A DNA stretch of 61,823 nt from a virus (taxonomy: Duplodnaviria; Caudoviricetes). The stretch is taken from the IMG/VR virus record IMGVR_UViG_3300022928_000025, positions 1 through 61,823 of that record. The stretch is one strand, 5' to 3'. Positions within the stretch are counted from its first letter, which is position 1; every line of letters starts with the position of its first letter. Position numbers and translations under genes: made by a program. Below are positions 1 through 61,823 of the stretch, piece by piece. Below the pieces are notes generated by a model. That model ran no database searches. It was not told the DNA's origin and saw nothing but the letters and a program-made list of their open reading frames with translations.

Positions 1-101
1 TACAACTGACCTTGGTCAATGTTCATTTCAATTTCTTCTTCTGAACAAGAGATGGCTTTGACAAGAGTACCGTCGGTTTCATAGACAGCATAAATATTCA
101 T
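1..101 (-). CDS. Partial (5' part) copy of the 128-aa gene downstream of the tail fibre
   Basis: 1-101 is identical to 59070-59170, the start of ORF 58784..59170 (MNIYAVYETDG...); truncated by the window edge. Confidence 0.8.
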   Translation of the reverse strand, partial: MNIYAVYETDGTLVKAISCSEEEIEMNIDQGQL

Positions 102-2899
102 CGTTTAACCCCTAACAAAGAAATAAACCAGTTACCACCAATAGCGCCCGAACCCGTGCTACTCGCGTAAATACGATAAGTAGTATTCCCAGTAGAGGGT
201 GTATGAACAAAGCCCGCACTCATACAGTCAGAGAAACCTTGACGGCTGGTCTGCCCAACTATACCTTCTTGAGCACCTGAAGATATTCTTAGTCCACGAG
301 TAACTTCGTTACTACCAGTTATTGTGGCAATAATGTTTAGCTGACCAAAAAATTGCACTTGAGATGGCAGGAGTGACGCGTTAGAACCCCAGTTAACTGT
401 GATAGATCCGATTTGGGTCCATGCCGATCCTATAGAAACACCGCTTCCAGCTGATATAGCGCGAGGGACAGTAACATTTTCGCCGGCGATCTTTAGAGTC
501 GTTACCGCCAAATTTTCGATTTTTGCGTTGGTGACAGCTTCGTTTTGTATCTTTGCCGTCTCTACAGCTAAGTCTCTTATCTTTGCTGTGTCTACAGCTA
601 AGTCTCTTATCTTTGCCGTGTTTACAGCTAAGTCTCCGATCTTAGCTTCGTCGACTGCGAGGTCACCAATTTTAAGATTTGTTATCTGACCATTTTTTAT
701 ATATGCGTCGGTTATGTAGACGCCAGGTAAAACAGTTTCGCCATTGATCGTCGTGGTAGTAGTTTGGACTGTGAACGGAACAAGTCCAGTGCCGTTGGGC
801 CCGACGATGGCAAAACGATCAGCCGCAACTAAAAACTGTGAAGTGTCCCCTCCAGCCACCGAACTCGTAGTGGCTAACCCGAAGCCTGCAACGTAGTTCG
901 TATTGCCCACAGTACCAATTTTAACAGTGTACTGCCCTTCCAAAGACTCCCCGTCTGCTTTGGCAAAGTAGTTCTGTTCGACCGCTGCCGAAGTCGGATA
1001 ACCGGCTAGCGTGCTAGTGGCGACGAGGGTAGAAGTAGCACTTGCTATGGCTTGGTCGGCTTGTGCAGACGTATAGTAATTATTAGTTAGCGTAGCGTTC
1101 GTCGCATAGTCAGCACCGGTTACAGTCGCGCTAAGTGTAGTAACGGCGCTTGATATCGCGCTGTCTGTTTGAGCCTGCGTATAGTAATTGGTAGTTAGCG
1201 TAGCGTTCGTCGCATAGTCAGCACCGGTTACAGTCGCACCAAGCGCGTTAACGGCGCTTGATATCGCGCTGTCTGTTTGAGCCTGCGTATAGTAATTGGT
1301 AGTTAGCGTAGCGTTCGTCGCATAGTCAGCACCAGTTACAGTCGCACCAAGCGCGTTAACGGCGCTTGCTATTGCACTATTTGCATCGGTCTTCGTATAG
1401 TAATTGGTGTTTAAGTCAGCAGTAGTTGTGTAATTACCTAATGCAGTAGTGGAGACTAAGTTTTGAGTCGCTGTAGATATAGCGCTGTCCGTGTCGGTAC
1501 GCGTGTAGTAATTGACAGTCAAGTTAGCAGTAGTTGTGTAATTACCTAACGTAGTAGTAGAGACTAAGTTTTGAGTCGCAGTAGAGATAGCACTGTCTGT
1601 GTCGGCACGCGTGTAATACGTCGAAGTTAGGTCGGCAGTGGTTGTGTAATTACCTAAAGATGCGATAGATGCAAGGCTCTGAGTCGCAGTAGAGATAGCA
1701 CTGTCCGCTTGGGCAGAAGTGTAATAATCGTTAGTCAGAGTTGCCCTTGTAGCTACTAACCCCGTAGTCGGGTTGTTAACAGTGGCCTCTAATACGTCTG
1801 AACGGCTAGACAATGCTGAATCAGCAGTGACCCGCGAAGTTTTTTCACTAAATACGAGCCCCGCCGATAACTGATTAACATCTGTGCCGTTGTAACCACC
1901 TCGCATCTGCGTGGCAAGAGTCTCTCTACTTGTAGCCTCTGCACTATCTGCGTCAGTTCGAGCAGTCGCTTCCTGCTGCAGAGCTGCTATAGATGCATAG
2001 TTTCCTGGCAAAGTTGTCGAAGTCAGGGTGGTTATCTGTTGTTCTACTGCTGCGTCACCATTACTACGCGCTAAAGCCTCATCAATTAACGCTTGCGCGC
2101 GCGTAGATGCCTCTGCACTAAGGGCAGTAGTTCTAGCGGATGCTTCTGCTTGAATAGCAGCAATACGCGCATTCGTTTCAGCTAATATGGCCGCATTACG
2201 AGCTGTCACTTCATCCGCAATTTCTTGGCCTATTCTCACATTGACAGAACCAGCGCCATTCCCATCAATTAAATTAATTCTAGAGGTAAGAGTGCTATAC
2301 AGCTGGCTTTCTGTAATCTCGCCAGTTAATAGCTCAAGCATAAATTCTACATCTACAGCGGTTTCTGCAAATGTACCAGCGCTTGAGTTCCACGGCCCTT
2401 TTTGATCGCGAGTATTTACATGCCGCACCCAATAATAATAAGACTGTGCTGACCCAACTTGGTCAGTAAAAACACTGCCGTGCTCAACCCCAACAAGAAT
2501 TGCATCCGCCAGTTGATCAACTGTATGGCGCCACACTTCTGTGTAAGCATGCGGCGAATATTGAAGATACGCTTGATCCCAATCAAGAATAATGATGCTG
2601 TAAGCGCCGGTCGCCTCAAACCCCGTAGGCGCCGTTGGTAAATCCGTCTCATTAACGTCTGTACCAATTGGCAGCAGACTAGACTGAGACTGCCCAAGAA
2701 TAAACGGCTTACCTTCGACAGCTAACCCGCTGTCAATTAACTCACGCGCAGTGATTGCTCTGTCCCTTGAGTCGCCTCGGCGCCCCAAACGAATTTCGAG
2801 AGCCTCTGCGACAGACTCTAAGTACCGCCTCATCGCGGGCGAAGCATCGGCGGGGAGCTTAGGGAATCCAGGAATTTTGGTTTCTTTAGGCGTCCTCAT
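98..2899 (-). CDS. Tail fibre / host-specificity protein (J-like), allele A
   Basis: 933 aa; FN3-like N-terminus (PTGF...YYWVRHVN), Thr/Ala-rich repeated shaft, DUF1983-like 'YTVKIG...VAGFGL...FLVAADRFAI' motif, TAKIxDLAV repeats; follows the nozzle gene. Confidence 0.8.
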   Translation of the reverse strand: MRTPKETKIPGFPKLPADASPAMRRYLESVAEALEIRLGRRGDSRDRAITARELIDSGLAVEGKPFILGQSQSSLLPIGTDVNETDLPTAPTGFEATGAYSIIILDWDQAYLQYSPHAYTEVWRHTVDQLADAILVGVEHGSVFTDQVGSAQSYYYWVRHVNTRDQKGPWNSSAGTFAETAVDVEFMLELLTGEITESQLYSTLTSRINLIDGNGAGSVNVRIGQEIADEVTARNAAILAETNARIAAIQAEASARTTALSAEASTRAQALIDEALARSNGDAAVEQQITTLTSTTLPGNYASIAALQQEATARTDADSAEATSRETLATQMRGGYNGTDVNQLSAGLVFSEKTSRVTADSALSSRSDVLEATVNNPTTGLVATRATLTNDYYTSAQADSAISTATQSLASIASLGNYTTTADLTSTYYTRADTDSAISTATQNLVSTTTLGNYTTTANLTVNYYTRTDTDSAISTATQNLVSTTALGNYTTTADLNTNYYTKTDANSAIASAVNALGATVTGADYATNATLTTNYYTQAQTDSAISSAVNALGATVTGADYATNATLTTNYYTQAQTDSAISSAVTTLSATVTGADYATNATLTNNYYTSAQADQAIASATSTLVATSTLAGYPTSAAVEQNYFAKADGESLEGQYTVKIGTVGNTNYVAGFGLATTSSVAGGDTSQFLVAADRFAIVGPNGTGLVPFTVQTTTTTINGETVLPGVYITDAYIKNGQITNLKIGDLAVDEAKIGDLAVNTAKIRDLAVDTAKIRDLAVETAKIQNEAVTNAKIENLAVTTLKIAGENVTVPRAISAGSGVSIGSAWTQIGSITVNWGSNASLLPSQVQFFGQLNIIATITGSNEVTRGLRISSGAQEGIVGQTSRQGFSDCMSAGFVHTPSTGNTTYRIYASSTGSGAIGGNWFISLLGVKR
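505..690. repeat. 30-bp tandem repeats encoding TAKIRDLAVx units
   Basis: tacagctaagtctcttatctttgc repeated with a 30-bp period. Confidence 0.85.
1085..1375. repeat. 108-bp (36-aa) tandem repeats in the fibre A shaft
   Basis: taacggcgcttgatatcgcg at 1141 and 1249; protein unit TTNYYTQAQTDSAISSAVNALGATVTGADYATNATL. Confidence 0.9.
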
Positions 2900-4617
2900 G
2901 CATTTATCTCCGCCATAGTAGACGCAAGCACTATCTCGTTAACTTGGTGTGTCGAGCTCACCTCTACTTCCCACTCGCATCCGTAGTTAGAAGGTAACCT
3001 CATGACAGGCGCGGTGAGGTTCCCGTTAGAGATACCAGCAGGGACAGTAGTCACCTGAGTGTAAACTCCGGCTGTCTCTTGCAGCTGATAATCAGCTATA
3101 AGGACTCCATCACCCCAGACTTTTACATCTATAGGATACTGGTCGCTGTGGACTTTTATGCAGCCCATACTTGTTGGTGTGCTCACAAACTTACGACTCT
3201 TCCAAGACGACGTGCGCTTAACACTTGACCCTCGAAACTCGACAATTTCATTATCAATAATGAGATAAAGCTTACCTGTCTTTTTCCGAGTGAAACCGCC
3301 ACGCACTTCATTACTCATCGTAAAAGTAGAGAAGGCATTCTGTGGTTGTCGAGGGTCAAATATCCATCCGCCGTCGTTAGCGCCGTCATTCCAGAACGCG
3401 ACGTACAGTCCTTCGTATAAGAAGGCTTTGTAGGTCGACGCGTAGAAGTCAGCCGCCCACTGTTTTGGCTCTATAAACTCAGAGGAGACAACCGACCCTG
3501 TGGTGTTGGACACTTGTACGAGCCCGTCAGGACCGGCATAGAGTACGTACTCTCCCATATCAACAATTGACTCTTTGTTGATGCATGACTGAGCAACGTC
3601 TACTTGTATAGCGGTCATGGCCGAGGGTTCAGTGCCAGTGACAAAATAAGGGTAGCCCTTGGTCATTACCACTAAGCCATTGTTAGTTGCTGACAGTCCC
3701 ACTATCTCTTCTTCTATCGTGAGTCGATACTGGATAGGCCAAGCATGGGGCAGGTACGGTTCAGACAAACATAGTCGAGCGCCGGCGAATCCGGCAAAGA
3801 CACCATTTCCAATAGGAAGCAGCCCCTGCAAGGGACCGTCGGGATAAAGAGATGTGTTGTCATCTGGCGGGCCAACCCAAGTCTCAGAAGGCAGTACTTC
3901 GCCTAAAGCCGCTGACGCTTTGTTATCGCTGTAACTAACAGTGGAGAATGGAACCTCTGCAACAAACTGAAAGTAAGTCGCTGTACTACCAACGTTAGCG
4001 CGATATATGCGTTTTAATCCGTTACTAAAATCATAAGCGCCTGACGGATCGTTTGCGCTCGGCATCGAGATAGAAACCGTTTCAGTTGAAGTCCACTCAA
4101 CAATTGCAGATGCGGGACTTGGAGGCCCCTCTTCTCCGAAACTCGTAACTAACGTATAGACGTAAGATAAGTCCTGTGCTTCTTCTGTGTCGCTGGCTGT
4201 GCCTGTCTTGGACAGCGTAGGTGCACTAGTAGGTGCAGGTACCCCTAACCTATAAGATGCCGCCGGAAATACCGAGCCACTTATCATGCTGGTATATGTG
4301 CCCACGCGCGGATAATCTTGCCCTGTCCAATAGGCTCTTTCGTAAGTGTCTTGTGCAATAGGTGACTGTACTACAGAGATATTGGCTTCGTTAAACTCAA
4401 ATACAGCCCCGCCATCTATGCCGATGCGCTCATAATAATAAAGAGATTGGCGCTGGCCATTTGACAGCGTAGCAACGGCCAGATCTTCCTCAATAGGCGA
4501 CAAGCGCCCAGTGGTAAAGGTCACATTCTCCGCTTTCTGGCCAAGTGTTTCGCCGAGAAGTCTGGCTGATTTCGCCGGTGCAATACCGGCAAAACTTTCG
4601 AGTCTGAATACGGCCAT
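2896..4617 (-). CDS. Tail nozzle / tail tubular protein B-like
   Basis: 573 aa beta-rich; 'FAGIAP', 'YVYTLVT..GEEGPPSPAS', 'SEPYLPHAWP' motifs typical of podovirus stabilisation/nozzle proteins. Confidence 0.7.
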   Translation of the reverse strand: MAVFRLESFAGIAPAKSARLLGETLGQKAENVTFTTGRLSPIEEDLAVATLSNGQRQSLYYYERIGIDGGAVFEFNEANISVVQSPIAQDTYERAYWTGQDYPRVGTYTSMISGSVFPAASYRLGVPAPTSAPTLSKTGTASDTEEAQDLSYVYTLVTSFGEEGPPSPASAIVEWTSTETVSISMPSANDPSGAYDFSNGLKRIYRANVGSTATYFQFVAEVPFSTVSYSDNKASAALGEVLPSETWVGPPDDNTSLYPDGPLQGLLPIGNGVFAGFAGARLCLSEPYLPHAWPIQYRLTIEEEIVGLSATNNGLVVMTKGYPYFVTGTEPSAMTAIQVDVAQSCINKESIVDMGEYVLYAGPDGLVQVSNTTGSVVSSEFIEPKQWAADFYASTYKAFLYEGLYVAFWNDGANDGGWIFDPRQPQNAFSTFTMSNEVRGGFTRKKTGKLYLIIDNEIVEFRGSSVKRTSSWKSRKFVSTPTSMGCIKVHSDQYPIDVKVWGDGVLIADYQLQETAGVYTQVTTVPAGISNGNLTAPVMRLPSNYGCEWEVEVSSTHQVNEIVLASTMAEINA

Positions 4618-4869
4618 TTAGCCTCCTTTATTCTGCATCCAAAATATGGCCAGTAACGCTGACAACACAGCCGTAGTAACAAATTGCGCAATCGTTATGC
4701 GTATAGCTCTTTTAGTGCCGCGCCAAGACTCAAGTAAATTTCTTAATTCATGCATATCGCTGTAAGCATTCTCGTCATGAAGACCTATAGAACGAAGCGC
4801 CTCTTTTGCCCCCCTTGAAGCCGCTGCATCAAGAAGTTTGTTTAAACGTTCATCGTCGTTGTACAACAT
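4618..4869 (-). CDS. Small protein with C-terminal TM helix (DUF6127-like)
   Basis: 'AASRGAKEALRSIGL...DMHELRNLLESWR' followed by a hydrophobic tail. Confidence 0.6.
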   Translation of the reverse strand: MLYNDDERLNKLLDAAASRGAKEALRSIGLHDENAYSDMHELRNLLESWRGTKRAIRITIAQFVTTAVLSALLAIFWMQNKGG

Positions 4870-4885
4870 GACTACTACTCCTACG

Positions 4886-5353
4886 TTATTTCGTAATAAC
4901 GCTAACGATCGCTAGCCCACAAAATAAAAATATAATGCCTATAAAAGCGAAACCTATACCGTCGATAATCAGACGTCTTCGTGCGGCTCTTGCTCTTGCT
5001 GCGTCTAGTCTCTGCTTGCGAATCGCCGTGCGCGTTCTAAGCATTTCGACATAAACGTCTTGGCCTACTGTATAAGTGATAATTTCACGTAGCTGCCGTT
5101 CCATCTGCATGGTTTTTTGTTTGGCCATTGTTATTTCAAGAGCAGCACTTTCCACTGAACCCTTGGCAAATAACTTAGACATAGCCGATGCGTTCTCTAC
5201 ACCAGCCTCAGCTTCTGCAATCTTGTCTTTGGCATCGAAAAAAGCGCCAAACTTATGCGCAAGATCATTGATCTCGTGACCTTTGCTAACCGCCGCTTGG
5301 ATATAGTTAAACGCTTTCCCTGCGGCTGATACGGCTGCGATGATTTCTATCAT
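4886..5353 (-). CDS. Hypothetical coiled-coil protein with C-terminal TM helix
   Basis: 155-aa ORF, tightly coupled in the operon. Confidence 0.65.
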   Translation of the reverse strand: MIEIIAAVSAAGKAFNYIQAAVSKGHEINDLAHKFGAFFDAKDKIAEAEAGVENASAMSKLFAKGSVESAALEITMAKQKTMQMERQLREIITYTVGQDVYVEMLRTRTAIRKQRLDAARARAARRRLIIDGIGFAFIGIIFLFCGLAIVSVITK

Positions 5354-5553
5354 TTGAAGACCTCAACTTTTTTAAGATCGACAAATTCGGGGACGCAAAA
5401 TGCGGAGATATTTGGTCCGAGGGAGGGAGATTTTCTTTGGCGGGTAAGACGGACAGCAAAATACTGGCAGCGATTTAAATCGTACCAGTGTGTCTTTCTA
5501 GTGTCTTGAGCGTTTCCGTCCAAGATAACTATAAGCGCAAATACTAAGCTCAT
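5350..5553 (-). CDS. Small hypothetical protein with hydrophobic N-terminus and two Cys
   Basis: 67 aa; ATGA overlap with the next gene. Confidence 0.6.
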   Translation of the reverse strand: MSLVFALIVILDGNAQDTRKTHWYDLNRCQYFAVRLTRQRKSPSLGPNISAFCVPEFVDLKKVEVFK

Positions 5554-5565
5554 GCCGGAGGCCCA

Positions 5566-6231
5566 TCATAATTCAGGAAACAAACAATCCTGAATAAACG
5601 TATTAACTACCTCCTCCTGATACCCTAGCGCTGCCATGACTTTTGGTGTGTGTGGGTTCTGCTTCTGCCAGTAACAGTACTTATTCTGCGCTGCCGTGTA
5701 GTCCGTTGCACTTCGACTACCCACATTCTCTAGATAATAATCTAAGTTGCTACTGACTAACTGCACCACTTTATCTAGTTCATCTAAGTCCGTGATAAAA
5801 CCAGCAGCGACCATGTTGCTACTAAAAATATTCCTTGCCCACTCAGGCAACTCTCTTTCTTTCGACCAGCTGAACGGTGTTACTTGGTCTTCGAACTTCA
5901 AGAGCATTTCGTGACTTTCATCTATAGGACTGAAGTCATGGAATGCACCTGTTACTTTCTTAGGCCCCGCGATAAGGTCAAAACCAAAAACCGGTGCACC
6001 GTCGTTTGTGTGCGGGAACACGGTAAGATGCATCATATAGAGCTTCTTAGTATCCCTAGCATCTACAACATCAAGATGCGCCCTTCTAAACTTATCCGAT
6101 CGCCATAAGAAGTTTTGCCACGGATACCGATGCCCTTCGTCGTAGGTCTCGAACCCGTCAAACTTCGACACCAGAATATCTTTTGCTTGCTCTAACTTAG
6201 TGAATATTGTGCTTGGCTGCGACTTTGTCAT
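5566..6231 (-). CDS. pcyX: Ferredoxin-dependent bilin reductase, PcyX/PcyA family
   Basis: Motifs FRRAHLD, MMHLTVFP (His68), PVFGFDL (Asp85), FHDFSP, RELPEWA..IFS, QNPHT; Asp at the PcyA Glu76 position. Confidence 0.85.
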   Translation of the reverse strand: MTKSQPSTIFTKLEQAKDILVSKFDGFETYDEGHRYPWQNFLWRSDKFRRAHLDVVDARDTKKLYMMHLTVFPHTNDGAPVFGFDLIAGPKKVTGAFHDFSPIDESHEMLLKFEDQVTPFSWSKERELPEWARNIFSSNMVAAGFITDLDELDKVVQLVSSNLDYYLENVGSRSATDYTAAQNKYCYWQKQNPHTPKVMAALGYQEEVVNTFIQDCLFPEL

Positions 6232-6739
6232 ATAGGCTAATTACAAACTCAAATGCGTGAATGGCTTCTTGTTTTGTTTTTTCACTGTCGGTCAGAGAAG
6301 CTCTAATTTTTTTAATGAGATCCTCTCTATCAGTAAAATCGTAACGCCTACATTTTCCTGGTAACTTGTTCTTTAGAATCTGACCGCCGAAAAGGTCACC
6401 CATGTGATGAACGTAAAGATGGGCTAAAACCCCTTCATTATCCTGTTTCCATATGTGGTCGCAGTAGTCATCAATAAAAGGCTCGTAAGCACTTGTGCCT
6501 AACCCGTTATCACTTATTAACTCAACAAGGTCTTCAAGCATAAGTTGGTAGCGGGACACCCCAGCGAGTTCTGCTAACAACCCCTCTTTTCTCGCTTTGC
6601 TCTCAAGATCCCCATAAACTATGAGTAAGCTTGCCAACAGATCCGCATAGACCTCTGCGGCTATCCCACCCGTTATCATCGCTTGGGCTAACGGGTGATG
6701 TTCGGCTCTATCGTGTATTGGTTTTATCGCTTCTCGCAT
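6197..6739 (-). CDS. hemO: Heme oxygenase
   Basis: Proximal His in 'HDRAE' and distal helix 'AHLYVHHMGDLFGGQIL'; overlaps the bilin reductase gene by 35 nt. Confidence 0.88.
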   Translation of the reverse strand: MREAIKPIHDRAEHHPLAQAMITGGIAAEVYADLLASLLIVYGDLESKARKEGLLAELAGVSRYQLMLEDLVELISDNGLGTSAYEPFIDDYCDHIWKQDNEGVLAHLYVHHMGDLFGGQILKNKLPGKCRRYDFTDREDLIKKIRASLTDSEKTKQEAIHAFEFVISLYDKVAAKHNIH

Positions 6740-6757
6740 TTGTTCAGCCTACCCGAG

Positions 6758-6994
6758 CTACCATTTACCTAAAGGACAAGACACCGCTCCGCCCATACGG
6801 ATTTTAAATGGCATAAAGCATCCACATTCCCTGCAAACTTTAATCTTCTCGTTTAACGAAGGGCACTCCGAGCAAATTTCTTTTCTTTTTACTACAAGGG
6901 ACGTTTGTGTTTCTTCACCGGCTAACTTTATATCTGAACTCTCATCCCAACTTTTACTCACTTCCATATCCTGCCCCGAATTAGCTGACCTCAC
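6758..6994 (-). CDS. Small Cys-rich protein (DUF6171-like)
   Basis: CxxC...CxxCGC...CPLGKW. Confidence 0.7.
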   Translation of the reverse strand: MRSANSGQDMEVSKSWDESSDIKLAGEETQTSLVVKRKEICSECPSLNEKIKVCRECGCFMPFKIRMGGAVSCPLGKW

Positions 6995-7332
6995 TAGATT
7001 ATTTCCGCAAGCGGCACTTCAGTAACGCCGTCTAAATCTCGTTCTACTATGCGCGTTTTTAAGACCCATCGACCCTCTATTAGTGATGGAGAGTCATCAA
7101 GTAGTATAGTTTGAGTGCCGAAGTCGAAATCATAAGTAATATCATCATAAAACACCTCGACAATAGAGAAGTTAGAACTTTCCCCCTCTTCTGTTAAATC
7201 ATAAAGTAGCGGAAGGTGAGTCTTCTGATCAAACTTAGTTGAAGGATTCTCTTCTTTAAGATTTTCTATACTGTAGGGAAACTGAATTACTACACCTCCC
7301 TTAATTTTCGCAAAACCTAAACTATCAGACAT
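6994..7332 (-). CDS. Hypothetical, possible tail-fibre assembly protein
   Basis: 'FPYSIENLKEENP' and 'P.LIEGRWV' motifs seen in fibre-associated phage proteins. Confidence 0.55.
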   Translation of the reverse strand: MSDSLGFAKIKGGVVIQFPYSIENLKEENPSTKFDQKTHLPLLYDLTEEGESSNFSIVEVFYDDITYDFDFGTQTILLDDSPSLIEGRWVLKTRIVERDLDGVTEVPLAEII

Positions 7333-7348
7333 GTTTTCCTCCCGCGCT

Positions 7349-8302
7349 TTAAGGAATCGGAGTGATTATGACGTAGCCAGTTGCTGTTCCTGGTTGTCCA
7401 CCCCTCTGAGAGCCATTTGTACCAACGTCAGCCCATGATGATATCCGTACTGGCCCGCTGGAACGGCGATACGAAGTGCCGCCGCCGCCGCCAACCGCGG
7501 GGCCGTTACCGCCAGCTACGCCTCCGTAGTACCCGCCAGCGCCGGCTGGACAACTCCCGCCACCGCTACCAAACCCACCAGGGCTGTTACCGCAGCCCGT
7601 CGTGGTGCCGCCACGCCCACCCTCTACAAAACAATAAGCGCGTTGGGGCTGATTACTAAGACAGTTGTATGAGCGAATAATATGTACACCCGTATAAAAA
7701 GAGGCGCCGCCGTCGTAGACACCATCTAAACCCGTACAGTCAGCGGAACTCCCCCTCTGGGACGTAGCAGGCCAACTGGTGGGGCCACCATCTTGGTTCG
7801 ACATTGCAACGCTATAACCACCACCACCGCCACCAGCTACAATAAGCGCATCGACGTTTGTATAGTTGTCTCCGCTGTTACAGATAGCGACGGCCGACAT
7901 ACCCCCACCAGAGTAGTTACCGGTGCCAGGGAGCCCTGCTAAGGCGACTAAACGAGCAGGCTGTTCAACAATTAAAGTACCTGAGATCATTGCGCCATAA
8001 CCGTGGCTTGTTCCTGATCCTTCTGCGCCGCCGATAGCGACCGAATATGATCCTTCAAAAATATCAAAATAGTGATACCCATTAGAGTAAACCCAGTTGG
8101 CCTCCGGCGGCATGCTCCAACTGCCAAGGCCAGTATAAGCCACTACTGGCGGCGGTTCGCTGCGGGTAGAAAGGGGTATAACACTCGTATTCACGTTTGC
8201 TTTTATATTTAAACTACTACTCCAAGCAACACCTCCTCCTGACGAAGAAGAGAACCCATACCCCTTTGCACTACCTACTGCGCGCGTATTCTGTATCGGC
8301 AT
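7349..8302 (-). CDS. Glycine-rich virion/fibre protein
   Basis: 'LIVAGGGGGG', 'GGFGSGGG', 'GAGGYYGG', 'GGGGGTSY' glycine-rich domain motifs. Confidence 0.7.
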   Translation of the reverse strand: MPIQNTRAVGSAKGYGFSSSSGGGVAWSSSLNIKANVNTSVIPLSTRSEPPPVVAYTGLGSWSMPPEANWVYSNGYHYFDIFEGSYSVAIGGAEGSGTSHGYGAMISGTLIVEQPARLVALAGLPGTGNYSGGGMSAVAICNSGDNYTNVDALIVAGGGGGGYSVAMSNQDGGPTSWPATSQRGSSADCTGLDGVYDGGASFYTGVHIIRSYNCLSNQPQRAYCFVEGGRGGTTTGCGNSPGGFGSGGGSCPAGAGGYYGGVAGGNGPAVGGGGGTSYRRSSGPVRISSWADVGTNGSQRGGQPGTATGYVIITPIP

Positions 8303-8317
8303 AGAAAAATCCTTTAA

Positions 8318-11074
8318 TTACGCGAATTGCGTTTGGGAAGCTAAAACAGTGTATGTCCCAGACCCAGTTTTAATTACTACATAAGAATAGATATCTATCG
8401 ACGAGGCATTCCCTTCGGTTGGTGCCTCGCCGCCCTGCCATTTAGGAGTCACACCAGCGCCATCTATCTGCACCGAGGTGTTGTAGTAAGCCGTACCACC
8501 ACAAGTATTCACGAAGACAACTGTTATGGTTTCACCAACGTCCATCAAACTGTTTAAAGTAGTTGACGAATCCCCGCGTAAATTAATCGTAAAATTACCT
8601 GCCGCGTTAGAGGTGTAATAGATTATTTGTTGTGGCAGCGCGTCGAAATTGATAGTGCCGTTTGCAGCAGTCGCTGAAACTAAAACACTTTCCTTTATAT
8701 CGCCATTAAGTAATGCGGAGCTAAAAGTTTTGTTAGACAACGCTTGTACACTAGCTAATGTGACTAGCTCAATATCGCCCGATCCTAATAAGGAACCGCT
8801 ATTGATAGTTTTTATATCGGTGCCCGAGACAAGCGTATCCTGCTTGAGCGCTAAGCCAGTAGATAGGCTAGACGCCGCGGTGGCTTGTCCCGCGTCTATG
8901 TAGGTCTTAACTGCGTACTCAGTTGGCACTGCGGTATTACTATTGCCATTGAGTAAAGGATCTGAAGAGAATTCATTAATAGTCTCGCCAAGCTGCGCGC
9001 CAATTGACCCCAGCCTCAATGAGGTCAGGCCGGCAAGATCGAACGCGCTCGCATTAAGAGTTGCACGGCCGGTGGCTTGGTCAATACGGAAGTACTCGCC
9101 GACACGGAAATTTCCGTTCTGGTCTGTAGATACGTAATAAACTCGTCCTGGAAATACTTCATCAACCTCGTTCCCTTGTGCAGGGGCTTGAGTTGGTTCT
9201 CCTGGATAATTTGTAGTAGCGATGCCTCCAGTTCCTATGTTCAAGAAGTCATGGCCTGTCAATCTCACTTGCGAATACAAAGATCGCATAGTGATGCCGG
9301 TCCCGTCTGGAGAACCATTTACTTTCTCTTGGGCTAAATAAATGGCAATTTGGCTCGATGTATCTACATAAGTTCCTGCCGAGCTCTGGATAACGTACGT
9401 AATTGAGTCGCCGGCGATTTGAATACTTTGACCAGGAATCGGTTCTGCGGACAAATTGTCAGCTACAATAATAAAACCTTTTTGATCTTCTAGGGCGGCA
9501 GAACCTACTGTGCCTGCGCCGCCGCTAGTAAATGTCAGCGTATTGCCTGACAAGAAGGTTCCAGTCGCGCCAGAAACATAAACTTTATCTGCTGATATCT
9601 GAACATTTGTTACAGTCGCTGTACCTCCATCGGAGCTTGTGACTGTGTCCCCAACGTTTATCGCGCCGCCGCCGTAGATAAAATTAAGTTGCTGTCCGTG
9701 TATTTGACCGGTTTGTGATGTTTCGTTGGCATCAAAGCCACGAGATGTTGCACCCCACGTACCGTAGCTATTATTACCGTTGAGGGATCGGATAAAACCT
9801 CCCCCAGAAGCCGCGTACCCCATATAGCAATAGTATGTAAAACAAGAAACAATCTCTGCTTTACCACCGTCTTTTGTCCAAAAACCTACACCGTTATCAC
9901 TGATAATTGTGTAACCGTGAAACAACATACTTTTTGCGCCGGCGCCATGAACCGACCCATCAACTAAAGCGCCAATTGCACCAGAACAAATAGCGGCGCA
10001 TTCCAAGACATAAGGAGATTTCGTAGTAGCGGGCGAATTAACATTAAAACCGACAACAACGCCGGCTGGTGTTGATGTTGTTATATCTTCAGGGGTGCTA
10101 CCTGGAACCCAACCGGTCATGCCTTTAAAAGTCATCTTGTTCAAGATTGAGCCATTACTCATCTGGAACATGGTCGAAGTGTTCGTTAAAAGCGTGGGGT
10201 GTACGTTTACCGTTCGCTGGCTATCGCCAACTATGGCGACATCTGGTGGTACAACAATTGGGCATATTTCTGTATACGTACCCGCCGATACATTAATAGT
10301 AGCTGGGTTTCCGGCTGCAGCGGCAGCTGCACAGGCGGCTTTAATTGTGGCAAATGCACCAGAGATTGTTTCGCCATTATTAGTGTCTGAACCTGCGGGG
10401 GTCACATAATAAACATCGGGGGAATAGAGAGAACCACTAAACAAGAATGATTCCCAGAAAACACCGTCAGTGCTCGGCGTATTTCCTGTTGTGTTTTGTA
10501 CCGCGATATAAAGACTGCTGTTGTAATTCACCACATCATTAAGTTGGTATGCTACAGCGGCGTCGTAAATACCCTCCCATTGAACACTTTCTGTTAAACG
10601 AGCCCACGAGTTACCGACAGCGCCAGGATTTGTGTTGGTGTTGTCGACGTTAGCCACATACACAGTGGCGCCGTATGATACTGAGTCACCTACTTTATAT
10701 GCAGCGGCCGCGTCCCATTCACTTCTAAAATTCCAACCGCCAACAAACAATGTCCAATATTCAGTGTCTGTTGGGATATTCCCTGTTGATTGCACAAGAT
10801 TTGAATACATATACAAGTTGCTGCCGTAACGAACGACGCTACCGTACCCGTATTCAGTTGCCACATCCCAAAGACCGGAGAAAGCAACGCCATTAGTCAT
10901 CCGGCCCCAGAAAGTTGCGGCCGAGGTCAGCGTACCTGTGGTCCTTGCGGTGCTTATGTAGACATAAGAATTGCCTTTGAAAGAAACAACATCATTGAAC
11001 TGATATTCAGTAGAGACACTCCATTCGCCTTTGAATTGGAATCTTATTTTTCCAAGGTCAAGAATCTGAGCCAT
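8318..11074 (-). CDS. Tail fibre/spike with CBM5/12-like repeats and a beta-helix-like domain
   Basis: Four W-x4-Y-x3-V-x-Y/F repeats; 'YYVTPAGSDTNNG...AFATIKAA...VSAGTYTE' beta-helix cap. Confidence 0.75.
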   Translation of the reverse strand: MAQILDLGKIRFQFKGEWSVSTEYQFNDVVSFKGNSYVYISTARTTGTLTSAATFWGRMTNGVAFSGLWDVATEYGYGSVVRYGSNLYMYSNLVQSTGNIPTDTEYWTLFVGGWNFRSEWDAAAAYKVGDSVSYGATVYVANVDNTNTNPGAVGNSWARLTESVQWEGIYDAAVAYQLNDVVNYNSSLYIAVQNTTGNTPSTDGVFWESFLFSGSLYSPDVYYVTPAGSDTNNGETISGAFATIKAACAAAAAAGNPATINVSAGTYTEICPIVVPPDVAIVGDSQRTVNVHPTLLTNTSTMFQMSNGSILNKMTFKGMTGWVPGSTPEDITTSTPAGVVVGFNVNSPATTKSPYVLECAAICSGAIGALVDGSVHGAGAKSMLFHGYTIISDNGVGFWTKDGGKAEIVSCFTYYCYMGYAASGGGFIRSLNGNNSYGTWGATSRGFDANETSQTGQIHGQQLNFIYGGGAINVGDTVTSSDGGTATVTNVQISADKVYVSGATGTFLSGNTLTFTSGGAGTVGSAALEDQKGFIIVADNLSAEPIPGQSIQIAGDSITYVIQSSAGTYVDTSSQIAIYLAQEKVNGSPDGTGITMRSLYSQVRLTGHDFLNIGTGGIATTNYPGEPTQAPAQGNEVDEVFPGRVYYVSTDQNGNFRVGEYFRIDQATGRATLNASAFDLAGLTSLRLGSIGAQLGETINEFSSDPLLNGNSNTAVPTEYAVKTYIDAGQATAASSLSTGLALKQDTLVSGTDIKTINSGSLLGSGDIELVTLASVQALSNKTFSSALLNGDIKESVLVSATAANGTINFDALPQQIIYYTSNAAGNFTINLRGDSSTTLNSLMDVGETITVVFVNTCGGTAYYNTSVQIDGAGVTPKWQGGEAPTEGNASSIDIYSYVVIKTGSGTYTVLASQTQFA

Positions 11075-11328
11075 TATTTGTACTCCATCAAAAGGCGACC
11101 TGTGCCGCTAACTGTGTAAGTAATTGTGTCCGACGACCAAAAGTAAATAAGATAGTCGTTTGCATACGTAGCATATTCCGAAGGAATTTCTACTGGAGTG
11201 CCGTCGACACCATTGTTAAAATCAAAAAATAACTGGCCATTAGCAGCGTCTAAGCGAAAACCATAGAACGATTTGTCAGCATATTCGTGGCCTAAAGTTA
11301 CATTAACTCCGCTATATATACCGGCCAT
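11074..11328 (-). CDS. Hypothetical virion protein
   Basis: 84 aa, TAATG-coupled within the structural operon. Confidence 0.6.
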   Translation of the reverse strand: MAGIYSGVNVTLGHEYADKSFYGFRLDAANGQLFFDFNNGVDGTPVEIPSEYATYANDYLIYFWSSDTITYTVSGTGRLLMEYK

Positions 11329-11651
11329 TATTTAACTCCAGTAAGTAGAGACGCTACTACATCAAACGCATCAATAAGAGTAGAAAAGGCAACCAACTGG
11401 TCACCTGCCACAAGGACAATTCGTCCCTTGATTACCTCTGCGTTTTCTCCGCTGGCGATCCTTAACTGACGAGCTATAAAGGTATCTACGCCTCCGCGCC
11501 TTAAGACTAAGGACAATGGAGCCACGGAACCAAAAACATTTGCTGCGTTGCAGCCTATAAGTAACGCTTTAGAATCTGCCGCCACTGTGTAAATTGTGAC
11601 TTCGCTCGTTCCAATATTTCTTGCTGTCGCATTAAGAAAGCTAGTAGCCAT
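11328..11651 (-). CDS. Hypothetical beta-rich virion protein
   Basis: 'TIYTV...NAAN...IVLVAGDQL' pattern common in marine phage structural genes. Confidence 0.65.
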   Translation of the reverse strand: MATSFLNATARNIGTSEVTIYTVAADSKALLIGCNAANVFGSVAPLSLVLRRGGVDTFIARQLRIASGENAEVIKGRIVLVAGDQLVAFSTLIDAFDVVASLLTGVK

Positions 11652-11660
11652 TCTTCACCT

Positions 11661-12011
11661 TTAACCTAGTGCGATAGCCATCGCCATCGCCTCGTCTGCC
11701 GCATCTTCTTGAATGTCGTCCATTAATACTTTTGTGATTCTCAGTTCGACTTTATCGCCGGCGTTAAATGCACTTGCTGTTGTTTCGTCAACGCCTCTGA
11801 TAATCGTCATCGTGTCACCGGTGCGGGCAGTTACTTTTACTATTTCTGCTGCGCCCTCATCTTCACCAATTAAAGTCACGTAGAAATGATCACCCACTCC
11901 TGGATCTGGAAATTCAGCGCCACTAGAGGTCGACACGGTAAGCGACGTAGCCGTATCAGTAATGCCACCGGTTAAAGTCGATGCCGCATTATTTGAATAA
12001 AGAACAGCCAT
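11661..12011 (-). CDS. Virion/fibre-associated protein
   Basis: 'NNAASTL..GI...EIVKVTAR.GD..TI.RG...TTA..F.AGDKVELR' and C-terminal AMAIALG. Confidence 0.7.
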   Translation of the reverse strand: MAVLYSNNAASTLTGGITDTATSLTVSTSSGAEFPDPGVGDHFYVTLIGEDEGAAEIVKVTARTGDTMTIIRGVDETTASAFNAGDKVELRITKVLMDDIQEDAADEAMAMAIALG

Positions 12012-14329
12012 TACGCAGCCCTTAGATAACTAATTATGTAAGTCTCTGCATACTCAACTTCGGCTGTAGCAATCGCACCCAGCTCTACCGTGGCCACTGC
12101 CGATACGCCACTTACAACTGCAGAGTAAGTGGCGTTCGCGACAATAGGCGTAGCGCCGTAGGAACCGAATGAGGCAGAATACGTTGAGTTGTCCACTTCA
12201 TAAGCAGCACTCGCACCACTTACAGTGACTGCGGCAACTACGTTGTCGTAGAACGTGAGGACACGAAGCGCCGCGTCAGGAGTTAGTGTTACCAGCGTAG
12301 TTGCGGGATCAGCGGCTACCGGTATATCGAGATGAACGTCTGCTTCAACTGCTGCAGTTGCAACTGCGCTGGCAGCTGAATTCTTAGTGATGTGAATATC
12401 GCCAGAAGCGGCGACAGGACCAAGAACCGCTGTGCCAAGTGCCGCTGTGACATGCAGGTCGCCAGCAGTTGCTGTTTGTGCGGCGGCAGAGCCCTGCAAA
12501 TTAACAACTATATTAACGTCAGAATCTGCGACTACCGTTGCAAATACATCACCTGCAACAGGTATATCAAGGTGAATGCCGCCTGAAGTAACCGCGCTAG
12601 TAGCCGCTGCACCCGCTACAGGGATGTCTAACTCAATATAACCATCAGTAGCTGCTGCAATATCTGCAAAGCCGCTAATAAATATGTGAAGATCAATACC
12701 GCCGGTTAGCGTACCTGTAGCAGAGACACCGCCTATATCCGACTGGCCGTCAAGGTTAACAGTCAGTCCGAGCTCAGCCTCAGTCGCAGCAGCGACAGAT
12801 GCCAGTGCAGCCACTGGTATTTCTAGTTCTATACCGCCAGTAGATTGAGTCGTTGTACTGACAGCCGTCGCTAGAGGTACTGCTATAGAAACATCACCGG
12901 CCAGTGAACCGACGGCTTGTGCACCGCCCAGATCAGAAAGACCATCTAGCGGAATCTCTAAAACCACTGCCGCATTAGCGGTGCTTAATGCCTCTGCCTG
13001 TGCGGCTACGGGGATCAGTAGCTCTACGTCACCTTGGGTAGACACGCTGCTAGCAACAGCACCATCAACAGGGATAGATAGATCTATACCGCCTGCAATA
13101 GCTGCCTGAAGCACCGATGCGCCTTCGACGAATATATGCAGGTCTATGCCGCCGGCTAAAGAGCCAGACGCAAATACGCCGCCGAGTCCAGACTGACCGT
13201 CGAGGTTTACCTGTAACCCGAGTTCTGTTGCTGTGCTCGCCGTGACAGATGACTGACCCGCCACAGGTATAACTAGATCAATCTCGCCTAAAGTCTGTAG
13301 CGACGCATTAGCAGCAGCAGCGAGAGGCACATCGATTGCCACGTTTCCACTGAGAGAGCCAACCGCTTGCGCACCACCGAGATCAGACTGACCATCAAGC
13401 GGTATAGCGAGAGTAATTAGACCGTCGGTAGAGACTGCTACATCGGATGAGCCGGCAACAGGGATACTTAGATCAAAACCGCCACTAACATCAGCAGATG
13501 CATTTGCATCAACACTAATGTTATCTGTCTTAGAGAGAGGCGCGTCGGCTACAGTCAGAGAAGCATCGATTGATGCCCGAACAACATTAACTATTCTTGG
13601 TGTAGCGTCCAGTACCACTGATACCGATGCCGCACCTTCGAGGTTTGCTGACTTAGCTAACTCAGGTTGCGATACTACTTCGACATCGGACGAACCGGCG
13701 ATTGGCTTGGCAAGCACAACATTAGCTGTGGCTTCAGCCGAAGAAACAACAGTGGCTTCTATGTTTACAGTAACGTGAACATCGGCTTGCGCTTCTGATG
13801 CACCTGCCACTATGCCGCTTAAGTTTGCTGCAAGACCTAAGTCACCAGCAGCATTTGCTGCCGCGTCGACCGCGCCAGTAATTGGCTTAGTTAGATCTAC
13901 ATCGGCGGAGGTAAGGACAGCTGCTGCAACCGAGCCTGCCAGAGGTATAGCACTTGTAACGCTACCCTCGAGAGTGCCAGAAACAGATGCGCCGCCAAGA
14001 TCTGATTGTCCGTCTACAGGTATAACTAAGTGAACACCACCGTCAACAACCGCGACGCTAGTGATCCCGCCCTGTAAAGGAGATTCCAGGATAATGCTGC
14101 CGGTAATAGCACCATTTGTTTGGATAGAGCCGGCTAAGTTGTCTTTCTTAAACAGCGCACCTTGCGTACTGACTTGCGCCGAGATGGCCGCGTTCAGATT
14201 CGCGCTGTTAGAAAGTTCTGCAGAATAGCCGCTGCTGACTACTAGTGATCCTGCGAGCGCAACCAGCTTTGCAACGGTGCTAATAGCACCGTTGAACAAT
14301 ACCTGATTAAACCGCGCCCTATTCAGCAT
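12011..14329 (-). CDS. Long Ala/Val/Gly/Ser-rich repetitive fibre-like protein
   Basis: 772 aa; about 24-aa periodic I-x-L-x-IP units; five DGQSDLGG-type motifs. Confidence 0.7.
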   Translation of the reverse strand: MLNRARFNQVLFNGAISTVAKLVALAGSLVVSSGYSAELSNSANLNAAISAQVSTQGALFKKDNLAGSIQTNGAITGSIILESPLQGGITSVAVVDGGVHLVIPVDGQSDLGGASVSGTLEGSVTSAIPLAGSVAAAVLTSADVDLTKPITGAVDAAANAAGDLGLAANLSGIVAGASEAQADVHVTVNIEATVVSSAEATANVVLAKPIAGSSDVEVVSQPELAKSANLEGAASVSVVLDATPRIVNVVRASIDASLTVADAPLSKTDNISVDANASADVSGGFDLSIPVAGSSDVAVSTDGLITLAIPLDGQSDLGGAQAVGSLSGNVAIDVPLAAAANASLQTLGEIDLVIPVAGQSSVTASTATELGLQVNLDGQSGLGGVFASGSLAGGIDLHIFVEGASVLQAAIAGGIDLSIPVDGAVASSVSTQGDVELLIPVAAQAEALSTANAAVVLEIPLDGLSDLGGAQAVGSLAGDVSIAVPLATAVSTTTQSTGGIELEIPVAALASVAAATEAELGLTVNLDGQSDIGGVSATGTLTGGIDLHIFISGFADIAAATDGYIELDIPVAGAAATSAVTSGGIHLDIPVAGDVFATVVADSDVNIVVNLQGSAAAQTATAGDLHVTAALGTAVLGPVAASGDIHITKNSAASAVATAAVEADVHLDIPVAADPATTLVTLTPDAALRVLTFYDNVVAAVTVSGASAAYEVDNSTYSASFGSYGATPIVANATYSAVVSGVSAVATVELGAIATAEVEYAETYIISYLRAA

Positions 14330-14348
14330 CGATGTTCAGTCCTTACTA

Positions 14349-14783
14349 TTAGGCGAACGTGACAGCTAAGGAACCAGCAGGGAAAGTAACCGTATCGCCT
14401 TCGTTTATTGTTTTATTAATAGACAAAGACCCGTGGAACAGTAAGTTTCCACCGCTTGAAGCATCATGAACGCCAAATGCAGTTACTTGACCCCACGAAG
14501 CCGAAGGCTCTGGAAAAGTAATCTCAACGTTGTTACTAGTTGCACCGCCCGTACCGGATGATGCTGTAGTGCTGCCACTAGACTGTGTTCCGGCCCATGC
14601 CGTAAGACTAGAGGTAACAGGTACACGGTCGTAGCCGTCACCTACTAACTCAGTGCCGCCACCAGTATCATCGGGAGCTGCAGTGAAAAGTGACACATAC
14701 AGTGTTGTAGTAGTTGGAGAAGTCTGACCTCTGAAAATCTGGTCAATTAAAGAATTCTCTAGGTAATCTGACATTGCTGACAT
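14349..14783 (-). CDS. Conserved phage structural (fibre-associated) protein
   Basis: 'MSDYLEN...LYVSLFTAAP...GY.RV...ITFP....WG.V...GV.DA.SGGNLL' motif. Confidence 0.75.
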   Translation of the reverse strand: MSAMSDYLENSLIDQIFRGQTSPTTTTLYVSLFTAAPDDTGGGTELVGDGYDRVPVTSSLTAWAGTQSSGSTTASSGTGGATSNNVEITFPEPSASWGQVTAFGVHDASSGGNLLFHGSLSINKTINEGDTVTFPAGSLAVTFA

Positions 14784-14795
14784 AGTTTGCCTCCG

Positions 14796-15131
14796 CTATG
14801 CAAAATCTTCACGAACATAGAATTTGAGTTTGTCGTAAACCGTTTGTAGTGCGCCGTCGAAGTTAATCTCTATCTCGCCTTCGTAAGGACCAGCAGGAAC
14901 ATTCAATGCACCGCCAGTAAAGTCGAAACGGACTTCGCCATCCACACCCCCGCCTATCTTGGAACAGGCCAAAGTGGAAAGTACTGTGTCGCTACCAACG
15001 GCACGGAAATACACATTAACCGTTGTGCCAGCATCAGATAGATCAAGTACGACCCCATCAGTGGGATCTGTCAGAGTTAGCTTTATTGAAGGTAAAGTAT
15101 CACCTTGAACGAGCTTAATTTTTTCAGCCAT
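14796..15131 (-). CDS. BppU-like Ig-fold virion protein
   Basis: 'IKLVQGDTLP...G.YEGEIEI...QTVYD'. Confidence 0.6.
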   Translation of the reverse strand: MAEKIKLVQGDTLPSIKLTLTDPTDGVVLDLSDAGTTVNVYFRAVGSDTVLSTLACSKIGGGVDGEVRFDFTGGALNVPAGPYEGEIEINFDGALQTVYDKLKFYVREDFA

Positions 15132-15148
15132 AGCAGCACCCAGTATTA

Positions 15149-15180
15149 ATTATATTAGCTATACTAATATAATTCCACAA
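15149..15180 (-). promoter_or_regulatory. Operator/promoter: palindrome TATTAG-CTATA-CTAATA with TTGTGG-17-TAATAT
   Basis: ATTATATTAGCTATACTAATATAAT upstream of the fibre operon. Confidence 0.7.
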
Positions 15181-15185
15181 AAAAA

Positions 15186-15605
15186 TTAACCGGCTATCAG
15201 TAATTCACACACTTTTTTAGCTCGATTTGGCGTCTGTTCTTTTGCCCATTTTGAGTCCATGAAGTTCTCTTTTGCTCCCTCCCAGTCGCCCTCTGCACAG
15301 CTAGCCAGCGCCATCTTAAATCCGGCCAGACCCGCCAAACCGAGCTGGAACGCCATTGAGATCAACACTGTCTTGCGCCCTTCTGAGAGGGCCGAATACC
15401 AAGGGTCGTATGCCTTCTTTAGCTCGGCTTCCACCCTGCCAATATCATTCTCTAAGAGGTATTTAGCCTCCTCGAGGCTGATTCCAGGGCCCTTTCCCTT
15501 CTCGATAACCCGCCCGATGCCCAGAGTTAGCACACCTTCCGTACAGTGGTAGGCGAACTGCTCGTATCCTTCCCACTCGATAAGCTTTTCTGCTGCTAAA
15601 CTCAT
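15186..15605 (-). CDS. Endolysin, GH24 lysozyme
   Basis: 'EGY...Y.CT.G.LT.GIG', 'MAFQLG..GL..F', 'SKWA..QTPNRA'. Confidence 0.85.
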   Translation of the reverse strand: MSLAAEKLIEWEGYEQFAYHCTEGVLTLGIGRVIEKGKGPGISLEEAKYLLENDIGRVEAELKKAYDPWYSALSEGRKTVLISMAFQLGLAGLAGFKMALASCAEGDWEGAKENFMDSKWAKEQTPNRAKKVCELLIAG

Positions 15606-16093
15606 TTACCCTCTGCCCCCGTTGATTGGCTCTGGCTAGCGCCGAAGTAGAAGCTTATAACCGCTGACACCGTGCCTCCTAGATAACCGAGCACGAGTGA
15701 CACGATAGTGTCTGAGTTAGCATCTGGCGGCATCAGCGTTACCGTGAATATGTAAGCCAAGAACCCAACTATCGCGAGAATCCCGATAACCCTAGCAGTC
15801 CAATCTCCCGCAAAGTATTTACGGGCGTCTTGCTTGTCGGCAGTCTCAAGCTCAAACATATCTACGCCTAGCTCTTCCATCTTGGCAGCGTATTTAAGTT
15901 CAGCTTCCTTGATGGCCACTAGATCTTCAGGCGTAGCTTGCCTAAGTCGATCATCAATTGCCTTTGCAGAAGGGTCACAGCCAAGTACCTCAGCTAAGAC
16001 TCTCCCTGCTGTGGCACCGAGAGGGCCACCGAGTGTAGCGCCAAGCGTTGGTGCCAACCCGCCAACGATCCCTTTAATGGCGCTAAACTTCAT
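15602..16093 (-). CDS. Holin-like membrane protein
   Basis: Two C-terminal TM helices ending 'VISFYFG'; 'D.QDAR' motif; adjacent to the lysozyme. Confidence 0.7.
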   Translation of the reverse strand: MKFSAIKGIVGGLAPTLGATLGGPLGATAGRVLAEVLGCDPSAKAIDDRLRQATPEDLVAIKEAELKYAAKMEELGVDMFELETADKQDARKYFAGDWTARVIGILAIVGFLAYIFTVTLMPPDANSDTIVSLVLGYLGGTVSAVISFYFGASQSQSTGAEGK

Positions 16094-16212
16094 ACCGCCA
16101 CCGCCACCGCTAACGCGGCCAGAATCACAAACGCCGTAAGAGCTGCTTGTGGCTCATTCATTCGCATAAATGAGTTTTTAACTTTTTTACCTAATAGTTT
16201 TATAACGTTCAT
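16090..16212 (-). CDS. 40-aa membrane peptide (not in ORF track)
   Basis: GAGGTG RBS; MNVIKLLGKKVKNSFMRMNEPQAALTAFVILAALAVAVAV; ATGA overlap with the holin. Confidence 0.55.
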   Translation of the reverse strand: MNVIKLLGKKVKNSFMRMNEPQAALTAFVILAALAVAVAV

Positions 16213-16220
16213 GGAACACC

Positions 16221-16352
16221 TCATCCATGTATATGTATAAGTAGGAGTCCTACAATTACATAAGTAATTTTCTGCTCAAGCGGCATTGCTGTCGCCCAGC
16301 CCATAACTGCGTCTCGCCCATTGGCGATTTTGACTTTTATTGCGTCAATCAT
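16221..16352 (-). CDS. 43-aa membrane peptide (not in ORF track)
   Basis: GGAG RBS; MIDAIKVKIANGRDAVMGWATAMPLEQKITYVIVGLLLIHIHG. Confidence 0.5.
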   Translation of the reverse strand: MIDAIKVKIANGRDAVMGWATAMPLEQKITYVIVGLLLIHIHG

Positions 16353-16361
16353 AGCTAGCTC

Positions 16362-19300
16362 CTAGAACTGGTTATAAATAGGAAGAACTCTTTCGTAGTC
16401 ACCTTGGATGAGTACTTGGTACAGCGTGTCAACGGTAGGGCCAAATACACTTACCGGCGGCTTCCCCCACTTGACATCCGTTTGGGCGCTAGTGAGAAGT
16501 GCCAAGGGTCCAAAGACTCCCGCGCTTCCATAAGCCGCTGCGAAATATTCGCCCCACTCCATATCGTCAGTTTTAAATATCGAAGCGTCTGCTTCGCGGA
16601 ACGGAAGTATCGCTTTCATTGCGTATTTGGTTTTCTCTTTTAACTCAAGAGAAAGCATCGCAAACGGAAGGACTGCTAAACCGAAAAGCGCCATGTGAGG
16701 AGCGAGATCTTGAGCAATTATCTGCCCGCCTGTTTTACCGGCTGCGCGCCCTTCTTGCTGCCGTGCTTTCATCTCACGCACTACACCACCTATGACAACT
16801 TGGCCGTAGGAGTAAGGGAAAGATTTTAACTGCCAGAGAAGCGCATAACGCGGGTCGGACGCCCACATGGGTCGCTCTGCTGCATTTGGGCGGAGCATGG
16901 TGGACTCGACGAACTTCTGAAGCCCCTGCTTAACTGCGAGTCCTGAAGGCGTACTAAACCCTTTGCCCTCAGATACCCACTGCTTAACCACGCCAGCCTC
17001 TAACCCAAGCTCATTTAAGTAACGACCCGAGCGGCTGTTGGGCGTAGTGGCATGCTTTATAATAAAGTTCTGCGCCATCTGCGCGGCGAAGACTCGTGTA
17101 AATTTAGTGAATAGGTTTAGTCCGGTATATTCAAAGAACTTGTTTGCCGCCGCTCTAGCTGTAGGAGTTAGATACTGCATATCCGACTCGCTCATAAATG
17201 CATTAGCAAGAGAGTCATTGCCTATGACACCTATGTCCCGCGCAAACTCCCACCGCTCTTTGGGATCTAAAATTGTGGCCGCGATTGTTTTGAAGCCTTC
17301 AAATACGCCCGAAAACTCTCGAGTGTTAATTACTGCTGCAGCCAGCTCGGGTATGGATGATATTGTAGCCAAACTAAGAACTGTAAAGATCTGAAGAGTC
17401 TGCGCCGCGCTCGATAACTTCTGCATGTCCTCACTTAACGGGGGATAAAAACCTAGTGCCGCGCCGAGTGCTTTCTTGGCTGTCGCTTGATCTTTTTCAG
17501 ATAGCTTAGCCAACTCTGCAGTTAGCGTATTTTCGCCGGACTTAGTGGCTCTGTTCCATTCGACGCGTTTTACAAGACGTCTCACGTAAGAAATTAATGC
17601 CACTTCCGCCGGCTTGGAATATTTATCGAGTAGCTCGCGACGAACCCCTTTGGTCAACTCAATAGATTCTTCTGCGGTATGTAAAGGGTCTAAGCCATCT
17701 ATCAGCGCCTCGGTTACATTTTCAGACGCAGTTCGTGCATTGTTTATGGTTGCAACAATAATTTCTTTAACTTGTGACGCTGTTATATCGCCGCGTTCAG
17801 TAGCGATAGTCTCAGAAAATCCGTCTAGATCTGCTGAGATAGCGTCGAAGTCTAGTAGCACTGTGTAGAAATCTTCTCGAAAACCAACTGATGTATTCTC
17901 TTCTTGGGATACATACTCGTCATAGAAGCGTTTAAGAAATCCACGAATTTGCTGCGCTTGTTCTGACAGTTCGCTTGTTGGTTTATCGGTCCTCGCCTCT
18001 TGCGCTGAATCCTTAAATTCTTGTGAAGTAAGATCGCCAAAAGTTTTTACTAATTGGCCTTCTATTTCATTTATCTTCAACGTAGATTTTTGAATGAAGC
18101 CAAGCCCTTTCTCACCGGAACGACCATAAATCATATTTGCTATTTTTACGCCTGCGCCGGTCTTAGCGCTGAGTCTCCTTACCACAGATTGCATGGGCGC
18201 AAAAATCTCCCACACTTTGTTAAGAATACTTTGCGTGTTTTTCTGAACCGCGGCGGTAGTGTTTTGATCAGATTTAGTAGGTAGTTTTGCCGCTCGATTA
18301 ACAGCATCGTTAATTGCAGCGAGCTTCATTTCCGACTTCATTGAAGATGGTTTAGCTTTAGTTTTTTGTTTAGGCGCAGGTTTCAAATCTGCATCTGCAG
18401 CAATTAACACTTCTCGGTTACCATTACTGTCCATTGGTGAAATAACACCAGCCGCTTCCATTTGGTCAAACAGCTCAACGGTTTTATTATACCCAATGCG
18501 TAATTCCCTCTGAACGGAGGAAATTGTAGCGTTTCGAGATTTTGCTACAGCAGCAACGGCTTGGTCGTAGATACTAGACCTGCTAATTTCTGATGTTATG
18601 TCAGTAAAACCAAATATTTTGGCCCGCATGAGTGCAGGGGTAGCAGAAGGATCGATAGCCCTACGTTGCCCCGCTGAAGGATCCTGCTTTCGTATTATTG
18701 ACTCCGCGATGAAGTCATCGACAGCTTGCGAATACTCTTGCCCGAAACGTTTTCTGCTGTTCGTGCTTAATGAGTTCCACAGGGATTTTAAGCGTTCCGC
18801 GACTCTCGCGAAGAATCTATGAACTACTCCTTGGGCTTTGATATTTTTCGTGGTCCACTTCGCTGTTTGGTCAGCCACCCACTCCTCAAAACCGTCCCTG
18901 CCTGGAGCGTCGTCGTAGAGCTCAGGGGACTTCGCCCGTGCCTTTTCAAAGTCCCGATAGAGACGGCCTCTAAGCTCAGGGTCTTGCAAAGCAGTTTGCA
19001 TCTCTTCAATGAACAGCGCATGGCCAATTTCATGTCCCGCTGTCAGCGTCAGCTCTAGCTCATTACCGCCGAGCACTTCATCGTTGAGAATAACAACATG
19101 CACCCCGTTGCCATCATTGCTGCGCAAGCGGTAATGTACACCGCCCGTTTTCCCATCGATGCTGTTTGCAATCTCTTGCAATGCCACACCGACATCTCTG
19201 TCGCTGGTCAAGTCGAAAATGCCATCGCCCAGCGCTTTGAGCCTACTGAGAGGCATTACAACTACCTTGCCTTTCAACCTCAGCTTCTTGAGTGCTTGGT

Positions 19301-22300
19301 TGATAGTGACCGACACCGCTTCAGGGATACCCCCCAAAGGATACTCTGCAAAAGTTCTCTCGGGATCATCAAGAACAGCGGTGGTTTGCTTAGCATCTAA
19401 GACAAACTGCGGGTTTCCTTTCGGGACCCCGCCAACACCTGTTGTCGCCCTCTTCTCACTATATCCCGTCTTTGGGGGCGGCTCTTCGTTGAGCAATCTA
19501 GTGTTGGCACTATCAAGGTTTACTGCCTCGGGACCACCATCAAAAACCCCGTCTTGTTTTTCAGTGAATCCAGTAAAAGCATCAGATAGACCTGTTGTTG
19601 GAATAGTATCTTCCGGCTTAGTATCTTCGTCTTGAATTAACCCAAATACCGCTTTTTCTCTGCGTCTGTCTTTAGCTCCTTCAGACGTAAACCCGCTGAA
19701 CGAATCATCTTGTGCTCCTAACATTATTTCTTCTGATCTAATGTTATCTTGTTTCGCCTTTTCTAACTGAGCGGCATAAGCATCACGCCTGGTAGAAGTT
19801 GCGTCGGGTTCTCTCGCATCAAATTCAGCAAGAGCCCTTTTAATGAGTCTGTCGTTGGCTTCTGCCACGTCCTTCAATCTTTTTACATTCTTTTTAGACA
19901 GTGGTTTTGTGGCTGTGTTTGGATTTCGGTTAAGTAGATCGTAAAGAGTGTCGCCTTTAGCATTAACCGTGACTAAGTTGTAACTCTGAGGTATACCACT
20001 TCTACCGTCCTCGAAAGCAAGACCAGTTCTCGGCGCTTTGACGTCACCTCGCAGCTCCCTGCCGGCAACTCTGAGTTCATAGCCTTGAACATTTAACTGA
20101 CCCATAATTGTACTCAGGCCACTGACGTCCGAATCAATTCCGTCAAAAGAGCCACCGAGTTCTGTCTCGTTGATCCTCTTCCCCGCCGCGATCATGTCTG
20201 CAATGTTAACGGTAAATTCTTCTGTAACTGTCCCGTCTTCGTCGACTGCTACCACTGACACGCCGGCGTCCTTGCTGAATTTACTCCGCCGTGACGCGCG
20301 CGCAATAGACTCCTGGATAAACTGCCCAAGTGGTAGACGACGTTGGTTGCCGCGTTTGTCTTGGATTGTATAAAGGTCACCGCCTAAGCTGGTCATCTCA
20401 ATACGGAAACGATTATCGTCCCCGAGCACTAGCTCAACTTGTGATTCAGGATTGACTGACTGGAGCTTGTTTACTTTTCTTAAAGTCGAATCGCTCGCCA
20501 ACCCAAGGGGGCTAGTTGACCAATTAACTGTCTTATTAAACGTATTCTCATATTCACGGCGGAGAGATTCCGTTTCGGGGAATATCTGATCCGCGCTTTG
20601 TTTAGGCTGATAGGTCTGCTGCTCTCTGCCATCTTCGGTGAGTTCTATCTGAATAGGCTCAGCTTCCGTAAGGCCCATGTCCTGCGCGGTCGCTTCAGGC
20701 TGCGACTGCTCGTTAGGGTCTACCGCTTCATCTGGATCAATCGTCATGTTGCGGCCTCTTTCAGCCGCGACTCGCTGCGCTCTTTGCTCTTGCGCTTGTG
20801 CTAGCGGAAGTTCCGCAATCTTGCCTTTCGAACCTGCTATATTCTGAGCAGCTACTCTGGCGGCGGGCAAACCTTCCTGCGTAGTAAGCTCTTCAGAAAT
20901 AACCTCGCCCTTCGCGTCGAGCACCTGCACAACAGTGGTCGCGTTCTCTGTCGGTGCTTTTGTCGCGCTGTAACCTAGCGCGGCGCCAACTGAGGAATCA
21001 GAACCGTTGTCGTTAACAACGCTGTTAACCACGTCGATGTCTTCAGAGAAAATCGTACCGCGCCCTTTTATGTTGGCAAAATAAACTTTCTTACCGTTTC
21101 TAGTGCTAGTGCCGCTTGAATTCTCTTCTATATCACCTAAGCCGTTATCTTTAGGTTCACCGGCAACCCACACCGCCTTCTTGCCGTAGCCTTCGTCCTG
21201 CATCGCGTCATACTGCGCGAAAATGTCGCCTTGAGATTCTTGTGTCGTATAGAAACCGCCAACATTGCCATACTGCTCTTGGTCAACTTCTGAGGAAACT
21301 TCTTGCGCGCGGCCTTTCCTAGACAGCTCTTTGGCTTTATCAAATACTCGCGATATCGCGTCTGGCGTTGTGGCCACAGCTGCACCGCCACCGCCCATAG
21401 CAGTACCGGCTATAGTGCCCATGAACCATGCCTGACCGAGTCTTAGATTTGCGTCGTCTTGGGTGTAGCTGTCATCCACAGCCATTCGCTGTGCAACCAG
21501 AAGACCTTCTTGGCCGAGCTCAGTTGCGCCCTCGGTTATAGAACTAAGGCCCGCATTCTTAGCAATGTTGGTGGCATACAGATTTAATATGCTCTTAGGA
21601 TCAGAACCTGCTTTGCGTTTCGCAAGCTTAGCGAGGTTGCTAAGGACAAGCGCTTCGCCGGTTACCTCGAGCGCCGTTGATGCACCGCCAAGTAACAAGG
21701 ACTGCAGGGCGCGGTCTGCGTTGAGATCTACGCCTGCCTCGTCAAATTCTTTAAAACTCTCGCCGGTGTTAATAGGATAAGTGCCAGCTACAACACCAGT
21801 TTGACCGCCGATCTTCGCCCCACGTTTTGTTTGGCTCCAAAGCCCTTCGACAATGTCGTTCTCGAGCGCATCGAGCGTTTCGCCACGGCCTTTTTTCTGG
21901 ACAATGTCAGTGACCAGCTTTTTCGTTATCGCTTCGACGCCTTCTGTCGCTGCTTTCCGAGCCGCGCCGTAAGCAAGGGGAGCTGCACCACCTGTAATAA
22001 AACCAGTAAGACCCGCAGCAATCGTTTCCGCCGCGAATGGGGTTACTTGCCCAAGGCCCATCTGAACTTGGTTCAAGAACCCAGAGAATGTTGGAGCATC
22101 AGTGAATTCTTGAAATGTTTCGAGTCCCGCTACAGCTTTCGACGCTTGATCGGATCGAATGCGCGCGGTCTCTATGTTTCTCTGAGCGCCCTCTTCGTCT
22201 CCGATGAGAGTGTTACCAAGCGCTTTAAAATATTCGATATCACCCGCAAACGCGTTAGCGCCTTGACGAATGCCCGCTTTGAACGGACTGTACGCGGTGC

Positions 22301-22430
22301 CAGCGGTATAAGTGGTATCAGGCGCGGGGGAGTCGGCAGTAATTATTTGATCAAGAAGCGCATTATTCTGCTCAACGAGCTTAGCGTCTTGTGCAATTAT
22401 ACTGTTTAAATATTCTGTTGCGCTCGGCAT
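16362..22430 (-). CDS. Large internal virion/ejection ('polyvalent') protein with HExxH motif and FtsK-gamma-like domain
   Basis: 2022 aa, last of a series of helical internal proteins; AGHEIGH...EEWVAD; YDQAV...ATISSVQRELRIGYNK...MEAAGVISPMDSNGNREVL. Confidence 0.8.
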   Translation of the reverse strand: MPSATEYLNSIIAQDAKLVEQNNALLDQIITADSPAPDTTYTAGTAYSPFKAGIRQGANAFAGDIEYFKALGNTLIGDEEGAQRNIETARIRSDQASKAVAGLETFQEFTDAPTFSGFLNQVQMGLGQVTPFAAETIAAGLTGFITGGAAPLAYGAARKAATEGVEAITKKLVTDIVQKKGRGETLDALENDIVEGLWSQTKRGAKIGGQTGVVAGTYPINTGESFKEFDEAGVDLNADRALQSLLLGGASTALEVTGEALVLSNLAKLAKRKAGSDPKSILNLYATNIAKNAGLSSITEGATELGQEGLLVAQRMAVDDSYTQDDANLRLGQAWFMGTIAGTAMGGGGAAVATTPDAISRVFDKAKELSRKGRAQEVSSEVDQEQYGNVGGFYTTQESQGDIFAQYDAMQDEGYGKKAVWVAGEPKDNGLGDIEENSSGTSTRNGKKVYFANIKGRGTIFSEDIDVVNSVVNDNGSDSSVGAALGYSATKAPTENATTVVQVLDAKGEVISEELTTQEGLPAARVAAQNIAGSKGKIAELPLAQAQEQRAQRVAAERGRNMTIDPDEAVDPNEQSQPEATAQDMGLTEAEPIQIELTEDGREQQTYQPKQSADQIFPETESLRREYENTFNKTVNWSTSPLGLASDSTLRKVNKLQSVNPESQVELVLGDDNRFRIEMTSLGGDLYTIQDKRGNQRRLPLGQFIQESIARASRRSKFSKDAGVSVVAVDEDGTVTEEFTVNIADMIAAGKRINETELGGSFDGIDSDVSGLSTIMGQLNVQGYELRVAGRELRGDVKAPRTGLAFEDGRSGIPQSYNLVTVNAKGDTLYDLLNRNPNTATKPLSKKNVKRLKDVAEANDRLIKRALAEFDAREPDATSTRRDAYAAQLEKAKQDNIRSEEIMLGAQDDSFSGFTSEGAKDRRREKAVFGLIQDEDTKPEDTIPTTGLSDAFTGFTEKQDGVFDGGPEAVNLDSANTRLLNEEPPPKTGYSEKRATTGVGGVPKGNPQFVLDAKQTTAVLDDPERTFAEYPLGGIPEAVSVTINQALKKLRLKGKVVVMPLSRLKALGDGIFDLTSDRDVGVALQEIANSIDGKTGGVHYRLRSNDGNGVHVVILNDEVLGGNELELTLTAGHEIGHALFIEEMQTALQDPELRGRLYRDFEKARAKSPELYDDAPGRDGFEEWVADQTAKWTTKNIKAQGVVHRFFARVAERLKSLWNSLSTNSRKRFGQEYSQAVDDFIAESIIRKQDPSAGQRRAIDPSATPALMRAKIFGFTDITSEISRSSIYDQAVAAVAKSRNATISSVQRELRIGYNKTVELFDQMEAAGVISPMDSNGNREVLIAADADLKPAPKQKTKAKPSSMKSEMKLAAINDAVNRAAKLPTKSDQNTTAAVQKNTQSILNKVWEIFAPMQSVVRRLSAKTGAGVKIANMIYGRSGEKGLGFIQKSTLKINEIEGQLVKTFGDLTSQEFKDSAQEARTDKPTSELSEQAQQIRGFLKRFYDEYVSQEENTSVGFREDFYTVLLDFDAISADLDGFSETIATERGDITASQVKEIIVATINNARTASENVTEALIDGLDPLHTAEESIELTKGVRRELLDKYSKPAEVALISYVRRLVKRVEWNRATKSGENTLTAELAKLSEKDQATAKKALGAALGFYPPLSEDMQKLSSAAQTLQIFTVLSLATISSIPELAAAVINTREFSGVFEGFKTIAATILDPKERWEFARDIGVIGNDSLANAFMSESDMQYLTPTARAAANKFFEYTGLNLFTKFTRVFAAQMAQNFIIKHATTPNSRSGRYLNELGLEAGVVKQWVSEGKGFSTPSGLAVKQGLQKFVESTMLRPNAAERPMWASDPRYALLWQLKSFPYSYGQVVIGGVVREMKARQQEGRAAGKTGGQIIAQDLAPHMALFGLAVLPFAMLSLELKEKTKYAMKAILPFREADASIFKTDDMEWGEYFAAAYGSAGVFGPLALLTSAQTDVKWGKPPVSVFGPTVDTLYQVLIQGDYERVLPIYNQF

Positions 22431-24646
22431 TACATTGCCACCGGCGAACGTTCTCGTGCTTTCGGAATTAGGGTTTTGTCTACGTATTCCCTACCAAACA
22501 AATTGTAGGCCACTATTAATGGAATTTCTCCCCTTGATATGCCGGCCTCGTCTCCGACATCGATAAACCCGAAGGTTTTCCCTTTTGGATCTACAACGAT
22601 GCGATCTAATAGGCTATCAATTGGATAGTCTACAGATGAATCCGACCGCACAAGATTTTGCCAAAACTCCTCGCTGAACATGCCAGGGTCTTTCTGTTCT
22701 GCATATTTCTTGAGTACAACGGCCGCAACCTCAGCAGCACCTCGGCCATAAGCGAATTTTGCAGGACCCTCTGGAAGGTCTTCGAAAGTACTAAATATAC
22801 GTCGTGCATCCGCTGTAATTGATACGTCGTTCCAGGGAACGGCGTCCTCCCCCTGCGCACCGGCTCTCACTGTTAGTGCATATACCTCGTCGTTCACTTT
22901 CTCAGTGATCTCTCTAAAATCTTTACTTTCAGCCGCTCTAGATTCATTTATTCTCTGGTTTAGAGTTGCCCGATTACCGAAATCGTCGATTTGCTCGCCC
23001 CGCCCATAATCCATGTCGCCGCGCTCTGCAAGATTAAACAGCTTTTGTAAAAGCGCTTGCTGTTGAGCAACGTTAAGAGATGCATCAGAAGTGGCTATTA
23101 TAGCTGCCGCAAGAGTTGCCTCCCGTGACCGTATATTTCCCAGATCTGAGGCCGTTGTAACGCCGGCATTCTTTAGTAATTGAGCCGTTTGATTGCGCTG
23201 ATCGTCTGTAAAAACTAAGTCTCCTTCTTTAATCTTCGCAATCATGTTCTCGCGAGTAAGCGTCATATCAGGTGGATCAATAGGGTTTTCTTCGGTGCCT
23301 AACTTGCTATCAGGCGTCACAGCTGATGGATTTAAGATTTCAAAATCCCTACGAGCATTCTTTAGATCACGTATGTCTTGTTGACCAGCGTGGCCACTTC
23401 TTACCGCCCTATTCTCAAGTTTCTCTATCTGAGTTTCTAAGCCGCTCGCGTAATCTTGTACTTTTTTTGCTGACGACATAGCCATTCGTGATCGATATTG
23501 ATCGGCTTCGTCCGTCATCGAATCGGGGTCATTCACATCAACGGCAGACGGAGAACGTCTCTGCTCAAAACCTTTTAGTAAACTCTTTAGCTTAGGGCTC
23601 GCGTTTTCAGGGATATTCATAGCACCAAAAGCGCCATCTTCAGATCGCTCGAAACTAAGACCCATAGCCTCTAGCGACGCTATCGCTTCCTCTCCTGATT
23701 CCGCAGCAGAAGGCAGGCGCGGGTTTCCAGAAGATTGTGATGTTGGGGATTGCTGAGTTGGTCTTGGGAACTGCGCTGCCACGTCCTCTGCAGACATACC
23801 GTGCACATCTATTATCATTTGAGCCAGCTCATCGTAGCTCGCATTATTTACATCAAGAAGGGCTCTTCTACCCGCGATAACGCCTCCAGTATCCCCAGCC
23901 TGACCCAACTGGCTTGTTTGGTCGCCGAGCCCCTGAGCGGCGAGTTTTACCATGTCGGCTCTAAGAACTGCGTCATTCATCATGGTGCCATATATCTGGG
24001 CTTGCGGTGATTCCCACCCCCCGTTAGACATCATGCCACCAAGACCATTTGCAAAGATTCGTCTCAACGTCGCGCCATCGAACTCTATGACGGGATCTGC
24101 ATCATCAGTTGTGCCCCCTTCTGTTAATGGCCCTTCTGTTTCGGCGTTTCCTACAATAACAGCATAGCGGTCATCACCAAGTTCTTCGATTTTCACTGTC
24201 TCGTATTCACCACCCGAGGGGGACCGTACTGCGGTGAACTGGGGAGACTGCTTCAGAACATTCACTACCGATTCTTTGTCGGTTGCCCACAGTTTTTCAA
24301 AAACGTCGTCGCTGACATTGAAGCCCCCATATTCATCGATGGTCAAACCTGGTCCAATGATCGGGATGATTGACGACGCTATTATCTTGTTTTCATATGC
24401 AATATTTAGAGCGTCTGCCGCACGGTCTTGATTGGCTTGCTGGGCGGTCTGATTTCTTACTGACTCTTCGGTTGCCAAGAGTTGTCTATTGCGGGCCTCA
24501 TTATTTTGTACGTCCTGAGTTTTTTGATAGGCGAGCTCAGCATCACGCTGCGCCAGAACGGAATCTCTGTACTCGTTATTTGCACGATCCTGTTTGCGTT
24601 GCCGCATCATGTTCAACATCGGCGAAAGGTCACCTAATCCAGCCAT
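22430..24646 (-). CDS. Internal virion/ejection protein
   Basis: 738 aa helical, Gln-rich N-terminus; position in a podovirus ejectosome cluster. Confidence 0.65.
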   Translation of the reverse strand: MAGLGDLSPMLNMMRQRKQDRANNEYRDSVLAQRDAELAYQKTQDVQNNEARNRQLLATEESVRNQTAQQANQDRAADALNIAYENKIIASSIIPIIGPGLTIDEYGGFNVSDDVFEKLWATDKESVVNVLKQSPQFTAVRSPSGGEYETVKIEELGDDRYAVIVGNAETEGPLTEGGTTDDADPVIEFDGATLRRIFANGLGGMMSNGGWESPQAQIYGTMMNDAVLRADMVKLAAQGLGDQTSQLGQAGDTGGVIAGRRALLDVNNASYDELAQMIIDVHGMSAEDVAAQFPRPTQQSPTSQSSGNPRLPSAAESGEEAIASLEAMGLSFERSEDGAFGAMNIPENASPKLKSLLKGFEQRRSPSAVDVNDPDSMTDEADQYRSRMAMSSAKKVQDYASGLETQIEKLENRAVRSGHAGQQDIRDLKNARRDFEILNPSAVTPDSKLGTEENPIDPPDMTLTRENMIAKIKEGDLVFTDDQRNQTAQLLKNAGVTTASDLGNIRSREATLAAAIIATSDASLNVAQQQALLQKLFNLAERGDMDYGRGEQIDDFGNRATLNQRINESRAAESKDFREITEKVNDEVYALTVRAGAQGEDAVPWNDVSITADARRIFSTFEDLPEGPAKFAYGRGAAEVAAVVLKKYAEQKDPGMFSEEFWQNLVRSDSSVDYPIDSLLDRIVVDPKGKTFGFIDVGDEAGISRGEIPLIVAYNLFGREYVDKTLIPKARERSPVAM

Positions 24647-24655
24647 TTCTTTCTC

Positions 24656-25249
24656 CTAGAACGACAACGCAAAAATGGCCATTGCGCCTAACTGGCCAAT
24701 GGTGCTGTATGTATTTGCTCTGCTCTGCGCTTTAGCTGCGTCAAATGCCTGCCTGCGCGAGTTAGCATCAGCTGCAGCAGAACCTAGCTGGCTCTGGCTT
24801 GAGCGGTTTACGCCTTGGCCAATGTTTATAAGATCGGCTTTTAAGTTAGTGTTAGCTTCGTTCTGCGCAATGCGAGCATCACCAACCGATTGGATCTGCC
24901 CAAGAATGCTGCCGCGCTGTATTGAACCTCGCATCGCCTGCACCTGAGCAGGAGTCATTTGACCGCCGTAACGCTGCTGGTTTCTTGACGCAATCTGCTT
25001 AGTAAGATCACTTGCCGACGTTGAATCTAGGCGTGCTTGGTCTACCAAAGAGGTGTCAGTCTGGGCGCGCTTGATAAGATCATTTTCCATACCGCGAAAA
25101 TTCTTAATGTAATCTTGGAACTCGCCGCGAGTGATTTGGGCATAGGCCGCTTCAGGATCTGCAACCACCGGAAGTGATGAGTTACCCTGCGAAGCGTTAG
25201 TTGGCAAATAGCCAAGGCCTTCCATGTCTTCATAGTTTCTATTGCTCAT
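24656..25249 (-). CDS. Internal virion/ejection protein
   Basis: Gln/Ala-rich helical protein with a hydrophobic C-terminus. Confidence 0.6.
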   Translation of the reverse strand: MSNRNYEDMEGLGYLPTNASQGNSSLPVVADPEAAYAQITRGEFQDYIKNFRGMENDLIKRAQTDTSLVDQARLDSTSASDLTKQIASRNQQRYGGQMTPAQVQAMRGSIQRGSILGQIQSVGDARIAQNEANTNLKADLINIGQGVNRSSQSQLGSAAADANSRRQAFDAAKAQSRANTYSTIGQLGAMAIFALSF

Positions 25250-25253
25250 ACGC

Positions 25254-25871
25254 TTACCCGTTTACAAAGTAGTTGAACCGGTCTCTCAGCGAACTTACTC
25301 GTTGCGGAGGTCCGGCTTGGCCACGCGGCATATTCTTCTGCGGAGTGAAGAACGTGCCTCCAGTCTCCTTATTGTCCAATCCCTGCATCACAAATGCGCC
25401 ACCGATAGTAGTCGCAGCATCTATTTTAGATTGAGCGACCATCTGCTTATTCCTGGCGCGGTTCAGTGCTTCACTTGTGCCTAATCGGGAAAGTTGTGCC
25501 ATGCCCGTAGAAGCATCCGCCGCCTGCCCGCGAGCAGTGCCAAGGACATTCGTGCCCATCTGGTTCTGAATTTGTTTCGCTGAGGTATTAGCGACGCCAA
25601 GCTGTCCTTGGTACGCTTTTCCGAGGTCAGACCCGTAATCAACCTGCTGAGTATTTCTATAAGAGGGCTGTGTCAGCGCCTGCATAGTGTCGGCGTTTGC
25701 ACGCCCACGAAGCGTTGTGCCAACATCCGCTGACTTCGCTTGGTCTCGCATTTCTTGCAAGAGCGGAGAATAGTTCTGTTTAAAGTAGTTGTAGTTCTGA
25801 AGAGCCACAGACGCTGAGGCTTTCTCCGCATCTGAAGCTTGGTAATCAGACTGTTTAGGTTTTGAAGACAT
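25254..25871 (-). CDS. Internal virion/ejection protein
   Basis: Gln/Ala-rich helical protein; synteny. Confidence 0.6.
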   Translation of the reverse strand: MSSKPKQSDYQASDAEKASASVALQNYNYFKQNYSPLLQEMRDQAKSADVGTTLRGRANADTMQALTQPSYRNTQQVDYGSDLGKAYQGQLGVANTSAKQIQNQMGTNVLGTARGQAADASTGMAQLSRLGTSEALNRARNKQMVAQSKIDAATTIGGAFVMQGLDNKETGGTFFTPQKNMPRGQAGPPQRVSSLRDRFNYFVNG

Positions 25872-26304
25872 GACATGATCGCCTATAAACTATGTGATCC
25901 AGCTCCCAATCCCAGTGTTCCAGTGCTTCGCCTAGACGCTCGTTTTGGGTCCTCGTTTCGATCCACGCATAACCACTGTCCGCAGCAACTCGTGTCAGTT
26001 CTTCAAGGTGCCGAAACAAAACTGATGTTCCGTTTGGTTTACTCCAACACACCCAAACGAGTAGTGTCTTTTCGCCTGAATACTGGTCTGTCTCACTAGT
26101 CGTTACTGCAAACGCTTTGTCTGCAACCCACAATACTGCGTGTCCCGATTTAACCTCTGCATACACATCTTCTGGGATGTACGTTAAGTGTGGATTAGCC
26201 TCGAGAATCTCTTCTATCGCAGGCTTAATCCAATGCCACTCGGTTCGTATCTCACCTATATTGAGTGTATCGCCGGCGGAAAGGGCTACTGTGGTAACCT
26301 CCAT
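25855..26304 (-). CDS. GNAT-like protein in the T7 gp13-like position (start uncertain)
   Basis: Alpha/beta pattern 'LLVWVCW...AADSGYAWIETRT'; lies between the adaptors and the ejection proteins. Confidence 0.5.
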   Translation of the reverse strand: MEVTTVALSAGDTLNIGEIRTEWHWIKPAIEEILEANPHLTYIPEDVYAEVKSGHAVLWVADKAFAVTTSETDQYSGEKTLLVWVCWSKPNGTSVLFRHLEELTRVAADSGYAWIETRTQNERLGEALEHWDWELDHIVYRRSCHVFKT

Positions 26305-26929
26305 ATTTCACATTCCTTGCTATTGGTGTATTTCCTGAACGCGCTTTATTCTCAGCATCTTTGACGCCTTCGTTGTAAAGCATTCCGTACATCTGCGCCG
26401 CAGCGTAATCAGTCCAATCTTTCGACGGAGTTCGCAACAATCGAAACAAGGCGCCATTTACAATTGCGTCTTTGTTATCGTTTAGTATCTCGTCGCTAAG
26501 AGTCGTACTGGTTACTGTTGGCTTAAGTACAGCGCGTAAAATCACGCTCTCGACAACCGTAGTATTTGGCACCGGAGCTAACCAAAACGTACTTTGGGTC
26601 TGCTGGACAAAATACTCGGGGATAGAAAACTTAGAAGGGTCGCGCCAATTTGGCTGACGCTTTTCTAAAAGCGCAGTACTGATAGGCTCTAACTTGTCAC
26701 CCTTGTAGACAGCCCAAAGAATCTTCTCAACGACCGTGCCTTTTGGAGGCTCGAGGTCATATTCATAGATTTTTGCAACCGTCGTTACAGGGTCTAGTTC
26801 TTGCTGATAGATTTCAGATTTGACGCACAGGTCTATGGCCGCGGAGCGAAGAGCTGATATAGCCATCGCATCTGAGCAGCCATGAACGCTGGGTAAAACG
26901 TCTGGTAGTAAAGACTCGAAAGTCGCCAT
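26252..26929 (-). CDS. Head-tail adaptor-like protein
   Basis: 'V.GC......ALR.AAID.C', 'PEYF...LAPVP', 'AIVNGAL.RL...P.KDWTD' motifs. Confidence 0.65.
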   Translation of the reverse strand: MATFESLLPDVLPSVHGCSDAMAISALRSAAIDLCVKSEIYQQELDPVTTVAKIYEYDLEPPKGTVVEKILWAVYKGDKLEPISTALLEKRQPNWRDPSKFSIPEYFVQQTQSTFWLAPVPNTTVVESVILRAVLKPTVTSTTLSDEILNDNKDAIVNGALFRLLRTPSKDWTDYAAAQMYGMLYNEGVKDAENKARSGNTPIARNVKYGGYHSSPFRRRYTQYR

Positions 26930-26945
26930 TGGCGGTCACCTCAAA

Positions 26946-27644
26946 TTATTGGGTTGCCATCCGAGGTGCCACTGACATGAGATCAGTATTAGGATTCGTC
27001 ACGGCATCAATCTGAGACTTTCCAGTAATAGACGACATGAACAACTGATAATGATTCGCAGCGCGCTGGCTATTACCCGCGTACTCTGCATCTTTCATAT
27101 AAGCTGAATACAAAACATAATTAACTACTGCGTTTCCGTAGATGTCTGGGATATCTAAGTTATCGCTCTGAGTAACGCTGACTGGGTTCGCCGAATAGAT
27201 AATTTCGACGAACGCTGATCCCGTAACCCCTGGATAAACATAAAAGTTGATAGGATTACTATCATCATAAATATAATGCTTAACAGTAGCGCCGTGAGCA
27301 GCATCGCCGGTAACAGTTGGATCGTGCCAAGTAGGGGACTGCGCATCGAGCACCTCGCGATCTACAATTCGTACAGCGCGTGCGCCAGTACCATCAACTG
27401 CGGCGGACATATTTCTTACGACGCGTAACAGCCGGTTACCATCGTTAGGTATTGACTGCTTAGTGCCGGCGGCAAGTGTCACTGTCGTATTCTTCGCCGA
27501 CGCGTCTGGCTTAAAGAGTGCAATTTCTCGCTGTGCGTCGTTGACCCACAGAACAAGCTCACTAGTAACAGGCCATCTAACGCCCGTTGTGTCTTGGAGC
27601 GTTATTTGAACGCGGTCTACAATCGATTGAACAGATACACTCAT
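26946..27644 (-). CDS. Head-tail adaptor (DUF6682-like)
   Basis: 'LQD....RW...EL..WVNDAQREI...PDA', 'FYVYP', 'YVLY.AY.KD'. Confidence 0.7.
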   Translation of the reverse strand: MSVSVQSIVDRVQITLQDTTGVRWPVTSELVLWVNDAQREIALFKPDASAKNTTVTLAAGTKQSIPNDGNRLLRVVRNMSAAVDGTGARAVRIVDREVLDAQSPTWHDPTVTGDAAHGATVKHYIYDDSNPINFYVYPGVTGSAFVEIIYSANPVSVTQSDNLDIPDIYGNAVVNYVLYSAYMKDAEYAGNSQRAANHYQLFMSSITGKSQIDAVTNPNTDLMSVAPRMATQ

Positions 27645-27660
27645 GATTCTTTAGCTCCCA

Positions 27661-28011
27661 TCAGCCATTTAGCACTTGATCCCAAGCGGCTTCTCTAATC
27701 TCCGCAGAGACTTGCTTTCCCATCACACGATGGATTGCGGCTGCTTTGGGCTCGCCAGTTGTCTTAAAATCGTCCGGTGATCCAACATTAATCAACTCTT
27801 CGATTGCGTTTACAGCTTCGAATACTGGATCAACATCAGGCTCAACGGGTTCTGGGGCAGACTCAACCGATACACCTATGGCCTCCGCTCCCATGCCAAT
27901 AGCGATAGCAGCTATTGCCTCTGAAACATCTCTTTCCACTCCAGCTTGCAGGCAAACGACACCGCCGCCTAAAGTGGCTACTCTCAAATCAAATTCGGCC
28001 TTAATTCTCAT
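27661..28011 (-). CDS. Hypothetical protein downstream of the capsid gene
   Basis: 116 aa; 'DFKTTGEPK...IREAAW'. Confidence 0.65.
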   Translation of the reverse strand: MRIKAEFDLRVATLGGGVVCLQAGVERDVSEAIAAIAIGMGAEAIGVSVESAPEPVEPDVDPVFEAVNAIEELINVGSPDDFKTTGEPKAAAIHRVMGKQVSAEIREAAWDQVLNG

Positions 28012-28023
28012 TTTCTAGCCTTT

Positions 28024-28059
28024 AAAAAGGCCCCCTCGCAGCGTTAGCTGTAAGGGGGC
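28024..28059 (-). terminator. Rho-independent terminator after the capsid gene
   Basis: Minus strand GCCCCCTTACAGC-TAAC-GCTGCGAGGGGGC followed by CTTTTT. Confidence 0.75.
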
Positions 28060-28077
28060 AATGCTCTCAAGGGGAGA

Positions 28078-29223
28078 TTACTGAGCAGTATCTAGGCAGA
28101 TAACACCGAAGTCTTCGACAGCGCCGTTGTAGTCGCTGTTGAACTTGGGCTTCTTCAGACCGAAGATCTTGCCGATAGAGATGCCTGACTGGTTGCCATA
28201 GTCGAAAGTATCTTCGACGATTTCTGGCGCGCCAATGTCAGCCATTGCAAGGGCTTGTGCTCCGCAGAACAGTGCGCGTGCGCCTGTAACATCTGCGTCT
28301 GCACCCCACTTGTAACCGGCAGCACCTGCGTTAGCAGAAGTTCCAGTAGTTCCGCCTTCAGTTGAGAAGACGTGACGGAACTCGTGACACATAACACCAT
28401 CAACCATCAGGCTGCTAGAGCCAGAGAACAAGCTGTTGCTTGTGCCACGGACGCCAGCGTTGCGGACGTTCGCAAGGAAGTCGGCATCGAGCTTGAGGTT
28501 AGCCATCTGCTGTGGGGTAACAAAGAGGTGGAATGTCTCTTCGTTGCCAGCACCGCGAATACCACGGATATAGTTATCCTTCGCGTAAGCTTTCAGTTCA
28601 ACGATCTGCTTGTAACCCAGCTTGTCAGTCGCTGTAACAGCAGTGGTATCACCAGTAGTAATATCAGAGCCGCTAACGCGAAGGTGACGAGCTGCAGTAG
28701 GCGTAGTTACGTCTGAGGCGTACTCAAGATCAGAAAGATCAAGACCTGCACCTGCGTTGTTTACTCGCAGCGCGCCGTTGGTCTTGTTTGTGTAAGCAAC
28801 ACCTGACAGCGTGAGGAATGCCAACTGATCCATACGGTCAGCCATAGCATAAGCCAGCGCGTCGCGTGAAGTTTCACGGAAGTTAACCACCGACTTCTGA
28901 TCCGCCATACGACCGGCAATGCGGTTAGCGAAACGAAGCTGATCGAGATTAACAACGATGTCATACGCACGTAGCGCTTCTTCGTTGCCTTCCAGAGTGT
29001 AGTCACCAGTTACACCGTCGCCAGTCATATCAGCAAGCAGTGTAATAACAGCACGGGTGCCTTTCTCAGAACGAGTAAGTTCAGTGATACGCTGAACCAT
29101 TGCATTTGAACCAGATCCTGCGAACTGGTTGATGAAGCTCATGTTACGAGCTTGACGCCAAAAATCCCGACTCCACGCGGTTAGTTGCTCAGAAGTCAGG
29201 CTAGCAAAATTTGTTAAAGCCAT
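28078..29223 (-). CDS. Major capsid protein (N4-gp56/DUF4043-like)
   Basis: 'GDGVTGD.TLEGNEE.L', 'LFCGAQA', 'DYGN..GIS..KIFG.KK'; biased codon usage; start moved to the ATG after GGAGG. Confidence 0.88.
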   Translation of the reverse strand: MALTNFASLTSEQLTAWSRDFWRQARNMSFINQFAGSGSNAMVQRITELTRSEKGTRAVITLLADMTGDGVTGDYTLEGNEEALRAYDIVVNLDQLRFANRIAGRMADQKSVVNFRETSRDALAYAMADRMDQLAFLTLSGVAYTNKTNGALRVNNAGAGLDLSDLEYASDVTTPTAARHLRVSGSDITTGDTTAVTATDKLGYKQIVELKAYAKDNYIRGIRGAGNEETFHLFVTPQQMANLKLDADFLANVRNAGVRGTSNSLFSGSSSLMVDGVMCHEFRHVFSTEGGTTGTSANAGAAGYKWGADADVTGARALFCGAQALAMADIGAPEIVEDTFDYGNQSGISIGKIFGLKKPKFNSDYNGAVEDFGVICLDTAQ

Positions 29224-29406
29224 GATGGCCTCCATTTGTTTGCATTAAATTAAAATAGCCTTGTAAATCGTCCTTTTCGTGCAGACTAACGGTCGCGCGT
29301 TTTAGCGAGAGCGGTCTCGGCGCATTTAACGTCTGTGCAGACGGGAGTACGGTTTTTACGTGAACGACACGATCAGTTTTCGTACTGATACACGAATGGT
29401 ACATTA

Positions 29407-29435
29407 ATATTAGCGTTACTAATAAACTATGTCAA
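29407..29435 (-). promoter_or_regulatory. Capsid promoter TTGACA-17-TAATAT overlapped by palindrome TATTAG-CGTTA-CTAATA
   Basis: Perfect -35 at 29430-29435; palindrome at 29408-29424. Confidence 0.8.
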
Positions 29436-29447
29436 CAAGATACTGGG

Positions 29448-29735
29448 TCACCATTTAACTTTATGACTCCAATATCGGGCACTTAGGATGTCTGGTTTTG
29501 AGTCTTGGGCGTTGTGTCGTGCGTAGTAAGACTTCCTGCGCGCCTTATCTTTTTCTGACGTAGGGTTCTTGCCCGCGCCAGAGACCCCCTGCTGCCCAAA
29601 GCGAATGGTTTTTGTCTCGCCCGATGAATTCCTAGCTACAACAACATGCGATTTTGTCGCGTGCGAAGGAGTCTTTTTGGGTTTGTTAAAACCAGCCACG
29701 CCTGCGCGAGCTAATCTGGGGTCTCTGGTTGTCAT
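29448..29735 (-). CDS. Small basic conserved phage protein (DUF6321-like)
   Basis: 'KTIRFGQQG...RRKSYYARH...SARYWS.KVKW'. Confidence 0.75.
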   Translation of the reverse strand: MTTRDPRLARAGVAGFNKPKKTPSHATKSHVVVARNSSGETKTIRFGQQGVSGAGKNPTSEKDKARRKSYYARHNAQDSKPDILSARYWSHKVKW

Positions 29736-29745
29736 AGCATTCCCT

Positions 29746-30756
29746 CTAGAAAATATCGCCTCTAAGCCTTCTCAGCGTTGCTTCAGGAAGAGCATTAAAT
29801 TCCTCTTCAGAAAGTGAGCTTATATCGAGTGCTTTCTCACCGTGGCTGCTGCTTCCTTCTCCAGGAAGTTCTGGCGGCTGCTTCTTAGCTGCGTCTAACT
29901 TCTTAGCAACCTCTGCCCTCTTCTTCGCCACTTCATCTACAGACTTCTTTGGTGCTTGTTTAGCGGTCAGCGCAGAAGAGTCATCCGATTCAGAACCAAT
30001 ATCATGGGCTTTTATGACAAAATTAGATGCCTTCGATAGCGCATCTACCGCCCCTAAACCCTGAATCATAAACGCGTCGCGTAGCTCAATTACTTCTTGC
30101 GTAAAGTCTTCGTTATAGTCGGCAGAATTTTGGTCGAATACGGGGTATTCTGTTTCCAACAGGTTTGCAGCCTGCTGGAGAGCTGTTTCTTCGTTGTTTC
30201 TCGTAACAGTCTGCTCAACTTCTCGACGCAATTCATGAGACATAGCCTCCCTTTCCGCATTACGAATCTCACTACGCAGCTTCGCAGCTTTATCAGGCTC
30301 ACCATCAAGGATAAAGTCCTGATATTCGCGCTCTTTGGCCTCGAAGTCATACGAAGGTAGCTCAGGCGGAGGGGGCTGATTGGCCTGCTTAAGCTCGTCG
30401 AGCTGCTTTTGCAGCGCCTTCTGTTTTGCTAACACCTCGTCAAGGCGAGATTTAGGCACCATCTGACCTTTTTTCTTGGCCTTTGGTTCCTCTAGTACCT
30501 CTTCGAGCTCTTCGGTTTCGTCGAGCGCGACGGGCTCGTCGTCGGTTTCGGCTTCGGTTTCATCGACTTCTTCTTCGGCAGTTGGTACATCTTCAGTCTC
30601 CAAAGTTTCTATGTCGGACGTTTCATCCTCTTCTTCTGGTTCAGCTTCATCTACACCGAGCCCGAAATTGAGATCCACATCTACATCTTCAACCTGATCG
30701 ATAGCATCCGATCCTGGCATCCTGTCGAATTCTAAATTTTCATCCTTATCAGCCAT
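29746..30756 (-). CDS. Capsid scaffolding protein
   Basis: Acidic N-terminus, 'VPKSRLDEV' coiled coil, C-terminal 'EEEFNALPE...LRGD'; between portal and capsid. Confidence 0.75.
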   Translation of the reverse strand: MADKDENLEFDRMPGSDAIDQVEDVDVDLNFGLGVDEAEPEEEDETSDIETLETEDVPTAEEEVDETEAETDDEPVALDETEELEEVLEEPKAKKKGQMVPKSRLDEVLAKQKALQKQLDELKQANQPPPPELPSYDFEAKEREYQDFILDGEPDKAAKLRSEIRNAEREAMSHELRREVEQTVTRNNEETALQQAANLLETEYPVFDQNSADYNEDFTQEVIELRDAFMIQGLGAVDALSKASNFVIKAHDIGSESDDSSALTAKQAPKKSVDEVAKKRAEVAKKLDAAKKQPPELPGEGSSSHGEKALDISSLSEEEFNALPEATLRRLRGDIF

Positions 30757-30759
30757 AAC

Positions 30760-32877
30760 TTATCCTTTGGGGGTTAGAGATTTGTTGGTTTGTTGCATCG
30801 CCGTTGTGGCAATTCTTGTAGCCGCCGAAGTTTCTTGGTTAGTTCGGCGTGTAGTATTAGTTAGATCCGCAAGCTCTCTTCTGAGATTGAGCTCCATTTC
30901 CTTCATGCGCATCTGACTCTCAAGCTCCATGACCTTAAGCTGCGGCGTAACGTCTGCCACATCTTGAGTTTTCGCCATGTTGATCGCAGCTTCTGACTGC
31001 AGCTTCTGCACTTCTGCTCGTAACTTCTCGATAGTGAGCTGAATCTGCTCCATCTCCATTTCGTGATGGATCTGCTGCATCTGCGCTTGTTCTTCACTAG
31101 GCGGTTCAACACCAGTAACAGTGCGAATTCGTTTAGCCAGTTCACCCTTACGCGCGAGGTGGCTGTACTCTACGATAGCGTCATCTGGAATCATCACGCC
31201 TGCGCTGCGCAAACTCAGAGCCTCAGCGAACTGAATCTCGTCGAAGCTGTCGCGGGCGGGGGCTGTAGCAATAACTACATCGTATTCACCGATAGTTAGG
31301 TCATTAACAATTCGCCCCTCGGGAGTCATTTCGTTAATAACTATCGGCTCACGCGGCTTAAGGGGATCATCTTCATTTGTAATCTGAACTATTCGCTGCT
31401 CGGTGTAGAACCGCTGTATCAGATTCAGAATCTTCTCTGCCAAGTGCTGACGAGTCTTGTTCAAGTTATCCAGTGGCACCTGAATCATTATCGCGCCACG
31501 ATTCTGCTTAGCTTGTATCGCAATACCTGACACTTCAGCTGAGTCAGTACCCAGCATAGAGTCATTAATACCCGATATGGCTTTTATGTTTGCCGCCGCT
31601 TTCTGACCGATACGATCTAGACCAGTAGGGATAGTGTTAGGCTGAATCTTTTGGGGTGCCGTGGTGCCACGGGCGTACTCAAGCACGAGGCCAGTTTCGG
31701 CGCCATGCTCCTCGAGATCATCTGGTGTCATACCTACCAGTGAGCCGCTCTCTACCATCCACCCGCTATTAGCAGTGGTGTTAACAATATGCAGCTCTTG
31801 CGAAGCGATCTTGTTAAGCTGTTCTTGTGGGGATAACAGGTTACGTACCATGCCGAACGGACGACCGCGACGGAAGTAAGCGAAGAATGGTACTAACGTG
31901 AAGTCATCGTATGGCGACCAGTCATCGTGCAGCACAACTTTGTCACAGGTCACTGTCCAACGTACCTGCTTTACCATCTTAGTAATTACAGACAACCCGT
32001 GCTCTTTCGCGAACGCTTTCACCTTCCGCTCGTTCCAATTTTCTGGCACGCGCCTCTGGTCGCCGGTTGTGGGGTCGACATAGAAGTCTGACCTAGTCAG
32101 CTTTCGGTGCTGTCGCTCAATTACCCGAAGCGCCCTGACGTTTCGGTACTCTTCCTCTCCAGGAATCTGTGCACCTAAAAAATCTTCTCGGGTATCTATG
32201 TCGCCGTAGCGAGTCTCTTCGTACTCTACCGAGTCGCGGCCAAAACTGTTGCCGTTTTCTGCGATGAACTGCAGCTTGTCAGCTTTGTCTTTACCGTAGA
32301 CCTCTTCAATCTCGTCAAGGGTCATCCATTTCGTTTCGAATATCTCGTTCCAAGTGCGCGCGTCATACTCTTTTGCGTCTGGATCTATCAGTATATCCAG
32401 AGGATCTTTCGCCGTTATCCGCACCTCACCTTCAGTGCTGTCACTGAAATCTATGCGAACGTCAAAATAACCACGGCCATCAAGGATCAATCCGTCACTA
32501 AACACCTGCTGCTCTATCCAATCCATTTTGTTGTTGTCAGAGATCTGCATGAACAACTTAGTCAGTGTGTTCGCTATATCACCGTCGCCGCCTTTGCGGG
32601 GTTTAAACTTCACGTCTGCCCGCCGTGAGCTCTGCTCACCTAGCACCGTATTAACCGTAGGCAGGATCGTGTTAATTGTCAGAGCAGGACGTCCGGCCTG
32701 ATCGAGAGCTGCAATGTCTTCAGCCGCCCACTGATCACCTCGGTAATATGAGTCGCACTTCTTAGCCATTTCAATGTAATCAAGGTGGCCATTATCACGA
32801 GCACGTACATATCTGTCCCACTGGCCAGACGCAATCATGTGCTCTTTGTCTGCGGTCAATCGCTTTGTATTCTTCAT
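30760..32877 (-). CDS. Portal protein (P22-like)
   Basis: 'YYRGDQW', 'RPALTIN.I.P.VN.VLG', 'GMVRNL..PQ...NK', 'SG.AI'. Confidence 0.9.
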   Translation of the reverse strand: MKNTKRLTADKEHMIASGQWDRYVRARDNGHLDYIEMAKKCDSYYRGDQWAAEDIAALDQAGRPALTINTILPTVNTVLGEQSSRRADVKFKPRKGGDGDIANTLTKLFMQISDNNKMDWIEQQVFSDGLILDGRGYFDVRIDFSDSTEGEVRITAKDPLDILIDPDAKEYDARTWNEIFETKWMTLDEIEEVYGKDKADKLQFIAENGNSFGRDSVEYEETRYGDIDTREDFLGAQIPGEEEYRNVRALRVIERQHRKLTRSDFYVDPTTGDQRRVPENWNERKVKAFAKEHGLSVITKMVKQVRWTVTCDKVVLHDDWSPYDDFTLVPFFAYFRRGRPFGMVRNLLSPQEQLNKIASQELHIVNTTANSGWMVESGSLVGMTPDDLEEHGAETGLVLEYARGTTAPQKIQPNTIPTGLDRIGQKAAANIKAISGINDSMLGTDSAEVSGIAIQAKQNRGAIMIQVPLDNLNKTRQHLAEKILNLIQRFYTEQRIVQITNEDDPLKPREPIVINEMTPEGRIVNDLTIGEYDVVIATAPARDSFDEIQFAEALSLRSAGVMIPDDAIVEYSHLARKGELAKRIRTVTGVEPPSEEQAQMQQIHHEMEMEQIQLTIEKLRAEVQKLQSEAAINMAKTQDVADVTPQLKVMELESQMRMKEMELNLRRELADLTNTTRRTNQETSAATRIATTAMQQTNKSLTPKG

Positions 32878-32879
32878 GG

Positions 32880-34526
32880 CTATGCACTCATCGCCGATTT
32901 GTTTTTAGGACCACCCTTAACAATATGGGCGAGCTTGTCCCTCCAAGAGGGAGTGTGAACAGTAGGCGCGTGATAACTTGAAAATTCAGCCATCATCAAT
33001 CCAAGCCACGCGAGCGCGTCGACCTGATCGTCATGGACGCCGTTTGGGAATCTCAATAGTTCTGCCACCAGCGGGCCTGTAAACACAGCATCACGAGGCA
33101 GGAATACCATCCCCTGCTGCATACGGCCTTGGATGGCGCGGGCGCGGGCTTCTTTGTCTCTTCTACCCGTGCGTAGGTCTTTGATGTACATTTCATACAA
33201 CCCCCTTTCACGCACACGTTTCTCAAGGAACGGGCCAAGGGCCATCTCGATGTGACCCTTCTCGATACCGACAATTGACGGTTTCCACTCGACGTATAAA
33301 TCCAAAATCTTCTCTACAATCTCGAACCCGTCAAACCGCCCACGGACAATGTCCATGACGTACAACTTGTCAGCCTCGTCGACGCCAATGACCATCCCAA
33401 CCGAGTAGTCGTTCCTGTCGTTTTTACCGATGGCTAAATCCCATGCGGCGTAGTACTTCATGCGGTCTTCGTCGATATCCTCAGGGTCGTAGTACTTAAT
33501 CATGCTGCGAGTAAAGTAATCACCCTCGTCTGCCACAGGATTCTGTTGATACAACGCGGACCAATCTCGAGGGCCAACTGCTTTTCGTATACGGTTAAGT
33601 GACGCGGCGTCATACCGATCAAGGTGTAACGGCTCGCCCATCTTCCGGTACTTCTCGTCTTCCTCAGCGATGGCGGGATAGCGAACTACTTCCCAATCGT
33701 CGCCGCCTTCGGTCGCCATTTTTAGTAGGCGCCCCGCAAGATCGTCGTCATGCCAACGAGTGAGAATAACCAGTACCCCGCCGCCAGGAGCCAGACGGGT
33801 GTACGCCGTTGACGTATACCAATCCCAGTTAGCCTCTCTATTATTCTGAGACTCAGCGTCTTCTCGGTTTTTTACGGGGTCATCGATAACTAATATGTGT
33901 GCCCCTTTACCCGTGATACCGCCACCAACACCTGCAGCAACAAAGCCGCCGCCACCAGTGGTGAGCCACGCTTCAGCACTTTGAGAGTCAGGATCTAGAC
34001 GTGTTTTGAAGGCACTCTTGTAGGACGGCTCTCGCAGCAGGTTACGCACCTTTCTCGAGAAACCCATCGCCAGTGAGCCTGAGTATGAGCAGCTAATGAA
34101 CTCGTGCTCAGGGTTACGTCCCAAGTGCCAAGCGGGGAACGCTACCGAGGCAAGTGTCGATTTCCCATGCCGAGGGGGCATGAACAACATTAACCGTGGC
34201 GACTTCTTATCAACCACGTCTTGTGAGAACTTCTCTAACCTTTGGCAAATGTCCTTGTGCACCCAGCCTGCTTGGTAATCTGGATTGAACCGCTCAACGA
34301 AGGGCAGCATCCGTTTACGCGTGAGGATACGCATGGCCAACTCTTCGCGAGCCATTTCTTCAGAAGTTTTTGGTAGAGGGACATCAGTACTGGGGTCTTT
34401 CGGCGAAGGCAGGGAGTCCTGCCGGTCTGCTTGGCAGTACACACACCAGTTGTCCGCGCCCATAAGAGTAGACGGAACCGACTTCTTACACCGTTCGCAT
34501 GTGCTCTTGGGCGCTTCATCCGTCAT
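32880..34526 (-). CDS. terL: Terminase large subunit
   Basis: Walker A PPRHGKS, Walker B ILVIDDP, TRWH, nuclease WDLA...DYS...HDDQVD; N-terminal CxxC..CxxC. Confidence 0.93.
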   Translation of the reverse strand: MTDEAPKSTCERCKKSVPSTLMGADNWCVYCQADRQDSLPSPKDPSTDVPLPKTSEEMAREELAMRILTRKRMLPFVERFNPDYQAGWVHKDICQRLEKFSQDVVDKKSPRLMLFMPPRHGKSTLASVAFPAWHLGRNPEHEFISCSYSGSLAMGFSRKVRNLLREPSYKSAFKTRLDPDSQSAEAWLTTGGGGFVAAGVGGGITGKGAHILVIDDPVKNREDAESQNNREANWDWYTSTAYTRLAPGGGVLVILTRWHDDDLAGRLLKMATEGGDDWEVVRYPAIAEEDEKYRKMGEPLHLDRYDAASLNRIRKAVGPRDWSALYQQNPVADEGDYFTRSMIKYYDPEDIDEDRMKYYAAWDLAIGKNDRNDYSVGMVIGVDEADKLYVMDIVRGRFDGFEIVEKILDLYVEWKPSIVGIEKGHIEMALGPFLEKRVRERGLYEMYIKDLRTGRRDKEARARAIQGRMQQGMVFLPRDAVFTGPLVAELLRFPNGVHDDQVDALAWLGLMMAEFSSYHAPTVHTPSWRDKLAHIVKGGPKNKSAMSA

Positions 34527-34992
34527 GTGTCTGAGGCTCTAGGTACTGCGTCCCTTTGCCAGCAAGCTTCAACAACTCGTCGTCACTCAGTCGTTCGAGC
34601 TGCTTGGCACCATTAATCTGTATGTTGACCTGCTGATTCTGAGATTCTTTCGCCAGACCATGCAGACGCACCATACTGTCTACCGTATTCTTCATCTCTG
34701 TCGCGTTGGCAGAGGACACGTAGGCATTCATATACATTGAGTGTGCTTGTTGAATGCCAAATTTCACTTCCTCATGCATCTGCTCGCGGAAATACTGAAT
34801 GGCACGTGCCACGGCCTCTACTTTAGCGGCGGAGTAGGCATTGGCAGGTGACGCGTAACCAGCAGCACGCCCTGCAGCGGCAATAGTCATCCCACTGCAG
34901 ATGAACTGGACTAGTTTCTCCTGTTGAACGCTAAGCACACCAATTTGAAGCCCCATATAAGGCATGTGGGAGTCAAACTCGGTCTTTGACAT
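34516..34992 (-). CDS. terS: Terminase small subunit
   Basis: HTH 'QQEK.VQ....GMT...AGRAAGY', helical body, upstream of terL; start moved to the ATG at 34992. Confidence 0.75.
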   Translation of the reverse strand: MSKTEFDSHMPYMGLQIGVLSVQQEKLVQFICSGMTIAAAGRAAGYASPANAYSAAKVEAVARAIQYFREQMHEEVKFGIQQAHSMYMNAYVSSANATEMKNTVDSMVRLHGLAKESQNQQVNIQINGAKQLERLSDDELLKLAGKGTQYLEPQTHDG

Positions 34993-34996
34993 TTGT

Positions 34997-35296
34997 TCAG
35001 TGGAGGGTGTGATTGTTGGAGTCGTCGTTATCGAAGTAATATCTATCACCCCCCGCGATGTAATTGCTCATTTCATTACTAAAATTAACGAAAATTGGAG
35101 GGTTGATGTAATCAACCTGAGTTACTTCTTCCACAAACTCTTGTATTTCGTCGTCTGCGTAGCCACTGGCACGTAAAACTTCGATTGTTTTGGCGTAGTC
35201 GTACACCAAAACAGGCGCGCTGCCCCTTAGAACGACTTGATACCCTATACAGGCGTCTTCTAGCCCTTCTAGGCACAGCACTTCTATATTATTCAT
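34997..35296 (-). CDS. Conserved hypothetical phage protein
   Basis: 'GLEDACIG...LVYDY.K.IEVL...PIFV'. Confidence 0.65.
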   Translation of the reverse strand: MNNIEVLCLEGLEDACIGYQVVLRGSAPVLVYDYAKTIEVLRASGYADDEIQEFVEEVTQVDYINPPIFVNFSNEMSNYIAGGDRYYFDNDDSNNHTLH

Positions 35297-35302
35297 AGCA
35301 AT

Positions 35303-35331
35303 ATATTAGCTTTACTAATATTATTTTGCAA
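35303..35331 (-). promoter_or_regulatory. Operator/promoter TTGCAA-17-TAATAT with palindrome TATTAG-CTTTA-CTAATA
   Basis: Upstream of the packaging operon. Confidence 0.72.
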
Positions 35332-35821
35332 GCAACTGCCCAGCGATATTTTTAATCCACCACATAAACATATTCTCATCCAAGGTGTGCTTCATCAGGT
35401 TTATGCGGTTACAGACCAAGTGTACATTGTCAAGTGAGTAGCCGCGTGCTGGGTCTCGACGGTCAATTGACGCGTTTAGATCGACTCTACTAATGCCATC
35501 TCTGTAACTGGTCATTAAAATGCCGCTATAGGCGCACTTACCGTCCTGCCGCTCCCAAATTTGCATCAAATCTTCAGGAGTTAGCGAAAAACCGTCAGGT
35601 TCTTTGCCTCGTAGCTTTTTTCTGTGCGAATAGCGTTGGTTTGCGCAGATCCTGGAGAAGTAACTCTCGGTACTCTGGTTGGTATTGATCCTTTTGCTAT
35701 GCCAACTGCATTCTTTACACTTAGTCGACCTACTATTGTTGCCGCGCTTATTCAATTTCATTTCGAAAGCGCTTTTAGGCAGCGCGCTGCGGCAATTTCT
35801 GCATGTATATGTCTTTTCCAT
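35321..35821 (-). CDS. HNH-like endonuclease with N-terminal Zn ribbon
   Basis: CxxC...CKEC; 'QDGKCAYSG...SIDRRDP.RGY..DNV.LVC..IN.MK'. Confidence 0.75.
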   Translation of the reverse strand: MEKTYTCRNCRSALPKSAFEMKLNKRGNNSRSTKCKECSWHSKRINTNQSTESYFSRICANQRYSHRKKLRGKEPDGFSLTPEDLMQIWERQDGKCAYSGILMTSYRDGISRVDLNASIDRRDPARGYSLDNVHLVCNRINLMKHTLDENMFMWWIKNIAGQLLAK

Positions 35822-35828
35822 GCCATGC

Positions 35829-35857
35829 TTTATATATTAGTAAAGCTAATATCGCAA
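35829..35857 (-). promoter_or_regulatory. Operator/promoter with palindrome TATTAG-TAAAG-CTAATA
   Basis: Reverse complement of the 35303 site; TTGCGA-17-TATAAA. Confidence 0.65.
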
Positions 35858-35955
35858 ATTATATAGAAATTTTTTATAAAAATATTTTTAAATTTCACTC
35901 ACACACTATCTCCCCTCCTCGAGTTTAGCGACCTACCCTCCCCCGATCCGGTTTC

Positions 35956-35995
35956 TGGAACCTTGTTTTGGATTTGACTCTTGGAACCTTGTTTT
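35956..35995. repeat. 14-bp direct repeat TGGAACCTTGTTTT x2
   Basis: Copies at 35956-35969 and 35982-35995 in the strand-divergence region. Confidence 0.85.
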
Positions 35996-36043
35996 CGCTC
36001 GCTCGTCCCTCGCTCACAGTCGGTTGTTTCTTTGTATTTACTC

Positions 36044-36071
36044 TTATCAATTATCAATTATCAATTATCAA
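36044..36071. repeat. (TTATCAA)x4 heptamer tandem repeat
   Basis: Read directly; immediately before an AGGA RBS. Confidence 0.9.
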
Positions 36072-36082
36072 GGATCACTCTC

Positions 36083-36205
36083 ATGCTCATACTCGCCTTT
36101 ATTCAAGAACAAATATCTTACGCAACAGCCGGTGAACTCATCGCTTCTGGCTTCATTCTTTCCATCTACTTACTCGACCTATATTCAATGACCAAGGAGT
36201 ACTAA
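36083..36205 (+). CDS. Small hydrophobic early protein
   Basis: ATG after AGGA RBS; 40 aa. Confidence 0.5.
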   Translation: MLILAFIQEQISYATAGELIASGFILSIYLLDLYSMTKEY

Positions 36206-36207
36206 CC

Positions 36208-36426
36208 ATGAACAACATCAAAATCTTCAGCACCGCCGCAATCAAATTCTTTCTCTTTCTATTAGCAGTCTACGCAATCTCAGCTACCTTCGCCTTCGCT
36301 ACCCAAACCGTCGTCAATCCCAACGACATCTCAAACGATTACATCTGCATCAAAGACTTATTTCCCGACGCTTACTACTGCAAGCCCAAAGCCAAAGATC
36401 CTATCCCTTGGTTTCTTGACCTTTAA
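36208..36426 (+). CDS. Small membrane/secreted early protein
   Basis: AAGGAG RBS; signal-like TM segment; two Cys. Confidence 0.65.
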   Translation: MNNIKIFSTAAIKFFLFLLAVYAISATFAFATQTVVNPNDISNDYICIKDLFPDAYYCKPKAKDPIPWFLDL

Positions 36427-36462
36427 CCCTTATCACTTATCAATTATCCAGGACTATTAACC

Positions 36463-36687
36463 ATGAACTACCTAACTAACAAACTCAGCACTATCAACTA
36501 TCAAGCTCATCTGCAAACAGCCAAAGAACTAGCACTCAAAGCCAAAGACTACGCTAAAGAAAACCCAGACACCGTATTCCTCGGCCTCACCTCGCTACTG
36601 CTCCTAGACATCAGTGACTCACTCGACAATCTCGAAGACCACTCAACTATCCAAACCATCTTAGACCTCAAAAATAACGGATACTAA
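36463..36687 (+). CDS. Small early protein (paralogue of 37372..37584)
   Basis: 'YAKENPDTVFLGL..LLL.DISD'. Confidence 0.65.
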   Translation: MNYLTNKLSTINYQAHLQTAKELALKAKDYAKENPDTVFLGLTSLLLLDISDSLDNLEDHSTIQTILDLKNNGY

Positions 36688-36689
36688 CC

Positions 36690-36794
36690 ATGAAAAAGAA
36701 ATCATTCGAACTACTCATCGTTAACCTCACAGGCATAAGCTGCTGCGTACTCCTCGGCTTGTGGCTCGCCTTCCTACTCACATTACCCTTCTAA
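36690..36794 (+). CDS. 34-aa membrane peptide
   Basis: ACGGA RBS; MKKKSFELLIVNLTGISCCVLLGLWLAFLLTLPF. Confidence 0.5.
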   Translation: MKKKSFELLIVNLTGISCCVLLGLWLAFLLTLPF

Positions 36795-36812
36795 CTCATC
36801 GCTTTACTCGCG

Positions 36813-36840
36813 GCCCCCCGACAGGGGGGGCTTAGCGATT
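36813..36840 (+). terminator. GC hairpin, probable terminator
   Basis: GCCCCCC-GACAG-GGGGGGC after the first early genes; weak U-tract. Confidence 0.45.
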
Positions 36841-36859
36841 TGGCCTCTTTACGAGCCAG

Positions 36860-37342
36860 ATAAACGTGCATGTGTAAGCAATAAACGTGCATGGACACTT
36901 ATCAAGGGACACTTATCAAGGGACAAATGACAACGGGCAGGGGTCAATGGCCAAGAATCACGTAAATTGATCAAATATTAACCAATAACGGCCAATGTGT
37001 GTCAGAAAACGAGGTGTGTGTCAGGTTTTACGGTGATGTGGACAGATTTGTGTGACAAATGTTAGTGAACACTATCCCCTTAATACTCAACAACTTACCC
37101 TCAAAAAGGGCAAATGTGTGTCAGGTGTGCCACCTTTTTCAACTCTATTCTAATAATTTGTAATTCCTTTTTTTAAAAACGTTTTCTAGGGAACTCTATG
37201 AAAAAAGTTGTCCACTGGCACACACTTAAGAAAAAGTGACTTAAACCTATGATAACTATAAGAATAGCGTTTACTAACTTCTGGCACACAATCTGGCACA
37301 CATTTTCCAAAAGCTGGCACACAGCAACTTTTCTGGCACACA
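36860..37342. repeat. Iteron-like array, putative replication origin
   Basis: TGTGTGTCAG x3 on the left, CTGGCACACA x5 on the right (inverted), around an AT-rich core; also ATAAACGTGCATG x2 and GGACACTTATCAAG x2. Confidence 0.7.
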
Positions 37343-37371
37343 AGACCTTACAAACTACAAGGATATAAACC

Positions 37372-37584
37372 ATGACTATCTATGACGAATTCGAAAAAGT
37401 TAAGGGTACATTCCAACAGAAAGTACCCACATCAACACTTGGCAAGGTACAAGCGAGAGCTAATTACCTACTTCAACATGCCAAAGCTAACCCTGACGTC
37501 TGGGCACTTGGCCTCTTGGCTTTTGTCGTAGGTGACTTGTCAGATATCACTGAAGCCTTATCCGAATTAACTACCGAGGTGTAA
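37372..37584 (+). CDS. Small early protein (paralogue of 36463..36687)
   Basis: 'HAKANPDVWALGL..FVV.DLSD'. Confidence 0.65.
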   Translation: MTIYDEFEKVKGTFQQKVPTSTLGKVQARANYLLQHAKANPDVWALGLLAFVVGDLSDITEALSELTTEV

Positions 37585-37587
37585 CCC

Positions 37588-37779
37588 ATGAACCCTGAAA
37601 TTGTACGCTCGGCCTTCGGCCGTAAACTCATCGAGATCCACAACGATTGGTGCTTAACCAATAACCTTCCTCAAGCGATGCTTGACTATGAACACTTAAC
37701 AAGTGTCGACGAACCAGAGCTCGTGTCAGGTGAGCATTACTTCCCTTATAAGGAAACTCAACATGATCAAACCACATAA
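37588..37779 (+). CDS. Hypothetical protein
   Basis: GAGGTG RBS; 63 aa. Confidence 0.6.
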   Translation: MNPEIVRSAFGRKLIEIHNDWCLTNNLPQAMLDYEHLTSVDEPELVSGEHYFPYKETQHDQTT

Positions 37780-38062
37780 CTATTTTAGTTTTTACAGAGC
37801 AGACGTAGTCGCCGAATGCTGGGACGATGTCCCAGACGCGCTATATCGTACTCTCTGGAACGATATCGTACCCGTCCAAGAAGAGCTTGGCGAAGTCCCC
37901 GAAGTGGGAGTCGCAGCACTGTCTGACTATTGGCACCTGCTGTCTGAAACTGATCAAACACTCCTCAACACCCTCGCAGCAAATATTGAAGCTGAGTGGG
38001 AACAAAAAGATGAGTTAGAAGAAAAAGAAGAGTGGGACGAAACAGGCGATATCCCCTACTAA
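37763..38062 (+). CDS. Acidic hypothetical protein
   Basis: ATG after AAGGA RBS; acidic C-terminus. Confidence 0.6.
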   Translation: MIKPHNYFSFYRADVVAECWDDVPDALYRTLWNDIVPVQEELGEVPEVGVAALSDYWHLLSETDQTLLNTLAANIEAEWEQKDELEEKEEWDETGDIPY

Positions 38063-38156
38063 CCCTCCCCCGCAGAATAACAACTCGATCCTCCGGCTCT
38101 CGTCAGTCGGTATTAATTAATAAGTTAGTTCTATATGTCTCTATATAGTTCTATCT

Positions 38157-38190
38157 TATTAGTTGTACTAATAAATTCATTAGCTAATAT
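38157..38190 (+). promoter_or_regulatory. Operator/promoter with palindrome TATTAG-TTGTA-CTAATA
   Basis: Palindrome covers a TTGTAC -35; TAATAT -10 downstream. Confidence 0.65.
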
Positions 38191-38202
38191 AAAGGTAACG
38201 CT

Positions 38203-38349
38203 ATGAACAAAATTATAAACCTCCACGTTGACCACTGGCACTTGGTATTTGACGTCGAAGAAGAGCAAGTGCACCCAAAGACCTTTGACGACTATGTCGA
38301 AGAGCTTTTCATGAAAGAAGTAGAGCAGTACGAAGCAGTATCAATTTAA
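38203..38349 (+). CDS. 48-aa acidic protein (not in ORF track)
   Basis: AAGG RBS; MNKIINLHVDHWHLVFDVEEEQ... Confidence 0.5.
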   Translation: MNKIINLHVDHWHLVFDVEEEQVHPKTFDDYVEELFMKEVEQYEAVSI

Positions 38350-38383
38350 AACTTATCAATAATCTATGTAGAGATGATCAATT

Positions 38384-39160
38384 ATGGCTAATTCAGCAAA
38401 AGTAGCACCTTACGTATACCCTAAAAACCTTGACGCAGACCGTCCAGAGCTCGTCAACCCCAACGAAACAGAACCAGATCACTATCGTGCAGACACGATC
38501 GCAGACCCAGAGGGCGCGCGTATCCGTGACAACGTCAAGTATCTCGGCTTCCCGAAGTTCGTACTAGATAACTTCTATGACGACACCAAGAACTTGTGGG
38601 GTAAGCCCAACAAGTCAAACGCACAGATGCTGCGTCCGACAGATGTACACATTCAAGAGTGCATCGGGTTCTCAACTATCACCGACGAGGACGACGTCGC
38701 CATGAACCGCATGGCATACGGCACCCACGGCGATGCAATTACACAAGTACGCGACGCGTACATCACCATACTCGACACAATCGAGTCCACCATGCACTTC
38801 GAGATCATGAAACAGGTTGCGAACATCACAACCAACATGCTCGCCAAGCGCGCCATTGCAAAAGCCACGTATAACGCAGCCACTGGACGCGTGACAGAGT
38901 CACACGAGTCAGTGCCAGAGTACATCGAGAACTTACAGACTCGCATGTTCGAAGCGTCAGCTAACGCAGGTATGTGGCGCGCCATACACGCAGACTTGTG
39001 GACTCACCTTAACTGGCAGAAGGCACCGCTCTATTACGTAGACAATGCCATCAAGATGGATCTGCACCAGAAAGCGTCGTACTTCGACAAGACTTACCGC
39101 CCAGTCGCCCCAGCGACCGCCACGGTAGACGACCTCAAGAAGTTCACTATCGCTTGTTAA
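38384..39160 (+). CDS. Hypothetical protein, probably highly expressed
   Basis: 258 aa; C-ending codon bias; followed by a terminator. Confidence 0.75.
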   Translation: MANSAKVAPYVYPKNLDADRPELVNPNETEPDHYRADTIADPEGARIRDNVKYLGFPKFVLDNFYDDTKNLWGKPNKSNAQMLRPTDVHIQECIGFSTITDEDDVAMNRMAYGTHGDAITQVRDAYITILDTIESTMHFEIMKQVANITTNMLAKRAIAKATYNAATGRVTESHESVPEYIENLQTRMFEASANAGMWRAIHADLWTHLNWQKAPLYYVDNAIKMDLHQKASYFDKTYRPVAPATATVDDLKKFTIAC

Positions 39161-39167
39161 CACTTAA

Positions 39168-39203
39168 CCCTTGCCGAGTTAACCGCTCGGCAGGGGTCCT
39201 TTA
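39168..39203 (+). terminator. Rho-independent terminator
   Basis: CCCTTGCCGAG-TTAACCG-CTCGGCAGGGG then TCCTTT. Confidence 0.6.
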
Positions 39204-39869
39204 AACCCAGGACACTACGTGCAGGAGGACTACGTGCGCATGACAAACCTTGAACTCATAGAGCTGCTTGATAAGACCACACAAAAAATAAATGAACAGG
39301 GACGCATCGTTGATGATCACCTGCTGCAACGAAAGCGGAACTTAGAAGCTGTGCTGCAAGAGCAGCGTCAGTTGGAACAGAAAGTAAAACAACAACAGCT
39401 AGAACTGGCTCAGATATTCGGAGCTCGGGAGGCCCAATGATTGTAGAACAGGTCAGCAAAGACTTTTGGCGCTTAACAGTTGGTCATGGATGCAGACAGC
39501 TTGTCTTCTTCTCCACTAACAGTGCAGAAGAGGTACAGAACAAATGGCAGCGCTACGTGCGTGACTTGGACTTTGATAAATACCGAGTAACAAGTTCACC
39601 TTTATGGCACGCACTGGAACATTACGATTTAAAGGACTTCAACTAATGACACAACGCTTGGACATGCAGCCTAAATGGATAATAAAAATTCAGCAGCTAA
39701 TCACAGTAATAGAAAACCCAGAAGCAGACCCACAGCGCGTTGCTGAAGCACGCGAATCACTTATTAACTTAGCAACTTATGTAGACCTAATGAACTCATT
39801 ACAAATAGGAGTGTTTGAAGAAACAGTTACGTTCTCTGATGACCCCGTCATGCTCCACTGAGCAAGGAA

Positions 39870-40454
39870 ATGAAAATGAATATGACACTAGATGAATTAG
39901 TAAACGCACAGATTAGAGACTATTTGAGCAGCGAAGATTTTATAAATAAGTACGACACCGAACAATTGGTAAAAGACGAAGTTGAAAATCAAATGTCTGA
40001 CTACTTGAATTCCTATGATGCCGACGAAAAGTACGCAACCACTGAGTACGTCGACGAAGAGATTCGAGAACAGGTTCGATGCGTCATTGACTCCGATGAA
40101 TACGCCACTGAAGAATTCGTTCGTGACCTGTGCTCGATGGTACAAGCAGAGCTGAAGGCAACGGAACAAGTTATTGACGTTGTCTATAAACAAATGCACG
40201 AGTTAAGAAAAGAACTACACCTCGAAGGGCTGGTCCCAGCAGAAAAAGAAAAACCCGTTAATCAGCTCGATCAGTTTATACATCCTCACGGCTTGATTGC
40301 TGGTTACAACAACTTAGAAACATTAACAAGCTTCATGGGGGCCTCTCTCTCCGACCCATCACAAAAGCAACTGGTCATAGCAATGGTGCTCGCTACCGCA
40401 CGAAATCTAATCCAGGAGCAACTCGACAATGATCACAAAGAAATTGGAGGCTGA
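39870..40454 (+). CDS. Acidic helical hypothetical protein with YATxExV repeats
   Basis: 194-aa ORF with RBS. Confidence 0.65.
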   Translation: MKMNMTLDELVNAQIRDYLSSEDFINKYDTEQLVKDEVENQMSDYLNSYDADEKYATTEYVDEEIREQVRCVIDSDEYATEEFVRDLCSMVQAELKATEQVIDVVYKQMHELRKELHLEGLVPAEKEKPVNQLDQFIHPHGLIAGYNNLETLTSFMGASLSDPSQKQLVIAMVLATARNLIQEQLDNDHKEIGG

Positions 40455-40850
40455 GTCATGAACCAAAACATTTATGTGAACACTGTGGCATATATGGAGA
40501 AGCCTCAGTCTTGGTCAAGCCCAATTGCTACTTTCGCAAGTGAAGAGCTTTACGCTTTGTGCGCGCCGACTATTGAAAAGTGGATAGCAGAGCAAAGTCC
40601 AAATTTCATACTTTCGGAAACTTGCGAGATTAACAAACTAATAACGTTATAGGAGCAACTTGACAATGATCACTAGACAGCAACGCGTAGCCCTACACCG
40701 TGTATGGCTGCGTAACGACCAAGGAAAAACGTACCGACAATTTAGGAAGTCTGCCACAACCGGCATTGGCATGGACTGCGTCATCGTTCGCTGGTCAGGT
40801 ATTTGGCTTGGTATCGAGTACGACGGGTACACACACAGTTAGGAGTGACT

Positions 40851-41021
40851 ATGCCAAAACCAAAAATCTCAAACGGTAGGCCGTGTGAAATATGCAATGT
40901 ATTCATCAGAGCAATTAAAGGCGCGATTCTGTGCGAGCCCTGCCAAGAACAAGTCATTAAATTAAATCAACTTTGGACGAGGCCGTCATCTGATGCCACG
41001 CACGAATCAGCGAACCGGTAA
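40851..41021 (+). CDS. Zinc-ribbon protein
   Basis: AGGAG RBS; CEIC...CEPC. Confidence 0.6.
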   Translation: MPKPKISNGRPCEICNVFIRAIKGAILCEPCQEQVIKLNQLWTRPSSDATHESANR

Positions 41022-41169
41022 AAACTGCGAAAACTGCGGCGCTCTTATCCCTTATCAAGATTTCTTTTGTAAACCTTGTAAAGAGATGAGCACATTACTT
41101 CATAAACCTTGGAGAAAAACGTATGGACATAAATTGCAGGCACTGTGGCGAGCCTTGGGACGCAAGTGA
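40993..41169 (+). CDS. Zinc-ribbon protein (not in ORF track)
   Basis: MPRTNQRTGKNCENCGALIPYQDFFCKPCKE... Confidence 0.55.
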   Translation: MPRTNQRTGKNCENCGALIPYQDFFCKPCKEMSTLLHKPWRKTYGHKLQALWRALGRK

Positions 41170-41380
41170 GCTACATGAATTTGGTGATTATCACACACGA
41201 GCAGCTCTGTTTGCTCAACACGGATGTGGGGCATTTGACAGTGAAGACCCGACACTTGTTACTAAATGCAGTAACGAAGTTTATGACCAACAATTAGCTG
41301 ATATATCCGCAGCATTACAGGACGACAGTGATTACCCTGACGAATGGATAGACGCAGATGCTTACAGGAGAATGTTATGA
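41123..41380 (+). CDS. Cys-containing hypothetical protein
   Basis: MDINCRHCGEPWD...GCGA...C. Confidence 0.65.
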   Translation: MDINCRHCGEPWDASELHEFGDYHTRAALFAQHGCGAFDSEDPTLVTKCSNEVYDQQLADISAALQDDSDYPDEWIDADAYRRML

Positions 41381-41882
41381 ATTTAGATAAAGCGCTACAA
41401 CAAGTAGACGGCGAATTAATAAAAGTTTTAGACATTCGTCCAGCAGGCGTAGACACCTACCCTACCGCAATAGTTGTCGTTAAACGAAACACAAAACTAC
41501 ACCCTTACGTGACCTGGCGCGCAGTTGATTCATCACGAGACGGAGTCCCAGCGCATTTTCTATCTGGTAATTACTGCGAGACTCTTGAAGAAGCCCTTCA
41601 AGACACCCGTAAAGCATAGAATGACGTCCCCACGGAATGAGAATGAGTCTTGGGAATTCGAACTGCAAGGCGAACATCTTCGCGTCTATTGGAATGGTGG
41701 CATCCATTTCAGCCTTCAACACTTAATAGATAGCCAATGGCACACCCGCCATACCTTCACACGAATTGGTATCCAAACCTCAAGCCAAGCGTGTTCCTAC
41801 GCCCTCAAATATATAAATGACATTAACACTAGTCCCTTGGTAAGCCCCAAAGGCAAGCTAAGTCCAATATGGAAATTCAATT

Positions 41883-42158
41883 ATGAAAAAGACTATGGAG
41901 TTCTATGACTTCCGCAGAATTTTTAAAGAGCATCGCCCAGACAATTTCACTGACGATGGTTTGATTGCTCTATGGCGAGTCCTAGAGGAATTTGAAGAAG
42001 AAATGGGCGTGGAGATGGATTTTAATCTAGCTGACATTTCCTGCTCTTACGCAGAATATGCGTCCCCCAAAGAACACGCCGAAGAAGCTAGCGATTACAA
42101 CCATGTTCTAGTTGCTACCACCGCCACCGGCGGCTTAATAGTGAGGAAGACTAGCTGA
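41883..42158 (+). CDS. Acidic hypothetical protein
   Basis: 'RPDNFT..GL.AL...LEE.EE...DISCSYAEY'. Confidence 0.6.
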   Translation: MKKTMEFYDFRRIFKEHRPDNFTDDGLIALWRVLEEFEEEMGVEMDFNLADISCSYAEYASPKEHAEEASDYNHVLVATTATGGLIVRKTS

Positions 42159-43849
42159 TGAACACCATAGACATGAATGTTATCTGGAATGCCCTGCAGT
42201 GCTATCGAGAAGACTGTATACCTGAAAGTGACCCATTTTACGACGATGAGTGGGATCAAATCTGTACTCAAATGGCATGGATACACGAAGCGTTAGGGAT
42301 TGATTATGACGAACCTATTTCTCCAAGGCTTATGAAAAAATATTCAAATATTAAAGTCGGCTCTATTGTCACACTGAACAACTTAGAGGACGCCGTGCAA
42401 TGGAAAGTAGTAGAACGTGACGACTTCATTATAGGTGTTAAATCAGTTCGAGAAATGCACATCCGTAATTTAGTCACTCAATTTACCGACGTCTCTTGCG
42501 TCGCAAAAGTAATTGGAGACACAGAATGACCACCTATAAATGGACCGTAACAGCCCTTGATATCGCACCAACAAAAATAGTTATCGCTGGCTCCGATTTC
42601 TCTCGAAGAATTGCTGACGAGATATCTGACGCCTTGCATGACTATGCAGTTGACGCTGGCTTTGAACCCTCGGCAATTGCATGGTCTATCCACGCGGAGA
42701 TTGATCAGCAAAAAGACTCTATTGAGGAGAACGAGTAATGAACGAACTAGATTACTCAACGTGGGAAACACATGACCTTAAAAGTTTGCTAGATGAAATA
42801 ACCGAGATCTACAAAGATCGTTTAGCAAACCTCGTAATTGAGCAGATAAAACAAGATATCCAAAACGGAGATTGGACTGCTATCCACCAATTGTTGATGC
42901 TTGTTTCTATCCAATATTTAGAAGGCTATCTACCAGAAGAGGAGAACGAGTAATGTCTTCACTAATTCCAGCTACATATTACGGTAACACCGCCGAAGAG
43001 TGTCGTCACATAATTGCTAGTTACCTTCACTACACACAATTTGGAAAAGTTATTGAAGAGCATCCTAATAAATATGAAAGCCTTGCGCCTTTTGAAGGAT
43101 GGTGGAACGAGTATATATCCGATGAAGAACCTAACTTTTTAGAGGAGCAAGTGTAATGGCTACAATTACTTGGATTAACGAGCTAGATTCACAGGCTACT
43201 GACTTTATAGCGGAAGTAGTCCTCGAAGAATTGCAAGATAGAGGCGTTAACGCTACAGAAATTTCATTTCGCATCGAAGTGGAATACGAGGAGGAATTGT
43301 AATGTGTCATTTCGATGAAAAAACTCAAACGCTTCAAGACCCTTGGTCGGTGGACGATGTACAGAATCAAAGACCCGATCTTAACCATGAGCAATCTGTC
43401 GAGGTGCTTGCTTTTATAGCGGATCGCTTTGACGCAAACATCGGTATCAATTGGGATGTTATAGATTCCGCAGCCGATAATTTGTATCCAGAGGAAGACG
43501 AGGTATGAGGTGGGAAATTTTGTTTCGGTGGAATGACGAGCTAAACGACCCGCCGCGAACGGCGATAGTCTCAGACGACCCGTTGTCCTTGAAGGACGAC
43601 ACAGTTATGTACACGCTAGACGAAAACGAAGTAGCAAATGGCGTAATTGGCGATTACCTTGATTTTAGAATTATACAAGCGAGAGCGGAATGAGTAACGT
43701 TGATTACAGAGACTACGCTTTAGAAGGCGTGGAGAACGGCTTCTTTAATGCCGAGCATTTGCTGTTTTGCTGCCTCAAGTATATGTCGCAAGACGACGTC
43801 AGAGACATGTTAGAAATTAACGAGTATCCCTTATGGAAGGAAGGCAATA

Positions 43850-45169
43850 ATGAAGCATGTAAGCTACACGACCTCGAAACAAACAGCCCGTAGTACACGC
43901 GTTTGGATAGAAGGCGAAGCCCTTACCCGATCAGGTTTTACAGTAGGCACCCCAATAGGCGTTGCCTTCAACAAAGAAAACAAAGAAGTTGTCATCTTTA
44001 AAGATGCTAACTCTACCCGCAAAGTCACCAACAGCAGTCGCAATGGTAAGTCACGCCCTATCATCGACTTGCACAACAAAGATATTCAAGACGTATTCCC
44101 CGCTGGAACTCGCGTTGTAGTCATGTATGCCGACGGCAACATACTCATGAAACACAACCACGAGGACCAAGCCAAAGACGAGCGAGAGAAGCGCTTGGCA
44201 CTTAACATCGAAACTAAAAAGTTGACCACAGCCTCGATGTTTACTGGTGGCGGCATCTCCCACGAGGCCATCCACCAAGCGGTGACCGACCAGGATATTA
44301 CGTGCAGCACAGCATGGATTGCCGAGGCCGAGGTTAAGTACAGCGAGTCAGCCCTTGGCAATTGCCTCTCGATCACTGACGACACGGTTATGTTATCCGG
44401 CACTGTCGAAGAGATAGAAGACATCTACTATAAAAAGGTAGATATCCTCAGCTTCTCCATGCCCTGCGCTGGCTTTAGCAAAGCAGGTAAGGTCAAGCAC
44501 AACCTCTCGTCAGAAGAACACAGCGGCACTGCCCTCTTCGGCGTCTATAACGCCCTTAAGATGGCTAACCCCGCCATAGTGATCAGCGAGAATGTAACCG
44601 AGGCCCAAGACTCTCCCATGTACACACTCCTCAGATGCGAATTACAGCGTCGGGGGTACAAAGTGTTCGAGCAAGTCCTGGATTCTTCCTACACCGATTC
44701 TTTAGAGAATAGAAAGCGGTACTGGCTTGTAGGTATATCAGAAGGTATTGCCCCTGAATCATTAGCCCTTGACCCTGTACAAGCGTCTAACCGCCTCTTA
44801 TCGAGTGTCTTGCAGCCCGTGCCTGAGCAGGAATGGAAAGATCATACTTACCTAAAAGACAAAGCCATCACTGACGCAGCTGCAGGCAAAGGCTTCGCTA
44901 AGCGTCAGTTACTTAATGGCTCTGAAACTCGAATAGGCACTATCGGTAGGTTCTATGCCAAGCGCCGAAGTACTGAGCCGTTCATGACCCGAGAGGATGG
45001 TAAAGAGAGATTATTGACTCCAATCGAGCACGCAGCGGTTAAGTCAGTGCCTGCTCACCTTATAGCAGGTAACAGCACGACAACTGCCCATGAAATTCTT
45101 GGTCAGTCAGTTGATTACTTGCAGCCCTACAAACTAATGCAATTAATATATTCATCTATTTATAAGTAA
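43850..45169 (+). CDS. C5 cytosine DNA methyltransferase with an N-terminal extension
   Basis: Motif I FTGGG, IV PCAGFS, VI ENV, VIII ENRKR, X GQSV. Confidence 0.85.
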   Translation: MKHVSYTTSKQTARSTRVWIEGEALTRSGFTVGTPIGVAFNKENKEVVIFKDANSTRKVTNSSRNGKSRPIIDLHNKDIQDVFPAGTRVVVMYADGNILMKHNHEDQAKDEREKRLALNIETKKLTTASMFTGGGISHEAIHQAVTDQDITCSTAWIAEAEVKYSESALGNCLSITDDTVMLSGTVEEIEDIYYKKVDILSFSMPCAGFSKAGKVKHNLSSEEHSGTALFGVYNALKMANPAIVISENVTEAQDSPMYTLLRCELQRRGYKVFEQVLDSSYTDSLENRKRYWLVGISEGIAPESLALDPVQASNRLLSSVLQPVPEQEWKDHTYLKDKAITDAAAGKGFAKRQLLNGSETRIGTIGRFYAKRRSTEPFMTREDGKERLLTPIEHAAVKSVPAHLIAGNSTTTAHEILGQSVDYLQPYKLMQLIYSSIYK

Positions 45170-45184
45170 TACTGATATTTACTA

Positions 45185-45213
45185 TTGACCATAACTATTA
45201 GCAACGCTAATAT
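45185..45213 (+). promoter_or_regulatory. Operator/promoter TTGACC-17-TAATAT with palindrome TATTAG-CAACG-CTAATA
   Basis: Upstream of the replication operon; degenerate second copy at 45161-45177. Confidence 0.75.
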
Positions 45214-45232
45214 CATAACCCTTGGAGGTTGC

Positions 45233-45448
45233 ATGGAAACGCAAGAATACCTTTCCCTCGCAGAACAGCTGGATTCTCAGCTTCGCCAAGATCAGCACCA
45301 GTTTGAGTTGTACTCGTTTATGACGGTATGGCTCAAATCTAGGATGCCTAATCTATATACCGAGCTAGAAGCCGACTTCAGGAGGATAGAGCCGAATGTC
45401 TATTCAGTACACGCAGCAAGAGATAATTCCATCGACCATCCCTTTTAG
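45233..45448 (+). CDS. Hypothetical protein
   Basis: ATG after GGAGG. Confidence 0.6.
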   Translation: METQEYLSLAEQLDSQLRQDQHQFELYSFMTVWLKSRMPNLYTELEADFRRIEPNVYSVHAARDNSIDHPF

Positions 45449-45749
45449 CAAAACATTTGCTAAAATTATGTATGCCAATTCACGGCATGTAAGCTCACAT
45501 GATTGGTCTTTGTTACCTAACACCCCACTTATAAGTATTATTAGTGATGATGTTGATACTTATTTCTTGCTCGTACCGGAAGACAGTTATCACCTTCACC
45601 AAAGCCTCATAGACTTTGGATTCTCATTCGCGTTTGTTTCTCTGTTGCAGGTAGCAGTTAGAAACAGCGCTGCGTGGATACACTTCTCACCTACAAACCC
45701 ATTGATTTCCGGCATTCATGTGTTCTCACAAGAGGACATTGTTCAATGA
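45396..45749 (+). CDS. Hypothetical protein
   Basis: 117-aa ORF in the operon; start uncertain. Confidence 0.5.
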   Translation: MSIQYTQQEIIPSTIPFSKTFAKIMYANSRHVSSHDWSLLPNTPLISIISDDVDTYFLLVPEDSYHLHQSLIDFGFSFAFVSLLQVAVRNSAAWIHFSPTNPLISGIHVFSQEDIVQ

Positions 45750-45976
45750 GTTCTTTCACCGCACAAATTCAAGAGAAAGACGAAGACCGCCAAAGAATAG
45801 AATCCCATATACAGGCCTATTTAGCAGCGGGCGGCACTATCACTCAAGTGCCCCGTGGCTATATGGCCAAACATGCCGAAGATGATTATATAGATAGAAA
45901 GCGTGCCGCTGAGAATTCACTCAAGCTTCGGTTCTCTTTTAATTCCAGTAACAAAGATCGAAATCTAACCCATTAA
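45746..45976 (+). CDS. SutA-like RNA-polymerase-binding domain protein
   Basis: 'RQRIESHIQAYLAAGGTITQVP' resembles the SutA C-terminal 'EFL.RGG.VQ' motif. Confidence 0.55.
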   Translation: MSSFTAQIQEKDEDRQRIESHIQAYLAAGGTITQVPRGYMAKHAEDDYIDRKRAAENSLKLRFSFNSSNKDRNLTH

Positions 45977-45987
45977 GGAGAGTTACT

Positions 45988-47787
45988 ATGTTAGTAACTC
46001 TTGATTTCGAGACTTACTTTGACGTCCGTCTATCTTTAACTAAGATGACTACGATGCAGTACATCAACGACCCCGAATTTAAAGTTTGGGGCGCTTCTTT
46101 GAAGTTTGATGACTTACCCGCAGAGTGGTACGGCGAATCAGATATAGAAGAGGCTATCTCTCAGGTCAACTGGGATGAAGCTTCTTTACTGTGCCACAAC
46201 ACAGCATTTGACGGGGCAGTTCTTGCTCAGCATTACGGACACACCCCCAAATACTATCTAGATACGAGCTCAATGGCGCGTGGCATTTATCCTGGACATT
46301 CGTCCTCGTTAAAGAATACAGCCATTAGAGTATTCCCTGATGATGAATCAAAGCGCAAAGGCGATGACTTATCTAAAGCAAAAGGTATCTACGACTTACC
46401 TCCTGAGATTGAAGAGGCTCTGGCTTCGTACTGCGTGCAAGACAGCGAACTTACTTATGCCATCTATCAGGCAATAAAAGACAACCTTCCACAGTCTGAA
46501 ATGGATCTTATCGATCAAACAATACGCATGTTTGTCGAACCAGAATTGATCCTTGACCGTGAGCGTTTAACGATCTACATGGACGGGGAAAAAGCCAACT
46601 CGGAAAAAGCTATATCAGACTCAGGTGTAGCGCGAGAAGTTCTATCCTCAAACGCCAAGTTCTCTCTCTACATAGAAGAGACGCTAGGCTTAACAGTACC
46701 CACTAAGAAGTCCCCTACTACAGGTAAAGACATTCCCGCGCTCGGTAAAAACGACGCAGGCTTTCAACAGCTAGCCAAGATGTACCCGCAGCACAAGCAT
46801 GTATGGGACGCAAGAACAGCAGTCAAGTCTCGTCTTAAGGAGACACGAGCTAAGCGCTTCTTAGACGCAGCTAACCCTGATAATAAGATTGGCATACCAC
46901 TTCGCTACTATGCAGCTCACACAGGACGCTACGGCGGCTCTGACAAACTTAATTTTCAAAATATGCCCAGAGGCTCAGAACTCAGAAAATGCCTTTGTTC
47001 TCCCAAAGGGCATTATATATACGTTGCAGACTTATCAAATATAGAAGCGAGGATGCTTGCATGGTTATCTGGTCAAGATGACTTACTAGAGCAATTCCGA
47101 ACTGGGACTGATGTCTATTCAGCCTTTGCTTCGTCTATCTATGACCGAGAGATAAATAAGGATGATGATCCCACTGAGCGTTTCGTAGGAAAAACCGCTG
47201 TACTCGGCCTTGGCTACGGCATGGGATGGAAGAAATTCCAAAGCACCCTTGCTCTTGGTGCAGCAGGCCCAGTTGTAGAAGTCCAAGACGAGAAAGCGTG
47301 GCAGATCGTTAATGCTTATCGTTCGAAATTCTGGCGCATACCGCATTTATGGTCTGTCTGTAGTCAGTTTTTAATCGATATGCTCTCAGGCTCTGACAAC
47401 GCATACAGTGTTCTTAGAACTGAGAAGAATAAGATCATACTCCCTAACTCAATGTGTCTTTACTACGAAGGGCTAACCAACACTCGCGACGGTTTCCAGT
47501 TCTCTTCCGGTAATAAGACTACTTACACATATGGCGGCAAGATTACAGAAAATGTCGTTCAAGCTCTTAGCAGGATTGTTGTCACAGACGCTCTCCTGCG
47601 CATTTCTAAGATAGCGGACATCAAAGTCTGCCTCACAGTCCACGATGAGATTGTTTGCATAGCTCCTGAAGAAAATCCAGAACAGCGTCTGCAACAAATC
47701 ATCGACACTATGTGCATCGCACCTAGTTGGGCCGAAGACCTTCCCCTCGCCGCCGAGGGCGGCTTCGACAGAGCATACTCTAAATGA
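45988..47787 (+). CDS. polA: DNA polymerase family A with 3'-5' exonuclease
   Basis: ExoI LDFET; HTGRYGG; motif A DLSNIEAR; motif B GKTAVLGLGYG; motif C VHDE. Confidence 0.93.
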   Translation: MLVTLDFETYFDVRLSLTKMTTMQYINDPEFKVWGASLKFDDLPAEWYGESDIEEAISQVNWDEASLLCHNTAFDGAVLAQHYGHTPKYYLDTSSMARGIYPGHSSSLKNTAIRVFPDDESKRKGDDLSKAKGIYDLPPEIEEALASYCVQDSELTYAIYQAIKDNLPQSEMDLIDQTIRMFVEPELILDRERLTIYMDGEKANSEKAISDSGVAREVLSSNAKFSLYIEETLGLTVPTKKSPTTGKDIPALGKNDAGFQQLAKMYPQHKHVWDARTAVKSRLKETRAKRFLDAANPDNKIGIPLRYYAAHTGRYGGSDKLNFQNMPRGSELRKCLCSPKGHYIYVADLSNIEARMLAWLSGQDDLLEQFRTGTDVYSAFASSIYDREINKDDDPTERFVGKTAVLGLGYGMGWKKFQSTLALGAAGPVVEVQDEKAWQIVNAYRSKFWRIPHLWSVCSQFLIDMLSGSDNAYSVLRTEKNKIILPNSMCLYYEGLTNTRDGFQFSSGNKTTYTYGGKITENVVQALSRIVVTDALLRISKIADIKVCLTVHDEIVCIAPEENPEQRLQQIIDTMCIAPSWAEDLPLAAEGGFDRAYSK

Positions 47788-47981
47788 CCAGATTAGTATT
47801 AACGCGAAAGACAGATGAAGAAGTAATTATTTCAGATAACAGCGGAAGTGTTGTCTGTTCTATCACTGTTAATAAAGTAGATAGAGGAAACGTAAGACTG
47901 TGTTTTGAGGCTGACTCAGACCTGCGGATAGATAGGAAGGAAGTTTTTTTATCTAAAAAGAAAAACAACGAATTGGGGTAG
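47784..47981 (+). CDS. csrA: Carbon storage regulator CsrA/RsmA homologue
   Basis: 'LVLTRK..E.VII...ITV..V..GNVRL.FEA...I.RKEV'; ATGA-coupled to polA. Confidence 0.82.
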   Translation: MTRLVLTRKTDEEVIISDNSGSVVCSITVNKVDRGNVRLCFEADSDLRIDRKEVFLSKKKNNELG

Positions 47982-47988
47982 GTGACAT

Positions 47989-50484
47989 ATGCAAGTTACT
48001 TTCCTCGAAGCGTCTAGCTCCACAACTCTTTCGAAGACTATATCGGGTCTGACTACAAAGCCATACCCTTTCGTTAAGAACGTTACGTCTCACAAATACG
48101 ATAACGTTGATATCGCACGCCTATACACTTTAATAGACCACCACGCTAACCTTGGCCATTGTCTATTAAAAGGAAACCCTGCAATTGATCTAGTTGATAG
48201 GAGCCGAGCCGGCAGCGTTCGTCGCCAGGATCTTAATCAGCTTCTAGTACTAGACTTTGACGGCATAAATCATCCTGCTCATATATGTCAGAAGGCATAC
48301 ACGCAAGCAGATGTTATTAGGTTAGCTGAAGTCATAATTAACCAGTTGCCTCCAGCGCTTAAAGAAGTGACCTACATAGCACAAGCCAGCAGTTCATTGG
48401 GTTTTAAGGGTGACAAGCTTAGCTTACATATAATCTTTAAGCTTAACTATGCACTGCCCCCTGCTACACAAAAACTTTGGCTTCAGAATACAAACTTCGA
48501 AACGCCTCTTTTAGCAGACCAGATAGGGCTATCAGTTAACGGACAAAGTCTTACTTGGCCGCTCGACGCTAGTCTTGCTGATAACTCTAAGCTCATATTT
48601 ATAGCGCCTCCCGTGTTTGAGAACGGTGCTGTAGACCCTTTCCCCTCGCCTAGTGAGCGGATAGTGCTAGTCCAAAAAGAGAAGCAAGAGCTCGCTTTAG
48701 ATCAGCTAGTCAATCTCAGCCCTGAAATTGTTCATAACAAATCTATAGAGTTTAAAAACAAACTCCGATCTGATCGTGGCTATAGCCGCCGTAAAGAAAA
48801 AATCTCAACTGTTAATGTAAACAACAGAGCAGAAGAGGTTCTCAGCAATCCCGATCGAATGACTATATCTATTGCTAATCAGACGTATCTACCTTGGGTT
48901 AACTGCAACATAAACTCTGGCAACTCAGCTGCATACTACTTCAGCTTAGAGCGCCCAAGTTATATGTATAACTTCAAAGGTGAACCTATATTCGAAATTG
49001 AAAAAGCTGATCCTGATTTCTTTGCATCAATCCACGAAATATTTGAAGACTATTTCAAAGTAAATGGTAAGACCCTTTTACCCGTAGTCCTACGAGACTT
49101 TGATACCGACACCTATTTCAACGGGTTGTTTGATCCTAATAAATCACAGTTTGATGACACCTTCCCTTTAAGCCCTAGTTCACAGACTGGCATGGAAAGT
49201 TTCATGGCTACTCATGGTGCTTTGCCGCCTGACCAAGTTATGGATGCCAAGATATATTTTAATCCTACTGAGAAGGTGCCTACGGTTGACCTTAAACAGT
49301 TGCCCATGAAGATTAATCTCTATCGCAGAACTGAGTACATGATGCACCCAGCTCCTGTCGACTCAAGGCTTACTTTCGGTGATGCAATTAATCTTAAGGA
49401 CAAGACCCCTTTAATATACAAACTCCTCCATCACGTACTTGGTAATGGTGATCAAGAGTTCGAACGTTTCATTAACTGGCTTGCTTATGTCTTTCAGACT
49501 AGAGAGAAGACAGGTACGGCGTGGGTTTTCACTGGGGTCCAAGGCACAGGTAAAGGCATATTTTATAGCCACATACTTCGACCTCTCTTCGGGTCACACC
49601 ACGTCCCAATGAAATCTATCCAATCTATAGAAGAGCAGTTCAATAGTTATATGCGTCAAGCAATCTTCATGATTGTGGATGAGTTCCACATGGCCAGCGC
49701 TACCCAAGGCACAATGAAGATGGCAGATAAACTCAAAAATCAGATCACTGAACCTACTCAGACAATCAGGGCTATGCGATCAAATCAGATTGAAGTGCCC
49801 TCCTACACTAACTTTATCTTTCTTACTAACCGAGCAGATGCAGTAAAGATCGAAGAGACAGACAGGCGCTACAACATTGGCCCTCGCCAAGAAGTCACAC
49901 TCCTCGAGGCACACCCAGAAGTTATAGATAACTTAGACAAAATTGAATCAGAGTTGCCCTTGTTTGCCGGTTATCTGGCAACTTTTAAAGTGAGCAATCG
50001 ATTAGTTAAGACTCCTATTATTAATGAAGCTAAAGAGCTTATGCGACAGGTTTCCTTAACTGATATTGAAGAGTTCTTCCAAGCCTTTAGGCAAGGCGAC
50101 TTACCATACTTTACTGATGTATTAGACATCGATGTCACTGACGTAATGAAAGCCGGTGAGCATATGACAGCTAAGCGAACAATCAAATATTGGATAGCAC
50201 AATCTAAAGACCCCTACTGCATTATCAGTTATGACTCTATGCAAATTATCTACAACACCTTAGTAGCTACTCACACGACCAGAATGAGCCCTTTACAATT
50301 TAAAAAAATGGCTATGAAGAATGGCCTTACATCTTCACGCAAACGCCCACATGGCGCCCCTCGAGAAGTAAACCCTATAAGAGGAGTCGAAATTCATTGG
50401 CGCCTTTCTGAACTCGTTCGGCAAGAACTTATAGCACGTTACTTTACTGAGCAAACGGATAAAAGATTATTGGAGCCCGCATGA
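47989..50484 (+). CDS. Primase/SF3 helicase (DUF5906-like)
   Basis: N-terminal LDFD...SSS...LH prim-pol-like motifs; Walker A GVQGTGKG; Walker B IVDE; TN; DRRY. Confidence 0.85.
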   Translation: MQVTFLEASSSTTLSKTISGLTTKPYPFVKNVTSHKYDNVDIARLYTLIDHHANLGHCLLKGNPAIDLVDRSRAGSVRRQDLNQLLVLDFDGINHPAHICQKAYTQADVIRLAEVIINQLPPALKEVTYIAQASSSLGFKGDKLSLHIIFKLNYALPPATQKLWLQNTNFETPLLADQIGLSVNGQSLTWPLDASLADNSKLIFIAPPVFENGAVDPFPSPSERIVLVQKEKQELALDQLVNLSPEIVHNKSIEFKNKLRSDRGYSRRKEKISTVNVNNRAEEVLSNPDRMTISIANQTYLPWVNCNINSGNSAAYYFSLERPSYMYNFKGEPIFEIEKADPDFFASIHEIFEDYFKVNGKTLLPVVLRDFDTDTYFNGLFDPNKSQFDDTFPLSPSSQTGMESFMATHGALPPDQVMDAKIYFNPTEKVPTVDLKQLPMKINLYRRTEYMMHPAPVDSRLTFGDAINLKDKTPLIYKLLHHVLGNGDQEFERFINWLAYVFQTREKTGTAWVFTGVQGTGKGIFYSHILRPLFGSHHVPMKSIQSIEEQFNSYMRQAIFMIVDEFHMASATQGTMKMADKLKNQITEPTQTIRAMRSNQIEVPSYTNFIFLTNRADAVKIEETDRRYNIGPRQEVTLLEAHPEVIDNLDKIESELPLFAGYLATFKVSNRLVKTPIINEAKELMRQVSLTDIEEFFQAFRQGDLPYFTDVLDIDVTDVMKAGEHMTAKRTIKYWIAQSKDPYCIISYDSMQIIYNTLVATHTTRMSPLQFKKMAMKNGLTSSRKRPHGAPREVNPIRGVEIHWRLSELVRQELIARYFTEQTDKRLLEPA

Positions 50485-51233
50485 AAATTGAATTTGGCAC
50501 TGAGCCATTGAAAGACTACATCGAAGAAGCACCAGACTTAGGTGACATTCGTGCGTGGTCCTACTCCTCTCTCAAGACTTTCGAGCAATGTCCATATCGT
50601 GTGTATATACAGAAAGTTAAAAAGATATCAGAAGATAGCGGTCCAGCAGCCGAAAGAGGCACGCAGATACACCAGCAAGCTGAGGATTATGTTAACGGCA
50701 CGCTTGGTGAATTCCCAGACACCCTTGCTAAATTTAAAACTCAATTTGAACAGCTTCGTGAGTTGTTTATCGAAGCCAAAGTAGAGCTCGAAGGTGAATG
50801 GGGATTTACTCTCGACTGGGCACCTACTGGCTGGCTCGTTGGCGACACATGGGCACGCATCAAGCTCGATGCTTTGGTTAATGAAGATGAAACCTCAGCC
50901 CGAGTGATTGACTACAAGACAGGCAAGAAGTGGGGCAACGAGATACCTCACGGCCAGCAAGCTCTGCTGTATGCCATCGCAACATTCTTACGATACCCAC
51001 ACCTCGAGCATGCACGAACCGAGCTGTGGTATCTCGATAAAGGCGAGACAACTATCAAAGATTTCTCTCGCAACGACGCGTTAGCTTTCCTACCAGGAAT
51101 TTATAAACGCGCCATCACCATGACTACCGCCAAAGACTTTCCTCCTAAACCAAGTGAAAGTGCCTGTCGCTGGTGTAGTTATAAAAATCCAACTGAAGAT
51201 GAGCCTGCTCCGTGCAGGTGGGGGGTAGCATGA
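50481..51233 (+). CDS. PD-(D/E)XK exonuclease (Cas4/RecB-like)
   Basis: 'WSYSS...F.QCP', 'RGT.IH', 'KLDA...IDYKTG', 'Q..LY', 'CRWC'. Confidence 0.85.
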   Translation: MKIEFGTEPLKDYIEEAPDLGDIRAWSYSSLKTFEQCPYRVYIQKVKKISEDSGPAAERGTQIHQQAEDYVNGTLGEFPDTLAKFKTQFEQLRELFIEAKVELEGEWGFTLDWAPTGWLVGDTWARIKLDALVNEDETSARVIDYKTGKKWGNEIPHGQQALLYAIATFLRYPHLEHARTELWYLDKGETTIKDFSRNDALAFLPGIYKRAITMTTAKDFPPKPSESACRWCSYKNPTEDEPAPCRWGVA

Positions 51234-51583
51234 TCGAAGATCCAGTATTAGCAGCAGAAGCACGTCACGATTACATGCAGTCAGAGTGGGAAAAACACTG
51301 GGACTCGTATGAAGCAACTCACGAGTACAAAGAACATTTGCAAGCTGAATTCGAAAATCTCGTCAGAGATCCTGATAATTTTTGGGAAGCTTGGGGTTAT
51401 GACGGGTTTTCTGCTTATGCCCCTGCAGACAGAATCACAAAAATAGAAGCTGATTTAATGACTGCAGTAATTGCTCAGGACTATGACTATTTAGGCCGCT
51501 TCATTTCATCTCAGTTCACACACTACTTCACGTCAACCGCAGAGGACAAAGTTAGGGAAAATTATGACCATACCACTCATTAA
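51230..51583 (+). CDS. Hypothetical protein
   Basis: ATGA-coupled to the nuclease gene. Confidence 0.6.
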   Translation: MIEDPVLAAEARHDYMQSEWEKHWDSYEATHEYKEHLQAEFENLVRDPDNFWEAWGYDGFSAYAPADRITKIEADLMTAVIAQDYDYLGRFISSQFTHYFTSTAEDKVRENYDHTTH

Positions 51584-51725
51584 AAAAATTCAATTATCAA
51601 TTATCTCCTTATTATTTATAGCCATTGGGCTTTCATTATTTAGCCACGCAGTAAGCCTTGCATTCATAGGCTTGCTTGCGTTCGGCCTAATATTTCTTGC
51701 GACACAAATCATTCGGAGTGATTGA
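51564..51725 (+). CDS. 53-aa two-TM membrane protein (not in ORF track)
   Basis: MTIPLIKKIQLSIISLLFIAIGLSLFSHAVSLAFIGLLAFGLIFLATQIIRSD. Confidence 0.5.
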   Translation: MTIPLIKKIQLSIISLLFIAIGLSLFSHAVSLAFIGLLAFGLIFLATQIIRSD

Positions 51726-51812
51726 TGACCCAGTTAATCTTGCGCGTAATTAACGTTATCGAAGTCTTATCTATTTATTACGCTATCAAACACAAACGTC
51801 AAGGAGACCGCA

Positions 51813-52076
51813 ATGCTACTGAACAACAACAACATCAAGCGGATACATGTCAACCAGCACAACATCCGCAGCAACCTCAAGAACAATCACAACCTACCAC
51901 CACTGACTGTTAAAACTTCTAAATCAAACATTATCTGCCATGACGTTGTTATTCATGGCTCATCTCGTGTCGTGTACTCACCTGATAAACCCTTGTCATG
52001 TGGCGCGCGAGTATGGATAGAAACACACTCACCCATTGAAACCACGGAGGATCAACCATGTTCATTACAGGTTTAA
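51813..52076 (+). CDS. Conserved hypothetical phage protein
   Basis: 'IHVNQH.IR.N...VY.PDKPLSCGARVWIET'. Confidence 0.7.
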   Translation: MLLNNNNIKRIHVNQHNIRSNLKNNHNLPPLTVKTSKSNIICHDVVIHGSSRVVYSPDKPLSCGARVWIETHSPIETTEDQPCSLQV

Positions 52077-52348
52077 TTGCCGCCCTCGGCATGCTTTTTC
52101 TTATTTTCAAGTTCGGTATTCGTAAAGTTATTTCTTACGACATCTTCTTTGACATAGCTATCACCGGCTTTTTGCTCTGGTCTTTCGCCGGCACATACTC
52201 TGGCATGATGGCAGCTATGTTCGGCGGCATGCTTGTGTCAATCGTGTTGTTTGTTATGAAACGCACTATGACTCACGAGCGCCTTGGCTTTTCAAAGCGC
52301 CTTAAGTTCCCTTACTTCAGTTTCGGATGGCAGGAGATTCAGCCGTAG
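52058..52348 (+). CDS. Membrane protein
   Basis: Three hydrophobic segments; 'GTYSGMMAA'. Confidence 0.7.
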   Translation: MFITGLIAALGMLFLIFKFGIRKVISYDIFFDIAITGFLLWSFAGTYSGMMAAMFGGMLVSIVLFVMKRTMTHERLGFSKRLKFPYFSFGWQEIQP

Positions 52349-52528
52349 TGCCTAAACGTCACCCTCAAATGTTTTTTACTTACCAAGACATTACCTATCG
52401 CTACGAGCTTCATACAGATCCGCCCGAAGCGATGTATTGGTCTACTTATCGAATCAAACCTAGCCAACTTAAAATCTTTGACGCCAATGGAAAGCAAGTG
52501 TTTGGCGAAGCCAAGGAGCAATTATTGA

Positions 52529-53260
52529 ATGACATTGACAGCGAGCGACCTAATAACAACTGACCGAACCCACCGTACTAGATACCTTAAATCTATATCA
52601 GCGCCTGACGAAAATATGCTCAAGCCTGCTTCTCACAATAAAAAACTCGGCGGCAAAGTAGCCATTAAAAAATGGCAGCACATGCCAATGTATGCTTTGA
52701 CCCTCGAAGAGCGGCACAGTTGCACTACATCGTGTGCGCAATACACTATCTGCTACGGTAACAACATGCCGTTTGCCAAGCGCCACGATCATACTGACCC
52801 CGCTTTCTTCAAGAAACTCGCTCAAAGCATACAAGCTGTTGCTTCCCAGAAGAAAAATGCAGACGGTTTTGTAGTACGGCTGCACGTACTTGGCGACTTC
52901 TTTAGTGAAAAGTATGTATCAGCTTGGCAATTGGCACTTATCAAGCATCAAGGGTTACGTGTCTTTGGGTATACACACCATCGGCACGACTCCCCTATCG
53001 GTAAGCGCCTTGCAGGACTAAATCAACTCTACCCAGACCGTTTCCAAATTCGTTTTAGCGACGACATGGGCACTCAATTCAGGGCGCGAGTAATACAAGG
53101 CACTTATGACAAGTCACTTAAACACTTTATCAATTACGACAAACAAGAGGTACAGAACGATGAACTCGTTTGCCCAGAACAACTTGGTAAGACAAGCGGC
53201 TGTTCAACCTGCGGCTATTGCTGGTCAAGCTCAAAACCAGTCATTTTTCTTGCCCACTAG
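52529..53260 (+). CDS. GP88-like (radical-SAM-related) protein
   Basis: 'N.KLG', C-x3-C-x5-CY, 'RLHVLGDF', 'GYT', C-terminal CP...C..C..CW. Confidence 0.65.
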   Translation: MTLTASDLITTDRTHRTRYLKSISAPDENMLKPASHNKKLGGKVAIKKWQHMPMYALTLEERHSCTTSCAQYTICYGNNMPFAKRHDHTDPAFFKKLAQSIQAVASQKKNADGFVVRLHVLGDFFSEKYVSAWQLALIKHQGLRVFGYTHHRHDSPIGKRLAGLNQLYPDRFQIRFSDDMGTQFRARVIQGTYDKSLKHFINYDKQEVQNDELVCPEQLGKTSGCSTCGYCWSSSKPVIFLAH

Positions 53261-53278
53261 TATTAGTAATGCTAATAT
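53250..53278 (+). promoter_or_regulatory. Operator/promoter TTGCCC-17-TAATAT with palindrome TATTAG-TAATG-CTAATA
   Basis: Upstream of the helicase-to-repressor gene block. Confidence 0.75.
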
Positions 53279-53303
53279 TATGGTCCGAAAAGATGGATCT
53301 GGT

Positions 53304-54650
53304 ATGGAAGCATTCGCGCATCAAACAAAGACTACAGAGCACATACTCGCTCATCCCCGTAGTCTCATCACATCTGACCCAGGAACTGGCAAAACCAGAT
53401 CCGTTATCGATGCTTTTGCTGTACGCGGCGGTAAGATGTTAGTTCTTGCCCCGCTTTCTATATTGCAAGCTAGCTGGGGAGACGACATTGATAAATTCTC
53501 TCCAAGCCTATCTTACTCAATAGCCTATGCCAAAAATCGTGACAAAGCGTTTAACTCTGACGCTCAGGTTGTTATTACTAATCACGACGCGGTTAAGTGG
53601 CTCCTTAAGAACAAGCAGCTGCTATCTAGTTTTGACACCATTTGCATCGACGAGTTTACAGCCTTTAAGAACAAAGACTCTCAGCGCAGCAAAGCCCTAG
53701 CAAAGCTTATACAAACCTTTAACTTCCGCGTTGCTATGTCCGGTACGCCAAACAGCAACACTATACTGGACATTTGGCACCCAACATTCCTAATGGACGA
53801 TGGCGAGCGATTGGGTAGACGCTTTTATTCGTTTCGTTCACACGTCTGTACCTCTCGCTTCAATGGTTTTGCAAATGAGTGGGTCGACAAGGAAGACTCT
53901 GAAGAAATAGTCGCTGCTGCACTTAGCGACATTAACATTCGCTACTCTCTTGAAGACTGTATCGATATGCCACCTCAGAGTTTCCATACCATGCACACTG
54001 AGCTGCCTCCGCAAATCAGGCAGGCTTACGAAACACTTGCCCAAGACAACGTGTTGTACACCGGTGCAGCAACAATCAATGCCGTTAACGCCGGCGCCAA
54101 AGTCAAAAAGCTTTTACAGCTGTGTACTGGCGCTATCTATGACGAGAACGGTGAGTCACAGAAAATACACACAGAGCGTTATGAGTTAGTCATTGATCTA
54201 GTCGAGGCTAGGAAGCAGTCGTTAGTTGCCTTCAACTGGAAACATGAGCGCAAGGCACTTACCGAGTTAGCTGACAAACGCAAAATTAAATACGCAGTTA
54301 TCGACGGCGACACACCCGCCCACAAACGTGGAGATATAGTAGACAGGTTACAAGCCGGTCAGCTGCAAGTCGTCTTTGCCCACCCACAGTCTGCCGGCCA
54401 CGGTCTCACAATGACCAAAGCGACAGCAGTAATCTGGGCTTCACCTACTTACAACGCAGAACATTACCAACAATTTAATCGACGCATCTATCGCGCCGGA
54501 CAGACTAAGAAGACAGAAGTAATTCACATAGCCGCCAAGGATACGTGGGAACCCGACGTCTACGACAAGCTGTCTCACAAAGTAAGCAAGATGGATGACC
54601 TATTACTTATCTTAAACAAACTCCATAAGGACGGACCAAATGACCATTAA
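53304..54650 (+). CDS. SNF2-like (SF2) helicase
   Basis: HQ Q-motif, DPGTGKT, IDE, SGTP, GHGLT, QFNRRIYRAGQ; start moved to MEAFAHQ. Confidence 0.9.
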   Translation: MEAFAHQTKTTEHILAHPRSLITSDPGTGKTRSVIDAFAVRGGKMLVLAPLSILQASWGDDIDKFSPSLSYSIAYAKNRDKAFNSDAQVVITNHDAVKWLLKNKQLLSSFDTICIDEFTAFKNKDSQRSKALAKLIQTFNFRVAMSGTPNSNTILDIWHPTFLMDDGERLGRRFYSFRSHVCTSRFNGFANEWVDKEDSEEIVAAALSDINIRYSLEDCIDMPPQSFHTMHTELPPQIRQAYETLAQDNVLYTGAATINAVNAGAKVKKLLQLCTGAIYDENGESQKIHTERYELVIDLVEARKQSLVAFNWKHERKALTELADKRKIKYAVIDGDTPAHKRGDIVDRLQAGQLQVVFAHPQSAGHGLTMTKATAVIWASPTYNAEHYQQFNRRIYRAGQTKKTEVIHIAAKDTWEPDVYDKLSHKVSKMDDLLLILNKLHKDGPNDH

Positions 54651-55005
54651 TGACTTAATCAATGCACGCTTAGATATTCGCCACAAACTCGCAGATCTTT
54701 CTAAGCAAGAAAAAGCACTCAAAGCTGAACAATCTGAATTAGATTGGCAGCTTATGACCAAATTGGACGATCAGGGCTTGTCACGCACGGCTAACGACAC
54801 AGCCACGATCTCCATAAGTGAAGAAGTTGTACCTGAAGTACAAGACTGGGATGAGTTGTATAAGTACATAACATCTACAGGCGACTTCTCGCTTGTGCAG
54901 CGGCGCATGTCGTCAACTGCATACAGAGAATTGAGGGGCCAAGGGGACAATGTTCCAGGCGTAGCAGATAGGACCATCCGAAAACTCAATGTTAGAGCAC
55001 TTTAA
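54640..55005 (+). CDS. Conserved phage coiled-coil protein
   Basis: 'V.DWD..Y.YI......LVQRR.S..AYRE......VPGV'. Confidence 0.7.
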   Translation: MTINDLINARLDIRHKLADLSKQEKALKAEQSELDWQLMTKLDDQGLSRTANDTATISISEEVVPEVQDWDELYKYITSTGDFSLVQRRMSSTAYRELRGQGDNVPGVADRTIRKLNVRAL

Positions 55006-55026
55006 TCAATTATTAGGTAATCAATT

Positions 55027-55731
55027 ATGACAGCTAAAACCACAGAAGTAGCAACAACAAAGCCAGCACCTTCATTCCTCGCAGCGACCAACGCTACACC
55101 TGACTTTCTAAAAGAAACTGGGCGCGGTAACGAAAACGTTGGCGACAACATTGAAATACCACGCATTAAACTTCTTCAGAAGATGAACGACGAGGTCGAC
55201 AAGCACCACTCTAATTACATCGAAGGCGCTCAACCAGGACAGTTCTTAAATGTTTTATCTAAAGAATTGCATGACGAGATCTATGTTATCTCAGTTAACT
55301 TCCGCGTTGAGTATGTCATCTGGCGAAAGCGTGAAGCAGGCGGCGGTAAGCAGGGAACATTTGACTCTCGACAAGAAGCACTTAACTGGATTTCAGAGCA
55401 GCCTGAGAAAGACCAAGCTACCTTTGACTTGTCAGAGAACCATCAACACTTGTTGCTGTGTTATGACGAAGTGACAGGATCTTTACGCAACACGCCATGC
55501 ATTATGGACTTCTCAGGCTCTAAGCTTCGCGTATCGAAGAACTGGAACTCTAAGATCCTCGAGCGCGGCGGCGACCGTTTCAGCACGATATGGAAGTTTA
55601 AACCGCAGATCCAGTCAAATGACAAGGGTTCATGGGTTAATATTGCCGCTGACTACATGGGTTTTGTTGCTAACGAAAATGATTATAAGCAAGCAGAAGA
55701 GCTGTATCTAAGCACCAATAATACTCACTAA
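55027..55731 (+). CDS. Putative single-stranded DNA-binding protein
   Basis: 'G.ENV...IPRIKLLQ', 'EY..W', 'SK.WNS', 'N.KG.W'; replication context. Confidence 0.6.
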   Translation: MTAKTTEVATTKPAPSFLAATNATPDFLKETGRGNENVGDNIEIPRIKLLQKMNDEVDKHHSNYIEGAQPGQFLNVLSKELHDEIYVISVNFRVEYVIWRKREAGGGKQGTFDSRQEALNWISEQPEKDQATFDLSENHQHLLLCYDEVTGSLRNTPCIMDFSGSKLRVSKNWNSKILERGGDRFSTIWKFKPQIQSNDKGSWVNIAADYMGFVANENDYKQAEELYLSTNNTH

Positions 55732-55753
55732 TTACACAAACTGCTGCTAATTA

Positions 55754-56143
55754 ATGAACGAGCATAGCTTCATCAAAGCTATTCATAAGAGTCTTCCAGC
55801 TGAAGTTTATCGCTGGAAGATTCATGACACTTTTACCGGAGGGGTCCCAGATACCCTGTATGCTGGCCCTTCGGGTATTCTGTTTGTAGAATATAAGTGG
55901 CTGAAATCATTACCTAAAAAAGAAAATACCCCGATTAATCTGGGGCTATCTCAACTCCAAATCAATTGGCTAGATAAGTTTCACTCCTATAGTCAAAACG
56001 TAGCAGTAGCCGTAGGGTACTCAGATGGCGTCTTATTATTCACTAATAAAGATTGGACAAAGGATATTAACGTAGCTAATATCCAAAAATATAGCCTTTC
56101 ACGTAAAGACTATATAAGTTTCATAATTAACACTACGCAGTAA
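55754..56143 (+). CDS. VRR-NUC / Holliday-junction-resolvase-like nuclease
   Basis: 'MNE', 'GVPD', 'FVEYK', 'LSQLQ..W'. Confidence 0.8.
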   Translation: MNEHSFIKAIHKSLPAEVYRWKIHDTFTGGVPDTLYAGPSGILFVEYKWLKSLPKKENTPINLGLSQLQINWLDKFHSYSQNVAVAVGYSDGVLLFTNKDWTKDINVANIQKYSLSRKDYISFIINTTQ

Positions 56144-56194
56144 GGATTACTGCAACTACCCAACTACGCAGTAAGGATTACTGCAGCAACGGAG
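56132..56194 (+). promoter_or_regulatory. Two identical GGA-loop hairpins plus ACGGA RBS: candidate CsrA-binding leader
   Basis: ACTACGCAGTAAGGATTACTGCA at 56132-56154 and 56163-56185, each folding as GCAGTA-AGGAT-TACTGC. Confidence 0.7.
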
Positions 56195-56199
56195 CATGT

Positions 56200-56814
56200 A
56201 TGCAAACCGTACCGAAGCCAATAACGAACGATGTTAAGACTTCAAATCTCAAGAAAGTTTGGAACGAAAAGAAACGAATTCTTGATATCACTCAGCAGAC
56301 AGCTGCTCAACAACTAGGGATTACGCAAGGAGCATTTTCTCAGTATCTCAATGGCCATTGCCCACTTAATGAAAAGGCTACTATGAAAATAGCCAAATTC
56401 TTAGGTGTTCACCCTGAAGTCATTGATCCTAATTTCAGAGATAACGTTAATATTATAAAACGTCATCAATGGAAAGCGGTTGTTTCTCACACGTCATCAG
56501 ACGCTAATAAAGAACTAGGTGAACTGGTAGAAAGTAAGTTTGATGAGCAGCCTTTGTATATAAGAATAGATAAGGTTACGAAGATTTTTGATCCTAACGG
56601 TGAACTTATATCGATCCTACCGAAAGAAGCTTTATTAGCGCTTATAGACATCCGAAATCCGAAGTACCCCGTCAAAAGAAAATGCAAAGATAACATATAT
56701 GCAATTGTGAGTAAGAATAAAAAATCTTACTCTTTTATATGTGATTCAAGGCCACCCGCCTATGGAAACAATACAGTTACTATTTATCAAGTGGTAAATG
56801 TTGTTTATTTGTAA
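56200..56814 (+). CDS. CI/XRE-family HTH transcriptional regulator (putative repressor)
   Basis: 'LK.VW.EKK..L.ITQQ.AA..LGITQGAFSQYLNG..PLN' lambda CI-like N-domain. Confidence 0.85.
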   Translation: MQTVPKPITNDVKTSNLKKVWNEKKRILDITQQTAAQQLGITQGAFSQYLNGHCPLNEKATMKIAKFLGVHPEVIDPNFRDNVNIIKRHQWKAVVSHTSSDANKELGELVESKFDEQPLYIRIDKVTKIFDPNGELISILPKEALLALIDIRNPKYPVKRKCKDNIYAIVSKNKKSYSFICDSRPPAYGNNTVTIYQVVNVVYL

Positions 56815-56855
56815 CACCTTTTGGCTCCTTTTAATTAAACAGTTCAAGTCTACTT

Positions 56856-56889
56856 AATTAGTTGTACTAATAATTTATTTATATATACT
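56856..56889 (+). promoter_or_regulatory. Operator/promoter AATTAG-TTGTA-CTAATA upstream of the excisionase
   Basis: Near-identical to the 38157 site; TTGTAC-16-TATACT. Confidence 0.62.
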
Positions 56890-56926
56890 AATTAAATAGC
56901 TTTTTAGTTATTAAAACAGGAGTTCT

Positions 56927-57154
56927 TTGATGCTTTCTAAACTATTACTTCAGTGTCATGGCCCTTTAATGGACATGGACGACTTAGCAGGCGCGCTTAA
57001 AATAAAACGTGAGTCTCTCTACCAACGAATTTACTACGGGAAACTAGAGATTCCCCACATGAAGAACGGAAAGAAGTATCTATTCAAAACACAGGATGTC
57101 GCTGAATACATACAAAGTGAGTTTGAACGAGCTACTTCTTTAACTACCCATTGA
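56927..57154 (+). CDS. xis: Excisionase-like HTH protein
   Basis: 'LM..DDLA..L.I.RESLYQ.I..G.L..P..K.GKKYLF...DV'; convergent with the integrase. Confidence 0.7.
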   Translation: MMLSKLLLQCHGPLMDMDDLAGALKIKRESLYQRIYYGKLEIPHMKNGKKYLFKTQDVAEYIQSEFERATSLTTH

Positions 57155-58190
57155 GCTTATCTACTAAAGACGACGCATTTAGCTGTGTGTACCGCAGCAG
57201 CTGCTTCCAATCTTTATGTCCTGATATTCTCGCCACCTCTTGGATCTGAAGACCTTTTTCAAAGAACCGAGAGACAGCTTCGTGCCGAAGATCGTGGAAG
57301 TGAAGTTCTGGTAACCCAGCTTCTTCCCGTACCTTCACGAACCTATCACTAATTGATTGAGCTAACTTCACCCCTGGAAAGACAGCGCCTGTCCGTTTAC
57401 TTTCAACCGGCACCCAAGTCTTAAGAACCTCCAACGCCTTATTTGACACTGGTATGATCTGGTTATTACCCATCTTTTCACTTGGGTGCTTCCGGTCTTT
57501 AATAAAAATAGTGCTCTGTTTGAAGTCGACATCCTTCCACTGCAACGCTTGGATCTCTCCTTGCCGCATGCCAGTTTCAACTGCCAGCATAATGATTGGC
57601 CCTATCCATCCCGAGTGGTGCTTTAAGCTGGCCTCCATAAGCTGTTTCAGTTCCTGATCACTTACTCTACGCTCCCTCCTGCGACTACCACCCACCAAAC
57701 CTATCTTTGACAGCGCTGACAGCGCGTCTCTTGCTGGGTTAGATGGCAGGTCTACGCCCCACAAAGTCCTAGCGTGGTCTATGGTCTGGGCGACGTAAGT
57801 AAGCTGCTGGTTAAGAGTAGACCTGCTGATTGGCGCTCGGCCCTTGTACCCTGCCCTTCGCTTCTCGGCATATTTAAATAACATGTCGGGCGTAAGCTGA
57901 ATAACACGCACACCTTTAAAATGCTCGGCTGTCATTTTAATGGTGGTCATCTTGCTACGTGCAAAGGGTCGATGGGGGTGAACTTCGTCGATGTACCGAT
58001 GTAGCAGGTAGTCTAGCGTGTAGCCTTCGACTGCTTTAGATTTAGGCAGTGGTTCAGACTTAAGTTCTGCCTTTTTAAGGACAGCCCAATTCTCTGCAGC
58101 TGCTTTTGTGGGGAAGGTTTTATTATATCGCTTACGGTTATGAGAGATGACGCATAACCAGCTGTTACCCCGTCTTGTAATACTCGCCAT
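57144..58190 (-). CDS. int: Tyrosine integrase
   Basis: Catalytic R (TGMRQGE), K, HDLRH, ISGH, LRY. Confidence 0.93.
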   Translation of the reverse strand: MASITRRGNSWLCVISHNRKRYNKTFPTKAAAENWAVLKKAELKSEPLPKSKAVEGYTLDYLLHRYIDEVHPHRPFARSKMTTIKMTAEHFKGVRVIQLTPDMLFKYAEKRRAGYKGRAPISRSTLNQQLTYVAQTIDHARTLWGVDLPSNPARDALSALSKIGLVGGSRRRERRVSDQELKQLMEASLKHHSGWIGPIIMLAVETGMRQGEIQALQWKDVDFKQSTIFIKDRKHPSEKMGNNQIIPVSNKALEVLKTWVPVESKRTGAVFPGVKLAQSISDRFVKVREEAGLPELHFHDLRHEAVSRFFEKGLQIQEVARISGHKDWKQLLRYTQLNASSLVDKLNG

Positions 58191-58210
58191 ACATGGCTCC
58201 CGAAACTTAA

Positions 58211-58444
58211 TTTCGACAGCTGTCGAAACAATTAATCGTTATAGTTTCGACATTATGGCGTTTCGACAAATTTTCGACAAGGGAAAAATAAATGTATATA
58301 AATCATGGGTTTGAAATTTGGCGGAGAGAGAGGGATTTAACTCTTTAACTTATTGATATATCGAGTTTTACCTCTATATATCTCTATTATTCTTGTGAGA
58401 CTTTTCTATTTAGTACTATTTGCTTTTTCGACAAAGTTGCGACA
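58211..58444. other. attP region: tRNA-Ser 3'-end core, TTTCGACA arm-type repeats, IHF sites
   Basis: Core TGGCGGAGAGAGAGGGATT at 58319-58337 (reverse complement AATCCCTCTCTCTCCGCCA); TTTCGACA at 58211, 58245, 58261, 58272, 58426; IHF consensus at 58346-58358 (-). Confidence 0.8.
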
Positions 58445-58489
58445 CGGAGAGAGCGACTCTCGAATCGTTACCCTCTCCTATTCGCTCCG

Positions 58490-58594
58490 TCACTTGGCCT
58501 TTGACGCGTAACCCTTGGCGGCTTTACCTTTCGGCATTTTGTCTTTTTTGGGTGGCTGATTCAACGTGCATTTTTTACCTTTGTGCATGGTCAT
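58490..58594 (-). CDS. 34-aa Lys-rich peptide (not in ORF track)
   Basis: AAGGAG RBS; MTMHKGKKCTLNQPPKKDKMPKGKAAKGYASKAK; ATGA overlap. Confidence 0.5.
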   Translation of the reverse strand: MTMHKGKKCTLNQPPKKDKMPKGKAAKGYASKAK

Positions 58595-58794
58595 ACTCCT
58601 TTGGGTCTAGAGGTCTTTATCGCTTGCCTAGTGGCAAGCACACTGGTCATTTTGTCGCCGAGAGAAATGCCTTGGCTGGCTAGTTCGGCAAATGCTTCGA
58701 AGATAGCTTCTTGCGCAGCGCCTTCGCTTTCCAGTTTTTCATAAGCGTTCTTACGGGACTCGATCGGGTCTTTCGTTAGGTTTCTATGCGACAT
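58591..58794 (-). CDS. Small tail-assembly-chaperone-like protein
   Basis: 'RKNAY......Q.EAI......IK...PK' pattern; downstream of the fibre. Confidence 0.55.
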   Translation of the reverse strand: MSHRNLTKDPIESRKNAYEKLESEGAAQEAIFEAFAELASQGISLGDKMTSVLATRQAIKTSRPKGV

Positions 58795-59170
58795 TTATAA
58801 TTAGCCTTTTTGAGACATACATAGGATGTCTAAGCTCAAAGAAATAGTCCCCCCCTACATCAGCGCTGAACGAGAGCTCTCCATCATCTTCAGGTGTTAC
58901 TACTGCGTCGGGCCATCTCACCTTTGTTCCAGTGGGAATATTAGTAACACTTATTGTGCTGCCTAACGTGGCAGGAGAAACGTTAAGTTCTGGGAACTCG
59001 GTCTTATCTACTATCGCACCGCCGCTTATGTACTGTGTATCGTAATTTGCGAATACATCAGTGGCCATATACAACTGACCTTGGTCAATGTTCATTTCAA
59101 TTTCTTCTTCTGAACAAGAGATGGCTTTGACAAGAGTACCGTCGGTTTCATAGACAGCATAAATATTCAT
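58784..59170 (-). CDS. Fibre-associated hypothetical protein
   Basis: 128 aa; ATGA-coupled to the tail fibre. Confidence 0.65.
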   Translation of the reverse strand: MNIYAVYETDGTLVKAISCSEEEIEMNIDQGQLYMATDVFANYDTQYISGGAIVDKTEFPELNVSPATLGSTISVTNIPTGTKVRWPDAVVTPEDDGELSFSADVGGDYFFELRHPMYVSKRLIINVA

Positions 59171-61823
59171 CGTTTAACCCCCAACAAAGAAATAAACCAG
59201 TTACCACCAATAGCGCCCGAACCCGTACTGCTGCCGTAAATACGGTAAGTAGTATTCCCAGTAGACGGTGTATGAACAAAGCCCGCACTCATACAGTCAG
59301 AGAAACCTTGAATGCTAGACTGTCCAACTATACCTTCTGCCGAACCTGCAGCTATTCTAAGTCCACGAGTAACTTCGTTAGTACCAGTTGATGTAGCAAT
59401 AATGTTTAGCTGACCAAAAAATTGCACTTGAGATGGTAGGAGTGACGCGGTAGAACCCCAGTTAATTGTGATAGATCCGATTTGGGTCCATCCCGATCCT
59501 ATAGAAACACCGCTTCCAGCTGATATAGCGCGAGGGACAGTGATATTTTCGCCGGCGACATTTAAAGTTTGTATTTGAGCACTGCCAATCTTTGCAGTGG
59601 TTATTTGAGCATCACCAATCTTAGCGCTGGTTATTTGAGCCTCACCAATCTTAGCGGTCGTTATAGTTGCGTTGGCTATCTTGGCCCCCGTCACGGCCAG
59701 GTTATCAATTTTTCCTGTAGTCACAGCTAAGTCGGCAATCTTTGCGACGTCTACTGCTAGATCTCCAATTTTGGCAGTAGTAATAGTACCGTTCTGTATG
59801 AATGCGTCTTTTATATAAACCCCAGTGAGAACAGTTTCTCCGCCAATCGTTGTTGGGCTCGTCCTTATAATAAAAGGAATATCGAAATTTTGAGTCGTAG
59901 AACCGATAGCAAACTCATCGGCTCTTACATAAAACTTAGAAGAAGTGCTGTTATTAACGAGCCCAAACCCCGCAACCATGCCATTTGAATCAATTCTTAC
60001 TGAGTACTCGCCCTCAAGCCCATCTATAGACGTGGAGTTCTGGCTTACTGTAGCCGACAACCCATTCACGTTTGTAGTGACTTGGTTCACTGATGAAGCG
60101 AGCGTGCTTACCTGACCCGTGACTGAGTTGACACTCGACTCGACAGTGTTTATCTGTTGAACGAGCCCTGAAGTACTGCTGCCGATAGTAATCTCGATAG
60201 CATTTATATCTTGGGCATTGGCAGATATTGTGCCCGCTTGCGAAGTCACAGTCGTTGTCAGGTTAGATAAACCAGTCGCCGTAGCAGTCAATCCTGTAGC
60301 CGGATCGTTAACACTAGACTCGAGGGTGTTAAGCCGAGAACCGTGGGAAGTAATTACCCCGTTTTGTGTTGACACAGTAGTGCTGAGGCTCGATAACCCT
60401 CCAGCTGTCGCATTCACACCGGTAGTTGGATCATTGACCGTTGTCTCAAGGCTGGTGATATCTAAGGCGTTGGTAGAGATATTGTCGCCTTGTTGAGTAA
60501 CCGTATTTGACAACGTAGAAAGAGCGCCAGCCGTAGCAGACAAACCGGTTGTCGGATGGTTAACAGTTGTCTCGAGGCTGGTGATATCGGTAGCATTGGT
60601 AGAGATGTTGTCACCCTGCTGAGTAACGGTCGTAGACAAGTTTGACAGCGCGCTAGCTGTCGCATCAACTCCGGTTGTCGGGTGGTTTACAGTTGTTTCA
60701 AGATTCGTAATGTCAGAAGCGTTAGTTGTAATACTATTGCCCTGCTGCGTCACTGTTGTTTGCAGACCAGACAAAGCACTAGCTGTCGCATCAACTCCGG
60801 TTGTCGGGTTGTTAACAGTTGTCTCAAGAGCAGTAATGTCAGAGGCATTAGTTGTAATACTATTGCCCTGCTGCGTCACTGTTGTTTCTAGACCAGACAA
60901 AGCGGTGGCTGTCGCATCAACTCCGGTTGTCGGATGATTGACCGTTGTTTCGAGAGCAGTAATATCAGAAGCGTTTGTGGCGGTAGTTTGTTGTAGAGTG
61001 GTTATATTTGAACTGTTCGAACCCACAGTCGTATTCAGATTAGTTATTAGTGAAGTTTGCGTCGCAGTCACTGTCTCTAACGACGCAATATCATTTTCGT
61101 TTGCCGCAATGCTCAACTGAGCTGCCGTTATAGCTCCCTGTGCAGTAGCTAAATTGGACTGAGTTATAGCTAAATTTGATTCAGCCGTAGCTAAATTGGT
61201 TTCAACCGTAGATACAGCAAGCTCAATATCAGCAATGCTAAGCTCCTGCGCATCTATTAGATCTATTTTGTCAATCAAACCCTGATAAAACGCATCCTCA
61301 GTTATCGAACCCGTAAGCAACTCAAGAATAAATTCGACATCGATAGCCGTTTCAGCAAACGTGCCAGCATTTGAGTTCCAAGGCCCCTTCTGGTTACGAG
61401 TATTTACATGCCGCGCCCAATAGTAGTTCGCTTGCCCACCGCCAACTTGGTCGGTAAACATCATGCCGTGCGAAACACCTACTAAGACTGCATCCGCCAG
61501 CTGGTCAACAGTATGCCGCCAAACTTCTGTGTAAGCATGGGGAAAATAAGTAGGTTGGTCCCACTCCAAAATAACAACACTGTAAGCGCCGGTCGCTTCA
61601 AACCCCGTAGGCGCCGGTGGCAAACTTGTCTCGTTAACGTCTGTACCAATTGGCAGCAGACTAGACTGAGACTGCCCAAGAATGAACGGTTTGCCCTCGA
61701 CAGCTAACCCGCTGTCAATTAACTCACGCGCAGTGATTGCTCTGTCCCTTGAGTCGCCTCGGCGCCCCAAACGAATTTCGAGAGCCTCTGCGACAGACTC
61801 TAAGTACCGCCTCATCGCGGGCG
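59167..61823 (-). CDS. Tail fibre / host-specificity protein, allele B (5' truncated)
   Basis: N- and C-termini nearly identical to 98..2899; different shaft repeats. Confidence 0.8.
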   Translation of the reverse strand, partial: PAMRRYLESVAEALEIRLGRRGDSRDRAITARELIDSGLAVEGKPFILGQSQSSLLPIGTDVNETSLPPAPTGFEATGAYSVVILEWDQPTYFPHAYTEVWRHTVDQLADAVLVGVSHGMMFTDQVGGGQANYYWARHVNTRNQKGPWNSNAGTFAETAIDVEFILELLTGSITEDAFYQGLIDKIDLIDAQELSIADIELAVSTVETNLATAESNLAITQSNLATAQGAITAAQLSIAANENDIASLETVTATQTSLITNLNTTVGSNSSNITTLQQTTATNASDITALETTVNHPTTGVDATATALSGLETTVTQQGNSITTNASDITALETTVNNPTTGVDATASALSGLQTTVTQQGNSITTNASDITNLETTVNHPTTGVDATASALSNLSTTVTQQGDNISTNATDITSLETTVNHPTTGLSATAGALSTLSNTVTQQGDNISTNALDITSLETTVNDPTTGVNATAGGLSSLSTTVSTQNGVITSHGSRLNTLESSVNDPATGLTATATGLSNLTTTVTSQAGTISANAQDINAIEITIGSSTSGLVQQINTVESSVNSVTGQVSTLASSVNQVTTNVNGLSATVSQNSTSIDGLEGEYSVRIDSNGMVAGFGLVNNSTSSKFYVRADEFAIGSTTQNFDIPFIIRTSPTTIGGETVLTGVYIKDAFIQNGTITTAKIGDLAVDVAKIADLAVTTGKIDNLAVTGAKIANATITTAKIGEAQITSAKIGDAQITTAKIGSAQIQTLNVAGENITVPRAISAGSGVSIGSGWTQIGSITINWGSTASLLPSQVQFFGQLNIIATSTGTNEVTRGLRIAAGSAEGIVGQSSIQGFSDCMSAGFVHTPSTGNTTYRIYGSSTGSGAIGGNWFISLLGVKR
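60290..60975. repeat. 126-bp (42-aa) tandem repeats in the fibre B shaft
   Basis: gtcgcatcaactccggttgtcgg at 60659, 60785 and 60911. Confidence 0.9.

Follow-up and report, generated by a model that had tools for sequence, protein, structure and literature searches.

The window, by which we mean the whole 61,823-nucleotide stretch of viral DNA analyzed here, encodes on its minus strand a 2022-aa protein that carries an FtsK gamma winged-helix domain within an 86-residue cassette. The cassette is present in some closely related phages and missing from others, and the segment of the domain corresponding to the DNA-reading helix of FtsK departs from that of its relatives at four consecutive residues. 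The explanation that best accommodates these observations is that an optional gamma cargo was captured, that its recognition helix was rewritten, and that it acts as a DNA tether in cis within a carrier resembling the polyvalent proteins, an account whose chances, taken as a whole, we consider evenly poised.

An FtsK gamma domain embedded in a giant protein

The earlier note on this DNA had placed an FtsK gamma-like winged helix at positions 18405-18578, embedded in a giant protein, and both parts of that claim hold. On the minus strand, these positions translate to the 58-residue peptide quoted in the note, which corresponds to residues 1285-1342 of the 2022-aa ORF (16362-22430, minus strand). 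The plus strand over the same interval is riddled with stop codons; the note had not specified a strand. The search that the note had proposed, with the Pfam FtsK_gamma profile (PF09397), returned a match of 70.2 bits (E 1.2e-19) to residues 1285-1343 (18402-18578, minus strand) against a curated cut-off of 30.6. The 58-residue peptide alone scored 75.2 bits with the same profile, and when all six frames of the entire 61,823-bp record were scanned for families, a single FtsK_gamma match appeared, at 76.5 bits. [quoted passage not shown] Matches of this strength are well outside what chance would produce.

Structure prediction, which had likewise been proposed, agrees with these matches. An AF2 model built from a 67-row alignment reached a pLDDT of 80.8, and a Foldseek search with this model gave 13 matches at E <= 0.001, all of which are FtsK gamma chains. 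The modeled winged helix matches solved structures, 2ve8, 2ve9 and 2j5p among the entries hit, with an rmsd of 0.6-1.4 Å and TM scores (target) of 0.76-0.91. A model predicted from the single sequence was not compact (pLDDT 60.9; Foldseek match to 2ve8 with an rmsd of 11.8 Å, E 6e-3) and was replaced by the alignment-based model. Judged by its sequence and its modeled fold, the domain is an authentic winged helix of the FtsK gamma type.

The domain forms part of a cassette of 258 nt (86 codons, T1279-M1364; 18339-18596, minus strand), whose limits were defined by protein alignment, blastn offsets and DNA alignment A1, and which has a conserved HExxH...E domain on one side and the hydrophobic C-terminal domain on the other. 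In addition to the gamma domain, the cassette includes a Lys-rich tail, KPAPKQKTKAK (residues 1350-1360; 18351-18383, minus strand), recognized from the sequence and modeled with low pLDDT. Protein and DNA alignments reveal a diverged 27-nt direct repeat, the left copy of which (TSEISRSSI; 18570-18596, minus strand) corresponds by homology to the lone KSEMRMSAI segment that relatives without the insert possess, and the right copy of which (KSEMKLAAI) occupies 18312-18338 on the minus strand. Such an arrangement would be produced if the gamma domain and its Lys-rich tail had been inserted into an interdomain linker and 27 nt of the target had been duplicated in the process. We regard this anatomy, and the capture of the gamma cassette that it implies, as close to certain. 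The domain had previously been described as flanked by low-complexity linkers, a description that fits the Lys/Pro/Ala-rich C-terminal flank (5 K in 11 residues) and the low pLDDT of both flanks, but not the N-terminal flank, a short stretch that represents one copy of the duplicated target segment.

The carrier lies among virion genes and is a candidate ejection protein

Genes for the terminase, portal, major head protein, structural proteins, lysozyme and tail fibers surround the carrier gene on the same strand. Directly upstream of it is a 738-aa ORF (22430-24646, minus strand), a candidate second internal protein for which we found no known family and no PDB or phage match, preceded by a 197-aa ORF (24656-25249, minus strand) that likewise gave no known family. 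Aeromonas phage phiA008 has the same pairing of ORFs, with lengths of 681 aa and 2050 aa. We take the run of 197-, 738- and 2022-aa ORFs after the head genes to be alike in order and rough size to T7 gp14, gp15 and gp16.

The carrier has 46 homologues, which range in length from 1718 to 3274 aa. Over residues 1426-1888 it is similar to phrog_30152, 'virion structural protein' (E 5.6e-27), and its C-terminal part contains two hydrophobic segments, residues 1679-1701 (17328-17396, minus strand; maximum of 1.66 in a 19-residue Kyte-Doolittle window) and residues 1912-1930 (16641-16697, minus strand; Kyte-Doolittle maximum of 1.70). The 2022-aa protein itself has no lysozyme domain in Pfam. One homologue, P0034, bears an N-terminal Phage_lysozyme domain (22.9 bits, cut-off 22.3) and elsewhere matches 2OG-FeII_Oxy_2 (43 bits) and, below threshold, NADAR. 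No match to the FtsK_SpoIIIE motor (PF01580) was found in the carrier at E <= 1, and it is therefore not an FtsK. On balance we favor a carrier that is packaged in the virion and ejected, because of its position in the virion module, its size, its two C-terminal hydrophobic segments, its distant likeness to annotated virion structural proteins and the lysozyme domain of one homologue. The 'virion structural' labels of its distant homologues are annotations, and the available parts of the A1002 cryo-EM paper and of the CRPAP1904 paper are silent on proteomic evidence for the giant homologue.

The carrier gene has no megablast match among 50,697 phage records, and tblastn matched the protein to 58 phage records, none of them at >= 80% coverage. 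A profile of 21 homologues retrieved nothing from the PDB below E 0.27, and matched no solved ejection protein. When used as a query, the C-terminal 612 aa matched none of the genomes in three sets, which comprised 1 genome, 401 genomes from the order of G001 and 401 from its class.

On the N-terminal side of the cassette is an HExxH motif (H1133, E1134, H1137; 19020-19034, minus strand), which is conserved in alignments of 21 and 47 sequences, H1133 being invariant and E1134 and H1137 conserved in at least 90%. A downstream glutamate, E1183 (18882-18884, minus strand), is invariant in both alignments (A4, 21 sequences; A2, 47 sequences), and is a candidate third zinc ligand in light of the zincin description in the accessible portion of PMC5512222. 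Relatives of the carrier show matches to Peptidase_M78, M48 and M13 at the motif, all sub-threshold (E 0.017-0.084), and the 2022-aa protein has no significant match to the Pfam MPTase-PolyVal or LPD families. The motif and the sub-threshold matches suggest that the HExxH...E domain is zincin-like. ESM-Atlas neighbors of this region carry LPD23, LPD1, ART-PolyVal and MuF_C, which, as language-model neighbors, serve as leads only.

The cassette is very likely an accessory element of closely related phages

The survey of homologues proposed in the earlier note bears out its view of a captured domain, in that the cassette is a discrete insert lacking from both close and distant homologues. L005, which has the cassette, and L006, which does not, are 98.8% and 98.1% identical in the two flanks. 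The cassette is also absent from L008, P0005 and P0007-P0020, and it is missing from 20 of 20 more distant homologues. In alignment A4, the corresponding segment measures 99 aa in the window protein, 46 aa in P0026 and 8-13 aa in the other homologues (19 of 20). Among five related viral records, two have the gamma domain and three do not. The cassette is uninterrupted and keeps the reading frame in every carrier that we observed (the window, L005, L007, P0004, P0006 and P0003, the last a cluster of 21 member sequences).

These carriers do not form one clade on trees of the flanking sequences (12 rows). Three changes are required on the upstream tree, and none of its 200 bootstrap replicates can be explained by just one. 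The gamma cores of the window, L005 and L007 are 98.3-98.9% identical, whereas most flanks are 88-91% identical (96% for window versus L005 downstream). Since relatives that are nearly identical lack the cassette and its carriers are scattered, these sequence comparisons indicate that the cassette is recently shuffled among closely related phages, and it is very likely a dispensable accessory. Its copies differ by only 2-3 nt in 174 nt, and such near-identity means that selection on the cassette cannot be tested.

The cassette goes back ultimately to an FtsK. In word-based searches, the nearest cellular gamma domains belong to FtsK proteins, mostly betaproteobacterial, with 71% identity at most, and a scan of genome contigs for a donor recovered only 3 loci, the best of which, from Chitinimonas taiwanensis, is 64% identical; neither approach found a near-identical donor. 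Gamma domains carried by phages are very common (5255 matches). The nearest matches are for the most part small proteins other than FtsK, and of the 150 nearest gamma representatives, 82 are <= 200 aa long. Outside FtsK, gamma also occurs in tandem or fused to the H-NS C-terminal domain or to RdgC, which are DNA- or nucleoid-binding modules.

The recognition helix has been rewritten

Alignment to 2j5p places the recognition helix region, GYNKTVELFDQME, at residues 1320-1332 (18435-18473, minus strand), equivalent to G1294-E1306 of E. coli FtsK. Four consecutive residues of this helix, which read RAAR in E. coli and RSAR in the nearest relatives, are KTVE in the window domain; relative to E. 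coli, the changes are R1297K, A1298T, A1299V and R1300 to Glu. The RAA-to-KTV change previously noted is thus real but understated, as the substitution extends over four residues and includes the arginine that reads KOPS. In E. coli FtsK, KOPS is read by N1296, R1300, E1303 and E1306 (PMC2533119, PMC2680272), the equivalents of which in the window domain are N, E, D and E, an incomplete set. The residue corresponding to R1300 is Arg in 119 of 119 nearest FtsK-type gamma domains. Among the 193 domains of the 150 nearest representatives, it is Arg in 154 and Glu in 1, and a Thr at the A1298 position and a Phe at the I1302 position each occur once. Of the 16 positions at which the window domain differs from the nearest cellular gamma domain, five are clustered in six helix residues; the Asp at the E1303 position is shared with the nearest cellular gamma domains.

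The genome itself shows no sign of a matching recognition sequence. The sequence GGGNAGGG occurs 4 times versus 3.64 expected, with no polarity, and among over-represented 7- to 9-mers none stands out (maximum z of 3.6). With its recognition helix rewritten and the R1300 equivalent now Glu, the cassette probably no longer reads canonical KOPS. A change from RSAR to KTVE after capture, with concomitant loss of canonical KOPS reading, would account for this state of the helix.

Possible functions of the cassette

We tentatively propose that the winged helix and its basic tail constitute a low-copy, dsDNA-binding tether that operates in cis, keeping the protein, once ejected, attached to the phage DNA as it comes in, or to host DNA close by, while entry proceeds and immediately afterwards. 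The specificity of such a tether would be relaxed or directed to a sequence other than KOPS. We place the likelihood that the cassette is an optional dsDNA-binding cargo with this role slightly short of even. In the accessible part of PMC5512222, an FtsK wHTH is included among the rare parts of polyvalent injected proteins, and dsDNA binding is predicted for it. Fusions of gamma to DNA- or nucleoid-binding modules and to the small terminase also favor a DNA-binding reading. Internal virion proteins are present in few copies per particle. Isolated gamma is sufficient to activate XerCD-dif recombination, but at high concentration (PMC3130261), so a role in cis fits a low-copy virion protein better than one in trans. 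The replacement of Arg by Glu, together with that of two alanines by the larger Thr and Val, could weaken DNA binding altogether, in which case a protein-binding role, or no role, would be favored.

A protein-binding role would be realized if the cassette were a KOPS-blind activator of XerD, delivered at entry, whose alpha2-alpha3 surface binds the host recombinase. It might then switch on FtsK-independent XerCD recombination at dif, or block XerD, and so disturb chromosome dimer resolution or division, or mobilize elements integrated at dif. The contacts of E. coli FtsK gamma with XerD in 5DCF involve Q1288, R1289, R1292, I1293, G1294 and N1296 (PMC5052618, Table 1), and in the alignment to 2j5p, all six are identical in the window domain. 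Moreover, the changed positions R1297, R1300 and E1303 are ones whose mutation spares Xer activation in E. coli: the R1300A and E1303A mutants no longer read KOPS but still support XerCD-dif recombination (PMC2680272), and an R1297 mutant served as a wild-type-like control (PMC5052618). The sufficiency of isolated gamma is consistent with this proposal, as is the temperate nature of the phage, which follows from its tyrosine integrase (57144-58190, minus strand; PF00589, 108.1 bits; phrog_1, E 2.5e-53). However, gamma domains as a class hardly vary at these six residues (Q 182, R 177, R 127, I 154, G 185 and N 130 of 193 domains), which also contact DNA (PMC5052618), so their retention is not specific to a role with XerD. 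The concentration requirement and low copy number considered above weigh against it as well, as does the existence of nearly identical phages that lack the cassette. The genome contains no match to the E. coli-type dif 25-mer at <= 3 mismatches, a search based on E. coli dif, from which that of the phage's host could differ; the XerD arm of this dif, at <= 1 mismatch, has 1 match versus 1.48 expected. We therefore consider a XerD-directed role unlikely, though the strongest of the alternatives, and the more specific proposition that an injected, KOPS-blind activator uncouples XerCD-dif recombination from FtsK and division within the first minutes of infection is less likely still. If this is true, chromosome segregation or division could come to a halt, or elements at dif could be displaced or captured, and the cassette would represent the first virion-delivered manipulator of the host chromosome dimer resolution machinery.

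The cassette might alternatively have no role, representing a recent in-frame insertion in a tolerant linker that was spread by recombination or hitch-hiking. Its patchy occurrence among close relatives and absence from all distant ones would be expected of such a passenger, as would mutation of the most conserved DNA-reading residues, and purifying selection cannot be shown among copies that are almost identical. Against this, every carrier seen retains the cassette intact and in frame, the fold-determining and surface residues are kept in a domain that is modeled with confidence, and the changes are concentrated in the helix, whereas simple decay predicts scatter. We judge a functionless insertion to be distinctly improbable.

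Far less likely than either of these is the KOPS-directed function raised in the earlier note, in which the domain would bind GGGNAGGG on host or phage DNA as a decoy or orienting device and thereby orient entry or disturb the loading of host FtsK. Membership in the family is in its favor, along with retention of the N1296 and E1306 equivalents and the occurrence of Asp at the E1303 position in the nearest cellular gamma domains. It is contradicted by the charge reversal at the R1300 equivalent, which is required for KOPS recognition (PMC2533119, PMC2680272), by the accompanying changes at positions 1297-1299, by the chance-level, unpolarized occurrence of the sequence in the genome, and by the lack of a translocase motor in the carrier. 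Finally, by analogy with the activation of XerD, the domain could be a cofactor of the phage's own integrase, the sole known protein partner of gamma being a tyrosine recombinase, but this is scarcely credible given that a gamma-less relative (G800, 85% complete) also has an integrase and that the phage enzyme bears just a distant likeness to Xer (best PDB match, E 1e-6). A predicted complex of the gamma domain and the integrase, run without controls (score 0.00, mark 0.32), speaks neither for nor against binding.

Relation to known systems

Already in print are the occurrence of an FtsK wHTH in giant injected polyvalent proteins, according to the available portion of PMC5512222, and the commonness of phage-borne gamma domains. 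As far as we searched the literature, we found no description of the presence/absence polymorphism or of the rewritten helix. Phage genes that are near-isogenic except for the 86-residue gamma cassette provide a clean natural experiment, and because the helix is rewritten while the XerD-binding surface is intact, the two known activities of gamma are separated in it.

XafT is, to our knowledge, not a homologue of FtsK gamma. As a factor of the TLC-phi satellite phage that activates XerD without FtsK, it offers a precedent for a XerD-directed role of the cassette, to judge from the accessible text of PMC6744903 and PMC9226527; it differs in that its element integrates at dif, whereas no dif-like site was found in the window genome. 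The podophage ejection proteins (T7 gp14-gp15-gp16; P22 gp7/gp20/gp16) may be likened to the carrier in view of its C-terminal hydrophobic segments and the lysozyme domain of one of its homologues. They share no detectable sequence similarity with the carrier, whose corresponding role is suggested by context alone.

Relative to FtsK gamma itself (PF09397; 2VE8/2VE9, 2J5P, 5DCF), the window domain has the same fold, clear homology and the same XerD-contact residues. It is, however, embedded in a phage virion-module protein rather than placed C-terminal to an FtsK/SpoIIIE motor, it reads KTVE where the others have RAAR or RSAR, and a Lys-rich tail comes after it. Bacillus phages Sam46 and Sam112 also have a gamma domain acquired from a host in a setting of phage structure or packaging; the accessible portion of PMC8190038 describes phage gamma domains that stand alone as ORFs or are joined to the small terminase, and calls their role unknown. 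In those phages the partner is TerS and the DNA-binding residues are reported there to be conserved, in contrast to the altered helix and the giant, internal-type protein of the window.

The closest parallel to the carrier is with the polyvalent proteins of Iyer, Burroughs, Anand, de Souza and Aravind (2017; PMC5512222). The carrier differs from these in having no significant MPTase-PolyVal or LPD match, its link to LPD23, LPD1 and ART-PolyVal coming from language-model neighbors only. As portrayed in the available sections of that paper, polyvalent proteins are giant multidomain proteins encoded among late virion genes and built around a conserved HExxH...E motif of zincin type, with accessory domains that vary by lineage. 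The carrier likewise combines several unrelated domains (gamma, HExxH...E and the conserved C-terminal domain), in a set that varies between lineages, as the lysozyme, oxygenase and sub-threshold NADAR matches of P0034 show, and is encoded among the late, virion genes of a terminase-portal phage. It may thus be a polyvalent-like scaffold whose lineages bear different accessory domains, the gamma cassette being one optional cargo, and the recent gain and loss of a domain documented here lends support to a picture in which giant virion proteins are carriers of exchangeable cargo.

An FtsK gamma domain within the giant carrier protein

The peptide in which the earlier note had recognized an FtsK gamma-like winged helix is encoded exactly by window positions 18405-18578 on the minus strand, where it spans residues 1285-1342 in a 2022-aa ORF (16362-22430, minus strand; hereafter, the carrier); the plus strand of this interval is closed by stops. 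Residues 1285-1343 match Pfam FtsK_gamma (PF09397) with 70.2 bits (E 1.2e-19; cut-off 30.6), a six-frame scan returned a single gamma match (76.5 bits) in the whole record, and a phmmer search of PDB retrieved the FtsK gamma domains of P. aeruginosa and E. coli (E 2e-16 to 4e-15). A single-sequence AF2 model of the region was poor (pLDDT 60.9; rmsd 11.8 Å to 2ve8). The model built from an alignment of 66 related gamma sequences reached a pLDDT of 80.8 and displays three helices and a wing, and Foldseek paired it at E <= 0.001 with 13 chains, every one an FtsK gamma, superimposing at rmsd 0.6-1.4 Å. Both the profile search and the structure prediction that the note had proposed as checks thus bear out its assignment, and the gamma domain in the carrier is real.

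A remodelled recognition helix

In E. coli FtsK, the reading of KOPS, the DNA signals recognized by gamma, is reported to require N1296, R1300 and E1303, and E1306 forms part of a fully KOPS-blind triple mutant (PMC2533119, PMC2680272). The contacts with the recombinase XerD described for structure 5DCF are Q1288, R1289, R1292, I1293, G1294 and N1296 (PMC5052618, Table 1), residues that share a surface with DNA binding (PMC5052618). When the helix region of the carrier (VQRELRIGYNKTVELFDQME) is aligned with that of E. coli (VQRQFRIGYNRAARIIEQME) by phmmer against PDB, all six XerD contacts prove identical, and the helix itself shows the changes R1297K, A1298T, A1299V, R1300E and E1303D. The RAA-to-KTV replacement singled out in the earlier note is therefore present, but the rewriting extends beyond it to R1300E.

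Arginine occupies the R1300 position in 119 of the 119 nearest FtsK-type domains; among the 193 domains in the best 150 of 5255 representative proteins, it is found 154 times and glutamate once, and this same set has a single threonine at the A1298 position and a single phenylalanine at the I1302 position. Compared with the nearest cellular gamma, 5 of 16 differences fall inside six helix residues (RSAR.L to KTVE.F), and the aspartate at the E1303 position is common to the carrier gamma and its nearest cellular relatives. Because the changes are concentrated in this way and include R1300E together with a rare threonine and phenylalanine, the alignments indicate that the recognition helix was rewritten after capture and that canonical KOPS reading by the carrier gamma is very unlikely. 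The content of the genome agrees with a loss of KOPS reading: the KOPS word GGGNAGGG occurs 4 times versus 3.64 expected, and neither an over-represented polar word nor an E. coli-type dif was found in the genome. KOPS-directed functions of this domain are thus not supported, given the glutamate at the R1300 position and the word count.

A mobile and dispensable cassette

Protein and DNA alignments reveal that the domain resides in a clean 258-nt insertion (18339-18596, minus strand; residues T1279-M1364), which measures 273 nt in two related loci, L005 and L007. This cassette comprises gamma followed by a Lys-rich tail, KPAPKQKTKAK. A diverged copy of a 27-nt segment marks each of its ends (TSEISRSSI and KSEMKLAAI); insert-less relatives have the segment once, as KSEMRMSAI. 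Surveying the insert among homologues, as had been proposed, uncovered a patchy distribution: of 46 carrier homologues from metagenomes (1718-3274 aa), PF09397 matches only P0003, P0004 and P0006, and among five related viral records gamma is present in two and absent from three. In a 21-sequence carrier alignment, the segment at the cassette site spans 99 aa in the carrier, 46 aa in one homologue and 8-13 aa in the other 19 of 20. L005, with the cassette, and L006, a related locus without it, are 98.8% and 98.1% identical over flanks of 1.1-1.3 kb. Among the window, L005 and L007, the gamma cores are 98.3-98.9% identical, with flanks mostly at only 88-91% (96% downstream for the window versus L005). 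In flank-segment trees of 12 rows (the carrier, P0002, and homologues P0003-P0013; P0014-P0020 left out), the four sequences bearing the cassette never form one group; the upstream-flank tree forces three changes, and trees needing only one were recovered in 0 of 200 bootstraps. On the strength of this distribution, the near-identical pair with and without the insert, the excess of core over flank identity and the scatter in the trees, sequence comparison identifies the cassette as a recently shuffled, dispensable accessory.

No near-identical donor of the cassette gamma was found. Its closest counterparts, at 71% identity (40/56 residues), sit at the C-termini of FtsK proteins; those with names are mostly betaproteobacterial (Hydromonas, Ephemeroptericola, Caballeronia, Thauera, Rhodocyclaceae, Casimicrobiaceae and Burkholderiales MAGs), with Microbulbifer and Competibacteraceae as exceptions. 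At 41.6%, the cassette has a lower G+C content than the gene (49.0%) or the window (46.9%), and lower than expected for recent transfer from typical high-GC Burkholderiales. A scan of genome contigs returned a Chitinimonas gamma at 64% identity; a prophage copy of the carrier C-terminal domain was found in 0 of 401 genomes of the order to which this match belongs and in 0 of 401 of its class.

Gamma is a widely re-used module. An unbiased representative search yielded 5255 proteins at E <= 0.001, and among the best 150 of these, 82 are at most 200 aa long and 44 fall between 201 and 600 aa, leaving only 24 above 600 aa. A Pfam scan of ten mid-length matches (211-479 aa) found tandem gamma in five, one also with an H-NS C-terminal domain and one with a weak zinc ribbon; the remaining five comprise two RdgC fusions, one protein with PDZ, one with a weak LolA match and one FtsK/SpoIIIE motor fragment. 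The RdgC fusions (P0093, P0149) and the H-NS fusion (P0052) are among the nearest gammas. Several Vibrio phage records (H23-H34) contain gamma-only matches inside genes annotated 'exonuclease recombination-associated'.

The carrier and its genomic setting

The 61,823-bp record appears complete (CheckV estimate 100%) and contains no tRNA genes. Its minus strand encodes, in order, the large terminase, portal, major head protein and two structural proteins, ORFs of 149, 205, 197 and 738 aa without a known family, the carrier, a lysozyme-like protein and several tail-fibre-like proteins. Two large tail-fibre-like ORFs (98-2899 and 59167-61821, minus strand) have N-terminal families phrog_496, 19394 and 37064 in common; since one of them extends right up to the window boundary, the record has probably been cut or permuted inside the tail-fibre region. 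A 573-aa protein (2896-4617, minus strand; phrog_511 'internal virion protein', E 5.9e-132) is a second candidate internal protein, distant from the giant ORF. On the plus strand lie a DNA methyltransferase, family-A DNA polymerase, primase, exonuclease and helicase; the methyltransferase (43850-45169; phrog_116, E 3.6e-21), part of the early/replication module, may serve an anti-restriction role. The phage is temperate, because it encodes a tyrosine integrase (57144-58190, minus strand; PF00589, 108 bits) adjoining a 204-aa protein with weak HTH_3/MqsA-like matches (56200-56814, plus strand), a possible repressor; it is so although it has its own family-A polymerase, primase and helicase.

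No known phage is close: megablast found no match for the carrier gene among 50,697 phage records, and tblastn aligned its C-terminal quarter only, at ~26% identity, with Kochitakasuvirus phages (KPP25, phiR18) and Aeromonas phage phiA008; the Kochitakasuvirus homologue (roughly 2000 aa) is annotated 'structural protein'. In 47- and 21-sequence alignments of the family, the N-terminal region is conserved and the centre varies; beyond it come an HExxH motif and a C-terminal third that is strongly conserved and has two hydrophobic segments. H1133 of the motif and the downstream E1183 never vary, and E1134 and H1137 are kept at a level of 90% or more. Pfam detects no peptidase family at significance in the carrier; its relatives have sub-threshold M78, M48 and M13 matches precisely on the motif (E 0.017-0.084), and language-model neighbours of this region, which are leads only, have LPD23, LPD1, ART-PolyVal and MuF_C families. 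Here L005 (545-1267) and L006 (3274-3996) align over 241 columns versus 231 residues in the window, so that an indel of roughly 10 residues sets their sub-lineage apart, a further sign of gene mosaicism. A distant homologue, P0034 (2581 aa), has an N-terminal Phage_lysozyme domain (residues 13-137; 22.9 bits, cut-off 22.3) and, in its variable centre, an AlkB-like 2OG-Fe(II) oxygenase domain (1169-1303; 43 bits) and a sub-threshold NADAR match (1335-1434), which suggests that the same scaffold may bear DNA-repair or anti-ADP-ribosylation cargo. The NADAR match in another homologue, P0045, is weaker.

The order and sizes of the 197-, 738- and 2022-aa ORFs bring to mind T7 gp14, gp15 and gp16. 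We infer that the carrier is probably an ejection protein, packaged and delivered with the genome. In sequence, neither the carrier nor its 738-aa neighbour resembles a solved ejection protein, and literature on homologue-bearing phages contained no proteomic evidence of packaging.

Possible functions of the cassette

As for the binding target of gamma, we tentatively favour DNA, with the cassette acting in cis as a double-stranded DNA tether. Its winged helix and basic tail would keep the carrier, once ejected, attached to the incoming genome or to DNA nearby. Re-use of gamma occurs overwhelmingly in DNA-binding contexts and the cassette supplies a basic tail, which argue for a tether; internal virion proteins are present in few copies per particle, and a role in cis is favoured for this reason.

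A bolder but doubtful proposal is that the cassette is a KOPS-blind activator of XerD. Every position changed in the carrier is reported to be tolerated in E. coli for Xer activation, and isolated gamma sufficed for activation, although at high concentration (PMC3130261); however, the retained contact residues are near-invariant across all gammas, and near-identical phages exist without the cassette. A neutral passenger is a less likely alternative, to which the near-identity of the copies, too alike to reveal selection, leaves some room. A cofactor role for the phage integrase is unlikely, as a gamma-less relative, 85% complete, also encodes an integrase.

Comparison with known systems

Phage-borne gamma domains have been published both as ORFs of their own and joined to a small terminase (PMC8190038), and an FtsK wHTH is listed among the rare components of polyvalent proteins (PMC5512222); our search of the literature on gamma in phage virion or polyvalent proteins returned nothing closer. 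Iyer et al. (2017; PMC5512222) describe polyvalent proteins as giant, with genes among those of the virion and conflict-related domains that vary around a zincin-like peptidase core, and predict their injection; the carrier, with a putative zincin-like domain at its HExxH motif, has this architecture. What is new is the carrier family itself, though the supplementary architecture lists of that study may already include it, together with the clean presence/absence polymorphism of the cassette in near-identical genes and the concentrated rewriting of a recognition helix whose XerD surface is kept. The main value of the locus is that it offers a tractable system in which the function of phage gamma domains can be tested.

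Follow-up and report, generated by a model that had tools for sequence, protein, structure and literature searches.

Candidate CsrA-family binding hairpins ahead of a CI-like regulator gene in an uncultivated marine phage

CsrA-family proteins prefer GGA motifs that are presented in the loop of a hairpin, and one dimer spans two sites lying tens of nucleotides apart. Translational repression of this type is already known; what is proposed here is its use by a phage-borne CsrA on the phage's own regulator. Lists of csrA genes carried by phages go back to 2020, when 30 csrA-positive phages were reported among 2,517 genomes (Sobrero & Valverde 2020, PMC7366521). In the sections that deal with such genes, Campa et al. 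(2021, PMC8450108) report many phage RsmA/CsrA genes and propose that they repress host CRISPR-Cas, and Adler et al. (2025, PMC11879866) describe smaller plaques upon knock-down and state that a role in the phage life cycle had previously not been tested. The corresponding sections of three further papers (PMC12038007, PMC10269572 and PMC11295528) annotate phage or prophage csrA genes only. In a search of full-text articles, no account of a phage repressor controlled by CsrA was found, in agreement with an earlier note on this DNA, made from the letters alone, whose author was not aware of such a switch having been described. The locus presented here is a concrete and small candidate target, namely a leader of 35–66 nt before a repressor-like gene.

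Genome context and the CI-like regulator

The window, which is the whole stretch of DNA that was analysed, is a 61,823-base IMG/VR virus record from an uncultivated marine phage. The structural genes are located on the − strand (98 to 35821), and the early and replication genes form a long + strand block (about 35981–57154). Towards the end of this block, the gene of a family A DNA polymerase (45988–47787) is followed by csrA and by the genes of a DUF5906/VapE-like protein, an exonuclease and an SNF2 helicase, and then, within the same block, by those of Pam3 gp33-like and gp34-like proteins, a 129-aa open reading frame (ORF), a 204-aa helix-turn-helix (HTH) gene and an HTH_17 excisionase-like gene. 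The features that matter for the junction studied here are as follows.

47784–47981, + strand: csrA homologue of 65 aa, whose ATG overlaps the polA stop (ATGA)
55754–56143, + strand: 129-aa ORF upstream of the regulator gene, weakly matching PHROG families annotated helicase or endonuclease and ending inside hairpin 1
56098–56127, + strand: promoter-like site TTCACG-18-CATAAT, a consensus match only (9/12 matches)
56200–56814, + strand: gene of the 204-aa regulator, whose N-terminal HTH is lambda-CI-like and whose C-terminal domain is beta-rich
56927–57154, + strand: HTH_17 (excisionase/AlpA-like) gene
57144–58190, − strand: tyrosine integrase gene

The DNA of the region has no match among 50,697 phage records, and the polymerase shares only about 35% identity with those of the Pseudomonas phages KPP25 and phiR18. 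Genome contigs, profile-searched with the HTH alignment and with an 882-aa flank protein, gave no match, the flank protein itself having weak coiled-coil or SMC-like matches only, and no tRNA genes were found in the window. Between the 129-aa ORF and the HTH gene, a scan of 56132–56199 detected no terminator-like site; the stems located there are followed by AACUAC and AGCAAC, which is not the arrangement of a GC-rich stem with a U tract that makes an intrinsic terminator. The promoter-like site at 56098–56127, if used, would place the transcript start at about the first repeat unit described below.

Contigs of four salt-marsh metatranscriptome runs, the libraries of which may hold DNA, were compared with positions 44000–61823 and cover int and part of csrA as well as the early/replication region. 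In all four runs, summed contig depth is lowest over the bins from 55900 to 57089, contigs being no guide to starts, ends, strand or level. The ends of three long contigs fall at 55808–55942; contig ends do not show transcript ends.

Only eight homologues of similar length to the HTH protein were detected in a set of 5.8 billion proteins. HTH residues 16–79 are almost invariant among eight close homologues, and the recognition helix region, TQGAFSQYLN, is invariant in a 29-sequence family alignment. The AlphaFold model of the protein (mean pLDDT of 75.9) has full-length lambda CI and a lambda-186 hybrid repressor as its best Foldseek matches, and its N-terminal domain is similar to chains of the lambda CI N-terminal domain (TM-score on the target of 0.67–0.79, 28–30% identity over ~75 columns). 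The description of the gene as CI-like, which had been given from its translation, is thus borne out for the N-terminal domain; the C-terminal domain is beta-rich, and CI matches extend into it only as full-length, low-TM alignments. The protein matches PHROG families of transcriptional regulators and repressors, Pfam HTH_3 scores 21.9 bits, slightly under the cut-off of 23, and no match to Peptidase_S24 was found at E ≤ 0.01. We infer that the HTH protein is a lysogeny repressor.

GGA-loop hairpins in the leader

The sequence ACTACGCAGTAAGGATTACTGCA is found exactly at 56132–56154 and at 56163–56185, and the 23-bp unit that had been noticed at 56132 and 56163 is therefore present as two exact copies. 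Extended to 28 nt, the two units are 93% alike, with a spacing of 31 nt. The elements of the leader are listed below.

56132–56154, + strand: repeat unit 1 with hairpin 1; stem formed by 56137–56143 and 56147–56153, GGA loop at 56144–56146
56163–56185, + strand: repeat unit 2 with hairpin 2; stem formed by 56168–56174 and 56178–56184, GGA loop at 56175–56177
56189–56194, + strand: Shine–Dalgarno sequence ACGGAG, with ACGGA at 56189–56193 and GGAG 5 nt before the ATG at 56200
56189–56210, + strand: predicted small hairpin at the start codon, in which ACGG (56189–56192) pairs with CCGU (56207–56210)

Each copy alone folds into a 7-bp stem with a GGA triloop (−7.6 kcal/mol), which is the same structure as the GCAGUA-AGGAU-UACUGC fold drawn in the earlier note if the weak A-U closing pair opens. 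In the minimum-energy fold of the two-copy leader, the outer arms (1 and 4) pair with each other, as do the inner arms (2 and 3), and both GGAs come to lie in a 3×3 internal loop, still unpaired. The 131-nt leader has a folding z-score of −2.61, with 2 of 200 shuffles folding as well. The core GCAGTAA-GGA-TTACTGC, searched at up to three mismatches, occurs only at these two places in the window; with both strands counted this amounts to four matches against 0.13 expected, a number reached by none of 100 shuffles.

Hairpin 2 is entirely non-coding and is situated 16 nt upstream of the Shine–Dalgarno GGA. Hairpin 1 contains in its 5′ arm the TAA stop (56141–56143) of the 129-aa ORF, a feature missing from the earlier note, and this arm is under partial constraint from the coding sequence and the stop codon. 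The assignment of ACGGA as the Shine–Dalgarno sequence was upheld, so that three A(N)GGA motifs, at the two hairpin tips and in the Shine–Dalgarno sequence, fall within 62 nt. Among the −70 to +5 leaders of 70 genes, three such motifs are present in two and none in 42.

GGA-loop hairpins are not enriched genome-wide (62 observed against 73.7 ± 7.5 in 30 shuffles), on which ground a genome-wide CsrA regulon in the phage was rejected. A mobile repeat or REP-like element was likewise rejected, as only three exact matches were found in the viral collection, all in unrelated contexts. No Rfam 15 covariance model matched at the hairpins, with three chance-level matches in 55600–57300 (E of 0.79–3.7). 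Two other hairpins were observed in the window: one at 51707–51723 with a Shine–Dalgarno sequence in its loop, which is absent from the outgroup loci L050 and L051 introduced below, and one of 9 bp inside csrA, which is present in the closer relative L046 and absent from L050 and L051.

Conservation of the hairpin and alternative readings

Nine metagenome loci (L043–L051) and 41 viral-contig loci with more distant homologues were compared. Seven of them (L043–L049), with HTH proteins 80–94% identical to that of the window, are referred to as close relatives. All seven keep the GGA-loop hairpin in one or two copies, giving ten hairpin instances with the window included (seven distinct rows). 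The single copies of L043 and L048 are identical to the window's. In L044, L045 and L049, the single copy is remodelled to GCAGT-AGGGA-ACTGC, with TAG as the stop and the stem shortened from 7 to 5 bp, the GGA still being in the loop. The single copy of L046 has two C-to-T changes that produce G.U pairs, and L047 carries a pair of copies with a period of 26 nt, of which the first has a TGA stop and two G.U pairs. The hairpins are thus twin in the window, as had been reported, but this number is not fixed, since about five to six of the seven close loci have one hairpin, and two are found in the window and L047.

The stems pair on the + strand in 47 of 47 cells, including all four cells with a changed stem base. 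Three of the seven stem pairs vary, each on one side only and from G-C or A-U to G.U; on the opposite strand, or within a DNA site of twofold symmetry, the same changes would give A-C mismatches, and G.U pairs exist in the + strand RNA only. The earlier note had proposed to look in relatives for covariation and for a conserved GGA loop. The loop is conserved in ten of ten instances, and every relative that keeps the stem keeps its GGA, so that the refuting pattern named in that note, relatives with the stems but not the GGA loops, was not observed. Two-sided compensatory change was found at none of the seven stem pairs. The pairing control, equalled by 500 of 500 shuffles, cannot separate structure from chance, and by a rough estimate the unchanged 3-nt GGA alone is not statistically significant, with ~9 changes over ~25 non-coding positions. 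The linker between hairpin and Shine–Dalgarno sequence varies (AACA, AGCA, ACA or TTTA), and GGA and ACGGAGCATGT are invariant, as is the sequence corresponding to 56189–56210 in all seven close relatives. ACGGAG lies 14–16 nt after the proximal loop GGA in the window and its close relatives, and the stem energies of the hairpin variants range from −3.0 to −7.6 kcal/mol. We regard the element as real, as very probably a hairpin of the + strand RNA on which some constraint acts, and as probably functional.

A maximum-likelihood tree of the HTH genes places the window and L047 in different subclades, each beside one-hairpin relatives (support of 100/100 for the subclade of the window and 86/94 for the pair of L046 and L047). 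The repeat period also differs, being 31 nt in the window and 26 nt in L047. With different subclades and different periods, two independent doublings are the simplest account, and the hairpin was probably doubled twice.

Beyond the close relatives, the GGA-loop hairpin is absent: the nearest outgroup, L050 and L051 (HTH protein 54–63% identical), has none, and the element is confined to one shallow clade. In distant relatives, the upstream ORF runs on to the start of the HTH gene and carries its Shine–Dalgarno sequence, often CAGGAGGAT; as the genes abut there and the Shine–Dalgarno sequence lies inside the upstream ORF, the hairpin would have appeared together with a new spacer. A CCGCGA-AAGGAAG-UCGCGG hairpin inside the upstream ORF of L007–L011 was treated as incidental, since the sister group L015/L018 is without it and its GGA comes from Arg-Lys-Glu codons.

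Such a young distribution could be that of an element with no function, a palindromic scrap from truncation of the upstream ORF that was doubled by replication slippage and looks conserved as the clade is young. The lack of two-sided compensatory changes agrees with this account, as do the identical copies in the window, which are what a recent duplication would leave, and the presence in distant relatives of GCAG...CTGC at the same place as coding sequence (ACG CAG CAC TGC). We consider it unlikely nevertheless, given that the changed stem cells all still pair next to a 4-nt linker that changes freely, that a doubling is seen in two subclades, and that the tails of the two window units have diverged (CCA in unit 1, where unit 2 and the single-copy relatives have an SD-like GGA) while the hairpins stayed identical.

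The palindromes, which measure 17 bp, might instead be DNA operators, bound by the HTH protein in autoregulation or by another phage DNA-binding protein. Their perfect 7+3+7 symmetry would suit such a role, as would the placing of two copies 31 bp apart, or ~three helical turns, just past the promoter-like site. The relatives make this very improbable: the half-site spacing shifts by 2 bp in L044, L045 and L049 though the HTH is near-invariant, one arm drifts in L046 and L047 by changes of the G.U type, which destroy the symmetry of the DNA, and most relatives have a single copy. No further copy exists in the window at up to three mismatches, and 2.9 million viral contigs contain only three unrelated matches. 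Moreover, a different palindrome, TTAGY-N3-RCTAA, has eight sites in the window against 0.41 expected, all of them intergenic and at gene boundaries.

15155, 29410 and 35306: TTAGY-N3-RCTAA sites in the structural block
35837: TTAGY-N3-RCTAA site in the divergent region
38159, 45198 and 53263: TTAGY-N3-RCTAA sites in the early/replication block
56858–56870, + strand: palindrome TTAGTTGTACTAA, a TTAGY-N3-RCTAA site between the HTH gene and the excisionase-like gene and a candidate operator

This palindrome recurs several times per locus throughout the phage family, with a syntenic site ~2.9 kb upstream of the HTH gene and, in L019-21, L030, L031, L036 and L038, one that precedes the HTH start by 46 nt. 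From its family-wide occurrence and the invariant recognition helix, we infer that TTAGY-N3-RCTAA is the operator of the HTH protein, for which it appears a likelier candidate than the GGA-loop palindromes. As an operator, it would support a repressor or regulator role of the protein and would further separate the GGA hairpins from DNA binding.

An RNA element need not involve CsrA. The hairpin could serve to uncouple the regulator from the upstream ORF, to protect an mRNA end from nucleases, or to offer its SD-like AAGGA, which is complementary to the anti-Shine–Dalgarno sequence, as a standby or decoy site. Any of these would go with a conserved hairpin that keeps its pairing on the + strand only, with the stop of the upstream ORF (TAA, TAG or TGA) lying within the stem in every close relative, with the arrival of the hairpin in a new spacer where the genes of distant relatives abut, and with a hairpin at the transcript 5′ end if the promoter-like site is used. 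They leave unexplained why the GGA is kept in the loop despite remodelling from AAGGAUU to AGGGA and why two doublings occurred, and against nucleases a 7-bp stem of −3.0 to −7.6 kcal/mol offers little protection. Function without CsrA is thus conceivable, if somewhat doubtful.

Phage CsrA, the predicted switch and known systems

The 65-aa protein encoded at 47784–47981 is confirmed as a CsrA/RsmA homologue by Pfam PF02599 (about 42.1–43.7 bits against a cut-off of 27) and matches the PHROG 'CsrA-like regulator', and the overlap of its ATG with the polA stop accords with its reported place in the replication operon. It scores below the NCBIfam equivalog cut-offs (35 bits against 70–73), has no sequence match in the PDB at E ≤ 0.01 and no match among 50,697 GenBank phage records. 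HMMER alignments to the CsrA/RsmE chains 5dmb_D, 2jpp_A and 1t3o_A show that LVLTRK, VRL and DRKEVF (in the DRKEV/HREEI stretch) are kept, and reveal a 5-residue insertion. The N-terminal LTR(K/R) and C-terminal R-E-E-I type stretches of CsrA serve in RNA binding. The phage protein is divergent, and its RNA specificity is assumed.

The csrA gene is a core gene of the replication module of this phage family. Of the 25 loci with 7 kb or more of sequence upstream, 22 gave a tblastn match to it on the same strand, at a distance of 7.1–9.0 kb before the HTH gene. It was missed in L042, which has an unrelated S24-type CI, in L033, and in L044, where the contig breaks off 388 nt before the position at which csrA would be expected. 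Co-occurrence with csrA, which the earlier note had offered as a check on its proposal, turned out to be uninformative, since csrA is present family-wide with or without the hairpin. The CsrA proteins of L050 and L051 are 83% identical to the window's, yet these loci have no GGA-loop hairpin. As both this csrA-bearing outgroup and the distant relatives are without hairpins, the family-wide role of csrA cannot depend on them.

We give a probability of roughly 40% to what is the best single reading of the leader, a narrower version of the one in the earlier note, namely that the hairpins and the Shine–Dalgarno sequence are predicted CsrA-family sites through which translation of the regulator would be repressed. 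Two properties of CsrA-type leaders are found here: the GGA is unpaired at the tip in ten of ten hairpin instances, and a further GGA lies in the Shine–Dalgarno sequence at a distance that a dimer should be able to bridge. The link from the hairpins to CsrA is plausible and specific, and circumstantial; against it weigh the shallowness of the clade, the one-sided nature of the stem changes, the csrA-bearing outgroup that has no such hairpin, the lack of genome-wide enrichment of GGA-loop hairpins and the divergence of the phage CsrA.

In the mechanism proposed, the hairpins would be + strand RNA stem-loops lying where the last ORF of the replication module stops and ahead of the regulator's Shine–Dalgarno sequence, exposing GGA (as AAGGAU or AGGGA) at their tips. 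They would be bound by a CsrA-family dimer, supplied by the phage, the host or both, with one face on the proximal hairpin and the other on the ACGGAG Shine–Dalgarno sequence 14–16 nt downstream. The bound dimer would block 30S binding and so lower translation of the regulator. Since the regulator gene follows the replication operon in the same orientation, with no terminator found between them, read-through during lytic growth would make regulator mRNA, which would be translated unless blocked. CsrA made from the same operon would silence this mRNA, and in a lysogen, with the operon off, the regulator could be translated. CsrA binding at this site, the direction of its effect and the transcript start are presumed in this scheme.

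More tentatively, the arrangement may be one in which csrA, throughout a family of uncultivated marine temperate phages a core gene translationally coupled to the DNA polymerase gene, has gained in this clade a cis action on a CI-like mRNA, by which lysis would be locked in post-transcriptionally and the decision would be open to host Csr and to physiological state. If so, a target of a phage CsrA would be defined for the first time, and a lysis–lysogeny switch would gain an RNA-binding-protein layer, with a captured global RNA regulator controlling the phage's own developmental decision and with host Csr status able to bias lysogeny in marine bacteria. Natural variants exist: leaders with a single hairpin or with two, leaders whose loop is remodelled, and a hairpin-less outgroup. 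Were the CsrA reading false, the locus would still show in clear form how a young RNA hairpin duplicates where two genes meet.

Among described systems, the phage-encoded CsrA/RsmA homologues (PMC7366521, PMC8450108, PMC11879866) resemble the present case in being small CsrA-family genes carried by phages. In the sections of those papers that concern them, the genes are listed and host targets such as CRISPR-Cas are proposed, with no cis target in the phage genome described there. The N-terminal HTH domain of the regulator resembles that of lambda CI. However, the phage HTH protein has no S24 peptidase match, its gene runs in the direction of the early and replication genes and adjoins xis/int rather than diverging from cro, and its operators and repressor function are deduced. 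The F116-like phage LKA5 was set aside as a comparison, as it has a CI of the same HTH type but in the classical divergent CI/Cro layout.

The leaders repressed by CsrA/RsmA, such as glgC of E. coli and hcnA of Pseudomonas, are similar to the present one in having GGA in short hairpin loops and one GGA in the Shine–Dalgarno sequence, a spacing of tens of nucleotides that fits dimer bridging, and a CsrA-family protein encoded in the same genome. The phage leader differs from them in that its target would be a phage regulator gene, that the CsrA would be phage-encoded and divergent, and that the site is a candidate recognized from sequence. It is also distinct in its architecture, with a hairpin that overlaps the stop of the preceding gene and is present in one or two copies.

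A palindrome at gene boundaries

The sites of a palindrome, TTAGY-N3-RCTAA, are distributed along the window as follows.

15155, 29410, 35306, 35837, 38159, 45198, 53263 and 56858: TTAGY-N3-RCTAA, 13 nt each

These eight sites compare with an expectation of 0.41, and every one of them lies at a gene boundary. The palindrome is found again in syntenic positions across the phage family (loci L003-L051), where it is accompanied by an invariant recognition helix in the HTH protein, the 204-residue CI-like regulator encoded at 56200-56814 (+). The likely reading is that this protein uses the palindrome as its operator, the alternative being some other regulatory site shared by the whole family.

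Two further features were recorded for the HTH gene and the minus-strand structural block (98-35821).

56709-56732: hairpin resembling a terminator, with a run of T after it, within the 3' portion of the HTH coding sequence
16362-22430: ORF of 2,022 residues, within the structural block

The terminator-like hairpin is situated approximately 80 nt ahead of the HTH gene stop. In the close relative L049, the HTH gene (1596-1913) is shortened to 105 residues by a frame change after residue ~89; this copy may be defective, or the change may have arisen in assembly.

Additional GGA hairpins

Two other hairpins present GGA in the loop.

47833-47857: 9-bp hairpin with a GCGGAAG loop, within the coding sequence of the phage csrA gene
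51707-51727: hairpin AAUCAU-UCGGA-GUGAUU, with a Shine-Dalgarno-like GGAG in the loop

The stem of the csrA-internal hairpin is kept in L046, where the loop reads ACGGAAA, and the hairpin is not recognisable in the nearest outgroup loci, L050 and L051; autoregulation through this site is one possible reading, chance another. The second hairpin lies 2 nt ahead of an ATG at 51725. L044-L046 carry the identical sequence; in L050 and L051 part of the stem is disrupted.

Integrase flank and non-coding repeat array

Repeats occur beside the integrase gene (57144-58190, -) and in a non-coding stretch.

58191-58450: TTTCGACA, present at least five times, and one inverted copy, directly beside the integrase gene
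36688-37371: repeat-dense non-coding stretch of 684 nt

The TTTCGACA copies may be arm-type integrase sites of attP. No tRNA genes were found in the window, and no host genes were recognisable past the integrase (58784-61823 and 98-2899). An 882-residue ORF in this flank gave only weak matches, to coiled-coil or SMC-like proteins, and no relative in a search of genome contigs. Rather than a prophage flanked by host DNA, the record may hold a phage genome that is free and permuted.

The non-coding stretch comprises five copies of CTGGCACACA, three of its inverse, TGTGTGTCAG, and two tandem copies of GGGACACTTATCAAG. It may be an origin or a partition or regulator binding array, with repeats that look like iterons.
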